NCBI GenBank assembly: GCA_964353775.1
Contig: CAYGWB010000002.1
Coordinates: 5,185 to 69,184 of the forward strand
Reading direction: 5' to 3'
DNA length: 64,000 nucleotides
DNA from: an uncultured archaeon
GTDB taxonomy: Archaea > Aenigmatarchaeota > Aenigmatarchaeia > Aenigmatarchaeales > JAHLMS01
Shown here: positions 1 to 64,000 of the stretch, in pieces
Layout: each line of letters starts with the position of its first letter
Numbering within the stretch: the first letter of the stretch is position 1
The notes under the pieces: model-generated
Seen by the model: the letters and a program-made list of their open reading frames with translations, nothing else
What the model was told of the DNA's origin: nothing
Databases searched by the model: none
Position numbers and translations under genes: made by a program

Positions 1-669
1 AAGATGGGCTCGGTAGCCGGCAAGGTGGTTGTCAGGGACAAAGGCGACCTTGTTGACTGGTCAAAGCTCGGCTCGGGCGGCTGGGCCATCCCGTCGAACG
101 TTGAAGATATAGATTTCGTCAAGGTCAACGCGAAGTTCGTCATATACATGGAGAAGGCGGCCGAGTGGGAAAGGCTGCACGAAGACAAGGTATGGGAAAA
201 ACTGAACTGCATAATCATGTGCAGCCAGGGACAAGCCACGAGAGGCGTGCGCCGACTGCTCCAAAGACTGCATGTGGATCACAAGCTACCGATATACGTT
301 CTCGTGGACGGCGATCCTTGGGGAGCATACATCTATTCCGTTCTAAAGTACGGCTCGATATCGCTGGCACACATCAGCGAGAGCCTGGCCATCCCGGGCG
401 CAAGGTTCCTCGGGTTGTCCGCGGACGATGTCGAGAAGTACGGGCTACAGAGGCACATCATAAAGTTCGAGGACGTCGACAAGGCGAGGCTCCAACAGAT
501 TTCTAATTATGAATGGTTCAAGAACAACAAGAGCTGGCAGCGCCAGTTCGAGATGTGGAAGAAGCTCGGCGGAAAGATCGAGTTGGCCGCGCTGTCATCA
601 AAGGGAATAAGCTTCATCTCCGAGAAGTACATACCTGACAAGATCAAGAACAAGGAATTCATCGAGTGA
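1..669 (+). CDS. top6A: DNA topoisomerase VI subunit A (Spo11 homolog), C-terminal part; gene starts upstream of window
   Basis: Toprim motif DGDPWG and conserved Top6A C-terminal region; ORF open at window start. Confidence 0.8.
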   Translation, partial: KMGSVAGKVVVRDKGDLVDWSKLGSGGWAIPSNVEDIDFVKVNAKFVIYMEKAAEWERLHEDKVWEKLNCIIMCSQGQATRGVRRLLQRLHVDHKLPIYVLVDGDPWGAYIYSVLKYGSISLAHISESLAIPGARFLGLSADDVEKYGLQRHIIKFEDVDKARLQQISNYEWFKNNKSWQRQFEMWKKLGGKIELAALSSKGISFISEKYIPDKIKNKEFIE

Positions 670-673
670 GTCT

Positions 674-1234
674 GTGAAACCTGAAGACATAATCAAGTTT
701 GCAAAGATTGCCGGCAAGCTCAAACGCACACCGCGAACAGGCTGGAAGATGCGTGGTGTAAAGAAGTACGAGAGCGTTGCGGAGCATTCTTTTAGGACAG
801 CTGTTCTAGCAATGCTTCTTTCAGACCTTAAAGGCAAGAACGACAGGCTGATTCGTATGGCACTGCTCCACGACATTGAGGAGGCAGTGACCGGAGACAT
901 CATTACCATGGAAAAGATGAAAGACATAAAGAAGGCGGAGAAGAATGCAAGAGATGGTGTCGAAAAGGTGCTATCTGTTCTGCCAAAAGACCTAAAGGAA
1001 AAATATCTCAAGTTATGGAACGAAAGCGAGCAGCTGAAAACGAAAGACGCGAAGCTTCTGAAGCAGATAGACTACTTAGAGCAGATGATGCAGGCGCTGG
1101 AATACGAACATGAACTGGGAGTCAATCTGGAAGAGTTCTGGGTGTTCATGGAGAAGGGGTTCAAGTTCACGGACCCTCTTATCAAGAATATTTTCGAGCA
1201 GCTTAAAGCCCAGAGACCTAAAGCATTTAAATAA
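674..1234 (+). CDS. HD-domain phosphohydrolase (YfbR-like 5'-deoxynucleotidase family)
   Basis: H..HD..E..D metal-binding pattern (HSFRTAVLA ... LHDIEEAVTGDI); GTG start. Confidence 0.6.
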   Translation: MKPEDIIKFAKIAGKLKRTPRTGWKMRGVKKYESVAEHSFRTAVLAMLLSDLKGKNDRLIRMALLHDIEEAVTGDIITMEKMKDIKKAEKNARDGVEKVLSVLPKDLKEKYLKLWNESEQLKTKDAKLLKQIDYLEQMMQALEYEHELGVNLEEFWVFMEKGFKFTDPLIKNIFEQLKAQRPKAFK

Positions 1235-1258
1235 AGTACGAAGACTAACATTCTGTAC

Positions 1259-1335
1259 GGAGAGGTAGCTCAGCCTGGGAGAGCGCACGGCTGAAGACCG
1301 TGATGTCGCGTGTTCAAACCACGCCCTCTCCACCA
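1259..1335 (+). tRNA. tRNA-Phe (anticodon GAA), CCA encoded
   Basis: Cloverleaf read directly: acceptor GGAGAGG/CCTCTCC, D-arm GCTC..GAGC, anticodon stem CACGG/CCGTG with loop CTGAAGA (GAA at 1293-1295), T-arm GCGTG-TTCAAAC-CACGC. Confidence 0.9.
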
Positions 1336-1369
1336 TCACCTTTTTCAGTTTAGCAAACCTATTTTATAG

Positions 1370-1924
1370 ATGCTCATCCGCCTCATCCCGGTAGGCGAGG
1401 TGACCGCCCAGGTAATTGAGGCCATTCTATCAGCCGTGCCTGAGGTCGTCGGCTCGAACATAAGACTGATGCCTGAGATGAGGCTACCGTCCGCGGCTTA
1501 CAATCAGTTCCGCAAACAGTACAGCGCGGACAAGGTGCTTTCGGCACTCAGCTCCACGTCGGCCGCCAAGTTCATAGATCACAGCATACCTTCGCTGTTC
1601 GTCACGGACGTCGACATCTACTACAGCGGCCTGAACTTCGTGTTCGGTCTGGAGGATCCGGCCGCGAGCGCTGCGATAATCTCGATTGCAAGACTGAAGC
1701 CTGAGTTCTATGACAAGCACCCGAATACTATCGTGCTGGTCGACAGGGCCGTAAAGGAAGCCATCCATGAGATCGGACACTATCTCGGCTTCGAGCATTG
1801 CCACCACAACTGGTGCGTCATGTCCTTCTCGCCTTCAGTGGACGATGTGGACAACAAGAAACGGGACTTCTGCAAGGACTGCTGCATAAAGGCGGCGATG
1901 AAGGGCGTGCACATTCCGGGTTAG
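1370..1924 (+). CDS. amzA: archaemetzincin (zinc metalloprotease)
   Basis: HEIGHYLGFEHC zincin motif plus C-terminal Cys cluster (CKDCC) typical of archaemetzincins. Confidence 0.8.
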   Translation: MLIRLIPVGEVTAQVIEAILSAVPEVVGSNIRLMPEMRLPSAAYNQFRKQYSADKVLSALSSTSAAKFIDHSIPSLFVTDVDIYYSGLNFVFGLEDPAASAAIISIARLKPEFYDKHPNTIVLVDRAVKEAIHEIGHYLGFEHCHHNWCVMSFSPSVDDVDNKKRDFCKDCCIKAAMKGVHIPG

Positions 1925-1961
1925 CAAAGCCTTAAATTGAGCGGCCGTATTTAATTGGTTC

Positions 1962-2480
1962 ATGGCATTTGCAGCAGAGCTTATCGAGAACAAGGTCGTC
2001 GTGACCGACCCGGAAGCGGTCGGCGAGCTTTACGAGTCCGTCTGGTATGGAAAGCAGACCGAGCAAGGAATCGAGCTCGAACTGGTCGAGGCCTGTCTGC
2101 TGGTGGAACGGACGCGAATAGAGATATCAAAGGGTGGAAAGAAGCTCGACTTCAAGGATTTCTATCACCTGTGCTGCGCTCTCGACGCCAGGTTCATCCC
2201 GCGATACGCCGTTTACCACGACCTGCGCGAGCGCGGGCTGCCTGTCCGCGTCGGGTTCAAGGGAACGGATTTCAAGGTCTACGAACGCGGCGCGAAACCG
2301 ACGACGGCCGCTGAAGCGAAATGGATAGTGTTCGCCGAGTCTGAGGACTATCCGTGCGAGTTCAACAAGCTCGGAAAAGCGATAAAACTGGCGCAGAACA
2401 TCCGTGCGCTCGCCCTTTGGGCTGTGATGGACAACGATCTGGACGTGACCTACTACATAATTTCGACTCCTAATGTGTGA
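1962..2480 (+). CDS. endA: tRNA-splicing endonuclease, structural (beta-like) subunit
   Basis: EndA fold motifs (FIPRYAVYHDLRERG, KWIVF) but lacks the catalytic His before KW; overlaps next gene by 4 nt. Confidence 0.65.
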   Translation: MAFAAELIENKVVVTDPEAVGELYESVWYGKQTEQGIELELVEACLLVERTRIEISKGGKKLDFKDFYHLCCALDARFIPRYAVYHDLRERGLPVRVGFKGTDFKVYERGAKPTTAAEAKWIVFAESEDYPCEFNKLGKAIKLAQNIRALALWAVMDNDLDVTYYIISTPNV

Positions 2481-3025
2481 TTGTTATGGCGATTGAAGCG
2501 ATACTGGCAGAGGACCGCGTGATCATCTGGAGCAAGTCCGGCAGGGGGATTTTCGAGGAGGATTATTTTGGAAAACTGAAAGAGGACCGTCTTGACTTGT
2601 CACTTATAGAAGCTGCGTACCTTCTGGATACGGAAAAAATAAAAATTTTGGACGTGGAAGAGAAGGAAATTGACAAGAAGGCATTCATAAAATATTGCCA
2701 GAAGATCGACCCGCGGTTCGATTTCCGCTACAGCGTCTACAAGGACCTTCGTTCGAAGCAGTTTCCGACACGGACCGGTTTCAAGTTCGGTTGCGACTTC
2801 CGTGTCTATGCAAAGGGTGTGAAGCCGCTAAAGCGCGGACCGAAATCCGCGAAGGAGCACACGAAGTGGATCGTATACGCTGTGCCGGAGAAGTTCGTCT
2901 GCTCTTTTCAGGAGCTCTCGCGAGCTGTCCGGCTCGCCCATAACATCAGAGCGAACATGTTGTGGGCCGTTGTCGGAGAAGAGGGCGACATAAAGTATTT
3001 CCAAGTTACCTTTTTCAAGCCTTAA
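2477..3025 (+). CDS. endA: tRNA-splicing endonuclease, catalytic (alpha-like) subunit
   Basis: EndA C-terminal catalytic region with Tyr/His/Lys (YSVYKDLR ... KEHTKWIVYAV). Confidence 0.7.
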   Translation: MIVMAIEAILAEDRVIIWSKSGRGIFEEDYFGKLKEDRLDLSLIEAAYLLDTEKIKILDVEEKEIDKKAFIKYCQKIDPRFDFRYSVYKDLRSKQFPTRTGFKFGCDFRVYAKGVKPLKRGPKSAKEHTKWIVYAVPEKFVCSFQELSRAVRLAHNIRANMLWAVVGEEGDIKYFQVTFFKP

Positions 3026-3088
3026 GAACGCGATTTTGACGCGACAAGCTTTATATTCTTATATTCCGTAATTAGAACGCGTGAGACC

Positions 3089-4243
3089 ATGATTGTAAGA
3101 GAGATAATGTCGTCCGATTTTGTCAAAATGGGGCCGGATGACACCGTACAAGAATTCATTTCTGCAATGGAACGATACCATATACACGCGGCGCCTGTGA
3201 TTGACGACCACGGAAAGCTTCTCGGAGACGTACAGTACAAGAAGCTGGCCGCAAAGGGCGTGCTCGATCCGTCAACCGCCAAGGTGCGGGCCATCATGGA
3301 TCCGATGCCGCCTACGCTAAAGCCCGACACGTCAGTCGAGGCTGCCGCTGACATGCTTTTCAAGACCGGAATGCGATCGCTGCCCGTAGTTGAGAACGGA
3401 AAAGTAACGGGAGTCATTTCCGTTTGGGACATCATGGAGTTCGCTGGCGGAACAAAATTGTTCAGACAGACGGCCGCCGATACCATAATGTCGAAGGCCG
3501 AAGTAATCAACCAGGACGATGACATCGGAAAGGCGCGCGTGATCATGCGCGAGAAAGGGCTCTCGCGTCTGCCTGTGGTCGACAACGATGGAAAGTTGGT
3601 CGGCATCATCGCGGTCTTCGACCTGCTGCGCTCGATCAAACCGCGCGAGAGGATGGGTTGGTTCTCAATGGCTTCGGAAGTGGATCGCATCATGGGCTGT
3701 CCAGTGAGAACTGTGATGAACAAGAATCCGACCACGATCGGACCGCGCACCAGCCTATCCGAGATTGCGACGCTCATGACCCAGAACAAGACATCAGGAA
3801 TAATAATTTCTGAAGGCACGACGCCGCTCGGCGTTGTGACGACGAAGGACATGCTGGAAGTGTTCGTTTCCTCGCTTTCCCAGAAGGGAGTCTACTATCA
3901 GATAATCGGTCTGGAAGAAGAGGACGAAATGACAACCAACACCGTGGATCGCATGATACGCGACACGTTGCAGAAGCTTTCATCCGTGGTTCCGCTCCAG
4001 TTCTTTTTCATACACGTCAAGAAGTACAGCCTTGAAGGGCTGCGAATAAAATATTCAGTACGGGCTAGGCTGCGCACCGACGCAGGAATGTTCATGGCAA
4101 GGACGGTCGCGTGGGACGCGCGCGATGCGGTCGGGCAGGCGCTCGACAATCTTGAGCGCATACTTCTGAAGAACAAGGATGAGAAAGTGACGAAGGCCAA
4201 GAAGAACGCGCGCAAGCTGAAGAATATGAAGCGGGGGCTTTGA
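3089..4243 (+). CDS. CBS-domain protein (four tandem CBS repeats)
   Basis: Repeated CBS-pair signatures (GxxxGIIS/VxD); TATA-like box about 35 nt upstream. Confidence 0.7.
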   Translation: MIVREIMSSDFVKMGPDDTVQEFISAMERYHIHAAPVIDDHGKLLGDVQYKKLAAKGVLDPSTAKVRAIMDPMPPTLKPDTSVEAAADMLFKTGMRSLPVVENGKVTGVISVWDIMEFAGGTKLFRQTAADTIMSKAEVINQDDDIGKARVIMREKGLSRLPVVDNDGKLVGIIAVFDLLRSIKPRERMGWFSMASEVDRIMGCPVRTVMNKNPTTIGPRTSLSEIATLMTQNKTSGIIISEGTTPLGVVTTKDMLEVFVSSLSQKGVYYQIIGLEEEDEMTTNTVDRMIRDTLQKLSSVVPLQFFFIHVKKYSLEGLRIKYSVRARLRTDAGMFMARTVAWDARDAVGQALDNLERILLKNKDEKVTKAKKNARKLKNMKRGL

Positions 4244-4245
4244 AT

Positions 4246-4377
4246 ATGCAGACACAATGCGATCGTTGCGAGAAATATGTAAAAGAGGTAGGAAGACTGA
4301 CCAAGATAAGATGGAACGGCTTCAACCAAAAGCTATGCCGAGATTGCAAACGAAAGGTAAAGCTCGGCCTGCACTAA
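4246..4377 (+). CDS. candidate 43-aa zinc-ribbon mini-protein (not in ORF track)
   Basis: ATG at 4246 three nt after CBS stop; MQTQCDRCEKYV...CRDCKRK has CxxC...CxxC; ends TAA 4375-4377. Confidence 0.3.
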   Translation: MQTQCDRCEKYVKEVGRLTKIRWNGFNQKLCRDCKRKVKLGLH

Positions 4378-5006
4378 CGCATCCAAATATTTTCCCAGCG
4401 AGTGATTTCTTCATCACTGATTTGTTTACCGCGTTTACGCTTGATGAAGAGCGGCTCTCCGAAACGTTTCATCAGGAACAGACCTGCGACTACTCCGGCC
4501 GCGAGGCCGGCGATGTGCGCGGCATTTGCGATGCCTGACGGCGCGAACATTCCGAGCATGTCTATCGCCACCCAGACCCCGGCCGCGACAATCATCGGCA
4601 TGGGAACGCTGACGACCCATACGGTCATCCTCGGTCTTAGGACTGCCAGAGCACCGAGCAGACCGAATATCGCGCCTGACGCACCGAGCGATGCCGGATA
4701 GAACATCGAGGCAACTATGCCGGCCAATATGCCGGATATGAAGAACAATATCAACCATCGCCGGCCGCCGATTATGTTTTCCAGTATGCTGCCGAACAGG
4801 GCGAGCGCGAACATGTTGTACAGCAGGTGGGAAGGCGAACCGTGCGCAAAAATCGCGGTCACCAACATCCATGGTCTGACAAGGATGTCGGCCGACGTCA
4901 GCGCGAGCGCATCCGTAAGACCAGGTATCGCAATCTGCAGAATGAAAACTATTACACAGAATGTCGTTAGGCGGACCGCCCAGAGGTCGAAGAGACCCAT
5001 AGCCAT
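4374..5006 (-). CDS. rhomboid-family intramembrane serine protease
   Basis: GASGAIFGLLGA catalytic Ser motif, conserved His in last TM, multi-TM hydrophobic profile. Confidence 0.8.
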   Translation of the reverse strand: MAMGLFDLWAVRLTTFCVIVFILQIAIPGLTDALALTSADILVRPWMLVTAIFAHGSPSHLLYNMFALALFGSILENIIGGRRWLILFFISGILAGIVASMFYPASLGASGAIFGLLGALAVLRPRMTVWVVSVPMPMIVAAGVWVAIDMLGMFAPSGIANAAHIAGLAAGVVAGLFLMKRFGEPLFIKRKRGKQISDEEITRWENIWMR

Positions 5007-6671
5007 CTACTTCAACTTAGTGCCTGCTTTGCTGAACTCTATTTCCTTCGCCAGAAGTTTTTTCAATACGTCCGTCAGTTTGTCGGTCGGGACGCGTATC
5101 TGCGCGGTCGTGTCGCGGTCCCTCATCGTAACGGTCCCGGCCTTCATCGTGTCGCCGTCGACCGTTATGCAGTACGGTATTCCGATTTCGTCTGCTCTCG
5201 CATATCTTCGGCCGATGCTGTCCGACGGATCTAGGAAGATATCGAACTGCTTGGTCAGCAAGGCGTGCAGCTCTTCCGCCTTCTCGTCCATGCCCTCTTT
5301 CTTGACGAGCGGGAAGATGGCCGCCTGATACGGCGCCAGATTCTGAGGCAGCGTAAGCCAGACACGCTTGCCATCATTATGATAGGCGTGCATGAGCAGC
5401 ATCAGGATTGTGCGATCAATTCCGAACGAAGGCTCGTACATGTTCGGGAGCACGTGCGCCTCGTTCTCGAAGACCGACAGCGACTGACCGGAGAACTTTG
5501 CGTGCCTGCTGAGGTCGTAGTCCGTACGCCAGGCGTTGTTCACGCATTCGATCCAACCGAAGTCCTCTGTGAAGACCTCGAAGTCCCAATGGACCTTCGA
5601 ATAGTGTGCACGCTCTTCCGGCAACAATTCCTTGAATCGCAGATATTTGCGGTCAAAGCCCAGTGCTTCGTAGAACTGCTGGACCTTCGCAAGATAATAA
5701 CCGATCAATTGGTTCGGAACGTAATTTTCCTTTATCGCGCTGTCGACCGTGATCTCCAACGCATCCTCATCGCCGTCCCTCAAAGCGGCCGGCAGTATCC
5801 TCAGCTTGAATTCCTTTATGTCTGGATATTTCTTCCAGTCCGTGTTAGCGGAGTTGAAGAACACTTGTAGTTCGGCCATCCAGAACTCGCGCATGCGTAT
5901 GAAAATCTGGCGCGGCGAAATCTCGTTGCGGAAGGACTTTCCTACCTGGGCTATCTTCAGCGGCAGCTTGCCCCGCTGGCTGCGGTAGACGAACGGGAAG
6001 TCCAGAACGGACGATTGCGTGGTCTCCGGTTTGAGATAGCACTTGGTCTCGCCGGTCGGACCGACCTTCAGGTCGAACATGAGGTTGAAAACGAATGATT
6101 TACTGAGTTTCTTTTTACACTTAGGACATAAAATTTTATATTTTTCTATAATTTCATCGAAGTCTTCTAGCGTCTTGCCTTCAGATATTGTTTTTAGTTG
6201 TTCCAGGTTTGTTAGTTGTTCCAGGCCCTTTGCCTTATTATTTATTTCATCGATGCGAGAATACATTTTGTTTTTTAATTTCTTGTCTTCTTCTGATAGA
6301 GATTGCGTAGCAAGTCCAGATTGTTCCCCTCTTAGCGATATGAGTTGTTCAATTGCCCATTCCTGAATTAGCTTGTCCACACGCCATCTGTGCTTCTCCT
6401 TGCCGACGCACAATACCTGCTTGTCGTTGAAGCCTTCCGTGTGACCGGACGCCTGCCAGACTATCTCCGGAAGTATGTCAGAAGTATCGATCTCGTGGGC
6501 GCCCTCTCCGCGCACCCACCACTTTCTCCACATGTCAACGAACTTGTTCTTCATCGACGTTCCCAACGGCCCGTAGTTCCAGAAGCCGGACACTGGATTA
6601 TATAGCTGCGCGGCTGGCCAGAAGAATCCCCTGCGCTTGGCCAACGCCTCTATCTCTTCGGCGACTTTCAT
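5007..6671 (-). CDS. glyS: glycyl-tRNA synthetase (archaeal/eukaryotic alpha2 type), with an AT-rich internal insertion
   Basis: N-terminus FFWPAAQLYNPVSGFWNYGPLG; class II motifs; anticodon-binding C-terminus. Confidence 0.85.
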   Translation of the reverse strand: MKVAEEIEALAKRRGFFWPAAQLYNPVSGFWNYGPLGTSMKNKFVDMWRKWWVRGEGAHEIDTSDILPEIVWQASGHTEGFNDKQVLCVGKEKHRWRVDKLIQEWAIEQLISLRGEQSGLATQSLSEEDKKLKNKMYSRIDEINNKAKGLEQLTNLEQLKTISEGKTLEDFDEIIEKYKILCPKCKKKLSKSFVFNLMFDLKVGPTGETKCYLKPETTQSSVLDFPFVYRSQRGKLPLKIAQVGKSFRNEISPRQIFIRMREFWMAELQVFFNSANTDWKKYPDIKEFKLRILPAALRDGDEDALEITVDSAIKENYVPNQLIGYYLAKVQQFYEALGFDRKYLRFKELLPEERAHYSKVHWDFEVFTEDFGWIECVNNAWRTDYDLSRHAKFSGQSLSVFENEAHVLPNMYEPSFGIDRTILMLLMHAYHNDGKRVWLTLPQNLAPYQAAIFPLVKKEGMDEKAEELHALLTKQFDIFLDPSDSIGRRYARADEIGIPYCITVDGDTMKAGTVTMRDRDTTAQIRVPTDKLTDVLKKLLAKEIEFSKAGTKLK

Positions 6672-7040
6672 GCTATCAGTATCGCATCATTGGTTTAAAA
6701 ATTCAGCGCCAGTGGGCAAATTTTTTGTCCATAAGATATATAAACTTCTGAGAAGCAATTATCTATTGTGAGTGAAATGGCAGGTGTGGTACTTTGGGCG
6801 AAGTGAACTGAAGACTTTGCTAGTGCACACTCTGTCAAAAAGGGAACAGGAAATTCTGCTGAAGGTCAACGAACTAGAAGGTAGAACATTCTCCGCAGCT
6901 GTGCGCGTGCTTGGAAAGAGCTATCCTGAAAGCACTGTCAAGAGCGTTCTGCGCAGGTTCATTGCGGTCGGCATTATGCACGGTGGCAATGGTACGTCGC
7001 TGGCCTGTACGGCCTTCGGGCAGGCAATAAACAACGTTCT

Positions 7041-7114
7041 GGGGTCGTCGTCTAATGGTAGGATGTTAGTCTCCAAAACTAAGGACGGGCGTTCGAATCG
7101 CTCCGACCCCACCA
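7041..7114 (+). tRNA. tRNA-Trp (anticodon CCA), CCA encoded, no intron
   Basis: Acceptor GGGGTCG/CGACCCC, anticodon stem TTAGT/ACTAA with loop CTCCAAA (CCA at 7073-7075), T-arm GGGCG-TTCGAAT-CGCTC. Confidence 0.85.
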
Positions 7115-7129
7115 TAAACATCAAAGGAG

Positions 7130-7450
7130 GTGAGAAAGATGGGATTCGATGATTTTGAGATTGCAGACTTTTATACGTGTCCTTTGATAACAAAGAGGGG
7201 AAATTGTGACGTCGTATTAAAGAACTGTAATGTTGCAAGAAATAATACCGCTAAAAGAGATGATGGATTTCATTACGGAACTTGTGGTGTGTACATGTCT
7301 GAGGTGCAACGAATTTCGGCTTGTCCAGATAGAGAAATTGTTGTCGAAGACAAAAAGTGCAAAACATGCGGCTATGAAAATAAAGTTAAAACGGAGCATT
7401 GCAAAAAAAGCAGAAATGATTGCGACAGTTGCGGCATAAATACTAAATGA
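7130..7450 (+). CDS. cysteine-rich small protein (12 Cys), unknown function
   Basis: Strong SD AGGAGGTGA 8 nt upstream of ATG; multiple CxxC pairs; lies between tRNA-Trp and trpS. Confidence 0.5.
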   Translation: MRKMGFDDFEIADFYTCPLITKRGNCDVVLKNCNVARNNTAKRDDGFHYGTCGVYMSEVQRISACPDREIVVEDKKCKTCGYENKVKTEHCKKSRNDCDSCGINTK

Positions 7451-8586
7451 TAAATAGCAGGATAAACACAAAGATGGTAGATGATATGACAGAAGAAAAA
7501 CGCTTGACCCCGTTCGATGCGGGCGATGAGAAGATAGACTACGAGAAGCTCGTCAAGGAGTTCGGCACGGTGCCGTTGCCGGCGCAGATGGCCAAGAGGC
7601 TGTCGGACATACGCGCGTTCCGACACGGCTACGTGTTCAGCCACAGGGACTTCGACAAGTTCCTTGACGCACACGACACTGGCAAGAAGGTCGCGATAAT
7701 CACCGGTTTCAATGCGTCCGGCTCGATACACTTAGGCCACAAGCTGTCTTTCGACTGCGTCATAGAGCTCCAGAAAAAATTCAAGATACCCGCATACGTT
7801 CCGATATCGGACGATGAGAGCTACGTATGCGAGAAGGTCAAGGACCAGACCGAGGGGCTGAAGAACGCCCGTCTGATCGTTGCGCAGCTGCTCGCGCTCG
7901 GTTTCGACCCGAAGCTCACGAAGTTCTTCATACATCAGCAGTATACGAAAATCTACAACCTGGCCATCAAGCTGTCGCAGCGATACACGCTGAGCTCGAT
8001 AAAGGCCATTTACGGCTTCCCGGACAGCACGAACCCGGGTCTCATGTTCTATCCTGTGATACAGGCGGCGGACATACTCCTGCCGCAGGAGCCAGAGTTC
8101 GACGGTAAGAAGTTCACGGTCACTCCGATTGGCATTGACCAGGATCCGCACCTGAGATTGGCGCGCGACATAGCCGAAAAGTTCGGCTACATCAAACCGA
8201 CTACCTTCCACATAAAATATCTGCCCGGATTGCGTGGCGGAAAGATGTCGAAATCAAGACCGGGCAGCGCGCTGTTCCTAGATGAGAAACCCGAGACTGC
8301 GGCGAAGTACGCCATGAACACGCTGACGGGCGGACGGAATACGATTGAGGAGCAGAGAAGGCTCGGCGGAGAATATGACAAGTGCATAGTCGCGGAATAC
8401 ATGGCGGCCCACTTCAACACCGATGTCCAGATAGCAGAAAGGAGACGAAAGTGCTTGGGCGGGAAACTTTTGTGCGGCGAATGCAAGGGCGAACTGACCT
8501 GCGCCATCAAAAAGTTCTTGACGGAGTTCCAGGCGCGAGTCGCCAAGTTTGAAAAGCAGCTTGACAAGAATCTGATAAAGAATTAA
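7447..8586 (+). CDS. trpS: tryptophanyl-tRNA synthetase
   Basis: Class I HIGH-like (GSIHLGHKL) and KMSKS motifs; C-terminal CX6CX2CX5C cluster. Confidence 0.85.
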   Translation: MINSRINTKMVDDMTEEKRLTPFDAGDEKIDYEKLVKEFGTVPLPAQMAKRLSDIRAFRHGYVFSHRDFDKFLDAHDTGKKVAIITGFNASGSIHLGHKLSFDCVIELQKKFKIPAYVPISDDESYVCEKVKDQTEGLKNARLIVAQLLALGFDPKLTKFFIHQQYTKIYNLAIKLSQRYTLSSIKAIYGFPDSTNPGLMFYPVIQAADILLPQEPEFDGKKFTVTPIGIDQDPHLRLARDIAEKFGYIKPTTFHIKYLPGLRGGKMSKSRPGSALFLDEKPETAAKYAMNTLTGGRNTIEEQRRLGGEYDKCIVAEYMAAHFNTDVQIAERRRKCLGGKLLCGECKGELTCAIKKFLTEFQARVAKFEKQLDKNLIKN

Positions 8587-8616
8587 AGTTTTAAAGCAGG
8601 CTGCCAATAATAAGGC

Positions 8617-9948
8617 ATGCCATATGTTCTCACTAACGAAGGCAAGGAATGGCTGGCCAAGGGCCTGCCCGAGAGAAAGCTACTGGATTTCCTAAAAGAC
8701 GGCAGACGGACAATGGCCGAGGTAGCATTACTACCGTCTTCAGCTATTGCGATCGGATGGTCACGCAAGAACGGCTGGATAGCTATCGAGGAGAACCTTT
8801 TTGTCGAGCTGACTCAGGAAGGCAAGATAGTGTCAGCGACCAAGATGCCGCTTGAGCTCGCATTAGATAGCATCCGGAACACCGGGAATGCCAGCCAGGA
8901 AAGCATCCAAACGCTTCTTAATCGAGGCCTTATCCGGCCAGGATCCGGTGGACATGTAGGAATAGTTGAAAAGGTCCTTCACAAAAAACTCGAACTGCCT
9001 GTTCACATGCCGCACATGCCTGTGCACAAACCGGTGCAGACCGATATCGCCCAGATAACGCCCGACATGCTGAAGACCGGGCGATGGAAACAGATGCAGT
9101 TCAAGAAATACGATGTCGGCGCACCGGCTCCACAGCTGTGGACCGGCAAAAGGCACATGGTCATGCAGTTCCTGGAATACGTGAGGCGCATCTGGCTCGA
9201 GATGGGATTCAAGGAGATGTCCGGCGGGCTGACTGAAGGCGCATTCTGGAACTTCGATGCGCTCTACCAGCCGCAGGACCACCCGGCAAGGGACATGGCA
9301 GACACGTTCTATCTGAACCCGCCCGACAATTGTAGACTGCCGAACAAGGACCTGATCGAACGCGTCAGGCAGACACACGAGAACGGCTGGACGACCGGAA
9401 GCAAGGGATGGAAATACGGATGGTCGCAGGAGTTCGCATCAAAGGCATGTTTACGGACGCACACCACTGCGCTCAGCGCGCGCACGCTCGCAACGCTGAA
9501 AAAGCCCGACCTGCCCGCGAAATATTTCGCGATCGGCAGATGCTTCCGCAACGAGACGCTGGACTGGAAACATCTGTGCGAGTTCTACCAGGTCGAGGGA
9601 ATTGTAGTGGACGAGAACGTGACGTTCCGACATCTGCTCGGTTATCTTAAAAGGTTCTATACCATGCTCGGCTTTTCAAATGTCAGGTTCAGGCCGGCCT
9701 ACTTCCCGTACACGGAGATGTCGACCGAGATAGAGGTCTGGGATAAAGACAGAAAGGTGTGGCTGGAACTTGGTGGGGCCGGCATGTTCAGACCGGAGGT
9801 CGTCAAGCCGCTGATGAACATTGATATACCTGTGCTTGCTTGGGGACCTGGTGTAGAAAGAGTCGTATTCAACGCTTACAATCTGACAGACATCCGACAG
9901 CTCTACAACAACGACCTGTCGCTGCTGCGTGGAGCAAAGATGTGGTAA
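8617..9948 (+). CDS. pheS: phenylalanyl-tRNA synthetase alpha subunit
   Basis: Class II core with archaeal PheS motifs (FRNETLDWKHLCEFYQVEG, GPGVERV). Confidence 0.85.
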   Translation: MPYVLTNEGKEWLAKGLPERKLLDFLKDGRRTMAEVALLPSSAIAIGWSRKNGWIAIEENLFVELTQEGKIVSATKMPLELALDSIRNTGNASQESIQTLLNRGLIRPGSGGHVGIVEKVLHKKLELPVHMPHMPVHKPVQTDIAQITPDMLKTGRWKQMQFKKYDVGAPAPQLWTGKRHMVMQFLEYVRRIWLEMGFKEMSGGLTEGAFWNFDALYQPQDHPARDMADTFYLNPPDNCRLPNKDLIERVRQTHENGWTTGSKGWKYGWSQEFASKACLRTHTTALSARTLATLKKPDLPAKYFAIGRCFRNETLDWKHLCEFYQVEGIVVDENVTFRHLLGYLKRFYTMLGFSNVRFRPAYFPYTEMSTEIEVWDKDRKVWLELGGAGMFRPEVVKPLMNIDIPVLAWGPGVERVVFNAYNLTDIRQLYNNDLSLLRGAKMW

Positions 9949-9950
9949 TT

Positions 9951-11606
9951 ATGTCAACAATGATTTTCAACAGGAAGGACTTCTGCAAGCTGGTCGGAAA
10001 GGATTTCTCGACTGATGAGCTGGCCGAAAAGCTTCCGATGCTCGGCCTCGGTTGGGAGAAGGTCGACGGCGAAGAGATAGAGGTGGAAATATTCCCGAAC
10101 AGGCCTGATATGCTGAGCGTGGAAGGCCTGGCCCGTGCGTTCTCAGCGTTCGCAGGCGTGAAAACAGGCCTGCCGAAGTATTCGGCAATCGATTCAGGAT
10201 GCAAGGTGCATGTAGACAAGGAAGTAACCAAAATCAGGCCGTACATAGCTACCGTCATTGTCAAGGGAATAAACATGGACGACGCGACGACCAAGAGCAT
10301 GCTTCAGCTGCAGGAGAAGCTGCACATAAGCCACTGCAGGCGACGAGCAAAGGCGTCGATAGGTTTCTACGACCTGGACAAGATAACGTTCCCCGTCAGG
10401 TATACGACGGCCTCGCCTGACATAAAGTTCAGCCCGCTCGGCTGGGACGTGCCCCATACACTAAAGGACATACTTGAGAAGCACCCGCGTGGCGTCGAAT
10501 ACGGATGGACGCTCAACGGATGCAACTGCTATCCGATACTTGCGGACGACAAACACGTGATACTGTCGATGCCCCCGATAATAAACAACAGAGATGTCGC
10601 GCTGACAATCGAGACGAAGAACCTGTTCATCGACGTCACGGGCACGGACCACAGGACGGTCAAGGAGGTCCTGAACATAATAGTTGCAGCATTGGCCGAC
10701 CGAGGCGGCAAGATATACTCCGTCAACATCGAATATTCAAATTTGAGCGAAACGACGCCCGATATGACTCCGTCCAAGATGAAGCTCGAACTGGACTATG
10801 TGAACAAGCTGCTCGGATTAAAACTGACGCTCCAAGAGGCCATGGGTCTGCTGAAGCACATGAATTTTGACGCGAAATCCGCCGGCAAGGAGGCCGCGAT
10901 CGAGGCGACCGTCCCGACATATAGAACGGATGTGATGCATCCAATCGATCTTGTGGAGGATGTTGCGATCGCATATGGCTACCAGAATTTCGTTCCTGAG
11001 CTGCCGAAGCTGTCAACGATCGGCGAGGAAGCGCCAATCGAGGTGTTCAGCAGAAAATTGATGTTGATAATGACCGGTCTCGGTTTCCAGGAAGCGCTGA
11101 CATACGTACTCAGCAACAACACGAAAATGTTCAAGAACATGAACCTCCCGGAACAGACCGCGGCGAAGACACTGAACCCTCGAACAGCGGAGTTCACTTC
11201 TGTCCGCACATGGCTGCTGCCCTCCATCATGGAGGCGCTGGCCGCCAACCAGCACAACCTGTTCCCGCAGAAGCTTGTCGAGGTCGGAGACTGTGTGGTG
11301 CTGGACAGTACGAGCGAGACCGGAACAAGAAACGTGCGCAAGCTCGCTGGAGCAATCTGCTATGATGTCGCTAACCTGACCGAATGCAAGTCCGTGGTCG
11401 AATCCGTACTCAAGAACCTCGGTCTGAAATATGAAATAAAACCTGCTGATCATCTGAGCTTCATACCCAGCAGGCTCGGTGAAATATTCGTTGGCGGAAA
11501 GAAAATAGGATTCTTCGGAGAAATTCATCCGTCTGTTCTGTCCAACTGGAAACTTGAGAAACCGGTGATTGCATTCGAGCTGGATGTCGAATCTCTCAAG
11601 GCATGA
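9951..11606 (+). CDS. pheT: phenylalanyl-tRNA synthetase beta subunit
   Basis: ATG 3 nt after pheS stop (MSTMIFNRKDF...); B3/B4 and B5 domain architecture of archaeal PheT. Confidence 0.8.
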   Translation: MSTMIFNRKDFCKLVGKDFSTDELAEKLPMLGLGWEKVDGEEIEVEIFPNRPDMLSVEGLARAFSAFAGVKTGLPKYSAIDSGCKVHVDKEVTKIRPYIATVIVKGINMDDATTKSMLQLQEKLHISHCRRRAKASIGFYDLDKITFPVRYTTASPDIKFSPLGWDVPHTLKDILEKHPRGVEYGWTLNGCNCYPILADDKHVILSMPPIINNRDVALTIETKNLFIDVTGTDHRTVKEVLNIIVAALADRGGKIYSVNIEYSNLSETTPDMTPSKMKLELDYVNKLLGLKLTLQEAMGLLKHMNFDAKSAGKEAAIEATVPTYRTDVMHPIDLVEDVAIAYGYQNFVPELPKLSTIGEEAPIEVFSRKLMLIMTGLGFQEALTYVLSNNTKMFKNMNLPEQTAAKTLNPRTAEFTSVRTWLLPSIMEALAANQHNLFPQKLVEVGDCVVLDSTSETGTRNVRKLAGAICYDVANLTECKSVVESVLKNLGLKYEIKPADHLSFIPSRLGEIFVGGKKIGFFGEIHPSVLSNWKLEKPVIAFELDVESLKA

Positions 11607-12044
11607 TTACCAGCCGTGCTCGCTGTAGAAAATCTCTTTCAGAATCATCTCGATGGCCTGCCTGATATAAGGAACCGTGTTTGCAGGCAGCTTGTCGAGC
11701 TCGAACCATCCCATGTCATCACACCTGTCCGGCTCCATTATCTTAGGTTCGTTGCGCCACTTACTCGCTCGTATGAACACGTCCACCCTCTCGTCGCGGG
11801 GCGTCTTCCTGTGCATCACATGGACGACCTTCAGGTCCTCCGATCGCACAACGATACCCGCCTCCTCTTTCGCCTCCCTGATCAGCGCCTGTATGAACGT
11901 TTCGTTCCCGTCAAGATGGCCTGCCACAAAACTGTAATTGCCGTCCTCGTAGCCGGTGTTGATCCGCCTGCTAAGAAGTATCTTGCCGTGCTCTATCAGA
12001 ATCAGATAAGATGCCGGAACGGCCTTGAACCTTTCTTTTGGCAT
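11607..12044 (-). CDS. NUDIX hydrolase
   Basis: Nudix box GHLDGNETFIQALIREAKEEAGI. Confidence 0.8.
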   Translation of the reverse strand: MPKERFKAVPASYLILIEHGKILLSRRINTGYEDGNYSFVAGHLDGNETFIQALIREAKEEAGIVVRSEDLKVVHVMHRKTPRDERVDVFIRASKWRNEPKIMEPDRCDDMGWFELDKLPANTVPYIRQAIEMILKEIFYSEHGW

Positions 12045-12047
12045 GGT

Positions 12048-12818
12048 TCAACCCGCTAGGTAAGCAATCATCCTGTCGAACCAGTTCTTTTTCTTGACAG
12101 GGTCCGTCCAGGTATCGCCAGAAATGGAAGCCGCCAGCCGCTTGAACTCCCTGGCCGCCGGGCTCCTCGGGTTGTAGTGGACAACAGGCGTCTTTTCGGC
12201 TATGGAACGCGGGACTGAGATGTCCTCAGGCACGATCCCTATCACGGGCACCTCGAGCATATCTCGGATGTCCGCGACTGTCATCTCGTGGCTGCGACCA
12301 CGCACGCGGTTGACGACGACGCCGACTATCTTTGTGCCTATTTCCTTCCCTATCTTGATAGCCTTCAACGCGTCCGTCAGAGAAGGCATGTCCGGATTTG
12401 TGACAATGATCATCTCGTCTGCGACCTCCATTATCGCGGTCGCCTCCTTTCCCAGGCCGGCCGCACCGTCTATCAGGATTATTTCTGCTGTGCCCAGCAG
12501 GTTCATAAGGGCGCCGGCGAGCTTGTTGATGTTCATCCCCTTTAGGGCTCCGACCGAGAGCGATGCTGGTATTATCCTCAGACCGGATTTGTGCGTGTAG
12601 ATTGCGTGGCGGATGTGGGCCTTTCCTGACAAGGCATCATGCAGTGTTATCGGCGCCAGCGGAATGCCCAAGTGGAGTGACAGATTAGGTGTGGTGACGT
12701 TCCCGTCCATGACTATGACGGATTTGCCTCTCTCGGCAAGAGCCGCACCGAGGTTAGAAGTCGTTGTTGTTTTGCCCACGCCACCCTTCGCGGACAGAAC
12801 AGCTATTATACGCGTCAC
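12048..12818 (-). CDS. MinD/ParA-family P-loop ATPase
   Basis: Deviant Walker A KGGVGKTT, MinD-like length and motifs. Confidence 0.8.
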   Translation of the reverse strand: MTRIIAVLSAKGGVGKTTTTSNLGAALAERGKSVIVMDGNVTTPNLSLHLGIPLAPITLHDALSGKAHIRHAIYTHKSGLRIIPASLSVGALKGMNINKLAGALMNLLGTAEIILIDGAAGLGKEATAIMEVADEMIIVTNPDMPSLTDALKAIKIGKEIGTKIVGVVVNRVRGRSHEMTVADIRDMLEVPVIGIVPEDISVPRSIAEKTPVVHYNPRSPAAREFKRLAASISGDTWTDPVKKKNWFDRMIAYLAG

Positions 12819-12872
12819 AGGACCACGAGAATAGTTGTTAAAGCAAGAATAAAAAGGTTATTTCTTGTCTGA

Positions 12873-13103
12873 CTATTTAAGTGGTCCGAATTTTTTTTCG
12901 TATTCGTCGGCAATTTTTTTGTATGATTCGACAAGTTTCAGGCCGACTTCCAGACGTCCTAACTGCAAGTCTTCTCTCATTCGTCTTATGGCGTAATGGA
13001 CCAAATCGCTCCTATTAGTATAATTTCCTTTCTCTACTTCGTCGTTCATCCATTGCCAGTCATTCCGATTTACTGTTATTGTGACTTTCTTGCTGTTGCC
13101 CAT
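12873..13103 (-). CDS. ribbon-helix-helix (CopG/Arc-like) small DNA-binding protein
   Basis: Internal Met start (MGNSKKVTITVNRNDW...); beta-strand then two helices, typical RHH; immediately upstream of MinD-like ATPase. Confidence 0.5.
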   Translation of the reverse strand: MGNSKKVTITVNRNDWQWMNDEVEKGNYTNRSDLVHYAIRRMREDLQLGRLEVGLKLVESYKKIADEYEKKFGPLK

Positions 13104-13138
13104 GAAAGAAACTACGAAAATAAACTTTATAAACACAA

Positions 13139-13267
13139 TGGTGCCCCGGATGGGATTTGGACCCACGACCTCTTGCTGTCTTCATCCTTCAGTCAGATCT
13201 TCTAAGTTGGACTTAGAAGGTTCGCCGGTATCCCTCAAGCGCTCTATCCAACCTGAGCTACCGGGGC
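13139..13267 (-). tRNA. intron-containing tRNA gene (129 nt incl. CCA); anticodon not assignable with a single canonical intron; tentative tRNA-Arg(UCU) under a two-intron model
   Basis: Minus strand reads GCCCCGG-TA-GCTC-AGGTTGGATA-GAGC-G ... AGGTC-GTGGG-TCCAAAT-CCCAT-CCGGGGC-A-CCA (canonical acceptor, D- and T-arms) with about 51 extra nt in the anticodon region, including a perfect 9-bp hairpin CTTCTAAGT-CCA-ACTTAGAAG. Confidence 0.7.
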
Positions 13268-13289
13268 AAACTAGATTTCGGCTGCGCAG

Positions 13290-13305
13290 CTTATAAATTT
13301 ATAAG
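13290..13305. promoter_or_regulatory. perfect 16-bp palindromic TATA-like element CTTATAAATTTATAAG between the divergent tRNA (5' end 13267) and leuS (ATG 13327)
   Basis: Sequence is its own reverse complement; about 22-37 nt from both transcription units. Confidence 0.5.
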
Positions 13306-13326
13306 AACAGGCGGGAAAGACTTGAC

Positions 13327-16071
13327 ATGTCAGAGTGGCAGAAGATTGAAAAGAAGTGGCAGGCCGAATGGGCAAAATCAAAGCTCTTCGAGGCCGAGCC
13401 TGACAAGAGAAAGAAGTATTACATGCTCTTCGCCTATCCGACCGTGAGCGGCACGCTGCACGTCGGGCATGCACGCAGCTATTCGATGCCAGATGTGATA
13501 GCCAGATACAAGCGTGCGCGAGGCTTCAACGTCTTCTTCCCGCTCGGTTTCCACGCGACAGGCGTGGACTGCGAACGGATACTTCAGAAGTCAAAGGACG
13601 CCGAGGCGATTGTAAAGTACGGCATAAACGCGAATGATGCTAAAAAGTTCAAGAACCCGCTGAATGTGGCGGAATACCTGCAAAAGGGAATAATGGATTC
13701 TTTCAGCCAGATGGGCCTTTCACTGGACAACAGGCCGGCCGTCAGCACCATCCACCCGCAGTACGGAAAGTTCATCCAGTGGCAGTTCAAGAAACTGAAG
13801 GAACTCGGCCTGCTCATACAGCGCGACTACCGTCTGGCATGGTGTCCGACAGAGAACCATCCGGTGAGTCTCGATCCGGCCGAAGCGGACATCCAGGAAT
13901 GGAAGGGCGCCCAGATCAAGGATTATATAATAATCAAGTTCGAGTTCGACGACATGGTGCTGCCTGCAGCGACAATGCGGCCGGAGACAATTTTTGGAGT
14001 GACGAACGTCTGGGTCAACCCGGAAGCCAAGTACGTAAAGGCGAAGGTGGACGGAGAGGCCTGGTTGATAGCAGAGCCTGCCGTGAAGAAGCTGCAGGAC
14101 CTGGACAAGAAAGTGGAAGTGATGGGAAAGTTCGACCCGAACAAACTGATAGGGCTGGAGGTAAAGAACCCGGCGACCGGCAAAACAATCCCTGTGCTGG
14201 AAGGCAGCTTCGTCGACCAGAACGAGGCGACCGGTGTCGTGATGTCCGTGCCAGCGCATGACCCGTTCGATTTCATCCACCTCAACATGATTGCGCCGGA
14301 CATAAAGCCGATACAGGTCGTGGAAGTCGCCGGACATGGCGGCATACCGGCTGGCGAGATGGTCGCAAAGAACAACATAACGGATCCGAACGATCCGAGA
14401 CTTGAGCTCATAGTCAAGGACCTCTACAAGATGGAGTTCGGCGGCAAGATGCATTCGATAGCCGGAAAGTTCGCAGGCATGCCCGTCCCTAAGGCGAAGA
14501 CGGCGATAACGCAGTGGCTTGCAAAGGACGGGAAGGCTGACATGATATACGAGCTGTCCGCGAAGCCTGTGCACTGCAGGTGCGGAGCTGAAATAATAAT
14601 CAAGAAGGTCCATGGTCAGTGGTTCATAGACTACGGCAATGAGGACTGGAAAAAGAAAACGAAAGGGCATATCGACAAAATGACCATCTATCCGCCGGAG
14701 TACAAGACCGAGCTGCCTGCGATAATAGACTGGCTCGAAGCCAGACCGTGCGTCAGACGACGCGGTCTTGGCACAGCGTTCCCGTTCGAACCTGGCTGGA
14801 TAATCGAGGCCATTTCCGACAGCACGATATACATGGCGTTCTACATCATCTCGAAATATTTCAACGCGGGCAAAATCAAGATAGACGAACTGACAGACTA
14901 TTTCTTCGACTATGTATTCTTGGGCAAAGGCAAGCCGAAGAAGAAGCTGTGGGAGAGCATCCGAAAAGATTTCCTCTACTGGTACCCGCTCGACCTGAAC
15001 GCCATAGGCAAGGAGCACAAGTCCGTACACTTGCCGTTCTTCATAATGAACCACGTCGCCGTCTTCCCGGAGAAGCAATGGCCGAACGGGATATTCGTCA
15101 ACTGGCACCTGGTCGCTTACGGAAAGAAACTGTCGAAGCACCTTGGCAACGTGATATTCTGGAACGACGCGATCAAAAAGTATGGCGCGGACTCGATACG
15201 GTTCTACCTGACTCACGGCTCGAACCAGTGGCATGACTTTGACTGGAAGAGCGAGGACTGCGAGAACTACGGACGTCAGCTGACAAACTTCTACCAGACA
15301 GTGCAAAGGCTGATAGAGAACAAGAAGACGGCCAGAGCGGTAAGACCGATAGACAGATGGCTGCGCTCTCGGCTGAACAGGCACATCAAAGACGTGACGG
15401 AAGCGCTGGACAAGGCCGAAATAAGAAAGGCCATCGACACGGCTTTCTTTAACATATCGTCCGATGTCGGCTGGTACCTGAAAAGGACTGACAGCCCGCG
15501 CATCGACTGGCTCGGCGACTGGCTGAAGCTGCTCGCTCCGTTCATCCCTCACACGACAGAGGAGCTGTGGCACCTGGCAGGAAACAAGAACTTCCTGATC
15601 AATTCGGGATGGCCCGAATATGACAGCAAGGCCGTGAACCTTTCGACCGAGGCCGGAGAGGACATGGTCCGCAGGCTGCAGGGCAATATAGACGAGATAA
15701 AGAAAATTTCAAAGATATCGAGGCCCGCAAAGATTTCAATCATCGTGAGCGCGCCATGGAAGTATGACGTCTACAAGATAGTCATGGACGGGAAGTCGCT
15801 GCGCGAGATAATGGAGGATAAGAAGCTGAAGCCGCTCGGAGCGGCGGTCGCGAACTACGTCCAAAGGCTGCAGAAGAAAAAGCCGCTGGACGAACTGTTC
15901 CTTGGAGCAGGCAGCGAACTGGCCGCGCTACGTGATACCAAAGAGTTCTATGAGAAGGCATTCGGCTGTCCTGTAGAAATCTGGGAATCAGAGAAGGCCG
16001 CGAGCATTTCCGAACTTGCGAACAAGGCCGCTGCTGCTGAACCTGGCAAACCTGGAATATTAATAATGTGA
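13327..16071 (+). CDS. leuS: leucyl-tRNA synthetase (archaeal type)
   Basis: HIGH-like TLHVGHARSY, KMSKS-like region, CP1 editing domain, 914 aa. Confidence 0.9.
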   Translation: MSEWQKIEKKWQAEWAKSKLFEAEPDKRKKYYMLFAYPTVSGTLHVGHARSYSMPDVIARYKRARGFNVFFPLGFHATGVDCERILQKSKDAEAIVKYGINANDAKKFKNPLNVAEYLQKGIMDSFSQMGLSLDNRPAVSTIHPQYGKFIQWQFKKLKELGLLIQRDYRLAWCPTENHPVSLDPAEADIQEWKGAQIKDYIIIKFEFDDMVLPAATMRPETIFGVTNVWVNPEAKYVKAKVDGEAWLIAEPAVKKLQDLDKKVEVMGKFDPNKLIGLEVKNPATGKTIPVLEGSFVDQNEATGVVMSVPAHDPFDFIHLNMIAPDIKPIQVVEVAGHGGIPAGEMVAKNNITDPNDPRLELIVKDLYKMEFGGKMHSIAGKFAGMPVPKAKTAITQWLAKDGKADMIYELSAKPVHCRCGAEIIIKKVHGQWFIDYGNEDWKKKTKGHIDKMTIYPPEYKTELPAIIDWLEARPCVRRRGLGTAFPFEPGWIIEAISDSTIYMAFYIISKYFNAGKIKIDELTDYFFDYVFLGKGKPKKKLWESIRKDFLYWYPLDLNAIGKEHKSVHLPFFIMNHVAVFPEKQWPNGIFVNWHLVAYGKKLSKHLGNVIFWNDAIKKYGADSIRFYLTHGSNQWHDFDWKSEDCENYGRQLTNFYQTVQRLIENKKTARAVRPIDRWLRSRLNRHIKDVTEALDKAEIRKAIDTAFFNISSDVGWYLKRTDSPRIDWLGDWLKLLAPFIPHTTEELWHLAGNKNFLINSGWPEYDSKAVNLSTEAGEDMVRRLQGNIDEIKKISKISRPAKISIIVSAPWKYDVYKIVMDGKSLREIMEDKKLKPLGAAVANYVQRLQKKKPLDELFLGAGSELAALRDTKEFYEKAFGCPVEIWESEKAASISELANKAAAAEPGKPGILIM

Positions 16072-16075
16072 TGTT

Positions 16076-16711
16076 ATGGGTCAGATACTAGTATTCGGAG
16101 ACAGCATAGCATGGGGCGCCTGGGACACCAAAGGTGGCTGGGTACGGAGATTGCGCGAGCACATCGATAAAAAAAATTTGATTTTACCGAATTATTGGCG
16201 TGTCGTATACAATCTTGGCGTGTCAGGTGACACGACGATAGATATACTGAGACGATTTGAGTTCGAAACCAAACAAAGGATTATTGATGCGGGAAGACCG
16301 GCAATCATTTTTGAGATCGGAGCAAACGACTGTGCGTTCGCTATGAACAAGAACGGTCTCCTGGTCCGACCAGACGTCTTCAGAAGAAATGTAGAAAAAC
16401 TGATAAGACTTGCAAGAAAATATTCCTCAGAAATAATCGTTATCGGCCCCTTTCCGGTAAATGACGCCGAAACAAATCCGATATCTTGGAATAAAAACTT
16501 CTACCACAGAAATGAGAATAAAATTACCTATAACGAAATACTGAAAGCCGTGTGTAAAAAGAGCAGGGTTCGCTTCATCGACGTGCTTGGAAAGGCAATG
16601 AGATGTGATTACAAAAGTATGCTGTATGACGGGTTGCATCCGAATTCACGAGGACATGAGAAGATTTTCGAAATCGTTAAGAATTTTCTTACAAAAAATA
16701 AAATGATATGA
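16076..16711 (+). CDS. SGNH/GDSL-family hydrolase
   Basis: N-terminal GDSIAWG block, catalytic DGLHP near C-terminus. Confidence 0.7.
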   Translation: MGQILVFGDSIAWGAWDTKGGWVRRLREHIDKKNLILPNYWRVVYNLGVSGDTTIDILRRFEFETKQRIIDAGRPAIIFEIGANDCAFAMNKNGLLVRPDVFRRNVEKLIRLARKYSSEIIVIGPFPVNDAETNPISWNKNFYHRNENKITYNEILKAVCKKSRVRFIDVLGKAMRCDYKSMLYDGLHPNSRGHEKIFEIVKNFLTKNKMI

Positions 16712-16715
16712 GTTA

Positions 16716-17183
16716 TTATTTCCATTTGCAGCCTACTTTGTCATCGATTGCCATTTGTTCGGCTGAAGCAATACGACCGGCATATTTCCCACCGTCGCCC
16801 TGCCTAGCGACCGCCAAGCCCTCACTGACCAGCTGCTCGTTTATCAGCGTGTCGTCGAGCCAAATCCAGCGCAAGTAACGCTTGTACTTGTCCTTGTCTA
16901 GGCTGTCCGACTCGAGACGGACCTGCTTGTTCAGTATCAGTTCTTCCAACCGTGCGAGCGCCGGCTGATAACAGGGGTGGCCGCGCTCGTCCGCGTCAAT
17001 TCCCAACAGTCGGACGCTGCTTCCGCCTTCGATAATTACGGTGTCGCCGTCCACAATCTTTGTCACAATAACATTGTCGTCGCTTGTCGCAGCCAGCAGC
17101 GGGTGCACGAACTGGGCAAGCAACCAGAAGACCGCGATCGCAACCGCGGCCAAAATGGCCGCCTTGATCCTTTTCGACAACAT
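16716..17183 (-). CDS. membrane-anchored thermonuclease (SNase-like) family protein
   Basis: N-terminal TM helix; VDGDTV ... RLLGIDA motifs of staphylococcal-nuclease fold. Confidence 0.6.
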   Translation of the reverse strand: MLSKRIKAAILAAVAIAVFWLLAQFVHPLLAATSDDNVIVTKIVDGDTVIIEGGSSVRLLGIDADERGHPCYQPALARLEELILNKQVRLESDSLDKDKYKRYLRWIWLDDTLINEQLVSEGLAVARQGDGGKYAGRIASAEQMAIDDKVGCKWK

Positions 17184-17226
17184 TACGAAAAAATCGCAAC
17201 AGCACGGCTTATAGTCGCTTTACCAC

Positions 17227-17649
17227 TCAAGGTGGTGAAAACGGATCGAAACCGTTCTTCAACAGGTTCTGTACCGGCAAGAACAACGGCTGCGGCAGCT
17301 TGTCCCACTCGAACCAGCCCCACTCCTCGCACTTGTCAGGCTCCATCACCTTCGGTTCGCCGCTGTGATAATCGGATATCATTATCAAAGTGACATAATG
17401 CTTGTTCTCTCTGCTGTACATGTCATTGGTGAAAGTTCCAATCCTGATGTTCTTGATTTGGATGCCGGCCTCTTCCATTGTCTCGCGTACTGCACATTCT
17501 TCCGGAGTCTCATTGAACTCCAGATGTCCGCCAGGAAAGCACCAGTCGCCTTGACCGTGGCCGGTGTTCTTTCTCTTGCCGAGGAGCACCTTGCCGTCCT
17601 TGATTATGATCACTCCGACCCCGACCTTCGGCCTGAGTTCCGTGTTCAT
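17227..17649 (-). CDS. NUDIX hydrolase (paralog of 11607-12044)
   Basis: Nudix box GGHLEFNETPEECAVRETMEEAGI; shared C-terminal MEPD.C...GWFE.DKLP block with the other Nudix. Confidence 0.8.
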   Translation of the reverse strand: MNTELRPKVGVGVIIIKDGKVLLGKRKNTGHGQGDWCFPGGHLEFNETPEECAVRETMEEAGIQIKNIRIGTFTNDMYSRENKHYVTLIMISDYHSGEPKVMEPDKCEEWGWFEWDKLPQPLFLPVQNLLKNGFDPFSPP

Positions 17650-18395
17650 AGCGCTTCAGCCCTAACCCATGCGCGTTCGAACTGCGCCTTCTGGTCCGTC
17701 GTGCTGTTCAGCCAGAACGAACCGGAACCGGAACCGTCCACGGTCAGACCGTGCGTGCCGTCGACAAGTATCAGACCTGGCCAATATCGTCCGAGCTTTA
17801 TTTCCAGTCCGGCCTTGGAAAGCTTCTCCAGCTTTGTCGGATCGATCTCGCTGGCGACTATGCGCACGCGCACGTTGCGCTCAAGCGCGCGACGCACCGA
17901 ATCCAACAGAACAAAATCATCGAAGAAGCGTTCTATCGCGACGAGCAGCTCCTCCTTCGCGATGTCCATCAGGAAGGCGGCGCGGTCGACAAAACCTTCC
18001 GTGTAATGCTCGTTGACGCGCTCGCCGAACCATATGTCGCCAATCGGCAGCATCCGCTCGTAGGCTGTTCCTAGCTTCGCGAACAGCTCCTTCTTCCGCA
18101 GATAATCGCGACCTAAGTAGCTGAACACCCTTGGAAATGGGTTGGCAGAACGTGACAACCAGAACATCTTCTGCTTCTCTTTGCTGCTTTCCACAACGCC
18201 CTTCGTCTGCAGCGCGTACAGATACTTGTATGCGTTCGTCACGGAGATGCCGGCCTCCTTTGCTATGGCGGACGCGTCAGCCTTGGACTTCTTTCGCTGA
18301 GCAAGAATAAGGAGCGAACGTATGACTTTGACCTCAAGGTCATCGAAGGCCTCTGTCTCAAGCATCATTTTGCAGAATTCGTCAAGGCTAAGCAT
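17646..18395 (-). CDS. TrmB-like transcriptional regulator (wHTH + C-terminal domain)
   Basis: Start taken at internal MLSLDEF... (ORF-track N-terminus overlaps upstream gene and looks non-coding); wHTH region AIAKEAGISVTNAYKYLYALQTKGVV. Confidence 0.55.
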   Translation of the reverse strand: MLSLDEFCKMMLETEAFDDLEVKVIRSLLILAQRKKSKADASAIAKEAGISVTNAYKYLYALQTKGVVESSKEKQKMFWLSRSANPFPRVFSYLGRDYLRKKELFAKLGTAYERMLPIGDIWFGERVNEHYTEGFVDRAAFLMDIAKEELLVAIERFFDDFVLLDSVRRALERNVRVRIVASEIDPTKLEKLSKAGLEIKLGRYWPGLILVDGTHGLTVDGSGSGSFWLNSTTDQKAQFERAWVRAEAL

Positions 18396-18438
18396 GCGTA
18401 TTGGATGTAATCGTAAGTATAAATAATTATATTTTATC

Positions 18439-18789
18439 TTATAATTCGACGAACTTGAGGTTCGGGTTCGGATTTCCGAGCGGGCATGCGAACTTACTGT
18501 CACCCGGTTTGTATCCCTTACACCAATCATAATAACACATGCGCTGGCCGCAGACATCCGAAAAACCGTAGAAGTTGGTCGTCTTGGATTCTCCGCCAAC
18601 CTTGTCCTTCCTCGTGACCTTCAGCATGTCCATTTTCCTGTATCCCATCACGAACGACGATTTGAGATTCGTCGGTGTCGGGTTCGTTATGCCCAGCTCC
18701 TTGCAATAGGCCTCGATGGTCTTCATCTTTTCCGGATTGTCCATTGCGTGTTTCATTATCTTATCCATCACGTCGTCCCTGGATGTCAT
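18439..18789 (-). CDS. cysteine-rich hypothetical protein (CX4C...CX5C pattern, candidate metal-binding)
   Basis: ORF with C-terminal CGQRMCYYDWC...FACP cluster; no family recognised. Confidence 0.4.
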   Translation of the reverse strand: MTSRDDVMDKIMKHAMDNPEKMKTIEAYCKELGITNPTPTNLKSSFVMGYRKMDMLKVTRKDKVGGESKTTNFYGFSDVCGQRMCYYDWCKGYKPGDSKFACPLGNPNPNLKFVEL

Positions 18790-18831
18790 GAAAACCAGTT
18801 AACCCGCAATCTTTTTAAGTTATACTACATA

Positions 18832-19461
18832 ATGTGGGGCATGCAAACAGGAGATTTCATACGGCTTGCCTACACGGCAAAGCTGAAGGAGACCAAACAG
18901 GTCATAGACCAAGCGGACAACGCTGTCGTGATAATCGGCGCCGGTTATGTGCTGCCGGGGGTGGATTTGGCCGTGGCCGGACTTACGATCGGTGAGAAGA
19001 AGACCGTGGAGATACAGCCCGATCAGGCGTTCGGAACAAGGGACCAGAAAATGGTGAAGCTCGTCCCGGAAGCTGAGTTCAGAAGGCACGGCACGAAGCC
19101 AGTGCCCGGAATGCCCATCGAGGCAGACGGCACGCGAGGTCGAGTAATCAGCGTCACGAGCGGACGAGTGACAGTCGACTTCAACCATCCGCTGGCCGGC
19201 AAGGTCCTCGTCTTCGACCTGGAAGTGAAAAAGAAGATGGATCTGCTGGACGAGAAGATAAAGGGCATATTCGAGTTCTACGCGCGACAGCCGGCCGACA
19301 AGGTCGTCGTAAAAGTGTCCGGAACCGAGGTCGAGCTCGATGCGCCGCCTATGGCCATGCATCCCGTCTTCAGGAAGAAGATAGCGGACGACATAATGAA
19401 GTGGCTGGACCTGACGAAAGTCAAGTTCGCGGAAGTTTTTGAGAAGCCGAAGGAACAGTAG
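18832..19461 (+). CDS. FKBP-type peptidyl-prolyl cis-trans isomerase (archaeal long type with IF insert)
   Basis: FKBP core (GAGYVLPGVDLAVAGLTIGE), insert-in-flap segment, C-terminal extension; start ATG 18832 or 18841. Confidence 0.75.
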   Translation: MWGMQTGDFIRLAYTAKLKETKQVIDQADNAVVIIGAGYVLPGVDLAVAGLTIGEKKTVEIQPDQAFGTRDQKMVKLVPEAEFRRHGTKPVPGMPIEADGTRGRVISVTSGRVTVDFNHPLAGKVLVFDLEVKKKMDLLDEKIKGIFEFYARQPADKVVVKVSGTEVELDAPPMAMHPVFRKKIADDIMKWLDLTKVKFAEVFEKPKEQ

Positions 19462-19553
19462 CATTATAAATTTGCTTATAATTTTCTGGATAATTTTAAA
19501 TAGCTCGTTCACGTTTAGTTCATATAATAAGTTCTGTTTAATGGGGTGATTTT

Positions 19554-20639
19554 ATGGCTGTGCGAGCGCATGAAGGGGAGTCGAGCTCTCGAACGGCTAC
19601 CGTGGATGAGGATCTGCGGAAGCTGTTGGAAGCGAGGAAGGCTGAAATAAAGGTCGTCGGAATCGGCGGTGCGGGAAACAACACGGTCAGCCGAATGATG
19701 CAGGTCGGTATCGTCGGCGTTGAGGTCGTTGCAATAAACACCGACGCGCAGGATTTGCTTTACACTGATGCTGATGCTAAAATTCTCATAGGAAAAGAGC
19801 TCACCAGGGGGCTGGGAGCAGGCGCGGACCCGCATGTCGGAATGGAGTCGGCGAAGGAGAGCAAGGACGAGCTGAAGGACGCGCTCACAGGAGCGGACAT
19901 GGTATTCATCACATGCGGACTCGGAGGCGGAACTGGAACTGGCGCGAGCCCGATCGTTGCGGACGTCGCAAAAAAGATGGGAGCGCTTACGGTCGCTGTC
20001 GTTACTCTGCCGTTCACCATGGAAGGAAAGGGTAGGATGGAGAACGCGAAGTACGGACTGGAAGAGCTGGAGAACATTGTGGACACGCTGATAGTCGTGC
20101 CGAACGACAAGCTGCTGGAGATCGTACCGGACGTAAGCATAATGACCGCGTTCAAGGTCAGCGACGAGATTCTTGTTAACGCCGTCAAGGGAATAGCCGA
20201 ACTTGTGACAAAGCCCGGACTGGTCAACCTGGACTTCGCAGACATCAAGGCTGTCATGGGAACGGGCGGACTGGCCATGATAGGCATGGGCGAGTCCGAC
20301 TCGGAGAACCGAGCGGTCGAGGCCGTCGAGAAGGCTCTGAACAACCCGCTGCTGGACGTAGAAGTCGAAGGCGCGAACGGCGCGCTGATAAACGTGGCCG
20401 GTGGAACGGACATGACTATCCGAGAGTGCCAGGAGATTGTCGAGGCCGTCAGCTCGAAGCTGGCTCCGGACGCCAAGATCATCTGGGGAGCGCAGATCGT
20501 CAAGGAAATGGGCGACACTGTGCGCGCGATGATGATAATCACCGGCGTCAAGTCCAACCAAATATACGGACCGCAGAAGCCGATATCCAAGGAGAAGGCG
20601 AAGGAAATAGAGAAGATACTGGGCATTGATTTCGTGTAG
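19554..20639 (+). CDS. ftsZ: cell division GTPase FtsZ
   Basis: Tubulin signature GGGTGTG, T7 loop, N-terminal GIGGAGNN. Confidence 0.9.
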   Translation: MAVRAHEGESSSRTATVDEDLRKLLEARKAEIKVVGIGGAGNNTVSRMMQVGIVGVEVVAINTDAQDLLYTDADAKILIGKELTRGLGAGADPHVGMESAKESKDELKDALTGADMVFITCGLGGGTGTGASPIVADVAKKMGALTVAVVTLPFTMEGKGRMENAKYGLEELENIVDTLIVVPNDKLLEIVPDVSIMTAFKVSDEILVNAVKGIAELVTKPGLVNLDFADIKAVMGTGGLAMIGMGESDSENRAVEAVEKALNNPLLDVEVEGANGALINVAGGTDMTIRECQEIVEAVSSKLAPDAKIIWGAQIVKEMGDTVRAMMIITGVKSNQIYGPQKPISKEKAKEIEKILGIDFV

Positions 20640-20647
20640 TTGAAAAA

Positions 20648-20875
20648 ATGACAACTTATATGATTACGGATCGTGGACTGCGTATTGTCAGGAATCCGAA
20701 GAGCCCGATATATGAAGGCGTTTCGCCGGAAGCTTTGAAGATATTGGATGAGGTGCTCGACGAACTTGTTCCAAAATCGGCCTTGATAATCGCCTATGAA
20801 AAGAGCGAGAACTTAACATCTGCTGAGGCGCAGGCAGATTTCGAGCGCAAAAGGAAAGAGCTGGGAGCGGTGTAA
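20648..20875 (+). CDS. small hypothetical protein downstream of ftsZ
   Basis: ORF only; 9 nt after ftsZ stop. Confidence 0.35.
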   Translation: MTTYMITDRGLRIVRNPKSPIYEGVSPEALKILDEVLDELVPKSALIIAYEKSENLTSAEAQADFERKRKELGAV

Positions 20876-20907
20876 TTATCCCGCATATTGATTATATTTA
20901 AATACTC

Positions 20908-21246
20908 TTGCCTTCAATAGAAATCAGTTCTGAGGTTTTATCCATGAACGACGAGGTATCGCAACCTGAAGGCGGACAACCGCAGCCTGCGCCACAGCCG
21001 CAGCCCCAGCCGAAGGCAGAGCAAAAGAAACCCGAGGCTCCGAAGGGCCCTGGAATATTTGAAAAAATAAAGAACAGGCTGCTGAACTACAGGCGGGTGC
21101 TGGAGGTCAGCAGAAAGCCGGACAAGGACGAGCTTACAAGCACGGCCAGGGTCGTCGGATTGGGCATCGCAATAATAGGCGTAATGGGCTTCATCATATC
21201 GCTTATATATCTGTTTATAACAAGTTTGGCTGGTATGGGTGTTTGA
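20908..21246 (+). CDS. secE: protein translocase subunit SecE/Sec61-gamma (with Pro/Gln-rich N-terminal extension)
   Basis: Single C-terminal TM helix after conserved basic region; conserved secE-spt5-L11 neighbourhood. Confidence 0.7.
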   Translation: MPSIEISSEVLSMNDEVSQPEGGQPQPAPQPQPQPKAEQKKPEAPKGPGIFEKIKNRLLNYRRVLEVSRKPDKDELTSTARVVGLGIAIIGVMGFIISLIYLFITSLAGMGV

Positions 21247-21705
21247 ATGATATGGACAATACGGACAACGGTCGGCCGTGAGAACGCGGTGCTCGAGACG
21301 CTTGCGTCCAAGGTAAAAAACACCGGCGTGGCCGTCGCCACGCTCCTGCATCCGGCCGAGCTGAAGGGCTACATATTCATCGAGGGCGAGCCTGCGGCCA
21401 TAGAGGCAACGATAGCAGGCATACCGCATGTTCGCGGACTCATACGCAAAGAAATAATGGTCGGCGAGCTCAAGAAGTTCCTGGAGATGAGGGCCGCTGA
21501 GATAAAGGTGAACCGCGGAGACATCATAGAGATCGTCGGCGGACCGTTCAAGAACGAGCGCGGAAGAGTGACAAGAGTGGACACGGCCAAGAACGAGATC
21601 ACGATCGAGCTGCTCGAGGCGGCGATACCGATACCTATAACCGTCGCTACCGACATGGTCAAGCTCATAGAGAGCGCGGAGAAGGCGGAGGCAAAGACAG
21701 CGTGA
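21247..21705 (+). CDS. spt5: transcription elongation factor Spt5 (NusG homolog)
   Basis: NGN domain plus KOW motif GDIIEIVGGPFKNERGRV. Confidence 0.85.
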   Translation: MIWTIRTTVGRENAVLETLASKVKNTGVAVATLLHPAELKGYIFIEGEPAAIEATIAGIPHVRGLIRKEIMVGELKKFLEMRAAEIKVNRGDIIEIVGGPFKNERGRVTRVDTAKNEITIELLEAAIPIPITVATDMVKLIESAEKAEAKTA

Positions 21706-21709
21706 TTTT

Positions 21710-22228
21710 ATGGGAAAGATTTCAATAAAAGCACTGGTCGAAGGCGGGAAAGCGATACCAGGTCCGCCGCTCGGGCCGGCGCTGGCCATGCATAAGGTCA
21801 ACATCGGGCAGGTAGTCGCCGCGATAAACGAGAAGACTAAAGATTTCAAAGGAATCACGGTCCCGGTGGAGGTCATAATAGACCCGGCGACCAAGTCGTT
21901 CGAGATAAAGGTCGGCACGCCGCCCGTTTCTGCTCTGATAAAGAAGGAACTCAAGGTCGAGAAGCTCGCGCTGACGCCTTGGTCAACGCCGCCTGTCAAG
22001 GAGGGCGAGTCGCCGAAGGCGCCGTTCACCGGCGATCTGCCTTTCGAGGCTGCCGTAAAAATCGCAAAGGCCAAGCTGGACGCACTTGGAACGAAGTCAC
22101 TGAAGAACGCAGTGAAACAGGTCATCGGAACGTGCATGAGCGTAGGGGCGACAGTAGAAGGCAAGAACCCGAAGGACCTTATCAAAGAGATAGACGCAGG
22201 CAAATGGGACGCCAAAATCAAAGGTTAA
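21710..22228 (+). CDS. rpl11: 50S ribosomal protein L11
   Basis: GPPLGPALAMHKVNIGQV N-terminal domain signature. Confidence 0.9.
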   Translation: MGKISIKALVEGGKAIPGPPLGPALAMHKVNIGQVVAAINEKTKDFKGITVPVEVIIDPATKSFEIKVGTPPVSALIKKELKVEKLALTPWSTPPVKEGESPKAPFTGDLPFEAAVKIAKAKLDALGTKSLKNAVKQVIGTCMSVGATVEGKNPKDLIKEIDAGKWDAKIKG

Positions 22229-22235
22229 ATCCTTT

Positions 22236-22757
22236 TTGTTACAAACTTCTGGCATGTCTTTGGCCAAGCTGTTCTGGATATTGGCCGTGCTGAACATAGT
22301 GTTCATTGCGCTGGCCGCGCTCGGCTATCCCGTGATAATCGTTGTTGCCGTTCTGCTGCTGGTGGACATAATGATGCTCGAGGTCAACAGGCAGACCGAG
22401 AAGCAGAAGCTGATCGACGAAGTGAAGAGCACTATCAACTCGCTGAGCGACAAGATAGAGAGCGCCGTTTCGAAGATGACCGGTTCCGGCAATGAGAACC
22501 TGGTAGAGGCGAGATTACGACAGCACGAGAACAACATCAGCAGCCAGCTGGACACGTTGCGCAGCTTTATACGGGCCGATATAAAGGACGCGCTGGACAA
22601 GATGGCTGGCAAGATGATTCACATCGAGAACAAGCTCAACCAGACGAAGAAGACGCTCGGAGCGGCCGTGGCTGTATTTGACGAGCGCATGGGTGCCATT
22701 GAGAGCGATGAACCGGAAGACGAGCCTGTCGGGCTAGAACCGACGGACGAGTTATGA
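22236..22757 (+). CDS. membrane-anchored coiled-coil protein, unknown function (inserted between L11 and L1)
   Basis: Two N-terminal TM helices then heptad-rich region; 8 nt after rpl11. Confidence 0.45.
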   Translation: MLQTSGMSLAKLFWILAVLNIVFIALAALGYPVIIVVAVLLLVDIMMLEVNRQTEKQKLIDEVKSTINSLSDKIESAVSKMTGSGNENLVEARLRQHENNISSQLDTLRSFIRADIKDALDKMAGKMIHIENKLNQTKKTLGAAVAVFDERMGAIESDEPEDEPVGLEPTDEL

Positions 22758-22905
22758 TGCTATGGAAATTAGAAATTATGTGTTTGGAACTGCCATGTGT
22801 TTTGTGAAATATTTGAACTGTTATATGAAATACGGCGACATCCACAAGGCGGCCTGGTCTTCAGACATCTATGATAAAATCGATTTCAAAAGAAAGTGAA
22901 AGTAT

Positions 22906-23337
22906 CTAGTCGTAAACGTGTACCTCGTCCTTTGGATCAAATCTCGGTTTCACTATCAGTTCTATTTCCATGCTCTTTCCACGCGGAATGAGCTTTCTTA
23001 CAAAATGTGGCGGTATCTCTACCGCATCTTCAGGCAAAAACTCACGGACTTTGCGTACGTCACCATAGCTGACTTCAATCGCTCCTTCTGTAACAAAATA
23101 GATTGTGTCCGTCTGCGTCTTGTATTTGTGGCCGTCCGTCGGTTTTTGAAACCTCAGCCCGATATATGTAACGTCTTTCTCTTTGCTCTCGTCCTCAGAC
23201 ATAAACGGTTTCAGAAGTATGTCATTCTCCTGTCCAATCCAATCGGATCTTATTTTCTTCTTCAAGCCCAAAAATTTCTTATATTCCACGAAGTCAGCTC
23301 GTGCGAGCATTGTCAATCCATCAGAAACGGTGCTCAT
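22906..23337 (-). CDS. cupin-domain protein
   Basis: Conserved two-motif beta-barrel region (HKYKTQTDTIYFVTEGAIEV ... PHFV). Confidence 0.5.
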   Translation of the reverse strand: MSTVSDGLTMLARADFVEYKKFLGLKKKIRSDWIGQENDILLKPFMSEDESKEKDVTYIGLRFQKPTDGHKYKTQTDTIYFVTEGAIEVSYGDVRKVREFLPEDAVEIPPHFVRKLIPRGKSMEIELIVKPRFDPKDEVHVYD

Positions 23338-23386
23338 ATTTGTGTATTAATCTGTAAACTTTAAATAGTCTTCTTACAGACTATCA

Positions 23387-23404
23387 GTACTGCTTCGGCA
23401 GTAG
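23387..23404 (+). promoter_or_regulatory. stable UUCG-tetraloop hairpin (GTACTGC-TTCG-GCAGTA) in the rpl1 5' leader; candidate L1 autoregulatory site
   Basis: Perfect 6-bp stem with TTCG loop 16 nt upstream of the L1 ATG; TATA-like CTTTAAATAG at 23358-23367. Confidence 0.35.
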
Positions 23405-23419
23405 CATGGTGCGAATACT

Positions 23420-24070
23420 ATGGCTGAGACAAACATCATCGAGAATATCAAAAAGGCTAGGGAGACCGCTCCGAAAAGGAACTTCAAGCAGACGTTCGAC
23501 CTGGCCATCAATCTGAAGTCAATTGACCTCAAGAAGCCGGATAACAGGATAAAGACCGAAGTGGTCCTGCCCGAAGGCACTGGACGGGCGCTTAAGGTCG
23601 GAGTAATTGTCGACAACCTCTTTCCGAAGGCGCAGAAGCTCGGCGACAGTATAACTCTTATTCGAAGGGACGAGCTGGACGGACTGGCACGCAACAAGCG
23701 CGCCGCCAAGAAGCTCGCTGGCGAATGCGTCTCTTTCCTGGCAGAATCTACGCTCATGCCTGCGATCGGAAAGGCGCTCGGACCTGTTCTTGCACCGCGC
23801 GGACTGATGCCGAAGCCGATACCGCCCACTGTTCCTGATCTAAAGCCGATCGTTGACCGTGCGGCCACGACTGTACGTCTGACCGTCAAGGACAGCCCGG
23901 TGCTGCACTGCGCTGTCGGGACGGAGGAGATGGCGGACGAGAAAGTTGCCGAGAACATATCTGCCGTGCTCAAGGCAATTGAGGCTGCTTTACCGAAGGG
24001 CAAGGAGCAGATGAAGAACGCGGTCATCAAGCTCACTATGGGCAAACCGGTAAAATTCGAGGTCGGATGA
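23420..24070 (+). CDS. rpl1: 50S ribosomal protein L1
   Basis: L1 family conserved blocks; gene order L1-L10-L12. Confidence 0.9.
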   Translation: MAETNIIENIKKARETAPKRNFKQTFDLAINLKSIDLKKPDNRIKTEVVLPEGTGRALKVGVIVDNLFPKAQKLGDSITLIRRDELDGLARNKRAAKKLAGECVSFLAESTLMPAIGKALGPVLAPRGLMPKPIPPTVPDLKPIVDRAATTVRLTVKDSPVLHCAVGTEEMADEKVAENISAVLKAIEAALPKGKEQMKNAVIKLTMGKPVKFEVG

Positions 24071-24071
24071 T

Positions 24072-24950
24072 ATGGTAGGCCGAGCAAAACGAATGGAGAG
24101 GCTGGCAAAGAAGACTAAGCGCGAACCTAACAAAACAAAGGTCGACGCAGTCGATTCCCTATCGAACGAGCTAAGGACAGCTGGCGTCATCGCCGTACTA
24201 AGCATGCACAAGCTCCCGGCGTCCGCTCTGCAGAAAGTGAAACGCGAGCTGTCCGGCAAGGTCAACATACGATTCAACAAGAAGTGCGTGCTTTCATTCG
24301 CGCTGACGAAGGCCGGAAAGGAGAACATGATACAATACCTGGGCAACCATCCGGCGCTGCTGGTCACGAACATGAACCCGTTCAAGCTCTACAAGTTCCT
24401 ACAGACGAACAAATCGTCCTGCGCCGCTAAGGCGGGCGATATCGCACCTAAGGACATCGAGGTGAAGGCAGGACCAACGGACCTGATGCCCGGACCTGCG
24501 ATAAGCACACTCACAAAGGTCGGAGTGCCTGCGAAGGTCGAGGCCGGAAAGATAGCTGTCATGAAGGACAAGGTCGTCTGCAAGGCGGGCGCGACCGTAA
24601 CCGCAGACCTTGCCGCGGCCATGCAGCTGCTGAAGATGGAGCCGATGGAAATCGGTTTCAATCTGGTCGTTGCCAACGAAGGACCGCTGGTATACATGCC
24701 GGACGTGCTGGCGATTGACGAGTCAAAAGTGCTGGCCGAATTGGGCCTGGCAGTATCCCAGGCCGTCAACCTGTCCGTCAATTCAGGGTGGCCGACAAAG
24801 CAGACCATAGAAATAATGGTGAGGAAGGCGTTCGCGAACGCCAAGGCAGTCGGCATCGAAGGAAATGTGCTTGACGAGGGAATCATAGGCGATCTGCTTG
24901 CGAAAGCGAAAGCGCAGGCGGACACGATTTACGCTAAAATAAAATTTTGA
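24072..24950 (+). CDS. rpl10: 50S ribosomal protein L10 / acidic protein P0
   Basis: P0 N-terminal rRNA-binding domain and Ala-rich C-terminus; position in operon. Confidence 0.85.
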
Positions 24951-24964
24951 AGGAGGTGAAAATT

Positions 24965-25264
24965 GTGGAGTTAATATACACCGCGCTGTTGTTGCATGCG
25001 ACGAAGAGCCCGATAAACGAGGCGAACGTGGCGAAGGTACTTACGGCCGCTGGAGCATCAGCTGACCCAGCGAAGGTAAAGGCGCTCGTGGCGAGCATGG
25101 AAGGCCTGAACATAGAAGAGGCCATAGCGAAGGCCGCGATGCCAGTAGCTGTCGCAGCACCTGCCGCAGCCGCACCTGCCGAGAAGAAGGAAGAGAAGAA
25201 AGAGGAAGAGACCGCGAAGAAGGCGGAAGAGGCAGCTGCCGGTCTTGGAGCCCTGTTCGGTTGA
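24965..25264 (+). CDS. rpl12: 50S ribosomal protein L12 / P1 (stalk protein)
   Basis: GTG start 6 nt after SD AGGAGGTGA (track ORF starts at upstream TTG); [11 protein letters not shown]-terminus, Ala/Glu/Lys-rich hinge, C-terminal GLGALFG. Confidence 0.85.
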
Positions 25265-25267
25265 GAA

Positions 25268-25280
25268 TTAGTTTTTTCTG
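25268..25280 (+). terminator. oligo-T archaeal terminator after rpl12 (convergent with pyrH)
   Basis: TTAGTTTTTTCTG: T6 run 4-16 nt after stop codon. Confidence 0.5.
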
Positions 25281-25320
25281 TGATACCGAGGGCTTCGAAA
25301 TACGGATAGCTGCCACAGCG

Positions 25321-26025
25321 TCAGCCGATGGTAGTGCCTACGAACGGCTTACCTAGGAAGAAGCTCTCCAAATTCTGCAAATTAGTCCCGTTCATAATTA
25401 TCACTTTCATCCCGAGTCTTGACGCTTCCTTCGCCGCGATTGGGTCGAACGGCGTGGAAAGGCCGGGCGACCATTTGCCGCCGATTATTTTTTTGAACTC
25501 GGGCCAGCTTAGGTTCTCGAATGCGATCGCATTAGGGTATTTCCTCGGATCCTTGTCATAGACGTAGTCCACGTTCGTGAGGTTGATTATGATTTTCGAT
25601 CCCAGGTTCTTAGCCAGCAGAACGGAATCGTAGTCGGTGGACCAGCCGGGCTTCCATCCGGCCGCTACAAGTACGTCCTGCTTCAGCCTTACCTTCTTTG
25701 TCGGGTTCTCGACGATGATCGGATGGGCCTTTCGACCGAACAGGAGCTTCACCAGGTTGGCATTCAGCCTCGTCACAAAAATTCCGAGCCAGTCCCGTTC
25801 GACATCAGGCGCGCCGAGCTCGCTGGCGGCAAGCTGATACTTTCTCGCGATCTTTCCTCCGCCGACATAGACGGCGAACCTCCTTGTTTTCAGCTGCCCC
25901 AGAACCAATTGGCGAAACCTCTTCAGATACGCGACGTCGATCTCGCCGGGCGCTACCAATGAGCCGCCCAAAGAAAGAACCACGGTTTCCCTGTCCCTCG
26001 GCATGCTTATAGTTGTGCCGGGCAT
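25321..26025 (-). CDS. pyrH: UMP kinase (uridylate kinase)
   Basis: Amino-acid-kinase fold, LSLGGSLV ... YVGGG motifs typical of archaeal PyrH. Confidence 0.8.
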   Translation of the reverse strand: MPGTTISMPRDRETVVLSLGGSLVAPGEIDVAYLKRFRQLVLGQLKTRRFAVYVGGGKIARKYQLAASELGAPDVERDWLGIFVTRLNANLVKLLFGRKAHPIIVENPTKKVRLKQDVLVAAGWKPGWSTDYDSVLLAKNLGSKIIINLTNVDYVYDKDPRKYPNAIAFENLSWPEFKKIIGGKWSPGLSTPFDPIAAKEASRLGMKVIIMNGTNLQNLESFFLGKPFVGTTIG

Positions 26026-26055
26026 ATAAAATGTTTTGCGTCAACTTCAGCACCA

Positions 26056-26065
26056 TTTTTATATC
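26056..26065. promoter_or_regulatory. shared AT-rich TATA element (TTTTTATATC) in the 61-bp divergent pyrH / alaS intergenic region
   Basis: About 25 nt upstream of alaS ATG 26087 and about 35 nt upstream of pyrH ATG on the opposite strand. Confidence 0.45.
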
Positions 26066-26086
26066 TGGATTTACTATATTGGAACT

Positions 26087-28804
26087 ATGCTGACCAAAGA
26101 GGATTTACGGAAACCGGAGCATTTCGCGCTGGATTTTTTCAAGAAGAGCAAGCTGAAGCGCCACGTCTGCAGCAAGTGCAAGGTCGGTTTCTGGTCCGTC
26201 GCACCGAAAGACACGTGCGGTGAGCCGCCGTGCGTCAACTACGGGTTCCTTGGCTCGCCAATAATCCCGGGCAAGTGGGACATGGACAGCATGCGCAAGG
26301 CTTTCATCAATTTCTTCGAGAAGAACGGACACAAGGCGATAACACGCTATCCGATAGTATGCAGATGGAAGGCGGACACTTACTTTGTCGGCGCGTCCAT
26401 CTATGACTTCATGCCGTGGGTCATAAACGGGACGATAGAGCCGCCGGCGAACCCGCTGGTAATCAGCCAGCCATCTTTCAGGGCTCAGGACCTGGATAAC
26501 GTCGGTCTGGGAACGGCCAGGCACATGCTGATATTCGAGATGATGGCTCACCACGCCTTCAACTACACCGACAAGACGATCTACTGGAAGGACAGGACCG
26601 TCGAGCTCTGCTGGAAATGGCTGACGGAAGAGCTGAAAATCAAGCCGGAGCTGATAACGTTCAAGGAGAACTCCTGGGAAGGCGGAGGGAACGCCGGCCC
26701 GTGCTTCGAGGTGTTGGCTGCCGGAAACGAGGTCGCGACGCTCGTCTTCATGGAGTTCATCGGACCTGTCAACGGCGGATACACTCCGATGGAAGTCAAG
26801 GTCGTTGACACAGGCTATGGTCTTGAGAGGCATCTGTGGGCGGCGACAGGTGTTCCGACAATTTATGATGCGGTCTATCCGGACATCGTCCGATGGCTCG
26901 CGAGCAAGGCAGGCGTGCCGGAACCGGACCCGGAAGTGTTCTACGAGTTCTGCCAGTATGCAGGCAACCTGAACGTCGAAGAGGCGAACGTGGACCAGAT
27001 GCGGGAAATTATCGCGGCAAAGGTCGGAAAGAAGCTGGACATGGAACCGAGCGATGTGATCAAGATGCTCCTGCCTTATCACGCGATATACCAGATCGCC
27101 GACCATACGAAGTCGATAATGTTCATCCTGGCCGACGGAGTCGTGCCCAGCAACGTCGCGGAGGGCTACATACCACGTCTGCTCATTCGTCGCTGTCTGA
27201 GGAACCTGGTCGATATCGGACTGCCCGAGCTTCCGCTCACGTCCGTAATAGAGAAACACATGAAGAGCTGGCCGGAGTTTGAGAAGGTGAAGAAGGACAT
27301 GTTTGACATAGTCGATTCCGAAAGCGAAAAATATTCGGCAACACTGAAACGCGGCGCGGACATAGTCAAAAGGGCGGTTTCGGAAGCCAGGAAGACGGGG
27401 AAGAAGGAGCTGGACCGTGAGACGCTCATCCAGCTGTATGACAGCCACGGACTGCTGCCGAGGGACGTGAAGAAGTTCTCGGAGCTGCCGCTGGCAGACA
27501 TATCGGACATTGACACGCGCATCGCCGTCCAGAAGACGACCGTGACGTTGCCTGTTGAGAAGGCTGTTGTTAGTGTCAAAGGCGTCCCTGAGACAAAACT
27601 GCTCTATCATGATAACGAGAAGCTCTACGATTTCACGGCGAAGGTGCTGCGCATAATCGAAAAGAAGTGGGTCGTGCTGGACAAGACGGCGTTCTATCCG
27701 AGAGGCGGTGGTCAGGAGCCAGACCTAGGCACGCTCGGCGACCACAAGGTGTACGACGTAGAGAAGATAGGGAACGTTGTCGTGCATGCTGTCGAGAACA
27801 TCAGGTTCAAAGAAGGTTCGACAATCAAAGGTAATGTGAACGCCGCCAGGAGACAGCAGATCGCGAAGCACCACACGGCCACGCACATAATCAACGGCGC
27901 GGCCAGACGGCTGCTGGGCGAACACGTCTGGCAGGCCGGAAGCAAAAAGGACGTGGACAAGGCGCACCTTGACATAACGCACTACGCGCAGCTGACGGAC
28001 CAGCAGATAGAAGCTATTGAAAAATCCGCGAACGATGTGGTGAAAAAGAAGCTGAAAGTGTTGAAGCAGACGCTGCCGAGAGACGAGGCCGAGCGCAAGT
28101 TCGGATTCAGGCTCTACCAGGGCGGCGCTGTGCCCGGCAGGATGCTGCACACCATAGACATCAGCGGCTGGGACGTGGAGGCCTGCGGAGGCATACACGT
28201 CAACAACACGTCCGAAATCGGGCCGATAGTCATACTCAAAACAGAAAGAGTGCAGGACGGCATCGTACGTCTTATCTATGCCGCCGGGCCTGCAGCGGAG
28301 AAACACCTGAAAGAACGAGCGGATATACTGGACCGCTGCGCGAAGCTGCTGAAGGTGAAGGAAGGCGAACTGCCTGAGGCCGTCAAGAAACTTTTCTTGG
28401 AATGGAAGAAGGCACAGAAGAAGTACGCCGAGTCCGTGGAGAAGACGGCCGAGAAGAAAATGAACGAGCTGAAGTTCATGGAGGCCGGGAAAGTGAGGAT
28501 ACTGGTCGCTGAAATTTCTGGCGGCAATCCGATGCAGCTGAAGGAGATATCTAGAAGGATGAGCGGCGACGACACCGTCATCGTGCTTTTCGGCACGAGC
28601 GACAAGGTCTACGTGTTCGCTTCGGCCGGGCCTTCGGCAGTCAAGGCCGGAGTCGACGTTGGCGCGATAACCAAGGACGCCTGCACCGAACTGGGCGGTG
28701 GCGGCGGCGGACAACCAGCACTGGCACAGGGCGTCGGGACCAAGAAGGAAAAGCTGAAGTTCATTATCGGCGACATCAAGCTGCGGCTGATGCAGGGTGG
28801 TTGA
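26087..28804 (+). CDS. alaS: alanyl-tRNA synthetase
   Basis: Start at internal MLTKEDLRKPEHF... (track N-terminal 17 aa overlap the promoter); class II core, editing domain HHTATH ... CGG, C-terminal DHHA1-like domain. Confidence 0.9.
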   Translation: MLTKEDLRKPEHFALDFFKKSKLKRHVCSKCKVGFWSVAPKDTCGEPPCVNYGFLGSPIIPGKWDMDSMRKAFINFFEKNGHKAITRYPIVCRWKADTYFVGASIYDFMPWVINGTIEPPANPLVISQPSFRAQDLDNVGLGTARHMLIFEMMAHHAFNYTDKTIYWKDRTVELCWKWLTEELKIKPELITFKENSWEGGGNAGPCFEVLAAGNEVATLVFMEFIGPVNGGYTPMEVKVVDTGYGLERHLWAATGVPTIYDAVYPDIVRWLASKAGVPEPDPEVFYEFCQYAGNLNVEEANVDQMREIIAAKVGKKLDMEPSDVIKMLLPYHAIYQIADHTKSIMFILADGVVPSNVAEGYIPRLLIRRCLRNLVDIGLPELPLTSVIEKHMKSWPEFEKVKKDMFDIVDSESEKYSATLKRGADIVKRAVSEARKTGKKELDRETLIQLYDSHGLLPRDVKKFSELPLADISDIDTRIAVQKTTVTLPVEKAVVSVKGVPETKLLYHDNEKLYDFTAKVLRIIEKKWVVLDKTAFYPRGGGQEPDLGTLGDHKVYDVEKIGNVVVHAVENIRFKEGSTIKGNVNAARRQQIAKHHTATHIINGAARRLLGEHVWQAGSKKDVDKAHLDITHYAQLTDQQIEAIEKSANDVVKKKLKVLKQTLPRDEAERKFGFRLYQGGAVPGRMLHTIDISGWDVEACGGIHVNNTSEIGPIVILKTERVQDGIVRLIYAAGPAAEKHLKERADILDRCAKLLKVKEGELPEAVKKLFLEWKKAQKKYAESVEKTAEKKMNELKFMEAGKVRILVAEISGGNPMQLKEISRRMSGDDTVIVLFGTSDKVYVFASAGPSAVKAGVDVGAITKDACTELGGGGGGQPALAQGVGTKKEKLKFIIGDIKLRLMQGG

Positions 28805-28943
28805 ATGGAGATAGAACGGCTACGAAACAAGGACAAGATACTTCGCGAGGCCGCTGCGGCGATGAACTGCGAGCCTTCAGCGCTGCCGTCAATGATAGAG
28901 AAGTTCCAGAACGATATCGAAGGGACCAAGAAACACGCAAAGT

Positions 28944-29405
28944 CTACCCGATGAGATCGCACTGTTCTACCGGCTCGAAGAACAGCCAGCATATTTTTTC
29001 ATAAGCGTCGTTGTAGTCTATGCTTCCGTCAATCCTGTCTATCGTAGAGCCCTTAAGATAAAGGACCGGCACTTCCGTCACTTCGAACATCTCGGCAACG
29101 TCAGACCACTGTCCGATATCGACCTTCTCGATGACAAGCCCGCCTCCGAAATCATTGAACAGCGAGTCGACCGTATCGTTCGCATCAGGGCAGGCCGTGC
29201 AGTTCTCGGACCAGAAATATTTTGCAACGACCTTGTTCTGTTGCAGGAACGTCGCCTCGTCCGCATTGCTTAGCGGACCGTCGAACACCAGCTGCTGTCG
29301 CTGCGGCGTCACTTCTATGACGTTCATGAGTGCGAACGCGGCGCTGCTGCCAACGAAAATTATCAGCACGAAAAGCGCGAATATCTGATTCTTAGATATC
29401 TTCAT
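28944..29405 (-). CDS. secreted/membrane-anchored thioredoxin-fold protein
   Basis: N-terminal signal/TM segment; thioredoxin-like fold with CTACPD motif. Confidence 0.5.
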   Translation of the reverse strand: MKISKNQIFALFVLIIFVGSSAAFALMNVIEVTPQRQQLVFDGPLSNADEATFLQQNKVVAKYFWSENCTACPDANDTVDSLFNDFGGGLVIEKVDIGQWSDVAEMFEVTEVPVLYLKGSTIDRIDGSIDYNDAYEKICWLFFEPVEQCDLIG

Positions 29406-29686
29406 CTTTTCTCACTCAGGAAAATGTTTATTGCGGCCTCTAGGTTTTCCGGCCTCACCGCACCGACGAACTTGGGCTCATTCTCAATCAGTATCGTAGG
29501 AACGGTGCTGATGCCGAGCTTCTTTGCGCGCGAGGCGCCCGCCTTCGTATCTATCGATGTCTCGACCTGCTCGACCTTGCTGCCGAACTTGGCGCAGACC
29601 TCGTTGACCACTTTCTTGGCCGGCGGGCAGAACGGGCACGTATTCGAAACGAATATCTCGACCTTTATGGTTGGCATAGAAACCAT
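29402..29686 (-). CDS. small thioredoxin/glutaredoxin-like protein
   Basis: CPFCPPAK active-site motif, about 94 aa. Confidence 0.7.
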   Translation of the reverse strand: MVSMPTIKVEIFVSNTCPFCPPAKKVVNEVCAKFGSKVEQVETSIDTKAGASRAKKLGISTVPTILIENEPKFVGAVRPENLEAAINIFLSEKR

Positions 29687-29741
29687 TATGGAAGGCGTGA
29701 TATAAATAACTTTTATTAGTCGGGACTGCGAGACAATAGGT

Positions 29742-31829
29742 ATGACGATTTCTCAGGTGCTCAAGCGGGACGGCAGAACGGTGCAGTTCGAACCGGTGCG
29801 TATCACCAACGCCATCTCCAGGGCGCTGTTCGACGCCGGCATCGCTGACGGGAAGAAGGCCAGACAGCTCACCAAGCAGATCGTGAGGCTGCTGGAGAAG
29901 AAATATACGAAAAGGGCTGTGGATGTCGAAACAATACAGAATTCGGTCGAGATTGTTCTGAGAAGGTGGAACAAGGACGTCGCGACCATATATGCCGAGT
30001 ACAGACGCAAGAAAGCCGAGATAAGACAGGCGCGCGAGACGCTCGGAATAGAGGAGAAGCTGACGTACAACGCGATGGCCGTGCTCGAGCGGAGATACTT
30101 GCTGCGCAACGAGAAAGGGAAGACAATAGAGACGCCGAGCCAGATGTTCAGGCGCGTGGCCAGAGCAATCGCCTCGGCCGAGAGCAAGTACGGCGGCGAC
30201 CCGAAAAGGTCCGAAGAGGAATTCTTCAGGATGATGTCGAAGCTTGAGTTCCTGCCGAACAGCCCGACAATGTTCAATGCCGGAATGCCGCTCGGCCAGC
30301 TGGCCGCATGCTTTGTCCTCCCGATCGAGGACTCGCTCGAATCCATATTCACGTCGGTCAAGAACACCGCACTGATCGAACAGAGCGGCGGCGGTGTCGG
30401 TTTTTCGTTCTCCGGCCTGCGGCCGAAGGGCGACATCGTCCGCAGCACCATGGGCGTCGCTAGCGGTCCGGTCTCGTTCATGCGCGTGTTCGACGTAGCG
30501 ACGGATGTAATAAAGGCGGGTGGCAAGCGTCGCGGGGCGATGATGGGCGTGCTTCGCGTCGACCATCCCGACATAGTTGAGTTCGTAACAGCGAAGCAGA
30601 GACCGAACTTTCTTTCAAACTTCAACCTGTCCGTGGCCGTCACGGACAGCTTCATGAAAGCCGTGCATGCGAACGGCAGCTACAACCTGGTCAATCCGCA
30701 CACCGGCAAGGCCGTCAGGAAAATGAAGGCGAGATACGTATGGGACATTATAGTCGAGAACGCCTGGAGGACGGGCGACCCTGGCGTTATATTCATCGAC
30801 GAAGTCAACAGGACGAACCCGACATCGCATACAGGCGACATCGCCGCGACCAATCCGTGCGGCGAGCAGCCACTGCATTCGTATGAGTGCTGCAACCTCG
30901 GTTCGATAAATCTGACGAAGATGCTCATGAAGACGGAAGGCGGTTACGACATCGATTGGAAGAAGCTCGAGCACACCGTGAAGCTGTGCGTGCGCTTCCT
31001 AGATGACGTGATAGATGTCAACAAATATCCGATGCAGCAGATTCAGATGGCTTCCGAGGGGAACAGGCGCATCGGGCTCGGTGTCATGGGCTGGGCGGAC
31101 ACGCTGATAATGCTCGGCATTCCTTATGATTCTCCGGCGGCGCTGAAGCTTGCGGAAAAGATAATGAGGTTCATCAATGACAACGGGCATCATGCGTCCA
31201 TCGACCTCGGAAAGTCGCGCGGAAATTTCCAGAACTTCAAGGGCAGCCTTTGGGAGAAAAGGGGATATCCGGCCATGCGCAACGCGACCGTGACCACTAT
31301 CGCACCGACCGGCACGCTGTCCATAATAGCCGGCGTGAGCTCGGGCATCGAGCCGCTGTTCGGCGTTTCGTTCGTCAGAAAAGTCCTGGAAGGCAGACGG
31401 TTGCTGGAGGTCAATGGTACGTTCGAACGGATGGCGAAACAGAACGGTTTCTACTCGACGGAGTTGCTGATGAAGATTGCGAAGAACGGGAGCGCCAAAG
31501 GAGTCAAGGGCGTGCCGAAAGAGATGCAAAAATTGTTCGTAACGGCGCTCGAAATCGGACCGGAGTGGCACGTTCGCATGCAGTCCGCTTTCCAGAGACA
31601 TGTCGACAACTCTGTCTCAAAGACCATCAACTTCCCTGCTAACGCGAAGGTCGGCGATGTGCACAAGGCATATGAGCTGGCGTACAAAATGAAATGCAAG
31701 GGCATCACGGTCTATCGTTACGGTTCGAAACCAGAGCAAGTCCTGTATATCGGACCGAAAGAGATGATGCAAGCCGAAGCTGAGTTCGCAGGCGGCTGCC
31801 CGACAAACCTCTGTCCGACGCCGAGCTGA
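29742..31829 (+). CDS. nrdJ: ribonucleotide reductase, class II (adenosylcobalamin-dependent), with N-terminal ATP-cone
   Basis: ATP-cone at N-terminus; active-site region NPCGEQPL...YECCNLGSINL; 695 aa. Confidence 0.8.
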   Translation: MTISQVLKRDGRTVQFEPVRITNAISRALFDAGIADGKKARQLTKQIVRLLEKKYTKRAVDVETIQNSVEIVLRRWNKDVATIYAEYRRKKAEIRQARETLGIEEKLTYNAMAVLERRYLLRNEKGKTIETPSQMFRRVARAIASAESKYGGDPKRSEEEFFRMMSKLEFLPNSPTMFNAGMPLGQLAACFVLPIEDSLESIFTSVKNTALIEQSGGGVGFSFSGLRPKGDIVRSTMGVASGPVSFMRVFDVATDVIKAGGKRRGAMMGVLRVDHPDIVEFVTAKQRPNFLSNFNLSVAVTDSFMKAVHANGSYNLVNPHTGKAVRKMKARYVWDIIVENAWRTGDPGVIFIDEVNRTNPTSHTGDIAATNPCGEQPLHSYECCNLGSINLTKMLMKTEGGYDIDWKKLEHTVKLCVRFLDDVIDVNKYPMQQIQMASEGNRRIGLGVMGWADTLIMLGIPYDSPAALKLAEKIMRFINDNGHHASIDLGKSRGNFQNFKGSLWEKRGYPAMRNATVTTIAPTGTLSIIAGVSSGIEPLFGVSFVRKVLEGRRLLEVNGTFERMAKQNGFYSTELLMKIAKNGSAKGVKGVPKEMQKLFVTALEIGPEWHVRMQSAFQRHVDNSVSKTINFPANAKVGDVHKAYELAYKMKCKGITVYRYGSKPEQVLYIGPKEMMQAEAEFAGGCPTNLCPTPS

Positions 31830-31833
31830 TAAA

Positions 31834-32352
31834 ATGGGCATGGTCTATCTCTACACGGGCGACGGCGCTGGCAAGACAACGGCCGCGCTCGGGCTGGCGC
31901 TGCGGTCTATCGGCTGGGGGCATAGGGTCATAATCGTCCAGTTCATGAAGAGCTGGAAGAACGTCGGAGAGTGGAAGGTTCAGAAGAGACTGAAACCCTT
32001 GTACGAGATACATCAGTTCGGACGCAAAGGTTGGGTCGATGTGTACAAGCCGGACCAGAAGAACATAGAAGCGGCGAAGAAGGGACTGGAGTTCGCAAAA
32101 GAAATTTTACAGAAGCGGTCGCCGGATTTGCTGATACTCGACGAACTGAACCTCGCTGTCGGTGCGAAGCTGCTGACAGAGAAAGAAGTTCTGAACGTGC
32201 TGAAGAAGATTCCGAAGAAGACGACCGTTGTTCTGACCGGCAGATGGGCAACTAAGGCACTCATCAAAAGAGCGGACTTCGTCAACAACATCAAGGATGT
32301 TAAACATCCGTACATCAAAGGCATACCTGCGGAAAAAGGAATACAATATTAG
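31834..32352 (+). CDS. cobA: ATP:cob(I)alamin adenosyltransferase (CobA/CobO/BtuR type)
   Basis: P-loop GDGAGKTTAALGLALR and family length (172 aa); 5 nt downstream of the B12-dependent RNR. Confidence 0.75.
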   Translation: MGMVYLYTGDGAGKTTAALGLALRSIGWGHRVIIVQFMKSWKNVGEWKVQKRLKPLYEIHQFGRKGWVDVYKPDQKNIEAAKKGLEFAKEILQKRSPDLLILDELNLAVGAKLLTEKEVLNVLKKIPKKTTVVLTGRWATKALIKRADFVNNIKDVKHPYIKGIPAEKGIQY

Positions 32353-33185
32353 TGATATCTATGACCGAAGGTTCCATCAAAAAATTCTATAACGAATCGG
32401 TGGCTTACGAATGGAAAAGAGTGATTCAGGATCCGTATCATAGGTTGGAATTCGATACGACGATGAAATTTCTAAAAAAGTATCTTCCTAGAAAAGGCTT
32501 GATACTGGATGCAGGCGGAGGGCCTGGAAGATACACAATCGAACTTGCAAAACGAGGTTATGAAGTTGTTTTGCTGGACCTTGCTCCGGTAAATCTCAAA
32601 TTCGCCAAGAGACAAATAAGAAAAGCGAAAGTACAGAACAGGGTCAAGGATATTGTTGAGGGTTCGATAACCGACCTGTCAAGATTCAAGAGCAACACAT
32701 TCGATGCGGTCATTTGCCTGGGCGGCCCGCTATCGCACGTGGAAGGCAAAGAGAAGCGGAACAAAGCGCTGTTGGAACTCATCCGTGTGGCCAAGAAAGG
32801 CTCTCCGATTTTTGTTAATGTATACAGCAGGCTCGGCGTCGTCATGGGCGCACCGAGATATTTTTCACACGAGATTGCAATGACCAAGCATTTCAAAGAG
32901 CTGTCCGAATGTGGAGAGGATTACATGTGGCGTCAGAAATACTATGCTCATTTCTTTTTGCCAGAGGAGCTGAAACAATTCTTTACTGGAAAGAAGGTCA
33001 AAGTTATTGAAACTGTGGGACTGGAAGGTATCAGTTCGAGATTCAGGGAAGAAATAAACAAACTTGCAAAGAACCCGAAGGCATGGAAGAACTGGCTTGC
33101 CGCCCACTACAAACTATGCACGCATCCGGCAATAGTCGCGACAAGCGAACACGTCCTAATTATTTCTAGAAAGATTAAGAAATAA
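32352..33185 (+). CDS. class I SAM-dependent methyltransferase
   Basis: Motif I LDAGGGPGR, motif post-I VVLLDLA. Confidence 0.65.
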   Translation: MISMTEGSIKKFYNESVAYEWKRVIQDPYHRLEFDTTMKFLKKYLPRKGLILDAGGGPGRYTIELAKRGYEVVLLDLAPVNLKFAKRQIRKAKVQNRVKDIVEGSITDLSRFKSNTFDAVICLGGPLSHVEGKEKRNKALLELIRVAKKGSPIFVNVYSRLGVVMGAPRYFSHEIAMTKHFKELSECGEDYMWRQKYYAHFFLPEELKQFFTGKKVKVIETVGLEGISSRFREEINKLAKNPKAWKNWLAAHYKLCTHPAIVATSEHVLIISRKIKK

Positions 33186-33196
33186 TTAAAAGCTGA

Positions 33197-33439
33197 TCAC
33201 TTCAACTGCTTTCCCGCTTTGTCAAAAATATGTATGACGTTAACCGGGCAGGCATCCGCGGCGTCCTGGTTGCATCCGACATCGTCGACATCCAGTTCGA
33301 AACTCTCGCCTTTCTGTTTTGAGCCCTTCAGCTCGGATTTTCCGTCAGGACCCATCCCCCAGAACTTGTCACATACTGCTGCGCAGGCCCCGCATCCGAT
33401 GCAGCCCGACCTGTCGTGTACTATCTTGAACTTGGCCAT
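33197..33439 (-). CDS. ferredoxin (single [3Fe-4S]/[4Fe-4S] cluster type)
   Basis: CIGCGACAAVC ... CP pattern. Confidence 0.7.
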   Translation of the reverse strand: MAKFKIVHDRSGCIGCGACAAVCDKFWGMGPDGKSELKGSKQKGESFELDVDDVGCNQDAADACPVNVIHIFDKAGKQLK

Positions 33440-33489
33440 GTAATCACCTGAAATAGAAATGGCGCTTTCGCTAATTAAAGGTTTGGTCG

Positions 33490-33723
33490 CTAAAGGTCGA
33501 GCGCGCCCTCGATGGCGTGCCTGTTGAAGCCGATTATTATTTTTCCGTTGATTTCCAGTATAGGAACGGTCATCGCGCCGCCGGATATCTCCACCATCTC
33601 CCTGGCGGCCGATATATCTTTCTCGACGTTCAGCTCCGTGAAATTTATCCCCTTGGTCTTGAAGAAATTCTTAGCGGTCACGCAGTGCGGGCAGTTTGTC
33701 GTTGTGAAAATGCGAACTGACAT
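33490..33723 (-). CDS. glutaredoxin-like protein (NrdH-like)
   Basis: CPHC active site, 77 aa, adjacent to RNR. Confidence 0.75.
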   Translation of the reverse strand: MSVRIFTTTNCPHCVTAKNFFKTKGINFTELNVEKDISAAREMVEISGGAMTVPILEINGKIIIGFNRHAIEGALDL

Positions 33724-33779
33724 TAGATTGCCTCCGTTTTTTAATCTTTTAAAGATTTATGTTGCCGCAAATATATTTT

Positions 33780-36512
33780 TCACGAGCAACCAGAAGTGGC
33801 CCCGCAGTTCAAACACTTGTAGCATGAGCCGCTTCGCACCATTATCGATCCGCAGAGATAGCATGGCGGAGCGTCGGACTGGCTTGTGAACGACCTGTGA
33901 AGGTCGAATTTCTCCGTCAGCCTCTTCTGCTTCGCTTCCGTGTCCTCTGGCTTCACTATCTTCGGCAGCTCGAGCGTCGTGCCGTTAATCGGTGCTATCA
34001 ACCCCATCGATTCCAGCTCCTCCGATTTCAGGAACTTGGTCGCGAGCCATCTAAAAATATAATCGACGATCGACTTGGCGAACCTGATGTCAGGGTTCTC
34101 CGTGACGCCGGACGGTTCGAACCGCATGTGGACGAACTTGTCGGCCAGAACTTTCAACGGCACGCCGTACTGCAGGGCCATCGAGACCGACAGTCCTATG
34201 CTGTCCATGAGGCCGGAAATAGTGCTGCCTTCCTTGGCCATCTTTATGAATATCTCGCCCGGTGCGCCGTCCTCGTAAAGGCCGACCGTTATGTAGCCTT
34301 CGTGTCCGCCAACGGCGAACTTGTGCGTGATCGATGCCCTCTCAGGCGGCATTTTGTGCCTGACGGTCTTCTGAACCTTCTTCTCGTCGATCTTGGATGT
34401 CATCAGCGGCTGTGATCGCTTGCAACCGTCGCGGTAGATGGCGATCGCCTTCAGGCCCATCTTCCATGACGTCATGTAGACGTCCGCTATTTCCGATTGC
34501 GTCGCCTCGTTCGGCATGTTGACCGTCTTTGATATCGCGCCTGAGATGAACGGCTGAGCAGCGGCCATCATCCTGACGTGGCCCATGTAGTGGATTGTCC
34601 GCGTTCCCTTGGCGGGCTTGAATGCGCAGTCAAAGACCGGCAGATGCTCGGACAAAAGACCTGGAGCGCCTTCTATAGTATCGTTCTTGTCGATGTGTTC
34701 GAGTATGTCCCTGATCTGGCCGTCCGAGTAGCCAAGGTTCTTCAGCGCTTCTGGAACGGTGCGGTTGACCATCTTTATCACTCCACCGCCGACCAGACGC
34801 TTGTATTTCACCAGAGCGATGTCCGGCTCTATGCCGGTTGTGTCGCAGTCCATCATGAAACTGATCGTACCTGTCGGAGCGAGCAGGGTTACGTTCGCAT
34901 TCCTGAAGCCCCATTTCTTTCCGGCATCAACAACGGAGTCCCAAGCCGAAGTGACGGACGCAAGCAGGTCGACCGGCACTCCTACGCTTCCTATCTTGTA
35001 AGAATAATCTCGATGCATGTTCATCACGTTCAGCATCGGCTGTTCGTTGTCCTTGTAGTGTTTGAACGTTCCTACCTCCTTTGCTATCACCGCCGACTGC
35101 TTGTAGGCCGCCGCTGTCATTAGCGCGGTCAGAGCGGCCGAGAAATTCCTGCCGGCTTCGCTGTCATATGCGAGCCCTCTGGACATGAGCAGAGCTCCCA
35201 GATTGGCATAACCCAGGCCGAGCGGCCTGAACTCCTTGCTGTTCCTTGTGATCAGCTCGGTCGGATAGCCGGCATTGTCGACTATGATCTCCATCGCAGT
35301 CAAAATTATGTCGATGGCGCGCTCGAAGGCAGCGATGTCGAACTCGCAGGTCGGCGTTCTGAACTTCATCAGGTTGAGCGAAGCGAGATTGCAGGCGCTG
35401 TTGTCGAGGAAGACGAACTCGGCGCACGGGTTGCTTGCGTTGATCCTTCCGCTGTTAGGACAGGTGTGCCAGCGGTTCGTCGTGCTGTCAAACTGCAATG
35501 CAGGGTCGCCGCAGATGTGCGCTGAGTCTGTTATCGCAGCCATTACTTCCTTCGCCTTGTAGTTGTCCGCCGGCTGTTTAGAAACGACATAGTGCGTCGT
35601 CCACGTCCCGTCCGTGTCGACAGCGCGCATGAAATCGTCAGTGACGCGCACGCTGTGGTTCGCGTTCTGGAACTGGACCGAATCGTAAGCTCCGCCCGCG
35701 ACATTGAAAGTGCCGTCGTAGCCTGCGTCTATCAGCGCCCAGGCCTTCTTCTCCTCCTCGGCCTTGCACTTGATGAACTCCATCACGTCGGGATGATCGA
35801 TGTTCATTATGACCATCTTCGCGGCGCGTCTTGTCTTGCCGCCGGACTTGATGACGCCGGCGAAGGCGTCGAAGCCTCGCATGAAGCTGACCGGACCGGA
35901 AGCCTTTCCGCCCGATGACAGCGTCTCCTTGGCGCTGCGCAGAGCGGAAACGTTGACGCCCGAACCGCTGCCGTACTTGAATATCATCCCCTCTTCGTTC
36001 ACGAGATTGAGTATCGAACGCATTTCGTCCTTGACTGAAAGAATGAAGCACGCCGAGCATTGCGGTTCCTTCTCTACACCGACATTGAACCAGACCGGAC
36101 TGTTGAAAGAGAGATACTGATTTATCAGCAGGTATGTCAGTTCCGACTCGAAGGTCGCGGCGTCCTCTGCTGTCGCGAAATATCCGCCCGACTGGCCCCA
36201 GCTCGCCACTGTCCGTGAGACGCGATCTATCATCTGCCTTAGCGACCACTCGCGGGCGGGCGTTCCCTGCTTTCCTCGGAAATATTTAGAAGCGACTATG
36301 TTGACCGCGGTCTGCGACCAGGACTTCGGCACCTCGACGCCCTTCTGTTCGAAGACAGTATCGCCCTTCTCGTTTATTATCGCTGCGTCGCGGATGTCCC
36401 ATTCGACCGACTCAAAAGGATGCACGCCCGGCTTTGTGAAGAAGTGTGCGAACCTCAGACCTTTCGGTCCGCCGTCCATTATCTCATGTACGATCTCGAC
36501 TTTGTCTGTCAT
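33780..36512 (-). CDS. nrdJ: ribonucleotide reductase, class II, long monomeric type with C-terminal zinc ribbon
   Basis: Active-site NPCAEFVFLDNSACNLASLNL; C-terminal CYLCG...CYKCLNCG zinc finger; 910 aa. Confidence 0.8.
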   Translation of the reverse strand: MTDKVEIVHEIMDGGPKGLRFAHFFTKPGVHPFESVEWDIRDAAIINEKGDTVFEQKGVEVPKSWSQTAVNIVASKYFRGKQGTPAREWSLRQMIDRVSRTVASWGQSGGYFATAEDAATFESELTYLLINQYLSFNSPVWFNVGVEKEPQCSACFILSVKDEMRSILNLVNEEGMIFKYGSGSGVNVSALRSAKETLSSGGKASGPVSFMRGFDAFAGVIKSGGKTRRAAKMVIMNIDHPDVMEFIKCKAEEEKKAWALIDAGYDGTFNVAGGAYDSVQFQNANHSVRVTDDFMRAVDTDGTWTTHYVVSKQPADNYKAKEVMAAITDSAHICGDPALQFDSTTNRWHTCPNSGRINASNPCAEFVFLDNSACNLASLNLMKFRTPTCEFDIAAFERAIDIILTAMEIIVDNAGYPTELITRNSKEFRPLGLGYANLGALLMSRGLAYDSEAGRNFSAALTALMTAAAYKQSAVIAKEVGTFKHYKDNEQPMLNVMNMHRDYSYKIGSVGVPVDLLASVTSAWDSVVDAGKKWGFRNANVTLLAPTGTISFMMDCDTTGIEPDIALVKYKRLVGGGVIKMVNRTVPEALKNLGYSDGQIRDILEHIDKNDTIEGAPGLLSEHLPVFDCAFKPAKGTRTIHYMGHVRMMAAAQPFISGAISKTVNMPNEATQSEIADVYMTSWKMGLKAIAIYRDGCKRSQPLMTSKIDEKKVQKTVRHKMPPERASITHKFAVGGHEGYITVGLYEDGAPGEIFIKMAKEGSTISGLMDSIGLSVSMALQYGVPLKVLADKFVHMRFEPSGVTENPDIRFAKSIVDYIFRWLATKFLKSEELESMGLIAPINGTTLELPKIVKPEDTEAKQKRLTEKFDLHRSFTSQSDAPPCYLCGSIMVRSGSCYKCLNCGATSGCS

Positions 36513-36516
36513 TCAA

Positions 36517-36963
36517 TCACTTTTTCAGTTCTCTTATCTCGGCCTCGAACCATTTTATGTTCGGGGCTGCCTCGTAGACCGAGGCGAACCGCACATAAGC
36601 TACCTCATCTAGCTTCTTAAGTCTTTTGAGCACAAGTTGGCCGATAAATTTCGTGCTGACCTCGGGCTTGCCCTTCGCGCGGATGTCGTTCTCTATCTGT
36701 TCGACGGTCTTCGCTATCTGTTCCGGCGTTATCGGCCTCTTCTCGCAGGCCTTTATCACGCCGCTCCTTATCTTTTCCAGAATGAAAGGCTGCGTGCTCC
36801 CGTCCTTCTTTACTACCCGCAGCTCAACGTCTGCCCTTTCGTATGTCGTGAACCTGTTCTTGCACTTCAGGCACTCCCTACGCCTTCTCGCAGCCGATCC
36901 GCCGTCCGTCAGACGCTTGTCTATCACGTGCGTTCGGACCGAAGAGCAGTAGGGACACTTCAT
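36517..36963 (-). CDS. nrdR: transcriptional repressor NrdR (zinc ribbon + ATP-cone)
   Basis: MKCPYC...CLKCKNRFTTYE zinc ribbon then ATP-cone; start at internal Met of track ORF. Confidence 0.8.
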   Translation of the reverse strand: MKCPYCSSVRTHVIDKRLTDGGSAARRRRECLKCKNRFTTYERADVELRVVKKDGSTQPFILEKIRSGVIKACEKRPITPEQIAKTVEQIENDIRAKGKPEVSTKFIGQLVLKRLKKLDEVAYVRFASVYEAAPNIKWFEAEIRELKK

Positions 36964-37076
36964 AAAACACACAACCTATTGTGGTATTCGTACTTACAAT
37001 CCACAACAAATTGATTATCCTACCTGAATTGCATAAGGTCTTATAAAAAGATTTCGGTGGCTGAAAATATATTTTC

Positions 37077-37955
37077 TCACTTCTCGCCGAGGACCCTCGC
37101 GGCCTCGTTGACAAGGTCTCTAATGCTGCGAACAGGTACTCCGGTCATTTCGGCCAGCTCTTCGGCCGGCCGTTTCATCAAATCCTTGACCAGCATCATA
37201 CTGGCGGCTGAAAATTTGTCCAGCATGGTCGGGTCGAGCGTGCGCAGCGACGTTATCGGGTAGAGGTTCTTGCTTTCCATAAGCACTTCCAGGCTGTTGC
37301 CTGAAGGATAACCCCATCCCAGCATAACTATGTTCTTGCAGTTCGCGTACTGGATCGCGTCCGTTGAGAATTTTGTGTTGGTCGCGAGCCACGGCTGGTC
37401 GAACCTCTGGCATTTGCCCTGGCGCCAACCGTCCTGCAGATCGAGGAAGCGCGCGTATGTGTACAGCGTCTCTTTCAGACCGGTGTAGATGCCGGTCGCG
37501 TGATGGAACTTGCACTCTATCATGTAATTCTTCAGCTGTGGTTCGGCCAGTTCGGTCGGCATCTTGATCGGCTTGGCCGCAATGATATCGATCTCATGCG
37601 TCACGCATGCGCCTTGTATCATCGAGTGCACGCGCGCAGAATAGCCGTGCTCTTTCAGCACTTCAGCGACTAGAGCCTCGAAAGCGAAGCCCGCCGGTCC
37701 CAGCCTCATTATCGCGCCTTTGAGGTCGTAGCGTGCGGCCACGTGCGGATGCTCGACATCCATGAGCTGCAACGCCAGTTCCAGAATCTCCCTGGTGCTC
37801 ATGCCGTCGTATACCTTGGCGGTCACTTTACTTACGATATTCTCCGCCAGTTCTATCGGTGCGCCAGCACGCAGACAGGTCTTCCTTATCTTTTCAGGAT
37901 CGAACGGGACCCTTTCTCCGCTCGCCTTGACTACAATTATTTGCTTGGCCATCAA
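37077..37955 (-). CDS. ATP-cone + Mrr-like PD-(D/E)xK nuclease + C-terminal HhH fusion protein
   Basis: N-terminal ATP-cone (QIIVVKASGERVPFDPEKIRK); Mrr catalytic core HEIDIIAAK ... YMIECKFHH; C-terminal HhH (LAEMTGVPVRSIRDLV). Confidence 0.6.
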   Translation of the reverse strand: MMAKQIIVVKASGERVPFDPEKIRKTCLRAGAPIELAENIVSKVTAKVYDGMSTREILELALQLMDVEHPHVAARYDLKGAIMRLGPAGFAFEALVAEVLKEHGYSARVHSMIQGACVTHEIDIIAAKPIKMPTELAEPQLKNYMIECKFHHATGIYTGLKETLYTYARFLDLQDGWRQGKCQRFDQPWLATNTKFSTDAIQYANCKNIVMLGWGYPSGNSLEVLMESKNLYPITSLRTLDPTMLDKFSAASMMLVKDLMKRPAEELAEMTGVPVRSIRDLVNEAARVLGEK

Positions 37956-37991
37956 GAGAAAATTGACAAGCCTGATTAAAAAGAGTATCGC

Positions 37992-38330
37992 TCAGCAGGT
38001 CACGTGTATGAACGCGATGGCCTTCCTTCGCTTCGCGGCCTTGTTGAACTCCACGATCGCGAGCGGCGTATGCTTGACTATCAGCTCGACGCCCTGTACG
38101 CGTGCGAAGATTTCCGCTTCCGGTTCTACTTTCACGTTTCCGGCCGTACCGGTACCGATTACTATTACTTCCGGATCCCTCATCAGGAGCTCGTTCAGAT
38201 CAACCTTCGAGAAGGAATGGCTGCCGGACTTCATCTTTATGTCTCCGGTCCAGTCGATTATAACGTCGCTGTCGAACTTTCTGCCGTCCACTATTATTGA
38301 ACCAAAATAAGCGTTATCTATTTTAGGCAT
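37992..38330 (-). CDS. Mth938-like (DUF498) domain protein
   Basis: Start at internal MPKIDNAYF supported by TATA-like CTTATATC about 25 nt upstream; GSIIVDGRKF ... VIVIGTG motifs. Confidence 0.55.
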   Translation of the reverse strand: MPKIDNAYFGSIIVDGRKFDSDVIIDWTGDIKMKSGSHSFSKVDLNELLMRDPEVIVIGTGTAGNVKVEPEAEIFARVQGVELIVKHTPLAIVEFNKAAKRRKAIAFIHVTC

Positions 38331-38367
38331 GGTAATAAATTGCGTCTCAAAGATATAAGCCTTACGA

Positions 38368-38895
38368 CTAAATCTTGCACAGGCCCTTAATCGGCCATAT
38401 CTTGTTCTTGAGGAAGTGTTCGAATACGGAAGGTGCGACATCGTAGGCCACATGGAAGTCGAACAACGAATTGAGGCAGTATCCGAAGACTTCGCTTGCG
38501 GATTCGCTCATATCGACCATGTACTTGGCCGCTACCTTCTTGACCCGCATGTCCTGCAGAAGCAGGTGATTAAGGTCACTTTCCTTTTCAGAGTATCTGG
38601 TCAGCAGCGCTTTTTTGAATCCGGCGAGCGCAAGCAGCTTGTTCCTCATGTCCAAGGGCATGTCCATGTCTTTGATCTTTTCATGGTCGAACTTTGCCAC
38701 ATCAGTGGCCTCTTGTTCGGTGCCCCTAATGAAAGGTATCATGGCCAGACTTTCTATCTTTTTCAGGTCACGCTCGTACTGGATCAACACCTGTTTAAGA
38801 TCGCTATCAACAGAGACCAGGCCGCGCTTTATGCTGAGCATCTCGGTATAGCATTGGCAGAGCCCTTCAGAGTACTCCTGCTTCGGCATGGACAA
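38368..38895 (-). CDS. hypothetical protein
   Basis: ORF only. Confidence 0.4.
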   Translation of the reverse strand: MSMPKQEYSEGLCQCYTEMLSIKRGLVSVDSDLKQVLIQYERDLKKIESLAMIPFIRGTEQEATDVAKFDHEKIKDMDMPLDMRNKLLALAGFKKALLTRYSEKESDLNHLLLQDMRVKKVAAKYMVDMSESASEVFGYCLNSLFDFHVAYDVAPSVFEHFLKNKIWPIKGLCKI

Positions 38896-38968
38896 AATTC
38901 GAAAGAAAACTATTTAAGCCGCACATGACCGGAAGGGCTTTTTATCCTTTTCTTTCCGTATCTATCGC

Positions 38969-40474
38969 ATGCCTTCACAGCTCAGTCCCGCTGAAATTGA
39001 AAAGGCTGCCAAGGCGCTAAAGGCGACCGGCGGCAAGACCATATCGGCGCTTGACTACCGCTTCCTGGTGCCGGAGCTGTTGGGCTACGTTTCCCATGAT
39101 GCTTTGCACAGGTATTCTTTGACAGCTATGCGGGCATACGTGGACACGCTAAAGATGTACAAGGATATCCCCGAGGACGCGGCCGACATTGTCATGGCGG
39201 CCTACACGCCCGAGAGGGTCCCTTGCAAGAAGGCCGATGCAATAGAGGAAAAGATAACAAAGCATGATGTAAGAGCGAAGGTGCGGGCCGCGCAGTCGGC
39301 CATACCAAGATCGATGCGCGGATGGGCGTACCTTGCGCCTACAAGCTTCGACCTGCTTGACACCGCAAAGGCGGCAGCATTGCGCGATGCGGGCATGGAG
39401 GTAATTCTTCCCGACGCCATCAAGTACGAACGCGCGCTGATCAAGCGCGTGGCTGAAATAGAAGAGGACGGCCCGCTGGTGATGATGGGCCGTACGCACA
39501 AGCAGCACGCGACCTGCACGACGTTCGGCCACGTGGTCGCAGAATGGCTCGGCGGCTTCCATCCGGCCATGGAAGAGTTCCACAGGAGCATGGGCATGCT
39601 GCGCGGCAAGTTCTCTGGATTCGTCGGCACGCGAGCTGCACAGAAACTGCTGTTCGAGATGAACCCGCGCACGATCTCGGGCAATGTCATGCTGCATATG
39701 AAGCTTTCCGAAGATCCGCTGACCGGCCAGGTCGTCCATCAGACGTACTTCTTTCCGTACTTTTCCAATCTCGTCCTGATGTCCGGAAATGTAGCGAAGT
39801 TCGCGGAGGACATCCGCAACTACAGCCAGACGGAAGTGGGCGAGATAGTCGAAGGCAAGCTGTCAACCGCTGTCGGCTCATCCACCGGCGCGCACAAGGC
39901 CAATCCGATCAATTCTGAAAACATCGGCGGACAGTGGCGGTCCATCGACGCCGACATAGTCAGCGTCTACAACGACATAATCACGGACTTCCAGCGCGAT
40001 TTGCGCAGCTCGGCCAATTCGCGGTTCTACGTCCCTGAGATACCTGCGAAGGCTACCTATGCAATCCGCAGGGCGACAGGACTGGCCGAGAAGTTCAACG
40101 TGCGGCGCAGCAAGATTGCCGAGAACATCGGACTTACAAAGGGGCAGGTGATTGCCGAGCCTCTTCAGCTCTATCTGCAGAAATGGACAGCTATGCAGGG
40201 CAAATTCATCGATGCCCACGATTATGTACGCAAACTGAGCAACAAGGCGCTGGACTCCGGCAAGACGCTGCAGGAGATGGCCAACGAGGACAAACTCATC
40301 GCAAAGATGTTCAAGGAGATTCCGAAGGAGAAGGTCGAAATAATTCTTAATCCTGTCAAATATATCGGCGAGGCGGACAGGGATGCACGCGTTTTCTTGA
40401 AGTATGTCGACAAATGCCTCTCCGGGCTCGAAGAAGAGATAGAAAAGCACAAGCAGTCCGTCGTATACATATGA
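38969..40474 (+). CDS. purB: fumarate-lyase superfamily protein, likely adenylosuccinate lyase (PurB-like)
   Basis: Signature GSSTGAHKANPINSEN (GSSxMPxKxN family motif); next to pur genes. Confidence 0.65.
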   Translation: MPSQLSPAEIEKAAKALKATGGKTISALDYRFLVPELLGYVSHDALHRYSLTAMRAYVDTLKMYKDIPEDAADIVMAAYTPERVPCKKADAIEEKITKHDVRAKVRAAQSAIPRSMRGWAYLAPTSFDLLDTAKAAALRDAGMEVILPDAIKYERALIKRVAEIEEDGPLVMMGRTHKQHATCTTFGHVVAEWLGGFHPAMEEFHRSMGMLRGKFSGFVGTRAAQKLLFEMNPRTISGNVMLHMKLSEDPLTGQVVHQTYFFPYFSNLVLMSGNVAKFAEDIRNYSQTEVGEIVEGKLSTAVGSSTGAHKANPINSENIGGQWRSIDADIVSVYNDIITDFQRDLRSSANSRFYVPEIPAKATYAIRRATGLAEKFNVRRSKIAENIGLTKGQVIAEPLQLYLQKWTAMQGKFIDAHDYVRKLSNKALDSGKTLQEMANEDKLIAKMFKEIPKEKVEIILNPVKYIGEADRDARVFLKYVDKCLSGLEEEIEKHKQSVVYI

Positions 40475-40475
40475 T

Positions 40476-40551
40476 TGGTAGCCCCGGTAGGATTCGAACC
40501 TACGTCCGCTGCTCCAGAGGCAGCTATCCTTGGCCGCTAGACGACGGGGCT
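40476..40551 (-). tRNA. tRNA-Gln (anticodon CUG), CCA encoded
   Basis: Minus strand AGCCCCG...anticodon stem GCTGC/GCAGC loop CTCTGGA...T-arm GTAGG-TTCGAAT-CCTAC...CGGGGCT-A-CCA. Confidence 0.85.
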
Positions 40552-40588
40552 GAAGCTAGATAGGTTAGAAGAGTATTTAAAAAATCCT

Positions 40589-41131
40589 CTACGCGACTAT
40601 CTGCTGGCTGATTCTGAGCGCGGCTTCCCTGCCCATGAGCTGCTCGACTATCTTCAATGCGAACGCTATGGACGTTCCCGGTCCCTGGCTTGTCACGATG
40701 TTGCCGTCCACGACGACGCGGTCGGACCTCGGCCGGTCGAATCCTTTCTCTAGGCCAGGATAGGCGGTCGCTTTCTTGTCCGCGAGTATTCCTAGCTTGT
40801 GCAGGATCGGCGGTGCGGCGCATATTGCTCCGATGAACTTGCCGTTCTTCGCAAAGTCCTGCAGAGTCTTTGTCAGCGTCGGCATCTTGCCCAGGATGTC
40901 CACGGCGGCCGTTCCACCGGGCAGAATTATCCCGTCGAACTTGTTCAGGTCCTCGTCCAGAAGCCTCGTGTCAGCGTGCATTCGGACCTTGGAGACCGAA
41001 GTCACCAGGTTGCCGGATATTCCGGCCGTCACGATATTGACACCTGCGCGTCGCAGTATGTCCACGACAGCGAGGGCCTCTATGTCCTCGAATCCGTCAG
41101 CTAGCGGCATCAAAATTTTTGGCATAATCAT
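40589..41131 (-). CDS. DJ-1/PfpI-family protein
   Basis: Nucleophile elbow AICAAP, class I glutamine-amidotransferase-like fold. Confidence 0.8.
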   Translation of the reverse strand: MIMPKILMPLADGFEDIEALAVVDILRRAGVNIVTAGISGNLVTSVSKVRMHADTRLLDEDLNKFDGIILPGGTAAVDILGKMPTLTKTLQDFAKNGKFIGAICAAPPILHKLGILADKKATAYPGLEKGFDRPRSDRVVVDGNIVTSQGPGTSIAFALKIVEQLMGREAALRISQQIVA

Positions 41132-41182
41132 CTACCTCCATATGAAAATGTTGTTTAGAATGAGATGCGTAAGCTGATAAAT

Positions 41183-41689
41183 TTAACGTTTCATGGCCGC
41201 TATGAAGGCATCCATGAATTCTGTCGTATGACCGGTGCTCGACGCCGTTATTATATTGCCGTCCGTTTCGACCGGCGCGCCCGTGTACTGTCCGTACATG
41301 CTCATCACGTCGCGTTCGGTCGGCCTGGCGGTCACCCTCTTTCCTCTAATTATCTGGGCGTGCGCGAGTATGGTCGGCGACAGACCGATTGCGCCGACCG
41401 GCTTTCCGGCCTCGAAGAACTCCTTGGCGAGCTGTAGCGCACGGCGGTTCGTGATGTAGGCCGCCGCGCCCGTGCCGCCTATGAAGATTATTCCCTGGAA
41501 GCTCTTGCTGTCCACGTGATAGAAGTCGCCGTGCGGCGTTATCACGCTGCCGCGCTCTCCCTTTGTGGCCTGGCCCGTGCTGTTGACTATCATTACCTCG
41601 ATGTTGGCCTTCAGCAGCATGCTTGTTATTATCACCAGCTGCTTGTCGTTGAAGTCGTACGGCGCGACCACTACGAGCACTCTTGTCAT
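41183..41689 (-). CDS. DJ-1/PfpI-family protein (tandem paralog)
   Basis: Start at internal MTRVLVVV; GAIGLSPTILAHAQII region. Confidence 0.65.
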   Translation of the reverse strand: MTRVLVVVAPYDFNDKQLVIITSMLLKANIEVMIVNSTGQATKGERGSVITPHGDFYHVDSKSFQGIIFIGGTGAAAYITNRRALQLAKEFFEAGKPVGAIGLSPTILAHAQIIRGKRVTARPTERDVMSMYGQYTGAPVETDGNIITASSTGHTTEFMDAFIAAMKR

Positions 41690-41765
41690 GCAACTTAGTT
41701 CGCGGGTCAACTTGAAAAAGTTAAGCTTTTTAAGGTTCGGTAACAAGGGTTTTGGCAGGTGATAT

Positions 41766-42206
41766 TTGATGCCAATAGTGGGTCTGGTACTGCGCACGAT
41801 CTCAGCGACAAGAAATATCGATATCGAAGGCGGAGTCAAGGTCAGCAATAACACCAACATACGAGAAGTGAAAGAGAGCGACATGGGCCTGATCGGCAAG
41901 AAGGGGCTCGTCGTTTCATTCGATTTCAAGACAGTCTACGAATCGGAAAAAATGAAGAAGAGCTTTGCCGAACTGAATATCAGCGGCGACGTGCTTATCA
42001 TCGAGGACAAGTACAAGGACGTATTGGACGGATGGAAGAAGAACAAGAAGCTTCCGGACAAGATGAACATTGCTATCGTCAATACGGTTCTTAGGCGCTG
42101 CCTGACGGAAGGACTGGTTCTCAGCGAGAAGCTGAACCTGCCGCCGCCAATGGTATTGCCGTTCGCATCTGACAAGCCGCCGGAAGACAGCAGATACATT
42201 GGTTAA
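41766..42206 (+). CDS. hypothetical protein
   Basis: ORF only. Confidence 0.4.
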   Translation: MMPIVGLVLRTISATRNIDIEGGVKVSNNTNIREVKESDMGLIGKKGLVVSFDFKTVYESEKMKKSFAELNISGDVLIIEDKYKDVLDGWKKNKKLPDKMNIAIVNTVLRRCLTEGLVLSEKLNLPPPMVLPFASDKPPEDSRYIG

Positions 42207-42217
42207 GCGTTAGAAAA

Positions 42218-42787
42218 CTATCTGACTATTTCAGAAAGTATCTTGTAAGCCTTAGGCGTGTCGATATCCCTGACGACCAGCATCGTATCGCGCCACGCCG
42301 AGCTCATGTGAATTATGTTGACGTTTTCGGCGGCGAGCCTCTGCATGATGTAGGATATGACCCCCGGGACTTTCTCTATCTCAGCTGGACTGGACAATAA
42401 AATCAGGTCGAGATTCCTCTCCACCCTCTTGGAAGCTCCGGGTGCCTTGGCCTCCTCGAGAACACTGACCCAACCGTTCGGGCCACGTACTGATGCAATC
42501 GCATTCTCCATCCTTTCCTTGGATATAACTACGACGACCTTTGCCTTCACATCGAGCTCGCTGTTTCTCATCAAAGACAGAACTTTTGATTCGACGCCGC
42601 GCTTTTCCTTTCCAAGTTTTCTGGCCATCCTTATGAGCGCCGCCTTGACGGCGACCTCGCTGCCTTTTATTTCCCTATTGGCGATGCGGGCCAGGGCCGA
42701 GTGATTGATGACACCCTTCTCCAAGGCCTCCTGAATATACGGCCTCCTCTTTACCCAGAGCCAGGCCAGCTCGGCTACCTTTGTCAT
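42218..42787 (-). CDS. HTH + ACT-domain regulator (COG2150-like)
   Basis: Start at internal MTKVAELAW; N-terminal HTH, C-terminal ACT-like region. Confidence 0.45.
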   Translation of the reverse strand: MTKVAELAWLWVKRRPYIQEALEKGVINHSALARIANREIKGSEVAVKAALIRMARKLGKEKRGVESKVLSLMRNSELDVKAKVVVVISKERMENAIASVRGPNGWVSVLEEAKAPGASKRVERNLDLILLSSPAEIEKVPGVISYIMQRLAAENVNIIHMSSAWRDTMLVVRDIDTPKAYKILSEIVR

Positions 42788-42873
42788 ATATGTAACATTA
42801 TTGTCACAAGTAAATATAAATGTAACGATAACAGCATACCTAGCTTCTGTACAATACTTGTTAGGTGATTTGA

Positions 42874-43506
42874 ATGACAGAAAAGTTTTCATATATCGTT
42901 GAAGACAGCATCAAATATGCTGTGAAACATTTACATGACGGAGTAATAGAACTGTCCGATCTGGAGATCGACAACAAATCATATGCCGTAATGTTGGTAG
43001 AAGCCGCTCGCGGATATGTTAAACATAAACTCCATGATAAGCCGGTGCAACATATAGAATTCAAGAACAATGGAAAGTTCGGGAAGGTGACGTACTGGAT
43101 ATGGGGCTCAACGCCCTATGTCAACATCAATGTTGATGAGCTGAAGGGTTTGGGCCTGGAGAACATCGAGACGGTGGACCCCGATAAAATCTCTGAAAAG
43201 GGCGTGCTGATGAAAAAACTATTAAACGATCTGAAAACCCAGGCCGTCGGTAAAGGACATATCGGAAAGGAGATAGACAAAGCTGAAAAAATAAAAGATA
43301 TTAAGTGGTACTCTATCTCAGCCGGGTTGATACAAAACAATTTTGGCATATGCGAACCTGAAGATTTGCCAAGTAAATATCCGGGGTATCCGTTCAATAT
43401 AAACTACCAGCTTGACGTTTATCTGTGCAAAGGTGTTTGGGAAGGCCTGGGTGTGGAAGTGCTGAAGAAGGCCGGGTTCACTCTACCTGAGCCGAAGAAA
43501 ATCTAG
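42874..43506 (+). CDS. hypothetical protein
   Basis: ORF only. Confidence 0.4.
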
Positions 43507-43832
43507 GCGAGTTTGAGTCCGTTCTTTACTTTTCTTTCCGGCTGGGCGAGCACTACGTCTCCGTTTTCCAACACGAAGCCTGTCGTGAGAACCTCGGACC
43601 TGAAATCGGCTATCTGCTTCGGCGGGAAGTTGGTGACACATATCACCTGCCTGCCGAGCAGCTCGTCTTTCTTGTACAGCTTGGTTATCTGCGCACTGGA
43701 CTGCTTGACGCCCAGTTCGCCGAGGTCTATCCACAGCTTGTAGGCCGGAACCTTGGCCTTCGGGAAGTCCTCCACGCGGACGACCGTTCCGACGCGGATG
43801 CCGGCCTTCTCGAAGTCTTCCCAGGTTATCAT
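43503..43832 (-). CDS. tRNA-binding domain protein (CsaA/Trbp111/EMAP-like OB fold)
   Basis: Start at internal MITWEDFEK; conserved [12 protein letters not shown]...KLWIDLGE...ICVTNFPP. Confidence 0.7.
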
Positions 43833-44104
43833 CACTCGAGCCTCTTGATTATATGCCAGCCGAACTGGGTCTTCACCGGACCGGATAGCTGACCTTTCTG
43901 AAGAGCGAAGGCCGCTGTCTCGAATTCTCGGACCATCTTTCCACGTCCGAACGTTCCCAGGTCCCCGCCCTTCCTGCCCGACGGACACATTGATTTTTCA
44001 GCCGCTATCCTTGAGAAGTTTCCGCCCATCTGCAGCTGCTTCAGTATGTCCTTGGCCTCCTGCTCCGTCTTCACCAGTATATGCGCGCAATGTGCACTGT
44101 CCAT
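43832..44104 (-). CDS. parvulin-type (PpiC) peptidyl-prolyl isomerase
   Basis: [10 protein letters not shown]...[23 protein letters not shown]...GWHIIKRLE parvulin fold. Confidence 0.8.
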
Positions 44105-44152
44105 ATTATCACCTCATTTTGCTGATTAACATTATGAAATAAGAATTTAAAA

Positions 44153-44425
44153 AATAGAGCTACCGCTAGGAGAAGTTAGTATATTTCTACAGAAATCTAC
44201 TAGAACCTTCTCTTTTTTGCGAAACACTCTCTGCAAAAGACTGGCTTGCCTTCTGTGGGCTTGAAAGGAACTTCGCATTCCTTCTGGCACTCAGAACAGA
44301 TAGCCTTGTGCATTTCCCTGGGTCCGCGATCAAAGCTTCTGTCGCCGCCGAATCGTCTTTCTCCGAATGGCATATTTATTTCCTCCTGAATCAAGTGCTG
44401 TACGAGAGTTTATAAAGGTATATTC
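44153..44425. repeat. repeat copy A (about 270 bp; gene + promoter + 3' flank) homologous to 59690-59945
   Basis: About 80% nucleotide identity by eye, including non-coding flanks (AGCTACCGCTA..., TCTCTTTTTTGCGAAACA, GTTTATAAAGG). Confidence 0.7.
44200..44373 (-). CDS. small zinc-ribbon protein, copy A (57 aa, CX2C-X17-CX2C)
   Basis: ATG 44373 preceded by SD GGAGG and TATA-like TTTATAAAC; track ORF extends to an upstream TTG; paralog at 59726-59899. Confidence 0.65.
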   Translation of the reverse strand: MPFGERRFGGDRSFDRGPREMHKAICSECQKECEVPFKPTEGKPVFCRECFAKKRRF

Positions 44426-44487
44426 AGCTATTGTCGCAGGTCGGCAGTGAACAATCAGTATAAATCCTTTTTCATTCATTTCTGGGC

Positions 44488-44997
44488 ATGCCGGTTATTG
44501 TCCGTGTAATAACAGACCCAAAATATGACGTGAAGGGCGAGGGAAAAAAGAATTATATTCAAAATAAACTCGGTATACCTGTCACCAACGTTTCTTCCCG
44601 ACATCTGTACGTCATAGATGGGCTGTCAATCAAGGAGCAGGCAAAGGTGGCCGCGAAAAAGCTCCTGGCGGACAAGGTCGCGGAATATTTCGAGATATTC
44701 GAGGCCGATAATAAAGAAATCTATAGCCAGCCGGCAGTGCCCATCGGTGCGAAGGGCCCGTGGCTCGTTTGGATCGGGTACAAGACCCAGCCGCTCGTGC
44801 TGGACGCGTGGGGGGACACGACGAAGAAAGTGATGAAAGATCTTGGCATACATGCGAAGTCTGTGAAGCACATGGAGGAGTTCCTGATCGAGGGCGAGCT
44901 TGACATGACTCAGATAGATACGATATGCAGGGAGAAGCTAGCTGATGGAAAAGTTCAGGACTTCACTTACAGACCAGTGAGGGATAACGATGTCTGA
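44488..44997 (+). CDS. purS: PurS-like protein (tandem-duplicated PurS domains)
   Basis: N-terminal 80 aa PurS-like; second PurS-like half; overlaps purL start. Confidence 0.5.
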   Translation: MPVIVRVITDPKYDVKGEGKKNYIQNKLGIPVTNVSSRHLYVIDGLSIKEQAKVAAKKLLADKVAEYFEIFEADNKEIYSQPAVPIGAKGPWLVWIGYKTQPLVLDAWGDTTKKVMKDLGIHAKSVKHMEEFLIEGELDMTQIDTICREKLADGKVQDFTYRPVRDNDV

Positions 44998-47461
44998 AAA
45001 GACCTACGAAGTTCTGGACAACTTCCTGGACATGACTCCGAAGGAGCTCATGCAATTCAAGGACGAGATGAACACGGCGTTCCTAAATGAGAACGAGGTC
45101 GTGACTGTCCAGAATTATTTCAAGGGGCTGGGCCGGCCGCCGACCGACGTCGAGCTGTACATGATAGATCAGAACTGGTGCGAACACTCGGCACACGGGA
45201 CTGCCAGAGGAGAGATCACGCTCATTGATTATTCGAAAGGCGAACCGAAAACGAAGACGTTCGACAACCTGCTTGGCGAGACGATACTGGGCGCGATAGA
45301 GAAGGTCAGAAAGCCTTATCTAGTCGCAGCCTGCTCGGACGATGCGGGAATCATCTATGCGTGCAAACACAAAGGAAAAAGAATCGGCACGGCCGGGAAG
45401 ATAGAGACCCACAACTTCCCGTCGAAGGTATCGCCTTTCGGCGGCGCACACACAGGTACGGGCGGCGTCATCCGTGATATTTATTCGGTATTCGGTTCTC
45501 CGAAAGCAGCGGCATTCGTGATTTGCCTGCCTGAACCGAACACGCCGAAAGCAGACATACCAGAAGGTGTCAAGGACCCGAAGGTCTACATAGAAGAAAT
45601 AGTCGCGGGCAACCAAGACTACGGAAACGACATGGGCATACCGACAACGATCACCGGCCTTCACTTCAACAAAGGTTACACAACAAATCCGCTGGTGTTC
45701 GTCGGCTCTTTCGGTACGGTGGATCTTTCTAATTACAAATACGACCCGAAGGCGGGCGACATAATAATATCAGTCGGTGGAAAGACCGGACGGGACGGCC
45801 TCGGAGGCGCGTCCGGCTCTTCGAAGTCACATACTACGCAGACCATGAAAAAAGAAGGCACGGCCGTGCAGATAGGCAATCCGATAGAGGAGCAACACTG
45901 GGGAGCCGTGCTGGAGGAGCAGCTGTTCGACAGCGACCTGATAAGCTACATACAGGACTGCGGCGGCGGTGGCTACTCATCGGCGATATGGGAAAGCGCG
46001 ACGCGCGTAAAGAACGGCGGGGCGACAGTTTACGCGGACAAAATAACGGTCAAGGAAGACGGGCTGACGCTCTATGAAAAAATACTTTCCGAGTCGCAGG
46101 AGCGGCAGATACTGACCGTGAGACCGAAGAACCTGGACAAGGTCATGAAATTATTGGATCGGTACGGCGTCGAGGCGACCGCGATAGGACACCTCACCGG
46201 AGACGGCAAGGCCCGCGTGTACGAGCATGAGGACGACGAGAAGCCCGTTGTTGACCTGGACATGAACTTCCTGCAGAAAGGAAAGCCCAAGGTCAGACGG
46301 ACTGGCGTCTACAAGGTTCCGGAGCTCCCCGAACCTGATGTTAAAATGGTCGATTGCGAATCCGCGTTGCTCGGCGTGTTGTCCAATTACAACGTCGCCA
46401 GCAAGGAGGAAGTGATACGCAGGTTCGACCATCAGGTCCAGGGCCGAACAGTTATTCAGCCGCTGATGGGCAGGGACCTCAGACATCTCTGTCCGAACAA
46501 CGCGGCCGTTCAGAGGTTCTTCTACGATGATGATTACAGCGGTGACGTCATCTCCTACGGCCTGAATCCGCGCTGGGGACAGAAGGACATGGAGAAGATG
46601 GTGCGCGGGGTGTTCGACCAGGCGATACGCAACAACGTCGCGCACGGCGGAAACATGGACCGTATGGCGGTTCACGGCAACTGGTGCATGGCGAACATGA
46701 AAGAGGACGATGAGGAGGTCGGGCGCTTCGCGAAAGGAGCGGAGACGTTCGGCAACTGCGAGATCGAGACCGACATAAGCATATTCGCCGGCAAGGACAG
46801 CATGAACAATTCGCACAAGGACAGCAAGACCGGGAGGAAGCACTACATACCGCCGACGCTGCTCGTCGCTGCACAGAGCGCAACGCCCGATGTGCGCACA
46901 TGCGTCTCGAGTTATGCGAAAAATGAAGGAGACTTCATTTACATAGTCGGTGTGACTAAGCCTGAGCTGGGCGGTTCGATATTCTACGAGAACCTGGGCT
47001 TCGTAGGCAACGCCGTTCCCTCGATAAACTTTTTAGATGCGAAGGCAACATACGCAAAGCTGAGCAAGCTCATTAGGAAAGGCATAAAGCCGGGTGAAAA
47101 GATCGTACGCGCATGCCATAGCGTGACCGAGGGCGGCATCGCTGCGGCTGCAGCCCAGATGGCCATCGGCGGCAACCTAGGCATGTACATCGGTCTCAAT
47201 CATCTGCCAACGTACGGAGTATATCGTGAATACGAGGCGCTTTTCTCGGAATCTCTGGGGCGACTGCTGGTCGAAGTGCCCAAGGACAAGGCGAAGCAGT
47301 TCGAACGCGGCATGGTAGACTGCACTTTCGCAAGAGTCGGCTGCGTGACCAGCGAAAAAATACTTGACGTGCATGACATTGCCGGCAGAGAGGAAATCGT
47401 TAGACTGGACATCGGAAACATGAACGATGCGTGGAAGAAACCGTTGAGGGGTTATGTATGA
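44990..47461 (+). CDS. purL: phosphoribosylformylglycinamidine synthase II
   Basis: PurM-like tandem domains, long-form small PurL. Confidence 0.85.
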   Translation: MSEKTYEVLDNFLDMTPKELMQFKDEMNTAFLNENEVVTVQNYFKGLGRPPTDVELYMIDQNWCEHSAHGTARGEITLIDYSKGEPKTKTFDNLLGETILGAIEKVRKPYLVAACSDDAGIIYACKHKGKRIGTAGKIETHNFPSKVSPFGGAHTGTGGVIRDIYSVFGSPKAAAFVICLPEPNTPKADIPEGVKDPKVYIEEIVAGNQDYGNDMGIPTTITGLHFNKGYTTNPLVFVGSFGTVDLSNYKYDPKAGDIIISVGGKTGRDGLGGASGSSKSHTTQTMKKEGTAVQIGNPIEEQHWGAVLEEQLFDSDLISYIQDCGGGGYSSAIWESATRVKNGGATVYADKITVKEDGLTLYEKILSESQERQILTVRPKNLDKVMKLLDRYGVEATAIGHLTGDGKARVYEHEDDEKPVVDLDMNFLQKGKPKVRRTGVYKVPELPEPDVKMVDCESALLGVLSNYNVASKEEVIRRFDHQVQGRTVIQPLMGRDLRHLCPNNAAVQRFFYDDDYSGDVISYGLNPRWGQKDMEKMVRGVFDQAIRNNVAHGGNMDRMAVHGNWCMANMKEDDEEVGRFAKGAETFGNCEIETDISIFAGKDSMNNSHKDSKTGRKHYIPPTLLVAAQSATPDVRTCVSSYAKNEGDFIYIVGVTKPELGGSIFYENLGFVGNAVPSINFLDAKATYAKLSKLIRKGIKPGEKIVRACHSVTEGGIAAAAAQMAIGGNLGMYIGLNHLPTYGVYREYEALFSESLGRLLVEVPKDKAKQFERGMVDCTFARVGCVTSEKILDVHDIAGREEIVRLDIGNMNDAWKKPLRGYV

Positions 47462-48261
47462 ATCCGAAGTGCGCGATACTGCGTGACCCGGGAACGAACT
47501 GCCACCGCGAGAGCAGGGCGGCTGCCGAGAAGGTGGGGTTCGAGGTCTATGATGTTTTCATCAAGGAGCTGATTGAGAAGAGGAAGAAACTGAACGATTA
47601 TCATTTTTTGATAGACGCCGGCGGATTCGGACACGGCGACTACATACGATCAGGGGCGATAAAGGCAGTTCGCATGCGGCTCGTTGCCGACCAGTTCGAG
47701 GAGTTCTATGCCAAGAACGGGCTGATGCTCATGATATGCAACGGCGCGCAGGACGGAGTGCAGGGCGGGTTCATCAGCAGCTCGGACTCCGCGATTGCCG
47801 AGCAGGACGTAACGCTGTACAAGAACAAATGCGGCAACTTCAGGAACCAGCCCGTGTACCTGGAGAACGTGAACAAGGGCAAGTGCGTCTTCACGCAAGG
47901 CATCAAGCGTATACTTTGTTTTCCCATGCGCAATGGCGAGGGCAGGTTCATCCCGAAGAGCGACGAGGTGCTGAAGAGACTCTATGACGACGACCAGGTC
48001 GTTTTCAAATACGTCGCGCCCGACCGTTTCCCGATGTCAGAGGACGATGAAAAATTGTACAATCCGACCGGTTCTGTTGATCGCATAGCAGGCGTATGCA
48101 ACAAGAAGGGCACATGGCTCGCTCTGATGCCCCATCCAGAATGCGCGATCGACCCGTTCACGGACGGACAATGGACCGGCGAGTTCGGACCGATGATAGA
48201 GGGCGATGGCGAAATCATATTCAAGAACGCGCACAAGTACGCGGTCGAGAGGTTGGTGTAA
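47458..48261 (+). CDS. purQ: phosphoribosylformylglycinamidine synthase I (glutaminase subunit)
   Basis: ATG overlapping purL stop (ATGA); class I GATase with GGFGHGDY and MICNGAQ nucleophile-elbow-like region. Confidence 0.65.
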   Translation: MNPKCAILRDPGTNCHRESRAAAEKVGFEVYDVFIKELIEKRKKLNDYHFLIDAGGFGHGDYIRSGAIKAVRMRLVADQFEEFYAKNGLMLMICNGAQDGVQGGFISSSDSAIAEQDVTLYKNKCGNFRNQPVYLENVNKGKCVFTQGIKRILCFPMRNGEGRFIPKSDEVLKRLYDDDQVVFKYVAPDRFPMSEDDEKLYNPTGSVDRIAGVCNKKGTWLALMPHPECAIDPFTDGQWTGEFGPMIEGDGEIIFKNAHKYAVERLV

Positions 48262-48264
48262 TTC

Positions 48265-49041
48265 ATGACTTTCAAACCGGTTTACGAACCGAAGAACAGT
48301 AAGATGGGCATAGTCGCGTTCTTTTCTGGTGGCGGCTCGTCTTTCCGAGCAATCAACGAGAGCCCGGAAGCTGGAAAAGACTACGAGGTAGTCGCAGCTT
48401 TCACGGACACGCCGAACTGCAAGGCGGCTCATTACGCGCTCGACAACGGCATCCCGCTAGTTGCGCATGACATCAAGAGGTTCTACAAGGCCAGAGGCAA
48501 GCCGCTCAAGGACATGGGGGTACGTGCCGAGTTCGACGAATGGACGGTCGACAGCATCAATGATTTGACCGGAAGATACGGAGTCGAAGCGGACGTTGTG
48601 ATGCTGTCCGGTTACATGCGGCTCTTAACAAAACCCGTACTCAATCGCTGGTCCAACCGCATATTCAACGTGCATCCTGCTGACCTGTCCATCCTGGACG
48701 AAAATGGAAAGAGAAAGTATAGGGGCGATAACGCCGTCTATGACGCAATCAAGGCGGGCGAGAAAGAAACCTGCTCGACCATTCACATAGTCAACGAGCG
48801 TGCGGACGAGGGACCGATCGTTGTTTATTCGAAACGTCTGCCAGTTCCGGCTCTGAAGTATGAGGAACGGATGGATGATGTGACCCTCAGAAACTTTGCG
48901 AGCCAACACCAGGACAGGATGAAAAACGAATGCGACATCCCGGCTTTCAGGCAGGCGATGCTGCTCGTCTCAAATGGCGTGGTCGAACTGAACGAGAAGA
49001 ATGAAGTGTCCATCCATATGGGGCAGCTCTTGAAAAGATGA
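48265..49041 (+). CDS. purN: phosphoribosylglycinamide formyltransferase-like (PurN family)
   Basis: Formyl-transferase N-terminal block GIVAFFSGGGSSFRAI and NVHPADL. Confidence 0.65.
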   Translation: MTFKPVYEPKNSKMGIVAFFSGGGSSFRAINESPEAGKDYEVVAAFTDTPNCKAAHYALDNGIPLVAHDIKRFYKARGKPLKDMGVRAEFDEWTVDSINDLTGRYGVEADVVMLSGYMRLLTKPVLNRWSNRIFNVHPADLSILDENGKRKYRGDNAVYDAIKAGEKETCSTIHIVNERADEGPIVVYSKRLPVPALKYEERMDDVTLRNFASQHQDRMKNECDIPAFRQAMLLVSNGVVELNEKNEVSIHMGQLLKR

Positions 49042-49047
49042 GGTGAT

Positions 49048-50124
49048 TTGATGAAAGAATACGACCCGACGAAACCGTTCAACAAGCAGACCATCGAGTT
49101 GGTCGAGGGGACGTGGGGAAACGCCAAGAATTACATCGTTGATATTTTCCGGGAAGGCAAGCGTTCTGTTTACAACGAGCGCCAATGGGGATATCGAGCG
49201 AACGCCACTGACGGCATAGGCACGAAGGCGTTCCTGCACTGGCAGATGTACAAGGGCTTCAGGAAGAGCCTGAAGCCGGCTGCGCAGGACGCGGCAGCTA
49301 TGGTGCTGGACGACCTGGCCGAACTTGGAGCGGTACCGTACAGGCTCGAGGACCACATCGTCATCCAGGAGGAGGACGAGAAGGCAATATACGAACTGAT
49401 GGCCGGCCTGGTCGACGTGTGCAACGAGCATGACGTAGTGATCACTGGCGGAGAGACCGCCATCTGCGACAACATCCGGGGCTTCGAGATGGGCGTAACC
49501 GCGACCGGCGGGCTCGAGGACGCCTCGAAAAGGACGAAGCTGAAGAGCGGGGACGTGCTGATCGGGCTGCGTAGCAGCGGCATTCACAGCAACGGACTGA
49601 CGTTCGCAAGGCATGTGTTCGGTCTCGGAACGGAGAGGCAGGATAAGGAACTGCAGTACACGCTCCACCACAGGCTGCCCTGGGGCAGGATGGTCGGAGA
49701 AGAGCTGACCGTTCCGACCACTATTTACTGCGACGACCTGCTGCGGCTGAAGGAGGACGCGGAGGGACAAGTGCACGGCATGGTGCACATAACAGGCGGC
49801 GGCTGGACGAAGCTGAAAGAACTGGACGAAACGAAACGCCTGGACTTCCACATGGACGGCCGTAACCAGGAACCGCATCTGATATTTTCATACCTGAAGC
49901 ACCTCAGCAAAAGTCTGGGAAACGTCAAGCCGCTGACGGACAGTGAGATGTACAAGAAGTTCAACTGCGGCACGGGCTTCGTGGTCGCGGTGGACCAGAG
50001 GTATGTCGAAGGGGCGCTGGACGTGCTTGAGCACCACGATCCTCGGGTCATCGGCGAGGTGAAGAAAGGGGCGGGCCGCATCAAGATAAAATCCGCGTTC
50101 AGCAAACGAGAGGTCGTCTTCTGA
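49048..50124 (+). CDS. purM: AIR synthetase-family protein (PurM-like)
   Basis: DGIGTK and GGETA motifs. Confidence 0.6.
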   Translation: MMKEYDPTKPFNKQTIELVEGTWGNAKNYIVDIFREGKRSVYNERQWGYRANATDGIGTKAFLHWQMYKGFRKSLKPAAQDAAAMVLDDLAELGAVPYRLEDHIVIQEEDEKAIYELMAGLVDVCNEHDVVITGGETAICDNIRGFEMGVTATGGLEDASKRTKLKSGDVLIGLRSSGIHSNGLTFARHVFGLGTERQDKELQYTLHHRLPWGRMVGEELTVPTTIYCDDLLRLKEDAEGQVHGMVHITGGGWTKLKELDETKRLDFHMDGRNQEPHLIFSYLKHLSKSLGNVKPLTDSEMYKKFNCGTGFVVAVDQRYVEGALDVLEHHDPRVIGEVKKGAGRIKIKSAFSKREVVF

Positions 50125-51956
50125 TGCAGAAACCGGGCATCGCTGTGCTGGACTTCGGCAGCCAGTACACGCAGACGATTGCCCGTCGGTTCAGGCAGCT
50201 CAATACGTTCTCTGAGATATTCGAGCCGGACACGTGGCCGGCCGAATTTGTCAACGCACGCGGGATAGTACTCTCGGGCGGGCCGAACAGTGTCTATCAG
50301 GCCAATGCGCCGCGATGCAACCATGAGCTGTTCGAGATTGAGAAACCGATATGGGGCATCTGCTACGGCTTCCAATACATCGCGCACAACTTCGGTGGCA
50401 ATGTGGAACGCAAGGAACGCGGAGAGTACGGCAAGGCTCAGCTGAATATTCATAAGAACGTGGGAGTGCTGGAAAATTTAGGGCCGAGCGAGCAGGCATG
50501 GATGTCCCACGGCGACACTGTCACGAAACTGCCGGACGGCTACGAAGCCATCGCCTCGACGGACGATTGTGAGTATGCCGTCGCGTGGAACCCTGAAAAG
50601 AAGATAATCGGGACACAGTTCCATCCGGAGGTAGACGACACGCCGAACGGCATGGTGATGCTGGAAAACTTCCTGCGGTTGTGCGGTGCGACCGAGCATG
50701 ACTGGACCATGGAAAAATATATTAACGAATCCCGTGACATCATCCGAGAACAGGTGCACGGTCGTAAGGTTTGTCATTTAACGAGCGGCGGTGGGGACTC
50801 GACCGTCGCTGCCGTCATGCTTAAGCAGGCGCTTGAACCGGGACAGACCGAGTTCGTGTACATGGACCCGGGCATCATGCGTAAGGGCGAGACGAGATAT
50901 GTGAAGAAAATAGTAGGCGACATCGGTCTTGACCTGACTGTGCTGGACACGTCCGAAGTGCTCGAGAAGCAGCTGGCCGGTGTCACGGACCCGGAAAAGA
51001 AGAGATGGATAATAGGTTCGCACTTTGCAAATGCCGCGGAGGACTACTGGAAGAGCAAGGCGGATGGTTGCGAGTGGATGCTCGGACAGGGCACAATCTA
51101 TCCTGATCACATCGAAAGCAAGGGTACGAAGCACGCGGCAAAGATCAAAACGCACCATAACAGGGTGGAAGAGATACAACGACTGATAAGCATGGGTCGC
51201 GTCATCGAGCCGAACCTCTATCTCTTCAAGGACGAGCTGCGCGAGCTGGCGCGTACGCTAGCGGACAAATATCCCGAATATAAAAATCTGGGCGAGGTCT
51301 TTGCAAAACGGCATCCGTTCCCAGGACCGGGGCTCGCGATACGGATGTTGTGCTCGGACGGGAAGGCTGAAGATACGAACGTGTTGAGCGAGAAGGCCGA
51401 CGCGATAGCAAAAAAATATAATCTGAAGGCAAGCGTACTTCCGATAAAATCCGTGGGCGTCCAGGGTGATGAGCGTTCATTCGCGCATCCTGCGCTGCTG
51501 CAGGGCGATGAGGACTCATGGGACACGCTGGATGCCGCCGCGACAAATATAACCAACGAGCTCCGCGGCCATGTCAACCGTGTCGTCTATGCTTGGGATC
51601 CGCATAAGGTCCGCAAGGCATCACTTCATGCCGCGTATGTCACCCGCACGAGGCTCGCCAAACTCAGGAAAGCTGATGCAATAGTAATGGGCGAGCTTGA
51701 GAGAAACGGTTGGATGGACAAGGTGGGCCAGTGCCCGACGATATCGATACCGATCGGACTGAACGACAAAAAAACCGATTCGCTGGTTATCAGGCCTGTG
51801 AACACGAAGGACTACATGACCGCCAGTTTCTCAAGGCTGCCTGCGGCGCTTGTCAACCGCATATCAGAAGGGGTGGTGGGAACGCTTGGATTGGGCTACT
51901 CCGGCCTACTGTATGACATCACTAACAAGCCGCCCGGCACGATCGAGTGGGAATAG
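50124..51956 (+). CDS. guaA: GMP synthase (glutamine-hydrolysing), single fused polypeptide
   Basis: N-terminal class I GATase (GICYGFQ), PP-loop SGGGDS, C-terminal dimerisation domain. Confidence 0.8.
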   Translation: MQKPGIAVLDFGSQYTQTIARRFRQLNTFSEIFEPDTWPAEFVNARGIVLSGGPNSVYQANAPRCNHELFEIEKPIWGICYGFQYIAHNFGGNVERKERGEYGKAQLNIHKNVGVLENLGPSEQAWMSHGDTVTKLPDGYEAIASTDDCEYAVAWNPEKKIIGTQFHPEVDDTPNGMVMLENFLRLCGATEHDWTMEKYINESRDIIREQVHGRKVCHLTSGGGDSTVAAVMLKQALEPGQTEFVYMDPGIMRKGETRYVKKIVGDIGLDLTVLDTSEVLEKQLAGVTDPEKKRWIIGSHFANAAEDYWKSKADGCEWMLGQGTIYPDHIESKGTKHAAKIKTHHNRVEEIQRLISMGRVIEPNLYLFKDELRELARTLADKYPEYKNLGEVFAKRHPFPGPGLAIRMLCSDGKAEDTNVLSEKADAIAKKYNLKASVLPIKSVGVQGDERSFAHPALLQGDEDSWDTLDAAATNITNELRGHVNRVVYAWDPHKVRKASLHAAYVTRTRLAKLRKADAIVMGELERNGWMDKVGQCPTISIPIGLNDKKTDSLVIRPVNTKDYMTASFSRLPAALVNRISEGVVGTLGLGYSGLLYDITNKPPGTIEWE

Positions 51957-52004
51957 AATCCGCGCTGAGGTTTTCTTCTCGTATTCATCGAGCGTTGTTT
52001 AGAA

Positions 52005-52715
52005 TCATCTCTCGACAACGACGATATCTCCGGTAAATAGGAGAATAGAATTTATGAGCATGTCCTGATCAACTTCGATTATGCCCTTTGTTTTATTGCT
52101 CATCCTTTCATTGTCCATAACAATAAATCTGTCTTTTTTATGGCCTATCACTGTTACGAAATGGCCAAAGGCCACTCCCCGTATGTCATCATATTTTTTC
52201 CTATACACCCTTCTTTTACCATAAAAAATGCTTCCATTTACAGGACATATGACCGGTATTCCTCTGGAAATATAACTGCTGATGAGCTCTTTGGTGATCG
52301 GTTTGAAAACTATGTTTCCGCCTTTGGTCAGAAAATCTATTATTGCCTTGGTTGATTGCTTATAACACCAGAAAATATATCCGTCGCGGACATCACGGGC
52401 GTTGTATCTTGTTACGAACGCGAGCCTCTTCTTGAGTCTTCTAATGAGCGCTGGTTTTGAAAGTTTATACCATGCCGGGTCAAAAAAATGGGTTGAAAGG
52501 GTGAAAATGGTGGCATTGAACCCCCTCGCAACCGCTGCTGTTCCTAGCTTGAATTCCCAATCCACGTATTTTTGTTCGGATCTGGTATCATTGATTATCT
52601 TGCGTAGGTTGTAATTATCTCTGCCCAAATAATCCATCACTATCTTGAGGGCGGCCGGGCCGCATTCCATATGGGGCTGAACTATTCTTTTCAATTTGAT
52701 TTTCGTTGGCATCAT
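52005..52715 (-). CDS. peptidase C39-like domain protein (stand-alone, no ABC transporter fusion)
   Basis: Q..HMECGPAALKIVMDYLG matches the Gln/Cys region of C39 bacteriocin-processing peptidases. Confidence 0.6.
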   Translation of the reverse strand: MMPTKIKLKRIVQPHMECGPAALKIVMDYLGRDNYNLRKIINDTRSEQKYVDWEFKLGTAAVARGFNATIFTLSTHFFDPAWYKLSKPALIRRLKKRLAFVTRYNARDVRDGYIFWCYKQSTKAIIDFLTKGGNIVFKPITKELISSYISRGIPVICPVNGSIFYGKRRVYRKKYDDIRGVAFGHFVTVIGHKKDRFIVMDNERMSNKTKGIIEVDQDMLINSILLFTGDIVVVER

Positions 52716-52744
52716 AAATAAATAGAACTCTCTTTATTTATACT

Positions 52745-54049
52745 TTGAGCGTGTTTGCAATTCGTCTGAGCGATATTTTTGACGGCAATGAGTGCGGGAA
52801 GGAAGAGCTAGAAAGAAAGCTGTCCGTCATAACCGATAAAAAATTCGGCCTGGTAAAATCATTAGAAAAGACGCTGAAATTCAACGACGAACCGAAGCTG
52901 CATCATTACGTCATCGCATTGGCAGGCAGGCAATTTTCCAGCGGGACTGCGCTCAGTGACGAAAGGGCCAGATTGAAAGCCGTCTGTGAAGCGATCGAGA
53001 GGTTCTGCCTTTCAAAATATGACGGAAAGACTTCGATAATTTCATCGTATTCTAAACTCGAACAGGCGCTTGATCCGACCTCTCTGGCCGGAGTTGCGCC
53101 GCAGGATAAGAAGAAGTTCGGCAATTATGACGGAAATACAAAATTCGCATGGGTAAGCGGCCTCTCTATGACAAGAAATGATAAAATCTGGATACCGGCG
53201 CAGCTCGTATATGTTCCGTATCAAAGCAACGAGCCTGTAATAAGAAATACAATATCCACCGGCGCCGCATCGGGAACGTCCTACTCGGCGGCGATTTATC
53301 GCGGCCTCTGCGAGGTCATAGAAAGGGACGCATTCATGATAACATATCTTAACAAGTTGCCGAGGTCCGTGATAGACATAGCCTCTGCAAAAAGCGAGGA
53401 CGTCCGAAGGCTGGACTACATCTTCAGAAGGTACGACCTGGAGAGATACTCCTTTGACATAACCACCGATGTGGGCGTTCCTGTGATATTGACCATTCTT
53501 GTGGACAGGAGCGGCGTCGGACCGTCCGTCAGCCTGGGCATGAAATGCAGCTTCAACGTAGAAGAGGCGCTGCTCGGGTCCATGGAAGAAGCGCAGCAAA
53601 CAAGGCCATGGATACGGGGGGAAATGCACAAGTTTTTGCAAACGGGAAAAATGCCGCCGGAACAACGGCACTTTTTAGAGAGGGCATTTTTCTGGTACGA
53701 TGTCGGCATGATCAAAAAACTGGATTTCCTGCTCAAAACAAAAAATAAAATAAAAATTAGCAGAATAAAGAGCCGTAACTTCAAGGACAGCAACGAACGG
53801 CTAAGAGCGGTCCTGCGCGCCCTGAGGGGCTACGAGACGGACGTAGTTGACCTGACTGATAAAAAAATAGGAAGGGCCGGCTTCAGGGTTATCAAGGCGA
53901 TAGTGCCTGAGATGCAACCGCTGCACCTTGTAGAAGGGCGGCGGTACCTGGGCGGCCGACGATTATATGCCGTACCTAGGATATTGGGTTACAGGAAGAG
54001 GGACAGCAAATACGACGACCTGAACAAAACGCCTCATCCGTTTTTGTGA
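52745..54049 (+). CDS. YcaO-domain protein (ATP-dependent cyclodehydratase family)
   Basis: YcaO motifs: ...SSGTALSDE..., CEAIERF, STGAASGTSYSAAIYRGLCEVIERDAF; TTG/GTG start. Confidence 0.8.
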   Translation: MSVFAIRLSDIFDGNECGKEELERKLSVITDKKFGLVKSLEKTLKFNDEPKLHHYVIALAGRQFSSGTALSDERARLKAVCEAIERFCLSKYDGKTSIISSYSKLEQALDPTSLAGVAPQDKKKFGNYDGNTKFAWVSGLSMTRNDKIWIPAQLVYVPYQSNEPVIRNTISTGAASGTSYSAAIYRGLCEVIERDAFMITYLNKLPRSVIDIASAKSEDVRRLDYIFRRYDLERYSFDITTDVGVPVILTILVDRSGVGPSVSLGMKCSFNVEEALLGSMEEAQQTRPWIRGEMHKFLQTGKMPPEQRHFLERAFFWYDVGMIKKLDFLLKTKNKIKISRIKSRNFKDSNERLRAVLRALRGYETDVVDLTDKKIGRAGFRVIKAIVPEMQPLHLVEGRRYLGGRRLYAVPRILGYRKRDSKYDDLNKTPHPFL

Positions 54050-54777
54050 TAGTCATGGCAGACGATTTCGTTCAGAAGACCAAAATCAAGTCCTTTTCTG
54101 GAAAGAGGAGTTCTTCCACGATGCCATATGTCTACGATAAGATCCATTTCAAGAGCTATCCGCGCTTCAAAAGCACGTGCTTCAAAAAAATAATACCTTC
54201 CAATGAAATTGAAAAGCTGCTCCTGAAAAGGAGCTCGGAAAGGGCCTTCAGTGGAAGGCCGCTCTCATTGGATGAGCTCGGAAAGCTGCTGTATTTCAGC
54301 GGAGGAGTAAGCTGCGTCCGCAAGAAGGACTTTGACCACAGCCGCAGAACGTATCCTTCAGCCGGGGCGAGATACCCGCTCGAGATATATCCGATCGTGT
54401 TCAATGTACGCGGACTGAAACCGGGCGTCTATCATTACAACGTCAAGAGCAACTCTCTGGAGACGATACTGGAAGGCAATGCCAGGAACGTCTTTCCCTG
54501 CCTCGACCAGAGCTGGACAAAGAAGGCTTCGGTGATAATATTGGTTTCTGCCGTGTTTGCCAGGACCACGATAAAATATCATGAACGCGGGTACAGGTAC
54601 GTCTTTCTGGACGCCGGGCACCTTGTGCAGAACATGTATCTGGCTTCGGCTTCCATGGGCCTGAACTGCTGCAGCATAGGCGGCTTCGTGGACGACGGGC
54701 TTAACGAACTGCTGGATATAGACGGCGAAAAAGAATCCGTAATATATGTGGTCGGCATCGGCAAAAGGCGTGTTTAA
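54046..54777 (+). CDS. SagB-type (McbC-like) FMN-dependent dehydrogenase
   Basis: Nitroreductase-fold SagB signatures RSSERAFSG, RTYPSAGARYPLEIY, VFLDAGHLVQNMYL; overlaps ycaO by 4 nt. Confidence 0.8.
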   Translation: MIVMADDFVQKTKIKSFSGKRSSSTMPYVYDKIHFKSYPRFKSTCFKKIIPSNEIEKLLLKRSSERAFSGRPLSLDELGKLLYFSGGVSCVRKKDFDHSRRTYPSAGARYPLEIYPIVFNVRGLKPGVYHYNVKSNSLETILEGNARNVFPCLDQSWTKKASVIILVSAVFARTTIKYHERGYRYVFLDAGHLVQNMYLASASMGLNCCSIGGFVDDGLNELLDIDGEKESVIYVVGIGKRRV

Positions 54778-54800
54778 ATAACTTTCTTACCAGTTATTGC

Positions 54801-54974
54801 CATGTCAAAAGAATATCAGAACAGGGCACTTGCAGATGCGACAGAATTCCCTTCACCAAAAATGAAGGAATATAATACTGCCAGCAACTGCAATGGTGGC
54901 AACTGCACAGGACCGCCGTCGAACTGCTATGGCGGAGTCCCTGTAAAGCGCGCCAGAACCTCTAGAAAAAAGTA
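54801..54974 (+). CDS. candidate RiPP precursor peptide, 57 aa (not in ORF track)
   Basis: ATG 24 nt after sagB-like stop, same strand; MSKEYQNRALADATEFPSPKMKEYNTASNCNGGNCTGPPSNCYGGVPVKRARTSRKK: polar leader then Cys/Asn/Gly/Ser-rich core with three N-C dipeptides, basic tail; followed by T-run. Confidence 0.55.
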
Positions 54975-55009
54975 AGGCCGTCGTTGCTAAACGATGACTT
55001 AGCTTGGCT

Positions 55010-55020
55010 ATGTTTTTTTA
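55010..55020 (+). terminator. oligo-T terminator after candidate precursor gene
   Basis: T7 run about 37 nt after precursor stop, preceded by imperfect hairpin GTCGTTG..CGATGAC. Confidence 0.45.
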
Positions 55021-55033
55021 TATAATTCTCTCT

Positions 55034-55201
55034 TCAGAGCATCCTTTTCAGTTCTTCGATCTCTTTGTCAAGGTAAAGGGCCTCGCGATTGTATCGAAAC
55101 AATGGCGGAAAAAGAAACGAGAAAGGCTTGCTATATACTGCCATTTCTTCACGCCTTTTTTCTAAAGTTTCGACCCTCTTCCGAATATCGTCATTGCTCA
55201 T
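55034..55201 (-). CDS. small hypothetical coiled-coil ORF (55 aa)
   Basis: ATG-initiated ORF convergent on the precursor gene; charged helical sequence; weak. Confidence 0.25.
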   Translation of the reverse strand: MSNDDIRKRVETLEKRREEMAVYSKPFSFLFPPLFRYNREALYLDKEIEELKRML

Positions 55202-55264
55202 ATTGAAATATTAGAACTGAAGCTTTAAGTGTCTTTTGGTTGAATCGTCCGGGAATCGAGGAAC

Positions 55265-55756
55265 TTAGCGTCCGAGCATGTCGTAGACACCCTTGTAGCC
55301 CTTGAGGGCTAGTTCGCTGGTGTCTTTGACCAGCTCGATTGTCACGGAGCCGGCATCATAGAGCTCGTTAACCTTTGCGGTGAAGTTGGCTGCTTCGTAC
55401 AGCTCCTTGAATGTGTCCGAGCTCATTGCCATTTTTATGTCAGGTTCCGCTGTCTGGCCTAGCTCCGTTGTCGGAACGTTGTTGATCGTCCTTACCGTAA
55501 AGAAGATGTTCGAGTCCGTAAGAAAGACCAGGAAGACCGGCGGGTTGCCTGACATGTCAGGGTGCAACATGTATGCGCCCAGTTCGTTGGACAGCCAGTT
55601 AACGTTCGCCGTTTCTATGTTCTCGCCGAGCGCAGGCTTTGCTATGTCCGGCTTCGTGACAAATGCCGGCGAGATTATCGTGAAGTAGAAGAGGACGACT
55701 GCGATGACGGCTATCGCTATTATCGCCAACGCGATGTGCTTGGTCTTCATAGCCAA
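55265..55756 (-). CDS. membrane-anchored/secreted hypothetical protein
   Basis: N-terminal TM helix (IALAIIAIAVIAVVLFYF). Confidence 0.45.
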   Translation of the reverse strand: MAMKTKHIALAIIAIAVIAVVLFYFTIISPAFVTKPDIAKPALGENIETANVNWLSNELGAYMLHPDMSGNPPVFLVFLTDSNIFFTVRTINNVPTTELGQTAEPDIKMAMSSDTFKELYEAANFTAKVNELYDAGSVTIELVKDTSELALKGYKGVYDMLGR

Positions 55757-55828
55757 GATATGCGTTAGCTATTATAAAAAAGTGCGGTTTATTGACGGAT
55801 TTAAAACCTTTTCTATCAAAGTCTTATT

Positions 55829-56830
55829 ATGGCGTCTGACGTAATGTACATGCCGGCCTCCGAGGAAGCAGAGACAATATTCTGGCCGCGCAAGGTCATA
55901 ACAATAGATGCGGGCGCGTTTTATTCCAACCTGTATGACGGATATGCGATCACGCCTGAACTGGAAGATTATCTGAACGATATACGCATACCGCATCCCA
56001 ACGACAGACACCGGGATTTAACTCAGTACGCACGTCTGGCCGAACGCAATGGGGCGTTAAAGGGTGATTGGGGACCGAACGTCATAGACAGAGTAATGAT
56101 CCCTTACTTTACTAACCAGGACGGGATTGTTTTGGACGTGAGGGGCGTGACAACGTGGAAGCTCGCCACCCTTGCACGACCGGAGCACAACAAAATATCA
56201 AAACAGCTAATAGAGAGCAGGGACAAGGGCGATTACTACAGCCTTGTCGATCACACCGTAGGCGTATATGCGATCGTTCTGACAAGCGACGACAGGCTCG
56301 TTTACGGGGTGAAGGGCAAAGGAAAGCAGTTCGGCGGACCCGGCGAGCATACGCTGGTCGCCGGAATGGGCGACCGCGGCACGATGTCCAACATGGCCCT
56401 GCACGAGATAAAGGACGAACTTGGTCTTACGGAAGACGACTTCCACTTCCTGAACCACGAGAAAAGACCGGTGGGCTGGAAAGAATACGCCGGTGGATCG
56501 GATGACAAGGAATCGAAGAAGTGGAAGATGCTGATGGCGAACAACATACCTCCGTTCATGGTATTCGACAAACCGATGAGCAACAACCCGATGGCCGTTT
56601 TCATAGCCCGAACTGAGCTCAGCTGGATGAAGCTGGAGCTGGAACTGAAAAAGAGGCGCGATAAAAGCAACCCGGACGGCGCAGTTGACGCATGGGAGCA
56701 CGAGTACTTGTCGTCGATCGAAGCGACGCCTGAAAATATCCGCGAGGCCGTCAAGGAAAACTGGCCTAAGTCCCAGGCAAAGGTTCTCGGTATTTTTGCA
56801 GACTATATCGAAGGCAAGAAGCTGTCTTAA
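55829..56830 (+). CDS. hypothetical protein
   Basis: ORF only. Confidence 0.45.
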   Translation: MASDVMYMPASEEAETIFWPRKVITIDAGAFYSNLYDGYAITPELEDYLNDIRIPHPNDRHRDLTQYARLAERNGALKGDWGPNVIDRVMIPYFTNQDGIVLDVRGVTTWKLATLARPEHNKISKQLIESRDKGDYYSLVDHTVGVYAIVLTSDDRLVYGVKGKGKQFGGPGEHTLVAGMGDRGTMSNMALHEIKDELGLTEDDFHFLNHEKRPVGWKEYAGGSDDKESKKWKMLMANNIPPFMVFDKPMSNNPMAVFIARTELSWMKLELELKKRRDKSNPDGAVDAWEHEYLSSIEATPENIREAVKENWPKSQAKVLGIFADYIEGKKLS

Positions 56831-56884
56831 CTTTTTTCTGAGCTGAAGCGTAAAAATATAAGCGGGCTAAGCGAATCAATCGGC

Positions 56885-57361
56885 ATGCGGAAGTCTAAGA
56901 TCAACTGGTTCAAGCTGATAATTTCTATCGCGATATGCCAGATGGCCGGCGTGGTCGGGTCGCTGGCTACGATGCCGTCGATCGGCACGTGGTATGCGAC
57001 GCTTGCGAAGCCGTGGTGGACCCCGCCGAACTGGCTGTTCGGACCGGTATGGATAACGCTGTTCACGCTGATGGGCATATCGCTCTATCTGGTCTGGTTC
57101 GAGGCCGGGCGGAAGAAGGAGCTCCCGTTCTTTCCTTTACAGCTCGGGCTCAACATCATGTGGTCGTACATGTTCTTCGGCCTGCACAGGCCGGACGCGG
57201 CGTTCAAGGTGATAATCTTCCTCTGGCTGGCGATACTCGGGAACATATACGTGTTCTACAAAGTGGACAAACGGGCCGGGTATTTACTGGTTCCGTATAT
57301 CGTCTGGGTCACGATAGCGGCTGCCCTGAACTATTCGGTGTGGATGCTGAACCTGGTTTGA
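56885..57361 (+). CDS. tspO: TspO/MBR family tryptophan-rich sensory protein
   Basis: Five-TM, Trp-rich (WYATLAKPWWTPPNWLFGPVW). Confidence 0.8.
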   Translation: MRKSKINWFKLIISIAICQMAGVVGSLATMPSIGTWYATLAKPWWTPPNWLFGPVWITLFTLMGISLYLVWFEAGRKKELPFFPLQLGLNIMWSYMFFGLHRPDAAFKVIIFLWLAILGNIYVFYKVDKRAGYLLVPYIVWVTIAAALNYSVWMLNLV

Positions 57362-57387
57362 AACTTTGACAAATTTCATCTGTCTGG

Positions 57388-58215
57388 TCAAATTTCTTTA
57401 AAAAGATAAGAATCGCAGATAACATCGGCAAGTTGATCAAATGTTATTTGCCGCATTGCATATTTGTTAAAAGCCTTCAGATCATTATTTCTCATGTTTA
57501 CCAGGTTTAAAGTTTCTATTTCTGTTAAACATAGGTCCTTTTCGCCGGTATCCATGTCGTCACAAACAATATCTGTATGTTTCATGGCAATTTTCCAGCA
57601 AGAATAGTCAGCTATTTTTTCGTCAAATAACGTTTCATACTTAACATCATACCGTTCTTTCAAGGGTTCGATAGCATCCAGATGTGCAATACCCATCTGA
57701 ACAACAGAATAGGCATAATTGTTTTTGACTATTTCCTCATCAATACGCTTTGCCATAAGAGTACTTCTTTCCCTTGCACAATCGTAGCTCTTCTTATAAA
57801 ATACTAGCAACGCGTCTACTTCTTTTCTGATAGCATTCATGTCGTTCTTCTCGACTCCATACTTCATCAGAACCTTATGAGTTAATAGTGAGAATGCTGT
57901 GCTTTCGCTTTTTCTATTCAGTTCTAACTGTTCGGCTACTTTTTTATCGTCATCTATAAAAATAACATCCAGACCCTTTTTCTTTGCGTTGCAATAACTG
58001 GTTTTGAAGAAACTTGGTATGTTCTCTTTGGTAGTATCGTCGTTATATACCAAACCGAGTTTTACACCGCGTTTTGCCAAGTCATTTTCGGTTCTCGCGA
58101 AATCAGGGTTTAATTCCAAGAAGTAAGCATCATACTTGTTTCTGATAATATCAAGCGCCACAATATTATCAAGAGCAGCCGAATGCGGTATAGCAAAAAT
58201 ATTTACTTCTGCCAT
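57388..58215 (-). CDS. hypothetical protein (low-GC island)
   Basis: ORF only; AT-rich codon usage. Confidence 0.4.
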   Translation of the reverse strand: MAEVNIFAIPHSAALDNIVALDIIRNKYDAYFLELNPDFARTENDLAKRGVKLGLVYNDDTTKENIPSFFKTSYCNAKKKGLDVIFIDDDKKVAEQLELNRKSESTAFSLLTHKVLMKYGVEKNDMNAIRKEVDALLVFYKKSYDCARERSTLMAKRIDEEIVKNNYAYSVVQMGIAHLDAIEPLKERYDVKYETLFDEKIADYSCWKIAMKHTDIVCDDMDTGEKDLCLTEIETLNLVNMRNNDLKAFNKYAMRQITFDQLADVICDSYLFKEI

Positions 58216-58290
58216 ATTTTTATTTGGGCAATAATCTTTAAATATACCTCTAAAAAGTGATAAACCTAGTGTGGATGCTGAACGTTTAGT

Positions 58291-59640
58291 TCATGTATGA
58301 TATTTTTTCATGCGAAAGGGTAGACCAGGTAAAGAAATTATCTCTAACGCATCGCCTTTCATCCTTTTCCATTCGCTGTCTATGTGCTGAAAGTGTTCCT
58401 TGTTTATATATTCGACATCAAGCCTGAACTCTTTCATCTGCTCATCATAGGCTTCCTGGTTCTTGATGTGAGTCTCGTAATAAGTGACCTCATCCGTTTT
58501 AGAATCGCGCACCTTTCCGTGGGAGGCAAAAGCATAGCCGGGTTCTAACTCGTGCTTCGCTTCAAGGTTCTTTCGCCTCAACAGATAGTATTTGATATCA
58601 CCGAGCAGGTTTACCCAGTCGGTCCAGCAGTTGTAGTCATCGTCGCTGCGCATCCAAAGCTTGTTCTCCGGCTCCTTCAGGTATTCGCCCTTCTCGTAAT
58701 CCCAGACTCCGACATATTCCGCCTCCAACACCTCGCATAACATGTCGGCCGTCCTCACGCCACGGTCGGTCCAGAGGCCTCGCATCTGCCTGGGTAGATA
58801 TGGGGGGAAAGGTCCGAGGAATTCCCGATCATCCCTGATCATCTGGTCCGTGACCAGTGTCTCGTACCTTATACTTCCTTCGGATTCATCTATCTTTACA
58901 AGCAAGTTGTCCGGGTTCGGATCCGTCAGTGTCACCATCACGGGCGTCCTGGAGCCGCATATGTCATAGATGCAGCTCTTGTACTTGTCCAATATTTCGG
59001 CGAGCCTGTCAACCTCTTTCGGCGGCGGCAGGAAGTCCCTCGACCAGACCATTTCCGGATGCGTTTCCTCGTAGCCCGGATAGAACGACCTTATCTGTTT
59101 GATGTATCTTTCGCATTTTGCAACCTGGGTAACCAGGAAGTCCCTGGCGATACCCTCCCTCTCTTCATTGGTATTCAGCATTATGTTGAGTATGTTCTTT
59201 TTATGCGCCTTGAGTTCTGGATGCCTGGCCTGGTAGGTCTCTATGGGCCTGCGGACCCCGAAAAAATCGAGGACCAGCGCGTTGTAGAGTTCCTCTTGTT
59301 CTGGTGTGGCGCTCTTGAAGAGCTTGAGCCAGTCGTGGTCTATGTATTCGTGCATGGTCCAAAAACTGTATACCCTTTCCACCTTGTACTTCATCTTCTT
59401 GTCGCCTTTGGAGACCGTGACGTCGTAGAATTCCTGGCCGGCCCTGTCCATCCTGCGTCTGTTCCACATTTCCATGTCCAGCTCCACCATGATCGAGCTC
59501 TTATCGGAAGTTATTTCGCACTGTTTGTTGTTCTCGTTGACGGTGTTGTTCATGATGAGCGAGATTGCACAGTCGCACAGATCCGACCACTCGCCTAAGG
59601 AGCCTTCCTTCACATACCAGTTTTTCGTTGCTTTTGACAT
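58291..59640 (-). CDS. hypothetical protein (low-GC island)
   Basis: ORF only. Confidence 0.4.
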   Translation of the reverse strand: MSKATKNWYVKEGSLGEWSDLCDCAISLIMNNTVNENNKQCEITSDKSSIMVELDMEMWNRRRMDRAGQEFYDVTVSKGDKKMKYKVERVYSFWTMHEYIDHDWLKLFKSATPEQEELYNALVLDFFGVRRPIETYQARHPELKAHKKNILNIMLNTNEEREGIARDFLVTQVAKCERYIKQIRSFYPGYEETHPEMVWSRDFLPPPKEVDRLAEILDKYKSCIYDICGSRTPVMVTLTDPNPDNLLVKIDESEGSIRYETLVTDQMIRDDREFLGPFPPYLPRQMRGLWTDRGVRTADMLCEVLEAEYVGVWDYEKGEYLKEPENKLWMRSDDDYNCWTDWVNLLGDIKYYLLRRKNLEAKHELEPGYAFASHGKVRDSKTDEVTYYETHIKNQEAYDEQMKEFRLDVEYINKEHFQHIDSEWKRMKGDALEIISLPGLPFRMKKYHT

Positions 59641-59689
59641 AACAATAAAGAAAAATTGAACAACAAACTTTATATCCTTGAATATAGCT

Positions 59690-59945
59690 ACCGCTAAAGA
59701 AGTCAGTAAATCTTTTCAGAATTTACTAGAAGCTTCTCTTTTTTGCGAAACAATCTCTGCAAAAGACGGGTCTATCTCCGGATGGCTTGAAAGGAACTTC
59801 GCATTCCTGCTTGCATTCTGCACAGACAGCCTTATGCATTTCCCTGGGTCCACGGTCAAAGCTTCTGCCGCCGCCGAAACGTCTTTCTCCGAATGGCATA
59901 TTTTTTTCCTCCTGCTTTTAGTTGCTTCATAATGTTTATAAAGGC
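59690..59945. repeat. repeat copy B homologous to 44153-44425
   Basis: Same as copy A. Confidence 0.7.
59726..59899 (-). CDS. small zinc-ribbon protein, copy B (57 aa; not in ORF track)
   Basis: MPFGERRFGGGRSFDRGPREMHKAVCAECKQECEVPFKPSGDRPVFCRDCFAKKRSF, about 84% identical to copy A; SD GGAGG and TATA-like TTTATAAAC conserved. Confidence 0.65.
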   Translation of the reverse strand: MPFGERRFGGGRSFDRGPREMHKAVCAECKQECEVPFKPSGDRPVFCRDCFAKKRSF

Positions 59946-60430
59946 GTTTGATGGGGGCGTATTTTCACGGCCTTCAGTGGTGAATTTTCTGATATTTGTG
60001 TCCGATCGCTGCCGCGCTTAACTATAGCATGTGTATGCTGAACCTTTGATTCGGTCGTACCGCTGAAAATACGATAGTTTTCACTCTACTTGGCGGGTTA
60101 AACAGTTAAGTATAAATGCTTGAAAAAACCAGTTTGGAGCATGAGAAAATTAGATACAGAAGAGATGCCGCCAATCGGTTCTATCTCTCTGGGCCAACGA
60201 GCACTGCCGGAGAACCGCGCCGCTGACTATGCGCCTTTCGGGGCGAACGGTTATCGCGTAGTTCCCAACGAGTTCGAAGGTTCGGATAGAAATACCGTAG
60301 TGGTTGCATACTACAAGTTCCCAGAGTAGATCCCTTTCTGCGCCGTTATTTTAACAGCGCTTTCTTAGCAGCGCGAGCAATCTACGGTTTTCGCCGTGCT
60401 TAAATTCTTTTGTAATCATTATTTTTAATA

Positions 60431-61669
60431 ATGACAGCTTTTAGCAAGGAGTTCATAAGAAAGGCCGATGAGGAGGCCGAAAGGATAATTCGGGAATACG
60501 AAGAGGGGGAACGACGATATCAAGAAACCGCCCGGAGACGCCAGAACCTGAGCAGCAACGACGTCCTCAGCGTCGGTTATTGCCTAGGCAGGTATCTTGG
60601 CGAACATAAGAACTGGCTTGGCAACTCGCCTTATTGCTATGAGATGAGGAAGGACAATGAGAAGCTCAAAGTGACGTACAGGAACTTTCCTGAGGTAGGT
60701 TACAACCTGTTCATCCAACTCTTTCAAAGAAACCGGCAGGAATGGATTGAAGTTTCCACCCGCACATTTGGCAGTCCGGTCGCGTATCTGAGCGAGGCCG
60801 GAAACCCGGACAATATGGAAGGCCGGTTGATAGACGTCTTCATACTGAAGAACTTCAACGAAATCAAGGACAGAATATGCAAGAACGCCGATTATGTCTA
60901 TAACACCTTCTTGATACCCAAATATTTTGATCGCTTGAAAGAGGTGGGAAAGCTAGACCCTTCAACGATTCCACTTACGGCAGGAGAAGTGAAGGAGCTG
61001 GATAGGCGGCTTGGTGTCATATATTCGAGCGACAAGCTGTTGGGAATAAAGAACGATCTGGCGAGAAAGCTGATACAAAAGCTCGAGAAAAGAGGCTCGG
61101 CGAGGCAAAAATGCAAAAGAGGGATGACGACATCTGACCTCGGAAGCATAGGGCATTCCAGACTTTCCGAAAAGGACGCAGAAGAAAGCGACAGCATAGC
61201 CGGCTTCAGGAAGGACCTTCCTCATGGCACAAGATCCATATGGGAAGCAAATTATGCGAGGGCTCTCATTTATGACGGAATAGACTACCGGTATGAGCCA
61301 GAGTCCTTCGAACTTGATGTGTCTGGAGAGTCTAGAAATCTGTTCAAAAAGGATAAAATAACTTATGTTCCGGACTTCATGATCAGGGATACGAATCATT
61401 TCGTCGAAGTGAAGGGGTTTGAAAACGCGATTTCGACCGCAAAAATTGCTCTGCTGCGGTCCCAATTTCCGGAAATAGATGTCAGGGTAGTCGGGCGGGC
61501 AGAATATGACGAACTGACCAAGCAGTACGAAGATACTATAAACAATGATACGAGATTCTGCGGATGGGAAAATGGTAACAGAACGACGGGAAACAATCTG
61601 TTCACAAACACTGAAAAGTTCAGAAAGATACAGGAAGAAAAAGGGAAAGGCCGGTGCCTTGATGAGTAG
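60431..61669 (+). CDS. hypothetical protein with C-terminal PD-(D/E)xK nuclease-like motif
   Basis: C-terminal ...YVPDFMIRDTNHFVEVKGF... (D ... E-V-K) restriction-endonuclease-like core. Confidence 0.4.
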   Translation: MTAFSKEFIRKADEEAERIIREYEEGERRYQETARRRQNLSSNDVLSVGYCLGRYLGEHKNWLGNSPYCYEMRKDNEKLKVTYRNFPEVGYNLFIQLFQRNRQEWIEVSTRTFGSPVAYLSEAGNPDNMEGRLIDVFILKNFNEIKDRICKNADYVYNTFLIPKYFDRLKEVGKLDPSTIPLTAGEVKELDRRLGVIYSSDKLLGIKNDLARKLIQKLEKRGSARQKCKRGMTTSDLGSIGHSRLSEKDAEESDSIAGFRKDLPHGTRSIWEANYARALIYDGIDYRYEPESFELDVSGESRNLFKKDKITYVPDFMIRDTNHFVEVKGFENAISTAKIALLRSQFPEIDVRVVGRAEYDELTKQYEDTINNDTRFCGWENGNRTTGNNLFTNTEKFRKIQEEKGKGRCLDE

Positions 61670-61780
61670 CAGTTTTATCTCTTACTTACGTCATTCTTAG
61701 CGTATGCTCGACTTCGACAACATGATAGCCAAGCACCTGGAGCAGGAGCCGCATCCGAAGGGCGTCGGGCGGTAATAATT

Positions 61781-62287
61781 ATGAGTTCAGGACAAGCACG
61801 GTATTCGATAAGTAGCGCGAGGCGGCAGAAACGGGTAGAATACACTAAACTCTTCATGACATTCAGCTATAAAGATCCAACACGCATAGCGGTCTTTTTC
61901 GGCGTCAGTACGTCGACTGCTGAACAGTATATGCGAGAAGCAAGATATATTGAAATACCTGATGATTTAAAACAGAAAATTAGTCAGAAAATGAAAGAAA
62001 ATAAAATAGATGCGTTCGAAGCAATCGCACAACATTATAATCGCGGTTGTTTTATAGCAACTGCGGCTTATGGCACTCCCTTTAGCGAGGAAATAAAAAT
62101 TTTGAAATTGTTTAGAGACAGAACACTATCGAAATTTGTTCTTGGTCAAATCTTTATTGATACTTATTATTTGTATAGTCCTAAAATAGCGAAATTTATT
62201 GCCAAGTCCGGCTTCAGAAGATGGCTCGTCAGGTTTGCACTAAATCCTGCCGTGTTCTTTATTAAGTTATTTATGTTTCCCAAATAA
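61781..62287 (+). CDS. hypothetical protein with conserved GCFIATAAYG motif
   Basis: ORF with the motif GCFIATAAYGTPFSEEI ... LFRD. Confidence 0.4.
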   Translation: MSSGQARYSISSARRQKRVEYTKLFMTFSYKDPTRIAVFFGVSTSTAEQYMREARYIEIPDDLKQKISQKMKENKIDAFEAIAQHYNRGCFIATAAYGTPFSEEIKILKLFRDRTLSKFVLGQIFIDTYYLYSPKIAKFIAKSGFRRWLVRFALNPAVFFIKLFMFPK

Positions 62288-62299
62288 AAATTCTATTTA

Positions 62300-62686
62300 T
62301 CATCTTCTGTATAAAGCTGCTGTAAGTATTAATCCAAATATTATGTAGTATATCATACACAAAATAAGATCAATTGACGCTAATTGTGGTGGATTAGAAC
62401 CAATTAGACTGATCGCAAAGTTATAAATCACGACGCCGATAAACGAAAAGGAAATTAACACTGAGATAAATAATAAAAATGAGTTAAACTTTTTCATTTT
62501 TGGTTCTTTTAAATAAATAAAATACATTACAGACATCAGAAGAAAAAACATAAAAAGCCAAATTAAGTCTTTAGGCAAATTAAACGCGGCTAAAATAGAA
62601 CCCATAATTAATAGGATTTCGATCAATTTTTCTTTTCTTGAGTCATCTAAAATAGGAATAGTTTTTCTAATTATATTCTTACACAT
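62300..62686 (-). CDS. small integral membrane protein (3-4 TM)
   Basis: Hydrophobic helices; low GC. Confidence 0.4.
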   Translation of the reverse strand: MCKNIIRKTIPILDDSRKEKLIEILLIMGSILAAFNLPKDLIWLFMFFLLMSVMYFIYLKEPKMKKFNSFLLFISVLISFSFIGVVIYNFAISLIGSNPPQLASIDLILCMIYYIIFGLILTAALYRR

Positions 62687-62698
62687 CGGTCATCACTT

Positions 62699-63337
62699 CT
62701 ATGCACATTTTTGAACAATTCTATATTTTGTTACGGTTCTGTATGCAGTCTTTGTTGGGGGTGTGACTTGATGTGTACCGCTGACCTGCTCGCCCATATC
62801 AGTATTGAAAATAGCCTCAAACGTTTCTGTTGAATGGGCGTTGATGTATGCTGTCTTTGAATCCATCAAAGTGCCATGATTGCTGGTACTGAGTGCATAA
62901 TTTACAACGAAAGAGCCTCCTGCATCATCGCCGTTTGAAACTATCACTTTGTATCTTTGAAAGAATCCTAATTGTGTATTCCAATCTTCAGTGATCGTAG
63001 AACTAATTATTGAATAGCTTAAAGGTTCTTGATACGCTTCTTGTTCGGTATACGGTTCTTGAATATTTTGACATTGCTGTCCTGGTATAACCCCACCTTG
63101 GCTGCCAGATAAACTAATTAATAATATGCCAATGATGATCACTACACCTATAGCTAAAAATGTAGCATATTTTTTCATATTCAATTGAGGTTTAGCTTCT
63201 GCTTTAGGTGATTTTACAGTTTTAATTTTTGGCTTCTTCTCAACAGTCATAATCATCTTAATTAGTTTCCCGCCACATTCCTCGCAGAAATTTTTATTTT
63301 CTGTATATTCTTTCTTACATTTCTTACAATATTTCAT
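62699..63337 (-). CDS. zinc-ribbon + single-TM protein with extracellular domain
   Basis: N-terminal CKKCKK...CEECGG zinc ribbon, TM helix, Ser/Thr-rich ectodomain. Confidence 0.45.
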   Translation of the reverse strand: MKYCKKCKKEYTENKNFCEECGGKLIKMIMTVEKKPKIKTVKSPKAEAKPQLNMKKYATFLAIGVVIIIGILLISLSGSQGGVIPGQQCQNIQEPYTEQEAYQEPLSYSIISSTITEDWNTQLGFFQRYKVIVSNGDDAGGSFVVNYALSTSNHGTLMDSKTAYINAHSTETFEAIFNTDMGEQVSGTHQVTPPTKTAYRTVTKYRIVQKCA

Positions 63338-63975
63338 ATCCTTTTACCACACTTCGGGCAAAATTTGCCCTTGGTTTTCGCTCCGCAATTATCACAGAAC
63401 TTTGTCTTCGAATCCACTTTTTTAATTACTTTATGTTTCTTGCTTTTTATCTCGGGTGGCTCAGATATTTCAACTTTGCTTATTACAGACTCTCCTACTA
63501 ATTTTCTTCTATGAAATTCAATTTGAGTTCTCCATATATCGCGATTGTCAAGATGAATAATAATTTTTGGATTTGTTCTAAAGAATTTCCAAAAACCTTT
63601 TTTTATATCAAATTCTATAACCAACTGACTTTTCTTAACACTGAGTAATCCGGAAGGTGTCTCGACCTTCTTCACGGCTTCTAACGGCAAATCCATCCAT
63701 GTCATTACCATAGCTGTAGAGCTCTTTTTGGGCTGGCCATAAAGTAAACTCTCCCAGAAACTCTGAGCTTCCTTATTCAATTTTTTCCAATCCATGATTT
63801 TTGCAATAAGAAATAATATCCTTTGATTCGTGAGATAAATTTTAGCATCAAATGAGTCTGTTCCAAAAACATTACTCCCGCCTTCTATTGTAACAAAATC
63901 AGGGGTCTCGGCAACAACTTCTTCATAATCTCTAATTTCTTTAAAAACACCTATAATTTTTGGCATACCGGTCAT
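63334..63975 (-). CDS. PH/GRAM-like domain protein with C-terminal zinc ribbon
   Basis: YLTNQRILF block of bacterial PH-like domain; C-terminal CDNCGAKTKGKFCPKCG. Confidence 0.4.
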   Translation of the reverse strand: MTGMPKIIGVFKEIRDYEEVVAETPDFVTIEGGSNVFGTDSFDAKIYLTNQRILFLIAKIMDWKKLNKEAQSFWESLLYGQPKKSSTAMVMTWMDLPLEAVKKVETPSGLLSVKKSQLVIEFDIKKGFWKFFRTNPKIIIHLDNRDIWRTQIEFHRRKLVGESVISKVEISEPPEIKSKKHKVIKKVDSKTKFCDNCGAKTKGKFCPKCGKRI

Positions 63976-64000
63976 ATAACTCTTGTATTGATGTGTCTTA

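Follow-up and report, generated by a model that had tools for sequence, protein, structure and literature searches.

The locus described here is very probably a bona fide tRNA-Arg(UCU) gene of a tiny, uncultured Aenigmatarchaeota archaeon (DPANN) that is disrupted by two short bulge-helix-bulge (BHB) introns of the protein-spliced type. It is encoded on the minus strand of the window, i.e., the whole stretch of 64,000 nucleotides that was analysed (Table 1). That the gene is functional is suggested by its sequence and motifs, by the product obtained in silico, and by conservation and covariation among orthologues. The initial annotation had recognised a tRNA gene with inserted sequence at exactly these coordinates, with 68 nt between position 26 and the variable loop, and both statements are confirmed. 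Its description of the arms as canonical and contiguous with the gene ends is correct as regards contiguity: the acceptor stem (GCCCCGG/CCGGGGC), D-arm, variable loop (AGGUC) and T-stem (GUGGG/CCCAU) run on without interruption to the ends of the gene. It does not hold for the T-loop, UCCAAAU, where C55 (window position 13160) departs from the conserved U54-U55-C56.

Removal of both introns produces a cloverleaf of 75 nt (78 nt with CCA), which ARAGORN calls as tRNA-Arg(tct). All four stems are fully paired, and the anticodon arm has the proposed stem CUUGC/GCAAG and loop CUUCUAA with anticodon UCU, including U33 and A37. The D-loop, AGGUUGGAUA, contains A20, and C35 is present in the anticodon; A20 and C35 are major identity elements for ArgRS. 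A search of the window for hidden tRNAs, defined as acceptor-stem pairs followed by NCCA and accompanied by a T-arm, returned only the four known genes, and CCA is encoded in all four. Upstream of the gene, the putative TATA-like promoter element is part of a palindrome, TTATAAATTTATAA, common to the divergently oriented LeuRS gene, and the element is retained upstream of the orthologues L021, L023, L025, and L026.

Table 1. Features of the tRNA-Arg(UCU) locus and of the EndA genes, in window coordinates
Feature	Position	Strand	Description
EndA beta-like (structural-type) subunit	1962..2480	+	172 aa; Pfam tRNA_int_endo_N + tRNA_int_endo
EndA alpha-like (catalytic-type) subunit	2477..3025	+	182 aa; Pfam tRNA_int_endo_N + tRNA_int_endo
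T-rich tract TTTATTTT	13117..13124	-	15 nt downstream of CCA end; likely archaeal terminator
Whole tRNA-Arg(UCU) gene	13139..13267	-	3 exons, 2 introns; 129 nt with encoded CCA
3' CCA	13141-13139	-	encoded
Exon 3	13139..13177	-	positions 38-76: A38, GCAAG, variable loop AGGUC, T-arm, acceptor 3' strand, A73, CCA
Intron 2	13178..13213	-	36 nt; canonical site 37/38 by BHB motif
Box C'-like AUGAAGA in intron 2	13179..13185	-	consensus RUGAUGA; GAAG core is helix H3 of the intron-2 BHB; interpretive
Box D'-like CUGA in intron 2	13193..13196	-	exactly 2 nt after the complement
Anticodon-loop complement CUUAGAAG in intron 2	13199..13206	-	pairs with C32-A37 and the first two intron nucleotides
Exon 2	13214..13220	-	7 nt, CCUUCUA, positions 31-37, including anticodon U34 C35 U36
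Intron 1, AGGGAUACCGGCGAA	13221..13235	-	15 nt; non-canonical site 30/31, in the 5' strand of the anticodon stem
Exon 1	13236..13267	-	positions 1-30: acceptor 5' strand, D-arm, G26, CUUG of anticodon stem
TATA-like box TTTATAA	13291..13297	-	ends 23 nt upstream of tRNA +1; predicted promoter element

The BHB motif is defined by a 4-bp central helix and two 3-nt bulges (PMC7714728). In the strict hBHBh' form used here, the central helix (H) has 4 bp, the splice sites lie in the two 3-nt bulges, and the flanking helices h and h' have at least 2 bp each. When the unspliced precursor is scanned with this definition a single motif is found, that of intron 1, and when intron 1 has been removed there is again a single motif, that of the 36-nt intron 2. 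A search for BHB motifs, the kind of check named in the initial annotation, returns both of the proposed introns, one at each step. A BHB is cut after the second bulge nucleotide. The control for the scanner was provided by ARAGORN's independent intron calls in the orthologue L026 and in the window gene minus intron 1, where it places a 36-nt intron at intron 2; cuts after the second bulge nucleotide agree with both. Single-intron genes from Woese- and Pacearchaeota (L002, L004, and L013) are not clean controls, as the strict scanner gave no correct motif in them; checked by hand, L002 and L004 have central helices paired at only 3/4 positions.

In the intron-1 motif, H is formed by C25G26C27U28 and GGCG (4 bp), with bulges UG|A and AA|C, while h pairs G22A23G24 with C32U33U34 (3 bp), and h' (GG/CC, 2 bp) closes the loop GAUA. 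Formation of this motif needs partial opening of the D-stem. In the intron-2 motif, C32U33U34C35 pairs with GAAG (13183-13180), and the bulges are UA|A and AC|A. Here, h comprises the 5-bp anticodon stem and h' is GUCC/GGAU (4 bp) after intron 1 removal; before removal, h amounts to 1 bp only. The two excisions had been proposed as 15 nt after position 30 and 36 nt after position 38/39. Both lengths and the first site stand, and the second site is one of three equivalent placements: an identical product results with intron 2 at 37/38, 38/39, or 39/40, the 37/38 and 38/39 sites being indistinguishable in sequence because AAG is repeated at both junctions, and the BHB motif places the intron at the canonical site 37/38. 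When the 68-nt stretch was shuffled, strict BHB excisions gave a valid anticodon arm in 0/3000 cases, and when only the intron sequences were shuffled, in 1/3000; chance is therefore excluded.

Comparison with orthologues, also named as a check in the initial annotation, supports the same exon structure, since the same two introns are kept in relatives with compensatory changes. The set consists of 13 genes counting that of the window, and nine of those fetched adjoin LeuRS. All 13 splice in silico to tRNA-Arg(tct), and the genes of the 12 relatives have one to three introns each, distributed over four sites (D-loop, 30/31, 37/38, and 59/60). Greedy iterative removal of strict BHB motifs worked for the window gene, L016, and L020, and went astray in L017-L019, because chance motifs abound in long AT-rich precursors; the introns of L017-L019 were annotated by hand and then scored. 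An intron at 30/31 is present in 8/13 genes (the window and seven relatives), always with H paired 4/4 and an h of 3 bp. Intron 1 itself is conserved in L016, L020, and L021, and longer versions occupy the site in L017, L018, L022, and L023; the h' helix changes in a compensatory manner, from GG/CC to GA/UC (L020 and L022) and UUGCU/GGCAA. The 37/38 intron occurs in 13/13 genes, H being paired 4/4 in 10 and 3/4 in 3. The spliced window tRNA is identical at 71/75 positions to the product of the single-intron orthologue L025, and 12 intron-less tRNA-Arg(UCU) genes from Woese-, Pace-, and Nanoarchaeota (among L001 and L003-L014) have exactly the same anticodon arm, CUUGC-CUUCUAA-GCAAG.

The separate alpha-like and beta-like EndA subunits that had been reported for the window were both found, encoded by adjacent genes, each product with two Pfam EndA domains. 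The genes overlap by 4 nt, and this operon-like arrangement is a supporting hint that the subunits may assemble into a heterotetramer. Among PDB entries, the alpha-like protein matches best M. jannaschii EndA (1a79) and N. equitans NEQ205 (3iey_A), and the beta-like protein matches best the fused M. kandleri enzyme (5x89), in its "EndA-like protein" half. The alpha-like subunit has the Tyr and His of the catalytic triad, with Ala where M. jannaschii has Lys156 (IRANML vs VRKKLL); the beta-like subunit has the Tyr and lacks His and Lys. Ala replaces the canonical catalytic Lys in the alpha subunits of 11/11 aligned clade members, a loss that is directly testable. Between Tyr and His, the alpha-like subunit has an insert of 7 aa (YAKGVKPLKRGPKSAKEH vs M. 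jannaschii YERGANIDKEH) at the same place as the insert of NEQ205, and from the description in PMC5829648 it probably corresponds to the "L3" loop of Kaneta et al. 2018. In that study, the L3 loop was linked to broad EndA specificity in DPANN no less than the (alpha-beta)2 architecture was (PMC5829648), which refines the connection drawn in the initial annotation between non-canonical introns and (alpha-beta)2 enzymes. EndA was checked in four lineages: a second EndA paralogue is present in the two that have non-canonical introns, and the two with the canonical intron only show a single EndA at the syntenic site. The LeuRS-linked tRNA-Arg(UCU) genes thus constitute a compact natural series in which intron gain and loss can be set against endonuclease architecture.

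A splicing route can be proposed on this basis. The precursor body of 129 nt would be transcribed from the minus strand with CCA already encoded, cleavage within the 3-nt bulges of both motifs would fall to the alpha-like and beta-like EndA subunits, encoded 10 kb away, and the three exons would be sealed together by an RNA ligase. These motifs overlap, as intron 1 uses C25-U28 and C32-U34, and intron 2 needs the complete anticodon stem and C32-C35. They cannot coexist, and the precursor must therefore refold between the cuts. Because only the intron-1 motif is complete in the primary transcript, the simplest order would be intron 1 before intron 2. Expression, cleavage, order, and ligation are all predicted here from the sequence. 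Among the window ORFs, a search for the RtcB-type motif HSGSR found nothing, a result that is uninformative for the genome as a whole.

The anticodon loop can also pair with intron 2 in another way. The 9-bp hairpin between loop and intron described in the initial annotation is real, with 8 Watson-Crick pairs that RNAfold extends to 9, and it is incompatible with the BHB helix H. The intron-2 BHB conformer is calculated at -10.8 kcal/mol compared with -13.7 for this alternative hairpin, and hence is not the predicted ground state. A BHB that uses the proximal hairpin as H or h' was considered and rejected as geometrically impossible, because the anticodon stem fixes H3 beside position 38.

The hairpin raises the possibility, which we consider doubtful on balance, that in addition to being spliced, intron 2 has a second job as a one-sided box C'/D' K-turn guide for 2'-O-methylation of the wobble nucleotide U34. 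It would act either in the unspliced precursor or after excision, perhaps as a circular RNA, and a switch of fold to the BHB would license splicing. In 13/13 orthologues, the complement of C32-A37, with an invariant UAGAAG, is followed by a 2-nt spacer and then by YUGA or CAGA (CUGA in 9, UUGA in 2, CAGA in 2). The hairpin is extended by two intron-intron pairs, and these covary (AU 7 / UA 3; GC, CG, AU, UA, UG). In most orthologues the next element is either a loop of 5-6 nt or a stable hairpin, and GAU-GA comes after it; GAUGA is found in 11/13 (L024 and L027 diverge), and L017 and L018 match AUGAUGA exactly, with CAGA as box D'. In an alignment of the C'/D' module that was anchored by hand and holds about 10 distinct sequences, the GA dinucleotides are invariant on both sides, and the pairs beyond them, D'2:C'5 (UA 7, AU 2, UU 1) and D'1:C'6 (CG 7, UA 1, UG 1), covary. 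L018, L017, and L024 can be drawn as textbook K-turns, with a canonical stem, a 3-nt bulge, and tandem G.A pairs. In three orthologues GAUG is retained, a sequence that suits a box C' better and BHB helix H less well, suggesting selection independent of splicing. The hairpin fold is the predicted minimum in 7/13 genes and beats the BHB fold in 12/13. C/D guides within tRNA introns are known to act in cis (PMC7994747), and Um34 derivatives occur in archaeal tRNAs (PMC7668247).

Several observations weigh against a guide function. [quoted passage not shown] Intron 2 has one C/D-like pair only. Natural archaeal guides have both C/D and C'/D'. Inspection of the precursor by eye for a second pair gave nothing convincing (e.g., UGAGGGA at the exon 1/intron 1 junction), and a regex search over the whole window found no complete box C/D sRNAs. 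In the window gene the C' box UGAAGA deviates from UGAUGA, L027 and L016 are irregular and give no clean K-turn drawing, no Rfam family matches, and a regex motif search of the window ORFs gave no fibrillarin, Nop5, or L7Ae. Furthermore, a helix between anticodon and intron is common in pre-tRNAs without guide function. In its most specific form, which we regard as unlikely, the proposal is a two-state RNA switch. In the first state the guide would pair with the anticodon loop 2 nt upstream of a minimal C'/D'-type K-turn, and L7Ae/Nop5/fibrillarin would methylate U34 in cis; in the second, the GAAG core of box C' would leave box D' and pair with C32-C35 as the BHB central helix, allowing splicing. 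If true, the case would be without precedent in three respects: as an intron-borne guide outside tRNA-Trp-type introns, as a natural "half-mer" C/D guide, and as an example from DPANN. The possible guide-plus-K-turn is directly testable.

That the locus is instead a decaying pseudogene, a relic with accumulated insertions and no functional tRNA whose role is filled by a tRNA-Arg(UCU) from elsewhere, we hold to be very improbable. The sequence feature in its favour is C55 in an otherwise near-universal U54-U55-C56, U at position 55 being nearly invariant in tRNAs. The T-loop is UUCAAAU in 12/12 Aenigmatarchaeota orthologues, and among all sequences examined C55 is limited to this organism (the window and L015) and one Pacearchaeota gene, L013. 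Standard detectors also fail at the locus, with no match from ARAGORN in default mode or from Rfam at gathering or E<=10 thresholds. Against decay, both BHB motifs are strict and intact, the four stems are fully paired, and T-stem pairing is kept by compensatory change, with pair 50:64 appearing as U-A, A-U, G-C, and C-G among the orthologues. The promoter-like element and CCA are conserved, relatives with only 77-79% identity in LeuRS still have the two-intron architecture, and, judging by the shuffle controls, random insertions would not leave a perfect arm to be restored.

Practically no credence attaches to what ARAGORN -i returns for the unspliced sequence, a single-intron tRNA-Gln(CUG) in which the intron (36 nt) falls at 33/34 and the variable region is long, since this model has a G.G mismatch in the anticodon stem, a 20-nt variable region drawn without pairing, and no strict BHB motif at its intron boundaries, and a normal tRNA-Gln(CUG) already exists at 40476-40551. 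This poor model is ARAGORN's only single-intron solution, in agreement with the earlier statement that one intron does not suffice. The identity assigned in intron mode differs for each close orthologue (Gln, Phe, Arg(ACG), SeC), from which we conclude that such calls are artefacts; the Gln(CUG) call, which the comparative data contradict, was rejected. As detectors miss or mislabel both this gene and its orthologues, annotations of these archaea will seem to be without tRNA-Arg(UCU), and inferences on completeness or codon usage drawn from that apparent absence would be wrong.

Multi-intron archaeal tRNAs are a kind already known, of which this gene is a further example; together with broad-specificity EndAs, they are documented for DPANN and TACK archaea (PMC5829648; PMC4033280). 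The nearest parallel is found in the Crenarchaeota, especially Thermoproteales, where SPLITS and SPLITSX analyses revealed up to three introns per gene and where, as here, BHB introns occupy canonical and non-canonical sites in one gene (PMC4033280, PMC4090602). The crenarchaeal introns are likewise short (about 12-40 nt), intron content differs among related species, and EndA is heteromeric (PMC4033280, PMC4090602). Unlike these, the present lineage is DPANN (Aenigmatarchaeota) and not TACK, and its alpha subunit has a Nanoarchaeum-type insert between Tyr and His and not the crenarchaeal N-terminal loop. Within DPANN, Kaneta et al. 2018 predicted still-unidentified disrupted tRNA genes (PMC5829648); the tRNA genes covered by that study did not include any from Aenigmatarchaeota. 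The alpha subunit aligns best with M. jannaschii EndA and with NEQ205 of the N. equitans NEQ205/NEQ261 (alpha-beta)2 enzyme (PDB 3iey), and differs from that enzyme and from the L3-loop EndAs of Kaneta et al. in having Ala at the canonical catalytic Lys. N. equitans has split tRNAs, whereas the tRNA described here is multi-intron.

As for the putative guide in intron 2, the guide fold and the splicing fold are mutually exclusive also in euryarchaeal pre-tRNA-Trp. The pre-tRNA-Trp intron is reported also to lie at 37/38; it likewise holds an anticodon-loop complement, and has a fifth nucleotide upstream of CUGA that pairs with position 34 (Clouet-d'Orval et al. 2001; Bortolin et al. 2003). It reportedly carries two guides together with a full set of C, D', C', and D boxes, whereas the putative guide of intron 2 has one D'-like and one C'-like box with 7-9 bp. 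With respect to intron turnover, the Caldiarchaeum subterraneum report describes orthologous tRNA genes that vary in intron content among close relatives (PMC3293823), and such variation, there and here, points to ongoing gain and loss. C. subterraneum belongs to another phylum, and the variation reported here concerns one mostly LeuRS-linked gene, compared among relatives at the species to family level.

The acceptor, D and T stems of the tRNA-Arg(UCU) precursor have every pair formed and run without a break from the gene ends, and the stretch between G26 and the variable loop is 68 nt long, as the initial annotation accurately described. The T-arm, called canonical there, is so in its stem; what was overlooked is the T-loop (UCCAAAU), with C55 (13160, minus strand) where U55, the pseudouridine site of tRNA, is near-universal. 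C55 is also present in L015, a Logan assembly of the same organism, and in L013, a Pacearchaeota tRNA-Arg(UCU) gene, and unlike the window, 12/12 Aenigmatarchaeota orthologues have U55. ARAGORN in default mode reported no tRNA at 13139-13267, and Rfam gave no match at the locus, either at the gathering threshold or at E<=10 on 13000-13400. In intron mode, ARAGORN returned only a tRNA-Gln(CUG), a rejected candidate whose anticodon stem contains a G.G mismatch and whose 20-nt variable region is unstructured.

Introns were sought with a strict scan for bulge-helix-bulge (BHB) motifs, defined by a 4-bp central helix H, a 3-nt bulge 3' of H on each strand with the cut after its second nucleotide, and helices h and h' on either side, each 2 bp or longer. 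The unspliced precursor contains just one such motif, which delimits a 15-nt intron after G30 (intron 1). With this intron removed, there is again just one, delimiting a 36-nt intron (intron 2), and ARAGORN recognizes the spliced product, 75 nt long or 78 nt including CCA, as tRNA-Arg(tct). The two-excision model proposed earlier, with these intron lengths, is thereby borne out, except for the location of intron 2 at 38/39. Because AAG is present at both junctions of intron 2, placements at 37/38, 38/39 and 39/40 give an identical product; the BHB motif selects the canonical 37/38, so that only intron 1 of the gene is non-canonical, not both introns. Shuffling the 68-nt stretch gave a valid arm by strict BHB excisions in 0/3000 cases, and shuffling both intron sequences in place in 1/3000.

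A pattern scan of species-representative genomes retrieved 14 tRNA-Arg(UCU) genes that lack an intron at 30/31 (13 from Woese-, Pace- and Nanoarchaeota, one from a Nitrosomirales MAG). Twelve are intron-less, two have the 37/38 intron alone, and the anticodon arm is that of the spliced window product. In one of them, L001 (Woesearchaeota contig, about 2150-2250, plus strand), a second copy of the tRNA-Arg 3' part, AAUCCUGUCGGGAGCGUCCGGAUUUGA, follows the gene at a distance of about 90 nt, resembling a duplicated attachment site from an integrated element. A metagenome scan and look-ups of LeuRS homologues, with which tRNA-Arg lies head-to-head, provided 12 additional Aenigmatarchaeota orthologues, all of which yield tRNA-Arg(tct) upon in-silico splicing. 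In every locus having the 30/31 intron, H is paired 4/4 next to an h of 3 bp, h' inside the intron shows compensatory changes (GG/CC, GA/UC, UUGCU/GGCAA), and T-stem pair 50:64 covaries among the orthologues. This constancy, compensation and covariation rule out a chance origin and render a pseudogene unlikely.

Features of the window, and of related loci (L-numbers; positions on the respective contigs)
Feature	Position	Strand	Details
Beta-like EndA	1962-2480	+	catalytic His absent; best match structural half of M. kandleri 5x89
Alpha-like EndA	2477-3025	+	aligns with M. jannaschii EndA and N. equitans NEQ205
Class I Trp/Tyr-type tRNA synthetase	7447-8586		
PheRS alpha	8617-9948		
PheRS beta	9840-11606		
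tRNA-Arg(UCU) gene	13267->13139	-	precursor GCCCCGG-UA-GCUC-AGGUUGGAUA-GAGC-G-CUUG[AGGGAUACCGGCGAA]CCUUCUA[AGUCCAACUUAGAAGAUCUGACUGAAGGAUGAAGAC]AGCAAG-AGGUC-GUGGG-UCCAAAU-CCCAU-CCGGGGC-A-CCA; inner brackets, introns
Intron 1	13235-13221	-	H = C25G26C27U28/GGCG, h = GAG/CUU, h' = GG/CC
Intron 2	13213-13178	-	H = C32U33U34C35/GAAG, h = 5-bp anticodon stem, h' = GUCC/GGAU
Palindromic TATA-like element	13291-13304		TTATAAATTTATAA; between divergent LeuRS and tRNA-Arg genes
LeuRS	13327-16071		
Window, L016, L020, L021			introns 30/31 + 37/38
L022	763-941	-	introns D-loop + 30/31 (38 nt, duplicated GGCGAACCU) + 37/38
L023	1262-1441	-	introns 30/31 (37 nt) + 37/38 + 59/60
L017; L018 (=L019)	5960-6191; 3948-4180	+; -	introns 30/31 (34-35 nt) + 37/38 + 59/60 (about 77 nt)
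L024, L028			introns D-loop + 37/38
L027			introns 37/38 + 59/60
L025, L026			intron 37/38 alone
EndA regions compared	L030 927-3247; L031 945-3195; L029 1-2028		

The T-loop intron at 59/60, found in L017, L018, L023 and L027, ranges from 22 to about 98 nt, and the D-loop introns of L022, L024 and L028 show only relaxed BHB motifs under the rule used. In the 37-38 nt intron at 30/31 of L022 and L023, its own 3' end is tandemly repeated together with a degenerate anticodon-loop copy (GGCGAA-CCUCCGAGG...GGCGAA-CCUUCUAAG), an arrangement suggestive of expansion through local duplication or of two nested introns.

The motif of intron 1 uses C25-U28 and C32-U34, that of intron 2 uses 27-31/39-43 and C32-C35, and because of the common nucleotides the two cannot coexist. 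Splicing would thus be sequential, with refolding of the precursor in between, and intron 1 probably leaves first, since no other motif is complete before any splicing. A TATA-like sequence, TTTATAA, lies within the palindrome common to the LeuRS gene, with its end 23 nt upstream of the tRNA-Arg +1. This element, also found upstream of the tRNA in L021, L023, L025 and L026, may act as a bidirectional promoter for LeuRS and tRNA-Arg. A T-rich tract lies 3' of the tRNA-Arg gene. The 3' CCA is encoded in all four window tRNA genes (1259-1335, 7041-7114, 13139-13267 and 40476-40551) and in 0/14 of the DPANN and Nitrosomirales genes from the genome scan. Translation genes cluster round tRNA-Arg (7447-16071), and tRNA-Trp (7041-7114) is directly upstream of the Trp/Tyr-type synthetase. 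A mechanical ORF (12873-13166, minus strand) runs into the tRNA-Arg 3' end; its real start is likely the ATG at 13103, giving a 76-aa ribbon-helix-helix protein that scores slightly under the cut-off for Pfam RHH_8.

The two EndA genes overlap by 4 nt. Both Pfam EndA domains are present in each, and the alpha-like protein keeps the catalytic Tyr and His, the latter being absent from its partner, which confirms the separate alpha-like and beta-like subunits of the initial annotation. Between Tyr and His, at the NEQ205 insert site, is a 7-residue insert that we take to be the 'L3' loop, which has been associated with disrupted tRNA genes in DPANN (Kaneta et al. 2018, PMC5829648). Unexpectedly, the position of M. 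jannaschii K156, the canonical catalytic Lys, is Ala (residue about 159, IRANML), as in 10/10 Aenigmatarchaeota homologues aligned; NEQ205 has the Lys of the Tyr-His-Lys triad. Speculatively, the Lys-rich GVKPLKRGPK insert between Tyr and His might offset the missing Lys. The gene order at 1370-4243 is peptidase M54, EndA-beta, EndA-alpha, CBS. At the syntenic site in the L025 and L026 lineages (contigs L030 and L031), which have the canonical intron alone, it is M54, a single EndA, CBS, and the three-intron L017-type lineage (contig L029) has two EndA genes, 1.1 kb apart. Judged at the EndA locus only, in a small set of four lineages, architecture and intron type do fit the published idea of their co-evolution (PMC5829648, PMC4090602, PMC4033280).

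In the intron 2 region of all 13 orthologues (the window included), exon C32-A37 is followed by a short loop and the complement UAGAAG, lengthened by covarying intron-intron pairs, and then by a spacer of exactly 2 nt and YUGA or CAGA. A 5-6 nt loop or stable hairpin comes next, followed by GAU-GA in 11/13 (L024 and L027 diverge) and, after 1-4 nt, by the 3' splice site. Covariation was scored on a hand-anchored alignment; the GA dinucleotides are invariant, with neighbouring pairs UA 7, AU 2, UU 1 and CG 7, UA 1, UG 1, and textbook K-turns can be drawn for the modules of L018, L017 and L024. [quoted passage not shown] The four nucleotides GAAG serve both as the core of the C'-like box and in BHB helix H, which makes the guide-like and BHB folds mutually exclusive; by predicted stability, the hairpin fold comes out ahead in 12/13 orthologues. 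No Rfam family matches the module, and a motif search located none of the methylation proteins fibrillarin, L7Ae and Nop5 among the window ORFs. The module resembles the euryarchaeal tRNA-Trp intron guide, but has one C/D-like pair alone and a short duplex. A box C/D-like guide or K-turn in intron 2 is a hypothesis, not a classification, and we regard it as rather doubtful.

For one orthologous gene, ARAGORN in intron mode gave Arg(ACG), Gln(CUG), Phe(GAA) and SeC(UCA) across the relatives L016, L020, L021 and L025, a clear annotation hazard in DPANN genomes. Besides exposing this pitfall, the gene is of value for its intron variants, which form a natural series, and for two peculiarities open to testing: intron 2 may be a guide/K-turn switch, and the canonical Lys is missing from an EndA clade. 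The literature searched yielded no published description of multi-intron BHB-spliced tRNAs in Aenigmatarchaeota; the tRNA-Arg(UCU) locus is a further case of the multi-intron, BHB-spliced tRNAs known from archaea.

Follow-up and report, generated by a model that had tools for sequence, protein, structure and literature searches.

The logic of linear azole-peptide (LAP) biosynthesis has been described, together with the precedent for YcaO enzymes that work without a partner protein (PMC7136475). The canonical BCD synthetases of microcin B17 (McbBCD), streptolysin S (SagBCD) and the Balh/plantazolicin group combine an ATP-dependent YcaO and an FMN dehydrogenase with an adjacent or fused C protein, an E1-like scaffold with an RRE, and act on a precursor made of leader and core. 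LynD, TruD, PatD and MusD are fusions of about 780 aa in which RRE and E1-like domains precede the YcaO domain. The only characterised partnerless azoline formation is that of the bottromycin YcaOs (BotC/BotCD), whose precursor carries a follower peptide; bottromycin aside, characterised azoline-forming YcaOs use a partner (PMC7136475). Clusters of YcaO, nitroreductase, peptidase and precursor were reported from CPR bacteria by genome mining in 2020 (Sharrar et al., mBio; PMC7298704), and archaeal TOMM families, haloazolisin and thermoacidophisin, have been catalogued since 2015 (PMC4603692). The latter are, like the locus presented here, uncharacterised archaeal clusters of YcaO and dehydrogenase.

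The present locus lies in the window, by which we mean the whole 64-kb stretch of archaeal DNA that was analysed; the host probably belongs to the Aenigmatarchaeota. Its four ORFs, covering about 3 kb, were confirmed: a C39-like cysteine peptidase of 235-236 aa on the minus strand (52005-52715; Pfam, structure model and homologues) and, on the plus strand, a YcaO cyclodehydratase of the SagD/TOMM type (52745-54049 from a TTG, or from GTG 52751), a predicted SagB-type FMN-dependent azoline dehydrogenase (54046-54777 from a GTG, or from ATG 54055) and a 57-aa precursor peptide gene (54802-54975). The 29-bp divergent spacer (52716-52744) described in an earlier note on this DNA holds with the TTG start at 52745 but becomes 35 bp with the public GTG start at 52751. 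Similarly, the 4-nt overlap of ycaO and sagB is found from GTG 54046, whereas the public ATG 54055 lies 5 nt past the ycaO stop. The 57-aa ORF does start 24 nt past the sagB stop and has a T7 run downstream, but to call it Cys-rich was generous, since it has only three Cys, each in an Asn-Cys pair. The YcaO-SagB pair was found in 53 of 60 related loci, so the gene arrangement is far beyond chance. The earlier note had taken these genes for a minimal archaeal azol(in)e RiPP locus, and YcaO, SagB-type dehydrogenase, C39-like peptidase and adjacent precursor are all supported. Judging from sequence evidence, we consider it fairly probable that the locus functions as a self-contained RiPP cluster for linear azole peptides (LAP/TOMM type) in an archaeal host of DPANN type. 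Its predicted product is most likely a linear peptide that bears three thiazoles and ends in a polybasic tail.

The claim that such a set is unusual in archaea was overstated, because CPR clusters of the same composition had already been reported in 2020 (PMC7298704); the gene set moreover recurs in DPANN and is common in CPR, and archaeal TOMMs have been catalogued (PMC4603692). Indeed, the YcaO-SagB family occurs in DPANN archaea, Bathyarchaeia, haloarchaea and many CPR bacteria, the YcaOs of related loci are 36-64% identical to the window YcaO, and most of these loci carry some peptidase (C39-like, M16, papain-like with TPR, or DUF2268). By its gene content, the locus is a member of a cluster family already flagged in CPR, mostly without an E1-like partner and with an uncharacterised product. 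The CPR LAP clusters (Levy-, Shapiro-, Giovannonibacteria and others; PMC7298704), like the window locus known from genes alone, have the same gene set and order, YcaOs 36-44% identical to the window YcaO and no E1-like partner, and their precursors likewise combine a [LIM]-[AS]-D-x-x-[ED]-F leader with a core that is rich in Cys and has basic residues at its end. They differ in that the host here is an archaeon, that the peptidase is C39-like instead of M16, papain-like/TPR or DUF2268, that the precursor lies downstream of sagB, where an archaeal TATA box takes the place of the Shine-Dalgarno site, and that it carries a G-[IV]-P-[IV] junction and polybasic tail, found mainly in the C39-type subfamily. 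The archaeal TOMM clusters of 2015, unlike the window locus, include a C-type or F-type partner that is divergent but can be recognised, and their leaders are different; they form a separate branch in a neighbour-joining (NJ) tree, and the YcaOs of their haloarchaeal members (Halohasta, Halonotius) are distant relatives of the window YcaO with 31-34% identity. In contrast to the canonical BCD clusters, the locus has no adjacent or fused C protein and no ABC exporter, its protease is standalone and C39-like, not of the TldD/E or CAAX type, and neither a transporter nor an immunity gene adjoins it. Of the ORFs that flank the locus (orf163, orf333, TspO, orf275), none is conserved among related loci.

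The predicted precursor (MSKEYQNRALADATEFPSPKMKEYNTASNCNGGNCTGPPSNCYGGVPVKRARTSRKK) consists of a leader with L-A-D-A-T-E-F-P, a core with the three Asn-Cys sites, then GG-VPV and a polybasic tail of net charge +6. A syntenic homologue in a 64%-related locus (L061) has the blocks TEFPS and GNCTGPPSNCYGG in common with it, and 8 of the 39 nt of the GNCTGPPSNCYGG block differ between the two, all synonymously. A leave-one-out profile built from the peptides of other loci matched only the 57-aa ORF among 1,673 six-frame segments (E = 2.3e-7; 3.7e-4 without L061 and 5.6e-4 without all C39-type loci). On this comparative evidence, the ORF that the earlier note had proposed as the adjacent precursor is a genuine precursor gene that is conserved and evolves under purifying selection. 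The leader motif [LIM]-[AS]-D-x-x-[ED]-F was defined in the present analysis and not taken from the literature; LADATEF fits its wider form, [LIMV][ASE]D[ASTVC]x[ED]F. The leader-motif regular expression with a downstream Cys retrieved 10 short segments in 9 loci and none among reversed decoys (17,244 segments). The DxxEF leader was seen only in partnerless loci, in DPANN and CPR alike, and E1-associated relatives (L005, L008, haloarchaea) carry other leaders. In at least 24 loci, the neighbours of YcaO include short ORFs that are rich in Cys and have a strong Shine-Dalgarno site or a TATA box. With its conserved C-terminal junction and tail, the precursor resembles that of bottromycin, which also has a C-terminal extension; it differs in having a conserved N-terminal motif as well, and the family differs in pairing YcaO with a SagB dehydrogenase.

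The precursor likely has a dedicated promoter, giving a predicted leaderless mRNA. The TATA box TTTAAATA (54773-54780, plus strand) overlaps the stop codon of sagB and lies 21 nt before the ATG of the precursor gene, and the same box precedes the precursor ATG by 22 nt in L061 and by 21 nt in L003. The window contains 9 copies of this octamer where 1.3 would be expected, and tRNA-Phe and tRNA-Gln are each preceded by a copy at a distance of about 25 nt. Downstream of the gene, a short hairpin read from the sequence (GTCGTT-GCTA-AACGAT, 54980-54995) is followed by the T7 run (55013-55019); oligo-T termination is established in archaea, and hairpin and run together are the probable end of the transcription unit.

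As the earlier note had stated, the locus comes without TfuA or an E1-like partner: no gene for either is present in those regions of the window that were scanned. A tblastn search of the 64-kb window with seven partners from related loci returned nothing (best E = 0.017), ThiF and E1 families were not found among the window proteins scanned, and the proteins scanned up to about 12 kb to the left and right of the locus included no TfuA. There is no mcr context either. The window covers 64 kb of a 205-kb contig, and the locus might therefore be a partial view of an ordinary BCD synthetase, a partner-dependent TOMM whose E1-like or Ocin-ThiF-like RRE protein is encoded elsewhere. Several relatives speak for this: an E1-like/SagC-type gene matching TIGR03603/TIGR03882/ThiF lies directly upstream of YcaO in L018 (an Aenigmatarchaeota MAG), L005 and L008 (Bathyarchaeota MAGs) and four haloarchaea, with YcaOs about 40% identical to that of the window. 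In a rough NJ tree partnered and partnerless YcaOs are interleaved, the E1-associated L005 and L008 being sister to the window and L061 YcaOs, and both kinds have the same length and architecture; the reliance of characterised azoline-forming YcaOs other than those of bottromycin on a partner points the same way (PMC7136475). On the other hand, no E1-like gene lies within about 6 kb in 53 of the 60 related loci, including all CPR and all other C39-type loci. The known partners are always immediately upstream and co-directional, a position filled here by the divergent peptidase gene, and the leader motif is common to partnerless loci and absent from partnered ones. Together with the empty search of the window, this makes a distant partner unlikely, though not negligibly so.

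The self-contained azole-peptide cluster that we favor is consistent with the properties of its YcaO, a protein of 434 aa from TTG 52745 or 432 aa from GTG 52751 (public gene calls). The HMM search proposed in the earlier note placed it in the SagD/TOMM type (TIGR03604, 260.8 bits, cut-off 219.25; PF02624, 198.5 bits). It does not score as a YcaO of the McrA-thioamidation type (TIGR03266, 105 bits, cut-off 365). The protein is a bare YcaO domain in which E1-like and RRE domains are absent. E80, E83, R84, E188, E191, R192 and the C-terminal PHPF (P428-H429-P430-F431) vary little or not at all across 64 homologues; the roles of the YcaO motifs and of the Pro-rich C-terminus are known, the glutamate motifs serving in ATP/Mg binding. 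The AF2 model (pLDDT 94.6) matches LynD best (TM 0.82), then MusD and TruD, with thioamide-forming YcaOs ranking below, and similarity to McbD is low (37 bits, TM 0.56). LynD/TruD/PatD and MusD, the closest solved structures, have in common with the window YcaO the motifs CEAIER, E-x-x-ERD and a terminal P-x-P-F, TPHPF aligning with TPMPF of LynD/TruD, but the family profile aligns solely to LynD residues 349-775 (152-169 bits), and the window YcaO corresponds to that part only of these fusions. The subtilisin-type PatA/PatG proteases of the cyanobactins are also missing from the locus, and macrocyclisation is not expected. TfuA-associated archaeal YcaOs, which act in McrA glycine thioamidation, share the fold (TM 0.68-0.70 to MJ1094 and M. 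kandleri YcaO); unlike them, the window YcaO comes with a SagB partner and a peptide precursor.

The dehydrogenase (243 aa from GTG 54046, 240 aa from ATG 54055) scored 165.1 bits against TIGR03605, the SagB family (cut-off 78.4), and 86 bits against PF00881. By sequence it matches, in the PDB, 3eo7, the cyanobactin oxidase CyaGox, McbC and BmdC; it resembles CyaGox/ThcOx, and Lys177-Tyr178 aligns with the KY of CyaGox. The possibility raised in the earlier note, a generic nitroreductase without SagB signature, thus does not apply, the TIGR03605 score being far above the cut-off and the Lys-Tyr motif present. To our knowledge, azolines are the only known substrates of SagB-family dehydrogenases. 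Another amide-activation chemistry (thioamide, amidine, macroamidine or MusD-like ATP-dependent cleavage), with the nitroreductase-fold protein in some other role, has precedents: standalone YcaOs form amidines in bottromycin and streptamidine (PMC7136475; PMC8442711), MusD, the second-best structural match, is annotated with ATP-dependent peptidase activity, and McrA thioamidation is the best-known archaeal YcaO role (PMC5589413). It is nevertheless very improbable here, with a YcaO above the SagD/TOMM cut-off and far below that of the thioamidation family, a Pro-rich C-terminus common to the LynD/TruD heterocyclases, an almost invariable coupling to a SagB-family dehydrogenase that retains Lys-Tyr, Cys-rich precursor cores across the family and no TfuA among the proteins scanned.

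The peptidase matches Pfam weakly (Peptidase_C39_2, PF13529, 30 bits, cut-off 24; Peptidase_C39, PF03412, 22.4 bits, cut-off 22), and Q13, C18 and H185 are invariant in eight homologues. The best Foldseek PDB matches of its AF2 model (pLDDT 81) are the double-glycine peptidase domains of PCAT1, ComA and LahT150 and the C39-like protein 3erv, and a homologous peptidase adjoins YcaO/SagB in L003, L030, L061, L062, L068 and L069. It has the papain-like fold and Gln/Cys/His catalytic residues of PCAT1, ComA and LahT150 but, in contrast to them, is standalone and predicted to be cytoplasmic, with neither a signal peptide nor a transporter domain or ABC transporter fusion, and has a helical insertion of about 80-90 aa. 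The earlier note's point that C39-type peptidases remove leaders fits this locus imperfectly: the leader of the 57-aa precursor lacks the canonical double-glycine motif (LSxxELxxIxGG) of C39 substrates. One GG is found within the core (CNGG) and another just ahead of the tail (CYGG-VPVK), and only the second site, before the C-terminal basic tail, is a conserved Gly site in the subfamily. That the locus might be silent or in decay, or that the 57-aa ORF might not be the substrate, with no modified peptide made, is scarcely credible: this ORF was missed by public gene callers and has only one close peptide homologue among 1.8 billion representative proteins, and YcaO or SagB genes are frameshifted in the relatives L047, L051 and L059, but the three enzymes here are full length with intact catalytic motifs, the peptide core differs from that of L061 by synonymous changes only, the TATA box is conserved at a conserved spacing, and the profile search picks out precisely this ORF.

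A functional azole-peptide cluster would work as follows. Transcription driven by the precursor gene's own TATA box would yield a leaderless mRNA. Given its family membership and its intact ATP-binding and C-terminal motifs, YcaO would then use ATP to activate the amide carbonyl before each of the three core Cys, forming thiazolines at the Asn-Cys sites and possibly acting on Ser/Thr too. The SagB-type flavoprotein would oxidise the thiazolines to thiazoles (-20 Da per ring, -60 Da for three), and the cytoplasmic C39-like cysteine peptidase would trim the peptide, with GG/CG before the [IV]-P-[IV] basic tail as candidate site. Substrate recognition probably relies on the short leader motif. 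Since no E1-like/RRE partner is encoded nearby, this motif may be read directly by YcaO or by a YcaO-SagB complex, to which we give about an even chance. More tentatively, and with rather more doubt than confidence, we propose that YcaO-SagB is a partner-independent azole synthetase reading the 7-residue leader motif, that the C39-type archaeal peptidase cuts at Gly-[IV]-P, and that DPANN and CPR share a minimal azole RiPP class. A cut at this conserved junction would mean that the peptide is built as leader, core and cationic follower. If true, there would be a partner-independent azole RiPP class common to DPANN and CPR, across domains, and its peptides might serve episymbiont-host or competitor interactions.

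The divergent spacer, as read from the sequence, holds an A/T-rich TATA-like box facing ycaO (AAATAAATA, 52716-52724) and another facing the peptidase gene (TATAAATAAA, reverse complement of 52733-52742). The distance from each box to the start codon that it serves is 17-26 nt, a spacing typical of archaeal promoters, which suggests that the ycaO and peptidase mRNAs are leaderless or near-leaderless. The GC content of the locus (0.469) is below that of the window (0.513) and of the pur/guaA genes (0.53-0.58); from the difference to the latter the earlier note had argued for horizontal acquisition. However, 8% of 3-kb windows have a GC as low or lower, and the value is weak evidence for recent transfer because it falls within the normal spread of the window. 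The peptidase gene (GC 0.414) accounts for most of the decrease.

The earlier note proposed that a locus of about 3 kb specifies an azol(in)e RiPP, and this reading is right in its essentials: the locus is recognisable as an uncharacterised linear azole-peptide cluster, and we regard its assignment as an azole-RiPP cluster as probable. The evidence lies in the identities and intact motifs of its three enzymes, in a precursor gene that sequence comparison shows to be genuine, and in a conserved gene set. The four ORFs were confirmed, namely a C39-like peptidase gene with Pfam matches on the minus strand (52005-52715) and, on the plus strand, ycaO (52745-54049; PF02624, TIGR03604), the sagB dehydrogenase gene (54046-54777; TIGR03605) and a 57-aa precursor ORF without a family match (54802-54975). 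The T-run reported after the last of these is also present, as a T7 run (55013-55019) with a short hairpin. The DNA of the window was also found in two Logan contigs and in a 205-kb NCBI contig. Public gene calls start ycaO at GTG 52751 (the TTG-start form is without an exact record) and sagB at ATG 54055, and omit the 57-aa ORF. The proposed 29-bp spacer between the divergent genes and 4-nt overlap of ycaO and sagB therefore hinge on the choice of start codon; the tight packing of the genes stands under either choice. Scanning for sigma-70 promoters and intrinsic terminators, with bacterial models on an archaeal host, gave counts at chance level, and there were no noteworthy tandem repeats.

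The YcaO protein scored 198.5 bits with PF02624 and 260.8 bits with TIGR03604 (SagD family, thiazole/oxazole maturases; curated cut-off 219.25), but only 105 bits with the McrA-thioamidation model TIGR03266 (cut-off 365), which places it with the azoline-forming rather than the thioamidating type. In an alignment of 64 homologues, E80/E83/R84 and E188/E191/R192 were invariant and the extreme C-terminus PHPF(L) was conserved; the two Glu motifs correspond to the known ATP/Mg site of YcaO enzymes. The best PDB matches of its AF2 model (pLDDT 94.6) were the azoline-forming heterocyclases LynD (TM 0.82), MusD and TruD, whereas the thioamide-forming methanogen YcaOs (TM 0.63-0.70), E. coli YcaO and McbD ranked below them. 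By sequence, the profile of this YcaO family aligns along its full length with residues 349-775 of LynD, and the C-terminal TPHPF of the window protein aligns with the TPMPF in which LynD and TruD end. LynD carries RRE and E1-like domains, whereas the window enzyme consists of the YcaO domain only. The dehydrogenase reached 165.1 bits with the SagB-family model TIGR03605 (cut-off 78.4) and keeps the Lys-Tyr pair, its K177-Y178 aligning with the KY of the cyanobactin oxidase CyaGox; it is thus of SagB type rather than a generic nitroreductase. Besides CyaGox, its matches included the tandem nitroreductase-fold protein 3eo7, McbC and BmdC.

Comparison with related loci indicates that the 57-aa ORF is a genuine precursor gene. 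In the closest relative, L061, the YcaO is 64% identical and the peptidase(-)/ycaO/sagB layout is the same as in the window; after its sagB, this contig encodes a peptide containing SIEDVTEFPSAEYKKAKDRHAGNCTGPPSNCYGGHCSQSCGGSCGIPVRHIAKKK, which has in common with the window peptide TEFPS and the 13-residue block GNCTGPPSNCYGG. Within this block 8 of 39 nucleotides differ between the two loci, all of them synonymously. At least 24 related loci have short Cys-rich ORFs beside YcaO, and [LIM]-[AS]-D-x-x-[ED]-F, present in the window as LADATEF, is a leader motif common to many of these peptides. A profile built from the peptides of other loci, picked by eye and never including the window sequence, found the window ORF as the sole significant match among 1,673 six-frame window segments (E-value 2.3e-7; 3.7e-4 without L061; 5.6e-4 with no C39-type loci). 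Among 17,244 segments, a strict regular expression (motif plus downstream Cys) matched 10 short ones from 9 loci; reversed decoys gave no match, a control that does not depend on the picking. All matches lay beside YcaO, and two of the ten had not been picked by eye. In its exact form the peptide is rare: a search of 1.8 billion representative proteins gave a single homologue. A second match of this search, P0251, was rejected as a repeat-rich LPxTG-type surface protein with a spurious low-complexity match.

Expression signals also agree with a genuine precursor. The CPR (Candidate Phyla Radiation) precursors have strong GGAGGTG ribosome-binding sites, and those of the window, L061 and the related contig L003 have TTTAAATA 21-22 nt upstream of the ATG. 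The window contains 9 copies of this octamer against 1.3 expected (1226-1233, 40574-40581, 54773-54780, 58237-58244 and five more), including copies that precede tRNA-Phe (1259) and tRNA-Gln (40551, minus strand) by about 25 nt. Given this excess and position, TTTAAATA looks like the consensus TATA box of the window genome, and a dedicated promoter and a leaderless transcript are therefore probable for the precursor. The element could serve to locate promoters and leaderless genes throughout the contig.

The assignment of the peptidase to the C39-like family also holds. It exceeded the cut-offs of both Pfam models (Peptidase_C39_2, 30 bits against 24; Peptidase_C39, 22.4 against 22), and Q13, C18 and H185 were invariant in 8 homologues. 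A phmmer search against PDB sequences gave no match, and the AF2 model (pLDDT 81) best matched the double-glycine peptidase domains of PCAT1, ComA and LahT150 and a B. anthracis C39-like protein. The enzyme is standalone, without a transporter domain. A word-based search for it returned only 6 proteins, and contigs L063-L065 gave no help, being too short or of another arrangement. C39-like peptidases accompany the YcaO in the window and in L003, L030, L061, L062, L068 and L069. Precursors of this C39-type subfamily follow one plan: a leader with D-x-[TMI]-E-F-P, a Cys/Ser core, Gly (GG, CG) or Ala, then [IV]-P-[IV] (VGS in L068) and a cationic tail of net charge +4 to +10. We describe the tails as strongly cationic only, since their hydrophobic moments were no better than those of shuffled sequences (p = 0.23-0.73) and they are thus not significantly amphipathic. 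The canonical double-glycine leader of classical C39 substrates (LSxxELxxIxGG) was looked for in the precursor leader and was absent. Since the sole conserved Gly site precedes the basic tail, removal of this follower by the peptidase seems as plausible as removal of the leader.

From family chemistry, YcaO would use ATP to cyclodehydrate the three Cys of the core, each of which follows an Asn, to thiazolines; SagB would oxidise these to thiazoles in an FMN-dependent reaction (-20 Da each), and the C39-like peptidase would trim the peptide. Two different precursors per enzyme set were observed at L061 (1010-1171 and 3987-4184, both on the plus strand, either side of the cluster) and, in tandem, on another contig, L012 (1439-1657 and 1745-1954), which hints at substrate-tolerant enzymes.

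Nearly all studied azoline-forming YcaO systems need an E1-like/RRE partner. The claim that the set does without TfuA or an E1-like partner holds as far as the 64-kb window of the 205-kb contig was scanned. An E1-like/SagC-type gene (TIGR03603, TIGR03882 or ThiF matches) lies directly upstream of YcaO in seven related loci, all archaeal: L005 (4869-5946) and L008 (4871-5947) of Bathyarchaeota, L018 (4872-5942) of Aenigmatarchaeota, and L031, L035, L042 and L055 of haloarchaea (about 4950-5990). A tblastn search of these seven partner proteins against the window gave nothing credible, and no ThiF, E1 or TfuA family member was present among the window proteins scanned. As the C component was searched for and not found there, the locus does not qualify as a canonical BCD TOMM. 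The DxxEF leader motif occurs only in partnerless loci, and the candidate precursors of the E1-associated relatives have other leaders, which suggests that leader type and partner presence co-vary. This distribution fits a direct reading of DxxEF by YcaO or a YcaO-SagB complex, and partner-independent azoline formation has a precedent in bottromycin (PMC7136475). Against it, the search reached 64 of 205 kb, and a rough neighbour-joining tree interleaved partnered and partnerless enzymes, with the E1-associated Bathyarchaeota enzymes sister to the window and L061. For the window YcaO, we judge partner independence about as likely as not.

Relatives of the YcaO number in the hundreds at 36-44% identity, those named being from Aenigmarchaeota or CPR bacteria. 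Unlike the exact peptide, the cluster type is not rare, and the earlier note's 'unusual in archaea' goes too far. Among contigs from one genome per species, 58 loci were recovered, a majority in Patescibacteria and the archaeal ones in Aenigmat-, Nano-, Woese- and Micrarchaeota, Bathyarchaeia and four haloarchaea. YcaO is followed by SagB in 53 of 60 loci. Other peptidase types were M16 (12 CPR loci), papain-like with TPR (about 10) and DUF2268 (4). On one Saccharibacteria-labelled contig (L013, 3148-8666), two consecutive YcaO-SagB pairs were seen, and an ATG-only small-ORF scan revealed no obvious precursor. In L047, L051 and L059 the match to YcaO or SagB is broken up among several frames, a sign of frameshifts, pseudogenes or misassembly. 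Several contigs under the title 'uncultured Gammaproteobacteria bacterium' (e.g. L004, L006, L011, L012, L016) have clusters of CPR-like type, with M16 peptidases and precursors that also resemble those of CPR; these record titles may reflect mislabelled bins.

To our knowledge, no archaeal azole-containing RiPP and no product of a CPR or DPANN YcaO-nitroreductase cluster has been characterised. Sharrar et al. (2020) described a CPR cluster of YcaO, nitroreductase, peptidase and adjacent precursor; another 93 CPR genomes then yielded 110 LAP clusters of this sort, 89 with a nitroreductase beside YcaO and none characterised (PMC7298704). Cox et al. (2015) reported archaeal TOMM families (haloazolisin, thermoacidophisin) and saw TOMM clusters in a considerable fraction of the archaea sequenced (PMC4603692), and a 2025 survey found YcaO-related RiPP clusters across archaeal superphyla, DPANN included (PMC12144867). 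The window locus is a further archaeal case of a cluster kind already flagged by genome mining, and its existence will not surprise a RiPP specialist. Travin et al. (2020) noted an E1-like or ThiF-like partner for LAP YcaO 'in most cases' and explicitly omitted standalone-YcaO clusters from their mining (PMC7136475). Since genome-mining surveys omitted such clusters or demanded a C protein (PMC7136475; PMC4603692), the partnerless class is under-sampled. PMC7298704, PMC12144867, PMC4603692 and PMC7136475 do not describe the leader motif that the loci share, the C39-type subfamily (Gly-[IV]P junction, cationic tail) or the way in which leader type varies with partner presence. The locus packs four genes into 3 kb, its precursor is validated and its leader motif defined, and there are close relatives to compare it with, which makes it a practical candidate for heterologous reconstitution. 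It puts to the test the way in which an azoline-forming YcaO would locate its substrate in the absence of an E1-like/RRE partner, and offers a compact, well-delimited test case for RRE-independent recognition and for a first archaeal azole peptide.

Low GC had been read as a sign of horizontal acquisition. The GC content of the locus is 0.469, compared with 0.513 in the window as a whole. Values this low or lower occur in 8% of 3-kb windows, and ORFans nearby go down to 0.36, so the dip argues weakly for recent transfer. A stronger indication that such clusters move between lineages, over longer times, is the distribution of the family over CPR bacteria and several phyla of archaea with identities near 40%. 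The level of identity between archaeal and CPR enzymes points to exchange between both groups of ultra-small organisms. To the right of the locus, a block of ORFs without family matches (55265-61669), interrupted by a TspO gene, encodes a membrane-anchored 163-aa protein and proteins of 333, 275 (GC 0.36), 449 and 412 aa, the last with a weak Phage_endo_I match. None is kept beside related YcaO loci, and the block may form an island that is variable or of foreign origin. The flanking orf163, orf333, TspO and orf275 were left out of the cluster because they have no counterparts in related loci. The idea that orf333 is Nudix-like, taken from a NUDIX gene near the L062 locus, was rejected as it had no family support.

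The archaeal origin of the window was confirmed by aminoacyl-tRNA synthetase models of archaeal type (PheRS beta, TIGR00471, 580 bits; LeuRS, TIGR00395, 853; AlaRS, TIGR03683, 990) and by the nearest named relative of the AlaRS, 69% identical and from a Candidatus Aenigmatarchaeota MAG; the host lineage is most likely DPANN. The regions 5007-16071 and 26036-28804 are unusually dense in synthetase genes, all of archaeal type (GlyRS, TrpRS, PheRS alpha and beta, LeuRS, AlaRS), with tRNA-Phe and tRNA-Trp in between. A stretch of 7 kb contains two distinct genes for adenosylcobalamin-dependent ribonucleotide reductases, encoding 695 aa (PRK08665-like; 29742-31829, plus strand) and 910 aa (PRK06556-like; 33780-36512, minus strand). 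Near them, a minus-strand gene (37077-37955) combines an ATP-cone, an Mrr-type restriction-endonuclease domain and an AF1548-like C-terminus. Tandem paralogue pairs on the minus strand encode two DJ-1/PfpI proteins and two double zinc-ribbon proteins (40589-41131 with 41183-41929, and 62699-63337 with 63334-63975).

What the first reader, a model, noticed from the sequence alone, without database searches (positions are those of the whole stretch)
54801..54974. Unannotated 57-aa Cys/Asn/Gly-rich small ORF: putative precursor peptide
Seen: MSKEYQNRALADATEFPSPKMKEYNTASNCNGGNCTGPPSNCYGGVPVKRARTSRKK. It has a polar N-terminal region, a core of three Asn-Cys dipeptides spaced by Gly/Pro/Ser, two GG motifs (possible C39 double-glycine-type cleavage sites) and a basic tail. 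It is below the 60-aa cutoff of the ORF track. Its position, orientation and composition fit a TOMM/LAP precursor.
Basis: partly seen in the sequence, partly recalled or inferred. Interest (0 to 1): 0.8.

Follow-up and report, generated by a model that had tools for sequence, protein, structure and literature searches.

The report
Archaeal thiazole-peptide precursor gene, unannotated
The 57-codon ORF is a real, conserved gene for the substrate peptide of the adjacent YcaO/SagB enzymes, so it is a new archaeal member of the already predicted "linear azole peptide" gene clusters of ultra-small microbes, not a new kind of system.

Summary
The ORF exists at 54802-54975 (+), one base off the stated coordinates, and its sequence is exactly as reported. 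An ORF of this length alone is not beyond chance. Conservation is what makes it real.

- **Orthologue:** a locus whose YcaO is 64% identical (L003) has a homologous peptide at the same position. It shares TEFPS and GNCTGPPSNCYGG. Nine of those 18 identical residues use different, purely synonymous codons (pN 0.24, pS 0.70).
- **Family:** the ORF belongs to an unannotated peptide family. A conserved leader motif (hydrophobic-x-D-x-x-E-F) precedes a hypervariable Cys-rich core, next to YcaO-SagB pairs in archaea and CPR bacteria.
- **Expression signals:** it has its own consensus archaeal TATA box (TTTAAATA-N21-ATG, implying a leaderless mRNA).
- **Setting:** it sits in a 3.3-kb accessory island holding a C39-like peptidase, YcaO, SagB and the precursor. 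A close relative lacks the island.
- **Enzymes:** the YcaO is of the azoline-forming type (TIGR03604; fold of LynD) but lacks any E1/ThiF/RRE partner. SagB keeps the Lys-Tyr motif.

The TOMM/LAP reading is supported. The double-glycine cleavage idea is only partly supported: the first GG is not conserved, and the second lies at a conserved G-[IV]P[IV]-[RK] junction found only in peptidase-C39-linked peptides. YcaO/nitroreductase/peptidase LAP clusters in CPR were already reported in 2020. I rate it a new member of a known kind, of moderate interest.

The parts
51961..55262 (.). 3.3-kb accessory island that carries the whole cassette
   Evidence: blastn against close relative L086: the flanks align at 84% (to window 51960) and 87% (from window 55263). 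The stretch between is replaced in L086 by 830 bp holding two unrelated genes. GC is 46.9% against 51.3% for the window.
52005..52715 (-). Standalone C39-like cysteine peptidase (236 aa, no transporter domain), the presumed maturation protease
   Evidence: Pfam PF13529 9.1e-7 (30 bits, cut-off 24) and PF03412 22.4 bits (cut-off 22). Gln13, Cys18 (MECGP), His185 and Asp201 are invariant in the three orthologues. Both catalytic motifs align weakly to LahT150, 6mpz.
52745..54049 (+). YcaO cyclodehydratase, azoline-forming type, with no fused E1/RRE domain (public gene call starts at 52751, 432 aa)
   Evidence: TIGR03604 SagD family 1.8e-77, 260.8 bits against cut-off 219. PDB profile hits cover only residues ~350-783 of MusD/TruD/LynD. 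AF2 model pLDDT 92.5; best fold match LynD 4v1v, TMq 0.81. C-terminal P428-H429-P430-F431 is conserved.
54046..54777 (+). SagB-type FMN dehydrogenase (azoline to azole oxidase); the public gene call starts at 54055
   Evidence: TIGR03605 1e-48. PDB hits include SagB-type dehydrogenase/CyaGox 9e-18 and McbC 1e-12. The K-Y of window TIKYHERGYRY aligns with FKYRYRGYR of McbC.
54773..54780 (+). Archaeal TATA box TTTAAATA, 21 nt before the ATG; implies a dedicated promoter and a leaderless mRNA
   Evidence: The same octamer lies 21-22 nt before the ATG in 6 of 7 archaeal family members. There are 9 copies in the window against 1.3 expected, including ~25-33 nt upstream of tRNA-Phe and tRNA-Gln.
54802..54975 (+). 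Precursor peptide gene (57 aa plus stop), the finding itself
   Evidence: Homologue in L003. pN 0.24 against pS 0.70 over 52 codons. Family HMM 7e-14, the only significant hit in the window.
54835..54849 (+). Leader recognition motif D12-A-T-E-F16
   Evidence: D12 and F16 are invariant and E15 is at least 90% conserved in the 17-sequence alignment A2. Translation checked.
54883..54936 (+). Predicted core SNCNGGNCTGPPSNCYGG (Cys30, Cys35, Cys42), the presumed sites of thiazole formation
   Evidence: The GNCTGPPSNCYGG block is identical in L003 despite 8 synonymous codon changes. Cores are hypervariable across the family.
54937..54972 (+). C-terminal motif VPVKR plus basic tail (possible follower or protease site)
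   Evidence: [IV]P[IV][RKG] follows the last Cys in 5 of 5 peptides from C39-peptidase clusters, and in 0 of 13 from M16 clusters and 0 of 1 from a ThiF cluster.
54970..55019 (+). Hairpin followed by a T7 run (55013-55019), a plausible transcription stop
   Evidence: RNA fold -13.4 kcal/mol, z = -1.8, which is weak. T-run read from the sequence.
55034..55201 (-). 55-aa ORF of unknown status inside the island
   Evidence: Called as a gene in L002. Translation. No homologue in any fetched locus.

Best explanation
The ORF at 54802-54975 encodes the precursor (A) peptide of a minimal four-gene linear azole-peptide (LAP/TOMM-type RiPP) cassette in an archaeon.

Proposed sequence of events:
1. The gene is transcribed from its own consensus TATA box as a leaderless mRNA.
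2. The N-terminal leader, with the conserved hydrophobic-x-D-x-x-E-F motif, docks the peptide on the modification enzymes.
3. The ATP-dependent YcaO cyclodehydrates Cys30, Cys35 and Cys42 (and possibly neighbouring Ser/Thr) to thiazolines.
4. The FMN-dependent SagB dehydrogenase oxidises these to thiazoles.
5. The divergently encoded standalone C39-like cysteine peptidase trims the product.

What is shown:
- The gene is real and under purifying selection.
- The peptide family is linked to YcaO-SagB.
- The enzyme types are as stated.
- No partner protein is encoded in the cassette.
- The cassette is accessory.

What is inferred:
- The chemistry itself.
- Leader recognition is probably by YcaO or SagB directly. 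The same leader motif occurs whether or not a ThiF-like gene is present, and no RRE is encoded.
- The peptidase probably cuts at the conserved Gly-[IV]P[IV]-[RK] junction after Gly45.

The biological target of the product is unknown. An antimicrobial or nucleic-acid/ribosome-binding role is a guess from analogy with microcin B17 and phazolicin.
For: Coding and conservation:
- L003 (YcaO 64% identical) has ...DVTEFPSAEYKKAKDRHAGNCTGPPSNCYGGHCSQSCGGSCGIPVRHIAKKK directly after SagB.
- 18 identical residues carry 9 codon differences, all synonymous.
- pN 0.24 against pS 0.70.

Family:
- A motif and HMM scan of 16,436 ORFs from 78 loci recovers about 20 peptides, nearly all immediately beside YcaO-SagB on the same strand.
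- D12 and F16 are invariant.
- A profile search of 5.8 billion proteins finds 18 members, all 'hypothetical'.

Enzymes:
- TIGR03604 and TIGR03605 score above cut-off.
- The YcaO fold is closest to the heterocyclases LynD, MusD and TruD.
- The K-Y motif of SagB aligns with McbC.

Protease:
- Pfam C39-type hits and a conserved Gln/Cys/His/Asp set.
- Non-orthologous replacement by an M16 peptidase at 18 related loci argues for a maturation role.

Promoter: TTTAAATA-N21/22-ATG in 6 of 7 archaeal members.

Host is archaeal: pheT_arch, leuS_arch and archaeal alaS models score above cut-off.

Accessory island.

Precedent: the same cluster type has been predicted as LAP in CPR genomes (PMC7298704).
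Against: - No experimental data exist for any member: no transcript, peptide or mass shift.
- No E1-like or Ocin-ThiF partner or RRE is present in the island or in the 64-kb window. Characterised azoline-forming YcaOs other than the bottromycin enzymes need one (PMC8442711). Some relatives of this YcaO clade do carry a ThiF-like gene (L084, L011, L024), so a partner encoded elsewhere in the genome cannot be excluded.
- No transporter or immunity gene lies in the island.
- Only three Cys are present. Two C39-linked relatives (L004, L082) have a single Cys, which is unusual for a poly-azole product.
- Close relatives of this exact peptide are very rare: one hit among 1.84 billion representatives.
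Confidence: 0.8

Rival explanations
1. The ORF is a chance open frame in the SagB 3' intergenic region and is not translated.
For: ORFs of this size are abundant by chance: 137 of at least 40 aa in 20 kb. Gene callers did not call it. There is no Shine-Dalgarno sequence.
Against: - A homologue sits at the same position in L003, with only synonymous changes in the conserved blocks and pN far below pS.
- Family HMM E = 7e-14, with the next best hit in the window at 0.6.
- A consensus TATA box lies at leaderless spacing, which explains the missing SD.
Confidence: 0.02
2. The peptide is a genuine small protein but not a YcaO substrate. For example it could be a metal-binding or nucleic-acid-binding Cys-rich basic peptide that merely neighbours the enzymes, whose true substrate is encoded elsewhere.
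For: - The cores are Cys-rich and the tail is basic.
- No RRE partner links peptide to enzyme.
- YcaO proteins also modify non-RiPP proteins, such as McrA and ribosomal proteins (PMC8442711; PMC13063428, listed).
Against: - Cys number and spacing are not conserved: 1 to about 9 Cys and no fixed CxxC geometry. That fits a hypervariable RiPP core, not a structural metal site.
- Linkage to YcaO-SagB persists across bacteria and archaea despite differing flanks.
- The island contains nothing else that could be the substrate.
- No TfuA is present.
Confidence: 0.08
3. The peptide is a YcaO substrate but the chemistry differs. It could be a thioamide, an amidine or an ATP-dependent peptidase activity instead of thiazole formation. 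Alternatively the released product could be the C-terminal cationic tail, with the N-terminal part acting as a long double-glycine leader.
For: - YcaOs catalyse several reactions. MusD, one of the closest structures, has ATP-dependent peptidase activity (7u58 title).
- The conserved GG/CG-[IV]P[IV] junction resembles a C39 site with the product on the C-terminal side.
- The tails of L004 and L082 are long, basic and amphipathic.
Against: - A SagB dehydrogenase with the K-Y motif is translationally coupled to YcaO in nearly all loci, which points to azoline oxidation.
- The Cys-rich region is the shared hallmark of the family.
- The tail in the window is only 12 residues, and M16-linked members have almost no tail.
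- No TfuA is present.
Confidence: 0.1

Closest known systems
LAP clusters predicted in CPR bacteria (Sharrar et al. 2020, mBio, PMC7298704): YcaO + nitroreductase + peptidase + adjacent precursor; 110 clusters in 93 genomes
   Same: Same minimal architecture: precursor, YcaO, adjacent SagB/nitroreductase, one peptidase, no E1/ThiF partner. The YcaOs are 36-44% identical to the window's. The CPR peptides I retrieved share the D-x-x-E-F leader motif.
   Different: - The host here is an archaeon.
- The peptidase is C39-like, not the M16 peptidase found at 18 related loci.
- The precursor lies downstream of SagB, with its own TATA box, rather than upstream of YcaO.
- An extra conserved [IV]P[IV][RK] motif with a basic tail is present.
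- None of these clusters has been characterised experimentally, as far as the searchable literature shows.
Microcin B17 (McbA with McbBCD) and other linear azole peptides (streptolysin S, plantazolicin, klebsazolicin, phazolicin)
   Same: A ribosomal precursor with leader and a Gly/Ser/Cys/Asn-rich core. YcaO cyclodehydratase plus SagB/McbC-type FMN dehydrogenase. Leader removal by a separate protease.
   Different: - Those systems need an E1-like C protein or an Ocin-ThiF protein carrying the leader-binding RRE. Here none is present.
- There is no ABC exporter or immunity gene.
- The leader has no similarity to known precursor families: no Pfam or NCBIfam hit.
Haloazolisin clusters of haloarchaea (Cox, Doroghazi & Mitchell 2015, PMC4603692)
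   Same: Archaeal, uncharacterised YcaO-SagB clusters with poorly recognisable or missing leader-binding domains. The haloarchaeal YcaOs are 30-34% identical.
   Different: - The haloarchaeal loci carry a ~310-aa CxxC...CxxC E1-like partner directly upstream of YcaO, and the window does not.
- Haloazolisin precursors are mostly Ser-rich.
- No C39-like peptidase is associated with them.
Bottromycin biosynthesis (standalone YcaOs, follower peptide)
   Same: YcaO enzymes that work without an E1/ThiF partner (PMC8442711). A conserved C-terminal extension follows the core.
   Different: Bottromycin precursors have no N-terminal leader, whereas here a conserved leader motif exists. Bottromycin uses no SagB-type azoline oxidase of this kind. 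No sequence similarity was found.
Double-glycine leader peptides cleaved by C39 peptidase domains of PCAT/AMS transporters (e.g. LahT, ComA)
   Same: A papain-like C39-type peptidase with a Gln/Cys/His/Asp set is encoded beside the precursor. Gly occupies the residue before the conserved junction in 4 of 5 peptides.
   Different: - The peptidase is standalone, with no ABC transporter.
- There is no canonical double-glycine leader consensus.
- The conserved GG lies after the core, not at the leader/core boundary.

Membership tests
TOMM/LAP precursor peptide (RiPP) | Short ORF adjacent and co-directional to a YcaO cyclodehydratase gene | tested here: met
   The ORF at 54802-54975 starts 24 nt after the SagB stop, on the same strand as YcaO and SagB.
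TOMM/LAP precursor peptide (RiPP) | Conserved leader followed by a variable Cys/Ser/Thr-rich core among homologues | tested here: met
   Alignment A2: D12 and F16 invariant, E15 at least 90% conserved. Cores vary in length and sequence but are Cys-rich.
TOMM/LAP precursor peptide (RiPP) | Azoline-forming YcaO (SagD family, Pro-rich C-terminus) | tested here: met
   TIGR03604 260.8 bits against cut-off 219. Fold closest to LynD/MusD/TruD. The C-terminus ...TPHPFL is conserved.
TOMM/LAP precursor peptide (RiPP) | SagB/McbC-type FMN dehydrogenase with catalytic Lys-Tyr | tested here: met
   TIGR03605 1e-48. K-Y aligned with McbC FKY. The catalytic role of this K-Y rests on the published McbC work, recalled from memory.
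TOMM/LAP precursor peptide (RiPP) | E1-like (C) or Ocin-ThiF (F) partner carrying an RRE that binds the leader | tested here: not met
   - The YcaO covers only the YcaO half of LynD.
- No ThiF-like ORF was found in the 64-kb window by phmmer with the partners of L084 and the haloarchaea.
- There is no room for one in the island.
- A partner elsewhere in the genome is not excluded.
TOMM/LAP precursor peptide (RiPP) | Peptide is actually heterocyclised (-18/-20 Da per Cys/Ser/Thr) | not testable with these tools
   Needs mass spectrometry after expression or in vitro reconstitution.
Known curated precursor families (NHLP, Nif11, SagA-like, heterocycloanthracin and others in Pfam/NCBIfam) | Match to a curated HMM | tested here: not met
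   No Pfam hit at E<=1 for 17 members apart from one spurious hit at 0.073. No NCBIfam precursor family at E<=10.
Double-glycine (C39) leader peptide | GG/GA/GS at the end of an N-terminal leader with hydrophobic residues at -4, -7, -12 and -15 | tested here: not met
   - There is no Gly between the leader motif (residues 12-16) and Cys30.
- GG32-33 is AG in L003 and lies inside the core.
- GG44-45 lies after the core.
- The residues at -4/-7/-12 are N/T/M and N/P/G (read).
Double-glycine (C39) leader peptide | C39 peptidase domain encoded in the cluster | tested here: met
   PF13529 9.1e-7 and PF03412 at cut-off. Conserved Gln13/Cys18/His185/Asp201. However it is standalone and not fused to an ABC transporter.
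CPR-type LAP cluster (Sharrar 2020) | YcaO with adjacent nitroreductase, one peptidase, precursor beside them, no C/F protein | tested here: met
   The differences are an archaeal host, a C39-like rather than M16 peptidase, and a precursor downstream of SagB.
Haloazolisin cluster (Cox 2015) | Truncated fused cyclodehydratase or F-like protein next to YcaO | tested here: not met
   The partner family is present in 9 haloarchaeal loci but absent from the window.

The most novel reading that the evidence does not exclude
The cassette is a truly partner-independent azole synthetase. On this reading, YcaO and/or SagB read the D-x-x-E-F leader directly, with no RRE protein. The system has moved horizontally between CPR bacteria and archaea. 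In the archaeal branch the precursor has become bipartite: a second, C-terminal recognition element (Gly-[IV]P[IV]-[RK] plus basic tail) is read by a standalone C39-like protease. That would make a 3.3-kb, four-gene unit the smallest self-sufficient LAP pathway and the first tractable archaeal azole RiPP.
Probability: 0.3. Interest if true: 0.65.

Novelty: new member of a known kind. Interest (0 to 1): 0.45.

Why it matters
- **Uncharacterised territory:** as far as the searchable literature shows, no archaeal YcaO-type (azole) RiPP and none of the CPR/DPANN LAP clusters has been characterised experimentally. At least one survey misreads such clusters as methyl-coenzyme M reductase thioamidation genes (PMC12153355).
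- **Missed by annotation:** the precursor genes are systematically overlooked by gene callers. This one is absent from all records, and in L083 the wrong frame was called.
- **A usable signature:** the work gives a concrete search pattern of a D-x-x-E-F leader, a Cys-rich core and, in archaea, TTTAAATA-N21-ATG.
- **A small test system:** the complete cassette is only 3.3 kb. It is a convenient system for asking how a YcaO without an RRE partner finds its substrate.
- **Open biology:** it could also show what azole peptides do for very small, probably host-dependent cells.

Tried and rejected
- **Word-indexed search with the single peptide:** no homologue.
- **Exhaustive phmmer of the peptide:** only the L003 peptide and one spurious repeat protein.
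- **Exact look-ups of the ORF and of the TTG-start YcaO:** not on record.
- **Metagenome scan with the C39-peptidase alignment:** one short contig without context (L079) and two distant hits.
- **Viral contig scan with the YcaO alignment:** nothing.
- **AF2 of the peptidase from a single sequence:** pLDDT 43, unusable, so not searched.
- **PDB sequence search of the peptidase:** nothing significant alone. As a 3-sequence profile it gave only a sub-threshold LahT150 match.
- **Organism name:** look-ups of ten window proteins returned no names, so the lineage is only 'archaeon'.
- **Bacterial promoter/terminator scan:** uninformative for an archaeon.
- **Rfam:** only three tRNAs in the window, nothing at the locus.
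- **The TM+TPR neighbour family as C39-like:** I considered this, but Pfam did not confirm it.
- **Metallothionein-like reading:** rejected because the Cys number and spacing are not conserved.

Full report
**Observation**

The stated coordinates are off by one. Translating 54801-54974 gives a frame with stops. The ORF is 54802-54975 (+), ATG to TAA, and encodes exactly the reported 57 residues. Cys lie at positions 30, 35 and 42, each preceded by Asn. GG lies at 32-33 and 44-45. The last 12 residues are VPVKRARTSRKK.

The gene is unannotated. No gene with this product is on record, and gene calls on two identical Logan contigs skip it.

An ORF of this size is not remarkable in itself. The surrounding 20 kb holds 137 ORFs of at least 40 aa.

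**Surroundings**

Three genes lie immediately upstream:
- 52005-52715 (-): a standalone C39-like peptidase. PF13529 scores 9e-7 and PF03412 sits at its cut-off.
- 52745-54049 (+): a YcaO. TIGR03604 (SagD family) scores 1.8e-77, above cut-off.
- 54046-54777 (+): a SagB dehydrogenase (TIGR03605, 1e-48). Its stop overlaps a TTTAAATA box.

Further upstream is a purine operon (purS/L/Q/N/M, guaA). The window is archaeal: the archaeal-type PheRS-beta, LeuRS and AlaRS models all score above cut-off. I could not obtain an organism name.

**Is the ORF a gene?**

The YcaO has one close relative (64% identity) on Logan contig L003, with the same order of peptidase(-), YcaO, SagB. Directly after SagB, L003 encodes MPITYKNKDLSIEDVTEFPSAEYKKAKDRHAGNCTGPPSNCYGGHCSQSCGGSCGIPVRHIAKKK.

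- The blocks TEFPS and GNCTGPPSNCYGG are identical to the window. Nine of these 18 codons differ, and every difference is synonymous.
- Over 52 aligned codons pN is 0.24 and pS is 0.70.
- The two genomes differ strongly in GC (51% against 34%).

This is protein-level purifying selection.

**The family**

L003 has a second paralogue beside the 3' end of the peptidase gene: MKNRYDSRLDIPMVDSIEFPADGYKKRDGITAKCSGSCGQGCGGNCGSCGCGIPVRIKRISNKTK.

A scan of one genome per species with a YcaO alignment returned 75 loci, mostly CPR/Patescibacteria, DPANN and other archaea, and haloarchaea. The YcaO-SagB pair is conserved in nearly all of them.

An HMM and a motif search over all 16,436 stop-to-stop ORFs of these loci recovered about 20 peptides with a shared leader motif, hydrophobic-x-D-x-x-E-F. 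About 12-20 residues later comes a Cys-rich, otherwise hypervariable core. Nearly all lie immediately upstream of YcaO on the same strand. In the 17-sequence alignment D12 and F16 are invariant and E15 nearly so.

Cys-rich small ORFs make up 30% of size-eligible ORFs next to the gene pair, against 12% elsewhere.

Database searches:
- A profile search of 5.8 billion proteins found 18 members, all 'hypothetical' and without Pfam domains.
- No Pfam or NCBIfam precursor family matches.
- In the window, the family HMM hits only this ORF (7e-14; next best 0.6).

**Expression signals**

TTTAAATA lies 21 nt before the ATG. The same octamer lies 21-22 nt before the ATG of six of the seven archaeal family members examined (window, L003a, L003b, L004, L083, L084; not L082).

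The octamer occurs 9 times in the window against 1.3 expected. Two copies sit ~25-33 nt upstream of tRNA-Phe and tRNA-Gln, so it is this organism's promoter consensus. The spacing implies a leaderless mRNA from a dedicated strong promoter, which also explains why there is no Shine-Dalgarno sequence. This step is inferred from established knowledge of archaeal promoters.

A hairpin and a T7 run follow the stop codon. The fold is only weakly better than shuffles.

**Accessory island**

A relative with 84-87% nucleotide identity in the flanks (L086, a 443-kb ENA contig) has the same purine operon and the same downstream genes. It lacks window 51961-55262 and carries 830 bp with two unrelated genes in its place.

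The cassette is therefore a 3.3-kb accessory unit. It holds the peptidase, YcaO, SagB, the precursor, and a 55-aa ORF of unknown status that has no homologues.

**Enzymology that can be read from sequence and structure**

A PDB profile search aligns the YcaO to residues ~350-783 of MusD, TruD and LynD. That is the YcaO domain only, without their E1-like and RRE domains. The AF2 model (pLDDT 92.5) best matches LynD (TM 0.81 on the query, 0.48 on the target), ahead of the thioamide-forming archaeal YcaOs. The ExxER motifs and the Pro-rich C-terminus are conserved.

SagB matches SagB-type azoline oxidases and McbC, with the K-Y motif aligned.

A ThiF-like partner gene sits directly upstream of YcaO in some relatives: L084, L011, L024, L034, L065 and the haloarchaeal loci. 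None is present in the window, in the other C39-type loci, or in the M16-type CPR loci.

The same leader motif occurs with a ThiF-like gene (L084: LEEAKEF) and without one. That suggests the leader is read by a component common to all clusters, YcaO or SagB. This is an inference.

**The protease and the GG question**

The peptidase keeps Gln13, Cys18, His185 and Asp201 in all three orthologues. Both catalytic motifs align, below significance, to the double-glycine protease LahT150.

At 18 related loci an M16 peptidase follows SagB instead. Non-orthologous replacement at the same position supports a maturation role for both.

The canonical double-glycine model does not fit:
- No Gly lies between the leader motif and Cys30.
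- GG32-33 is AG in L003.
- The hydrophobic ladder is absent.

What is conserved is a junction after the last Cys:
- window CYGG-VPVKR
- L003a SCG-IPVRH
- L003b GCG-IPVRI
- L082 SHGG-IPIRK
- L004 GIA-IPIGV

A basic tail follows in each. The [IV]P[IV][RKG] motif is present in 5 of 5 peptides from C39-type clusters. It is absent from all 13 M16-type peptides and the one ThiF-type peptide. I therefore propose that the C39-like enzyme recognises or cuts at this junction. This is an inference from co-occurrence only. The site of leader removal remains unknown.

**Comparison with the literature**

Sharrar et al. 2020 (PMC7298704) reported a CPR cluster with YcaO, nitroreductase, peptidase and an adjacent precursor, predicted as a LAP. 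They found 110 such clusters in 93 CPR genomes.

Cox et al. 2015 (PMC4603692) described the haloarchaeal 'haloazolisins', which have truncated cyclodehydratases and no recognisable leader-binding region.

Partner-independent YcaOs are known from bottromycin (PMC8442711).

I found no paper on the archaeal C39-type cassette, on the D-x-x-E-F leader, or on any experimental characterisation. One survey interprets CPR YcaO clusters as MCR thioamidation (PMC12153355), which the SagB and precursor context contradicts.

**Verdict**

The double-glycine detail is only partly supported.

This is a new archaeal member of an already predicted kind of cluster. Its modest variant features are a C39-like rather than M16 peptidase, a C-terminal conserved motif, a dedicated promoter, and accessory-island status.

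The chemistry, the partner independence and the biological role are all untested. I give confidence 0.8 that this is the YcaO/SagB substrate, and about 0.3 for the fully partner-independent, bipartite-recognition model.

Noticed in passing
window 59726-59899 (-) and 44200-44394 (-): Two paralogous small CxxC-x17-CxxC proteins (TIGR04272, E about 1e-19), each beginning MPFGERRFGG...; function unknown.
   Followed up: partly
window 55034-55201 (-): A 55-aa ORF (MSNDDIRKRVETLEKRREEM...) lies inside the 3.3-kb island, convergent with the precursor. It was called as a gene on one identical contig, and no homologue was found in any fetched locus.
   Followed up: partly
L083 5110-5340 (+) versus called gene 5150-5383: The public gene call downstream of SagB is in a different reading frame from the conserved precursor (IDEAREF leader, Cys-rich core, TTTAAATA-N22-ATG). 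It is a likely mis-annotation.
   Followed up: yes
window 43519-43829 versus L086 6081-6391: The tRNA-binding-domain gene that sits next to guaA in the close relative lies about 8 kb away in the window. This indicates a local rearrangement at the site where the cassette is found.
   Followed up: partly
L084 827-1417, 1410-2054, 4171-4746; also L012, L024: A third cluster type in archaeal relatives. A short ThiF-like protein (214 aa, two CxxC pairs) lies upstream of YcaO, with one or two copies of a ~195-aa protein carrying an HELVH motif (possible metalloprotease) instead of C39 or M16.
   Followed up: partly
window 7118-7447 (+): A Cys-rich ORF of about 100 aa with CxxC pairs lies between tRNA-Trp and the Trp/Tyr-tRNA synthetase-like gene. 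It turned up as a false positive of the leader regex.
   Followed up: no
window 5007-16071, 26036-28804, 29742-36512: An unusual concentration of aminoacyl-tRNA synthetase genes (GlyRS, Trp/TyrRS, PheRS alpha and beta, LeuRS, AlaRS), plus two ribonucleotide reductase large-subunit genes: one with an ATP-cone, one B12-dependent with a TSCPD domain.
   Followed up: no
L086 11357-14434: The relative's contig carries PD-(D/E)xK, EVE-like and TIR/ThsB-like genes a few kb downstream of the empty site, so a defence-type island lies nearby.
   Followed up: no
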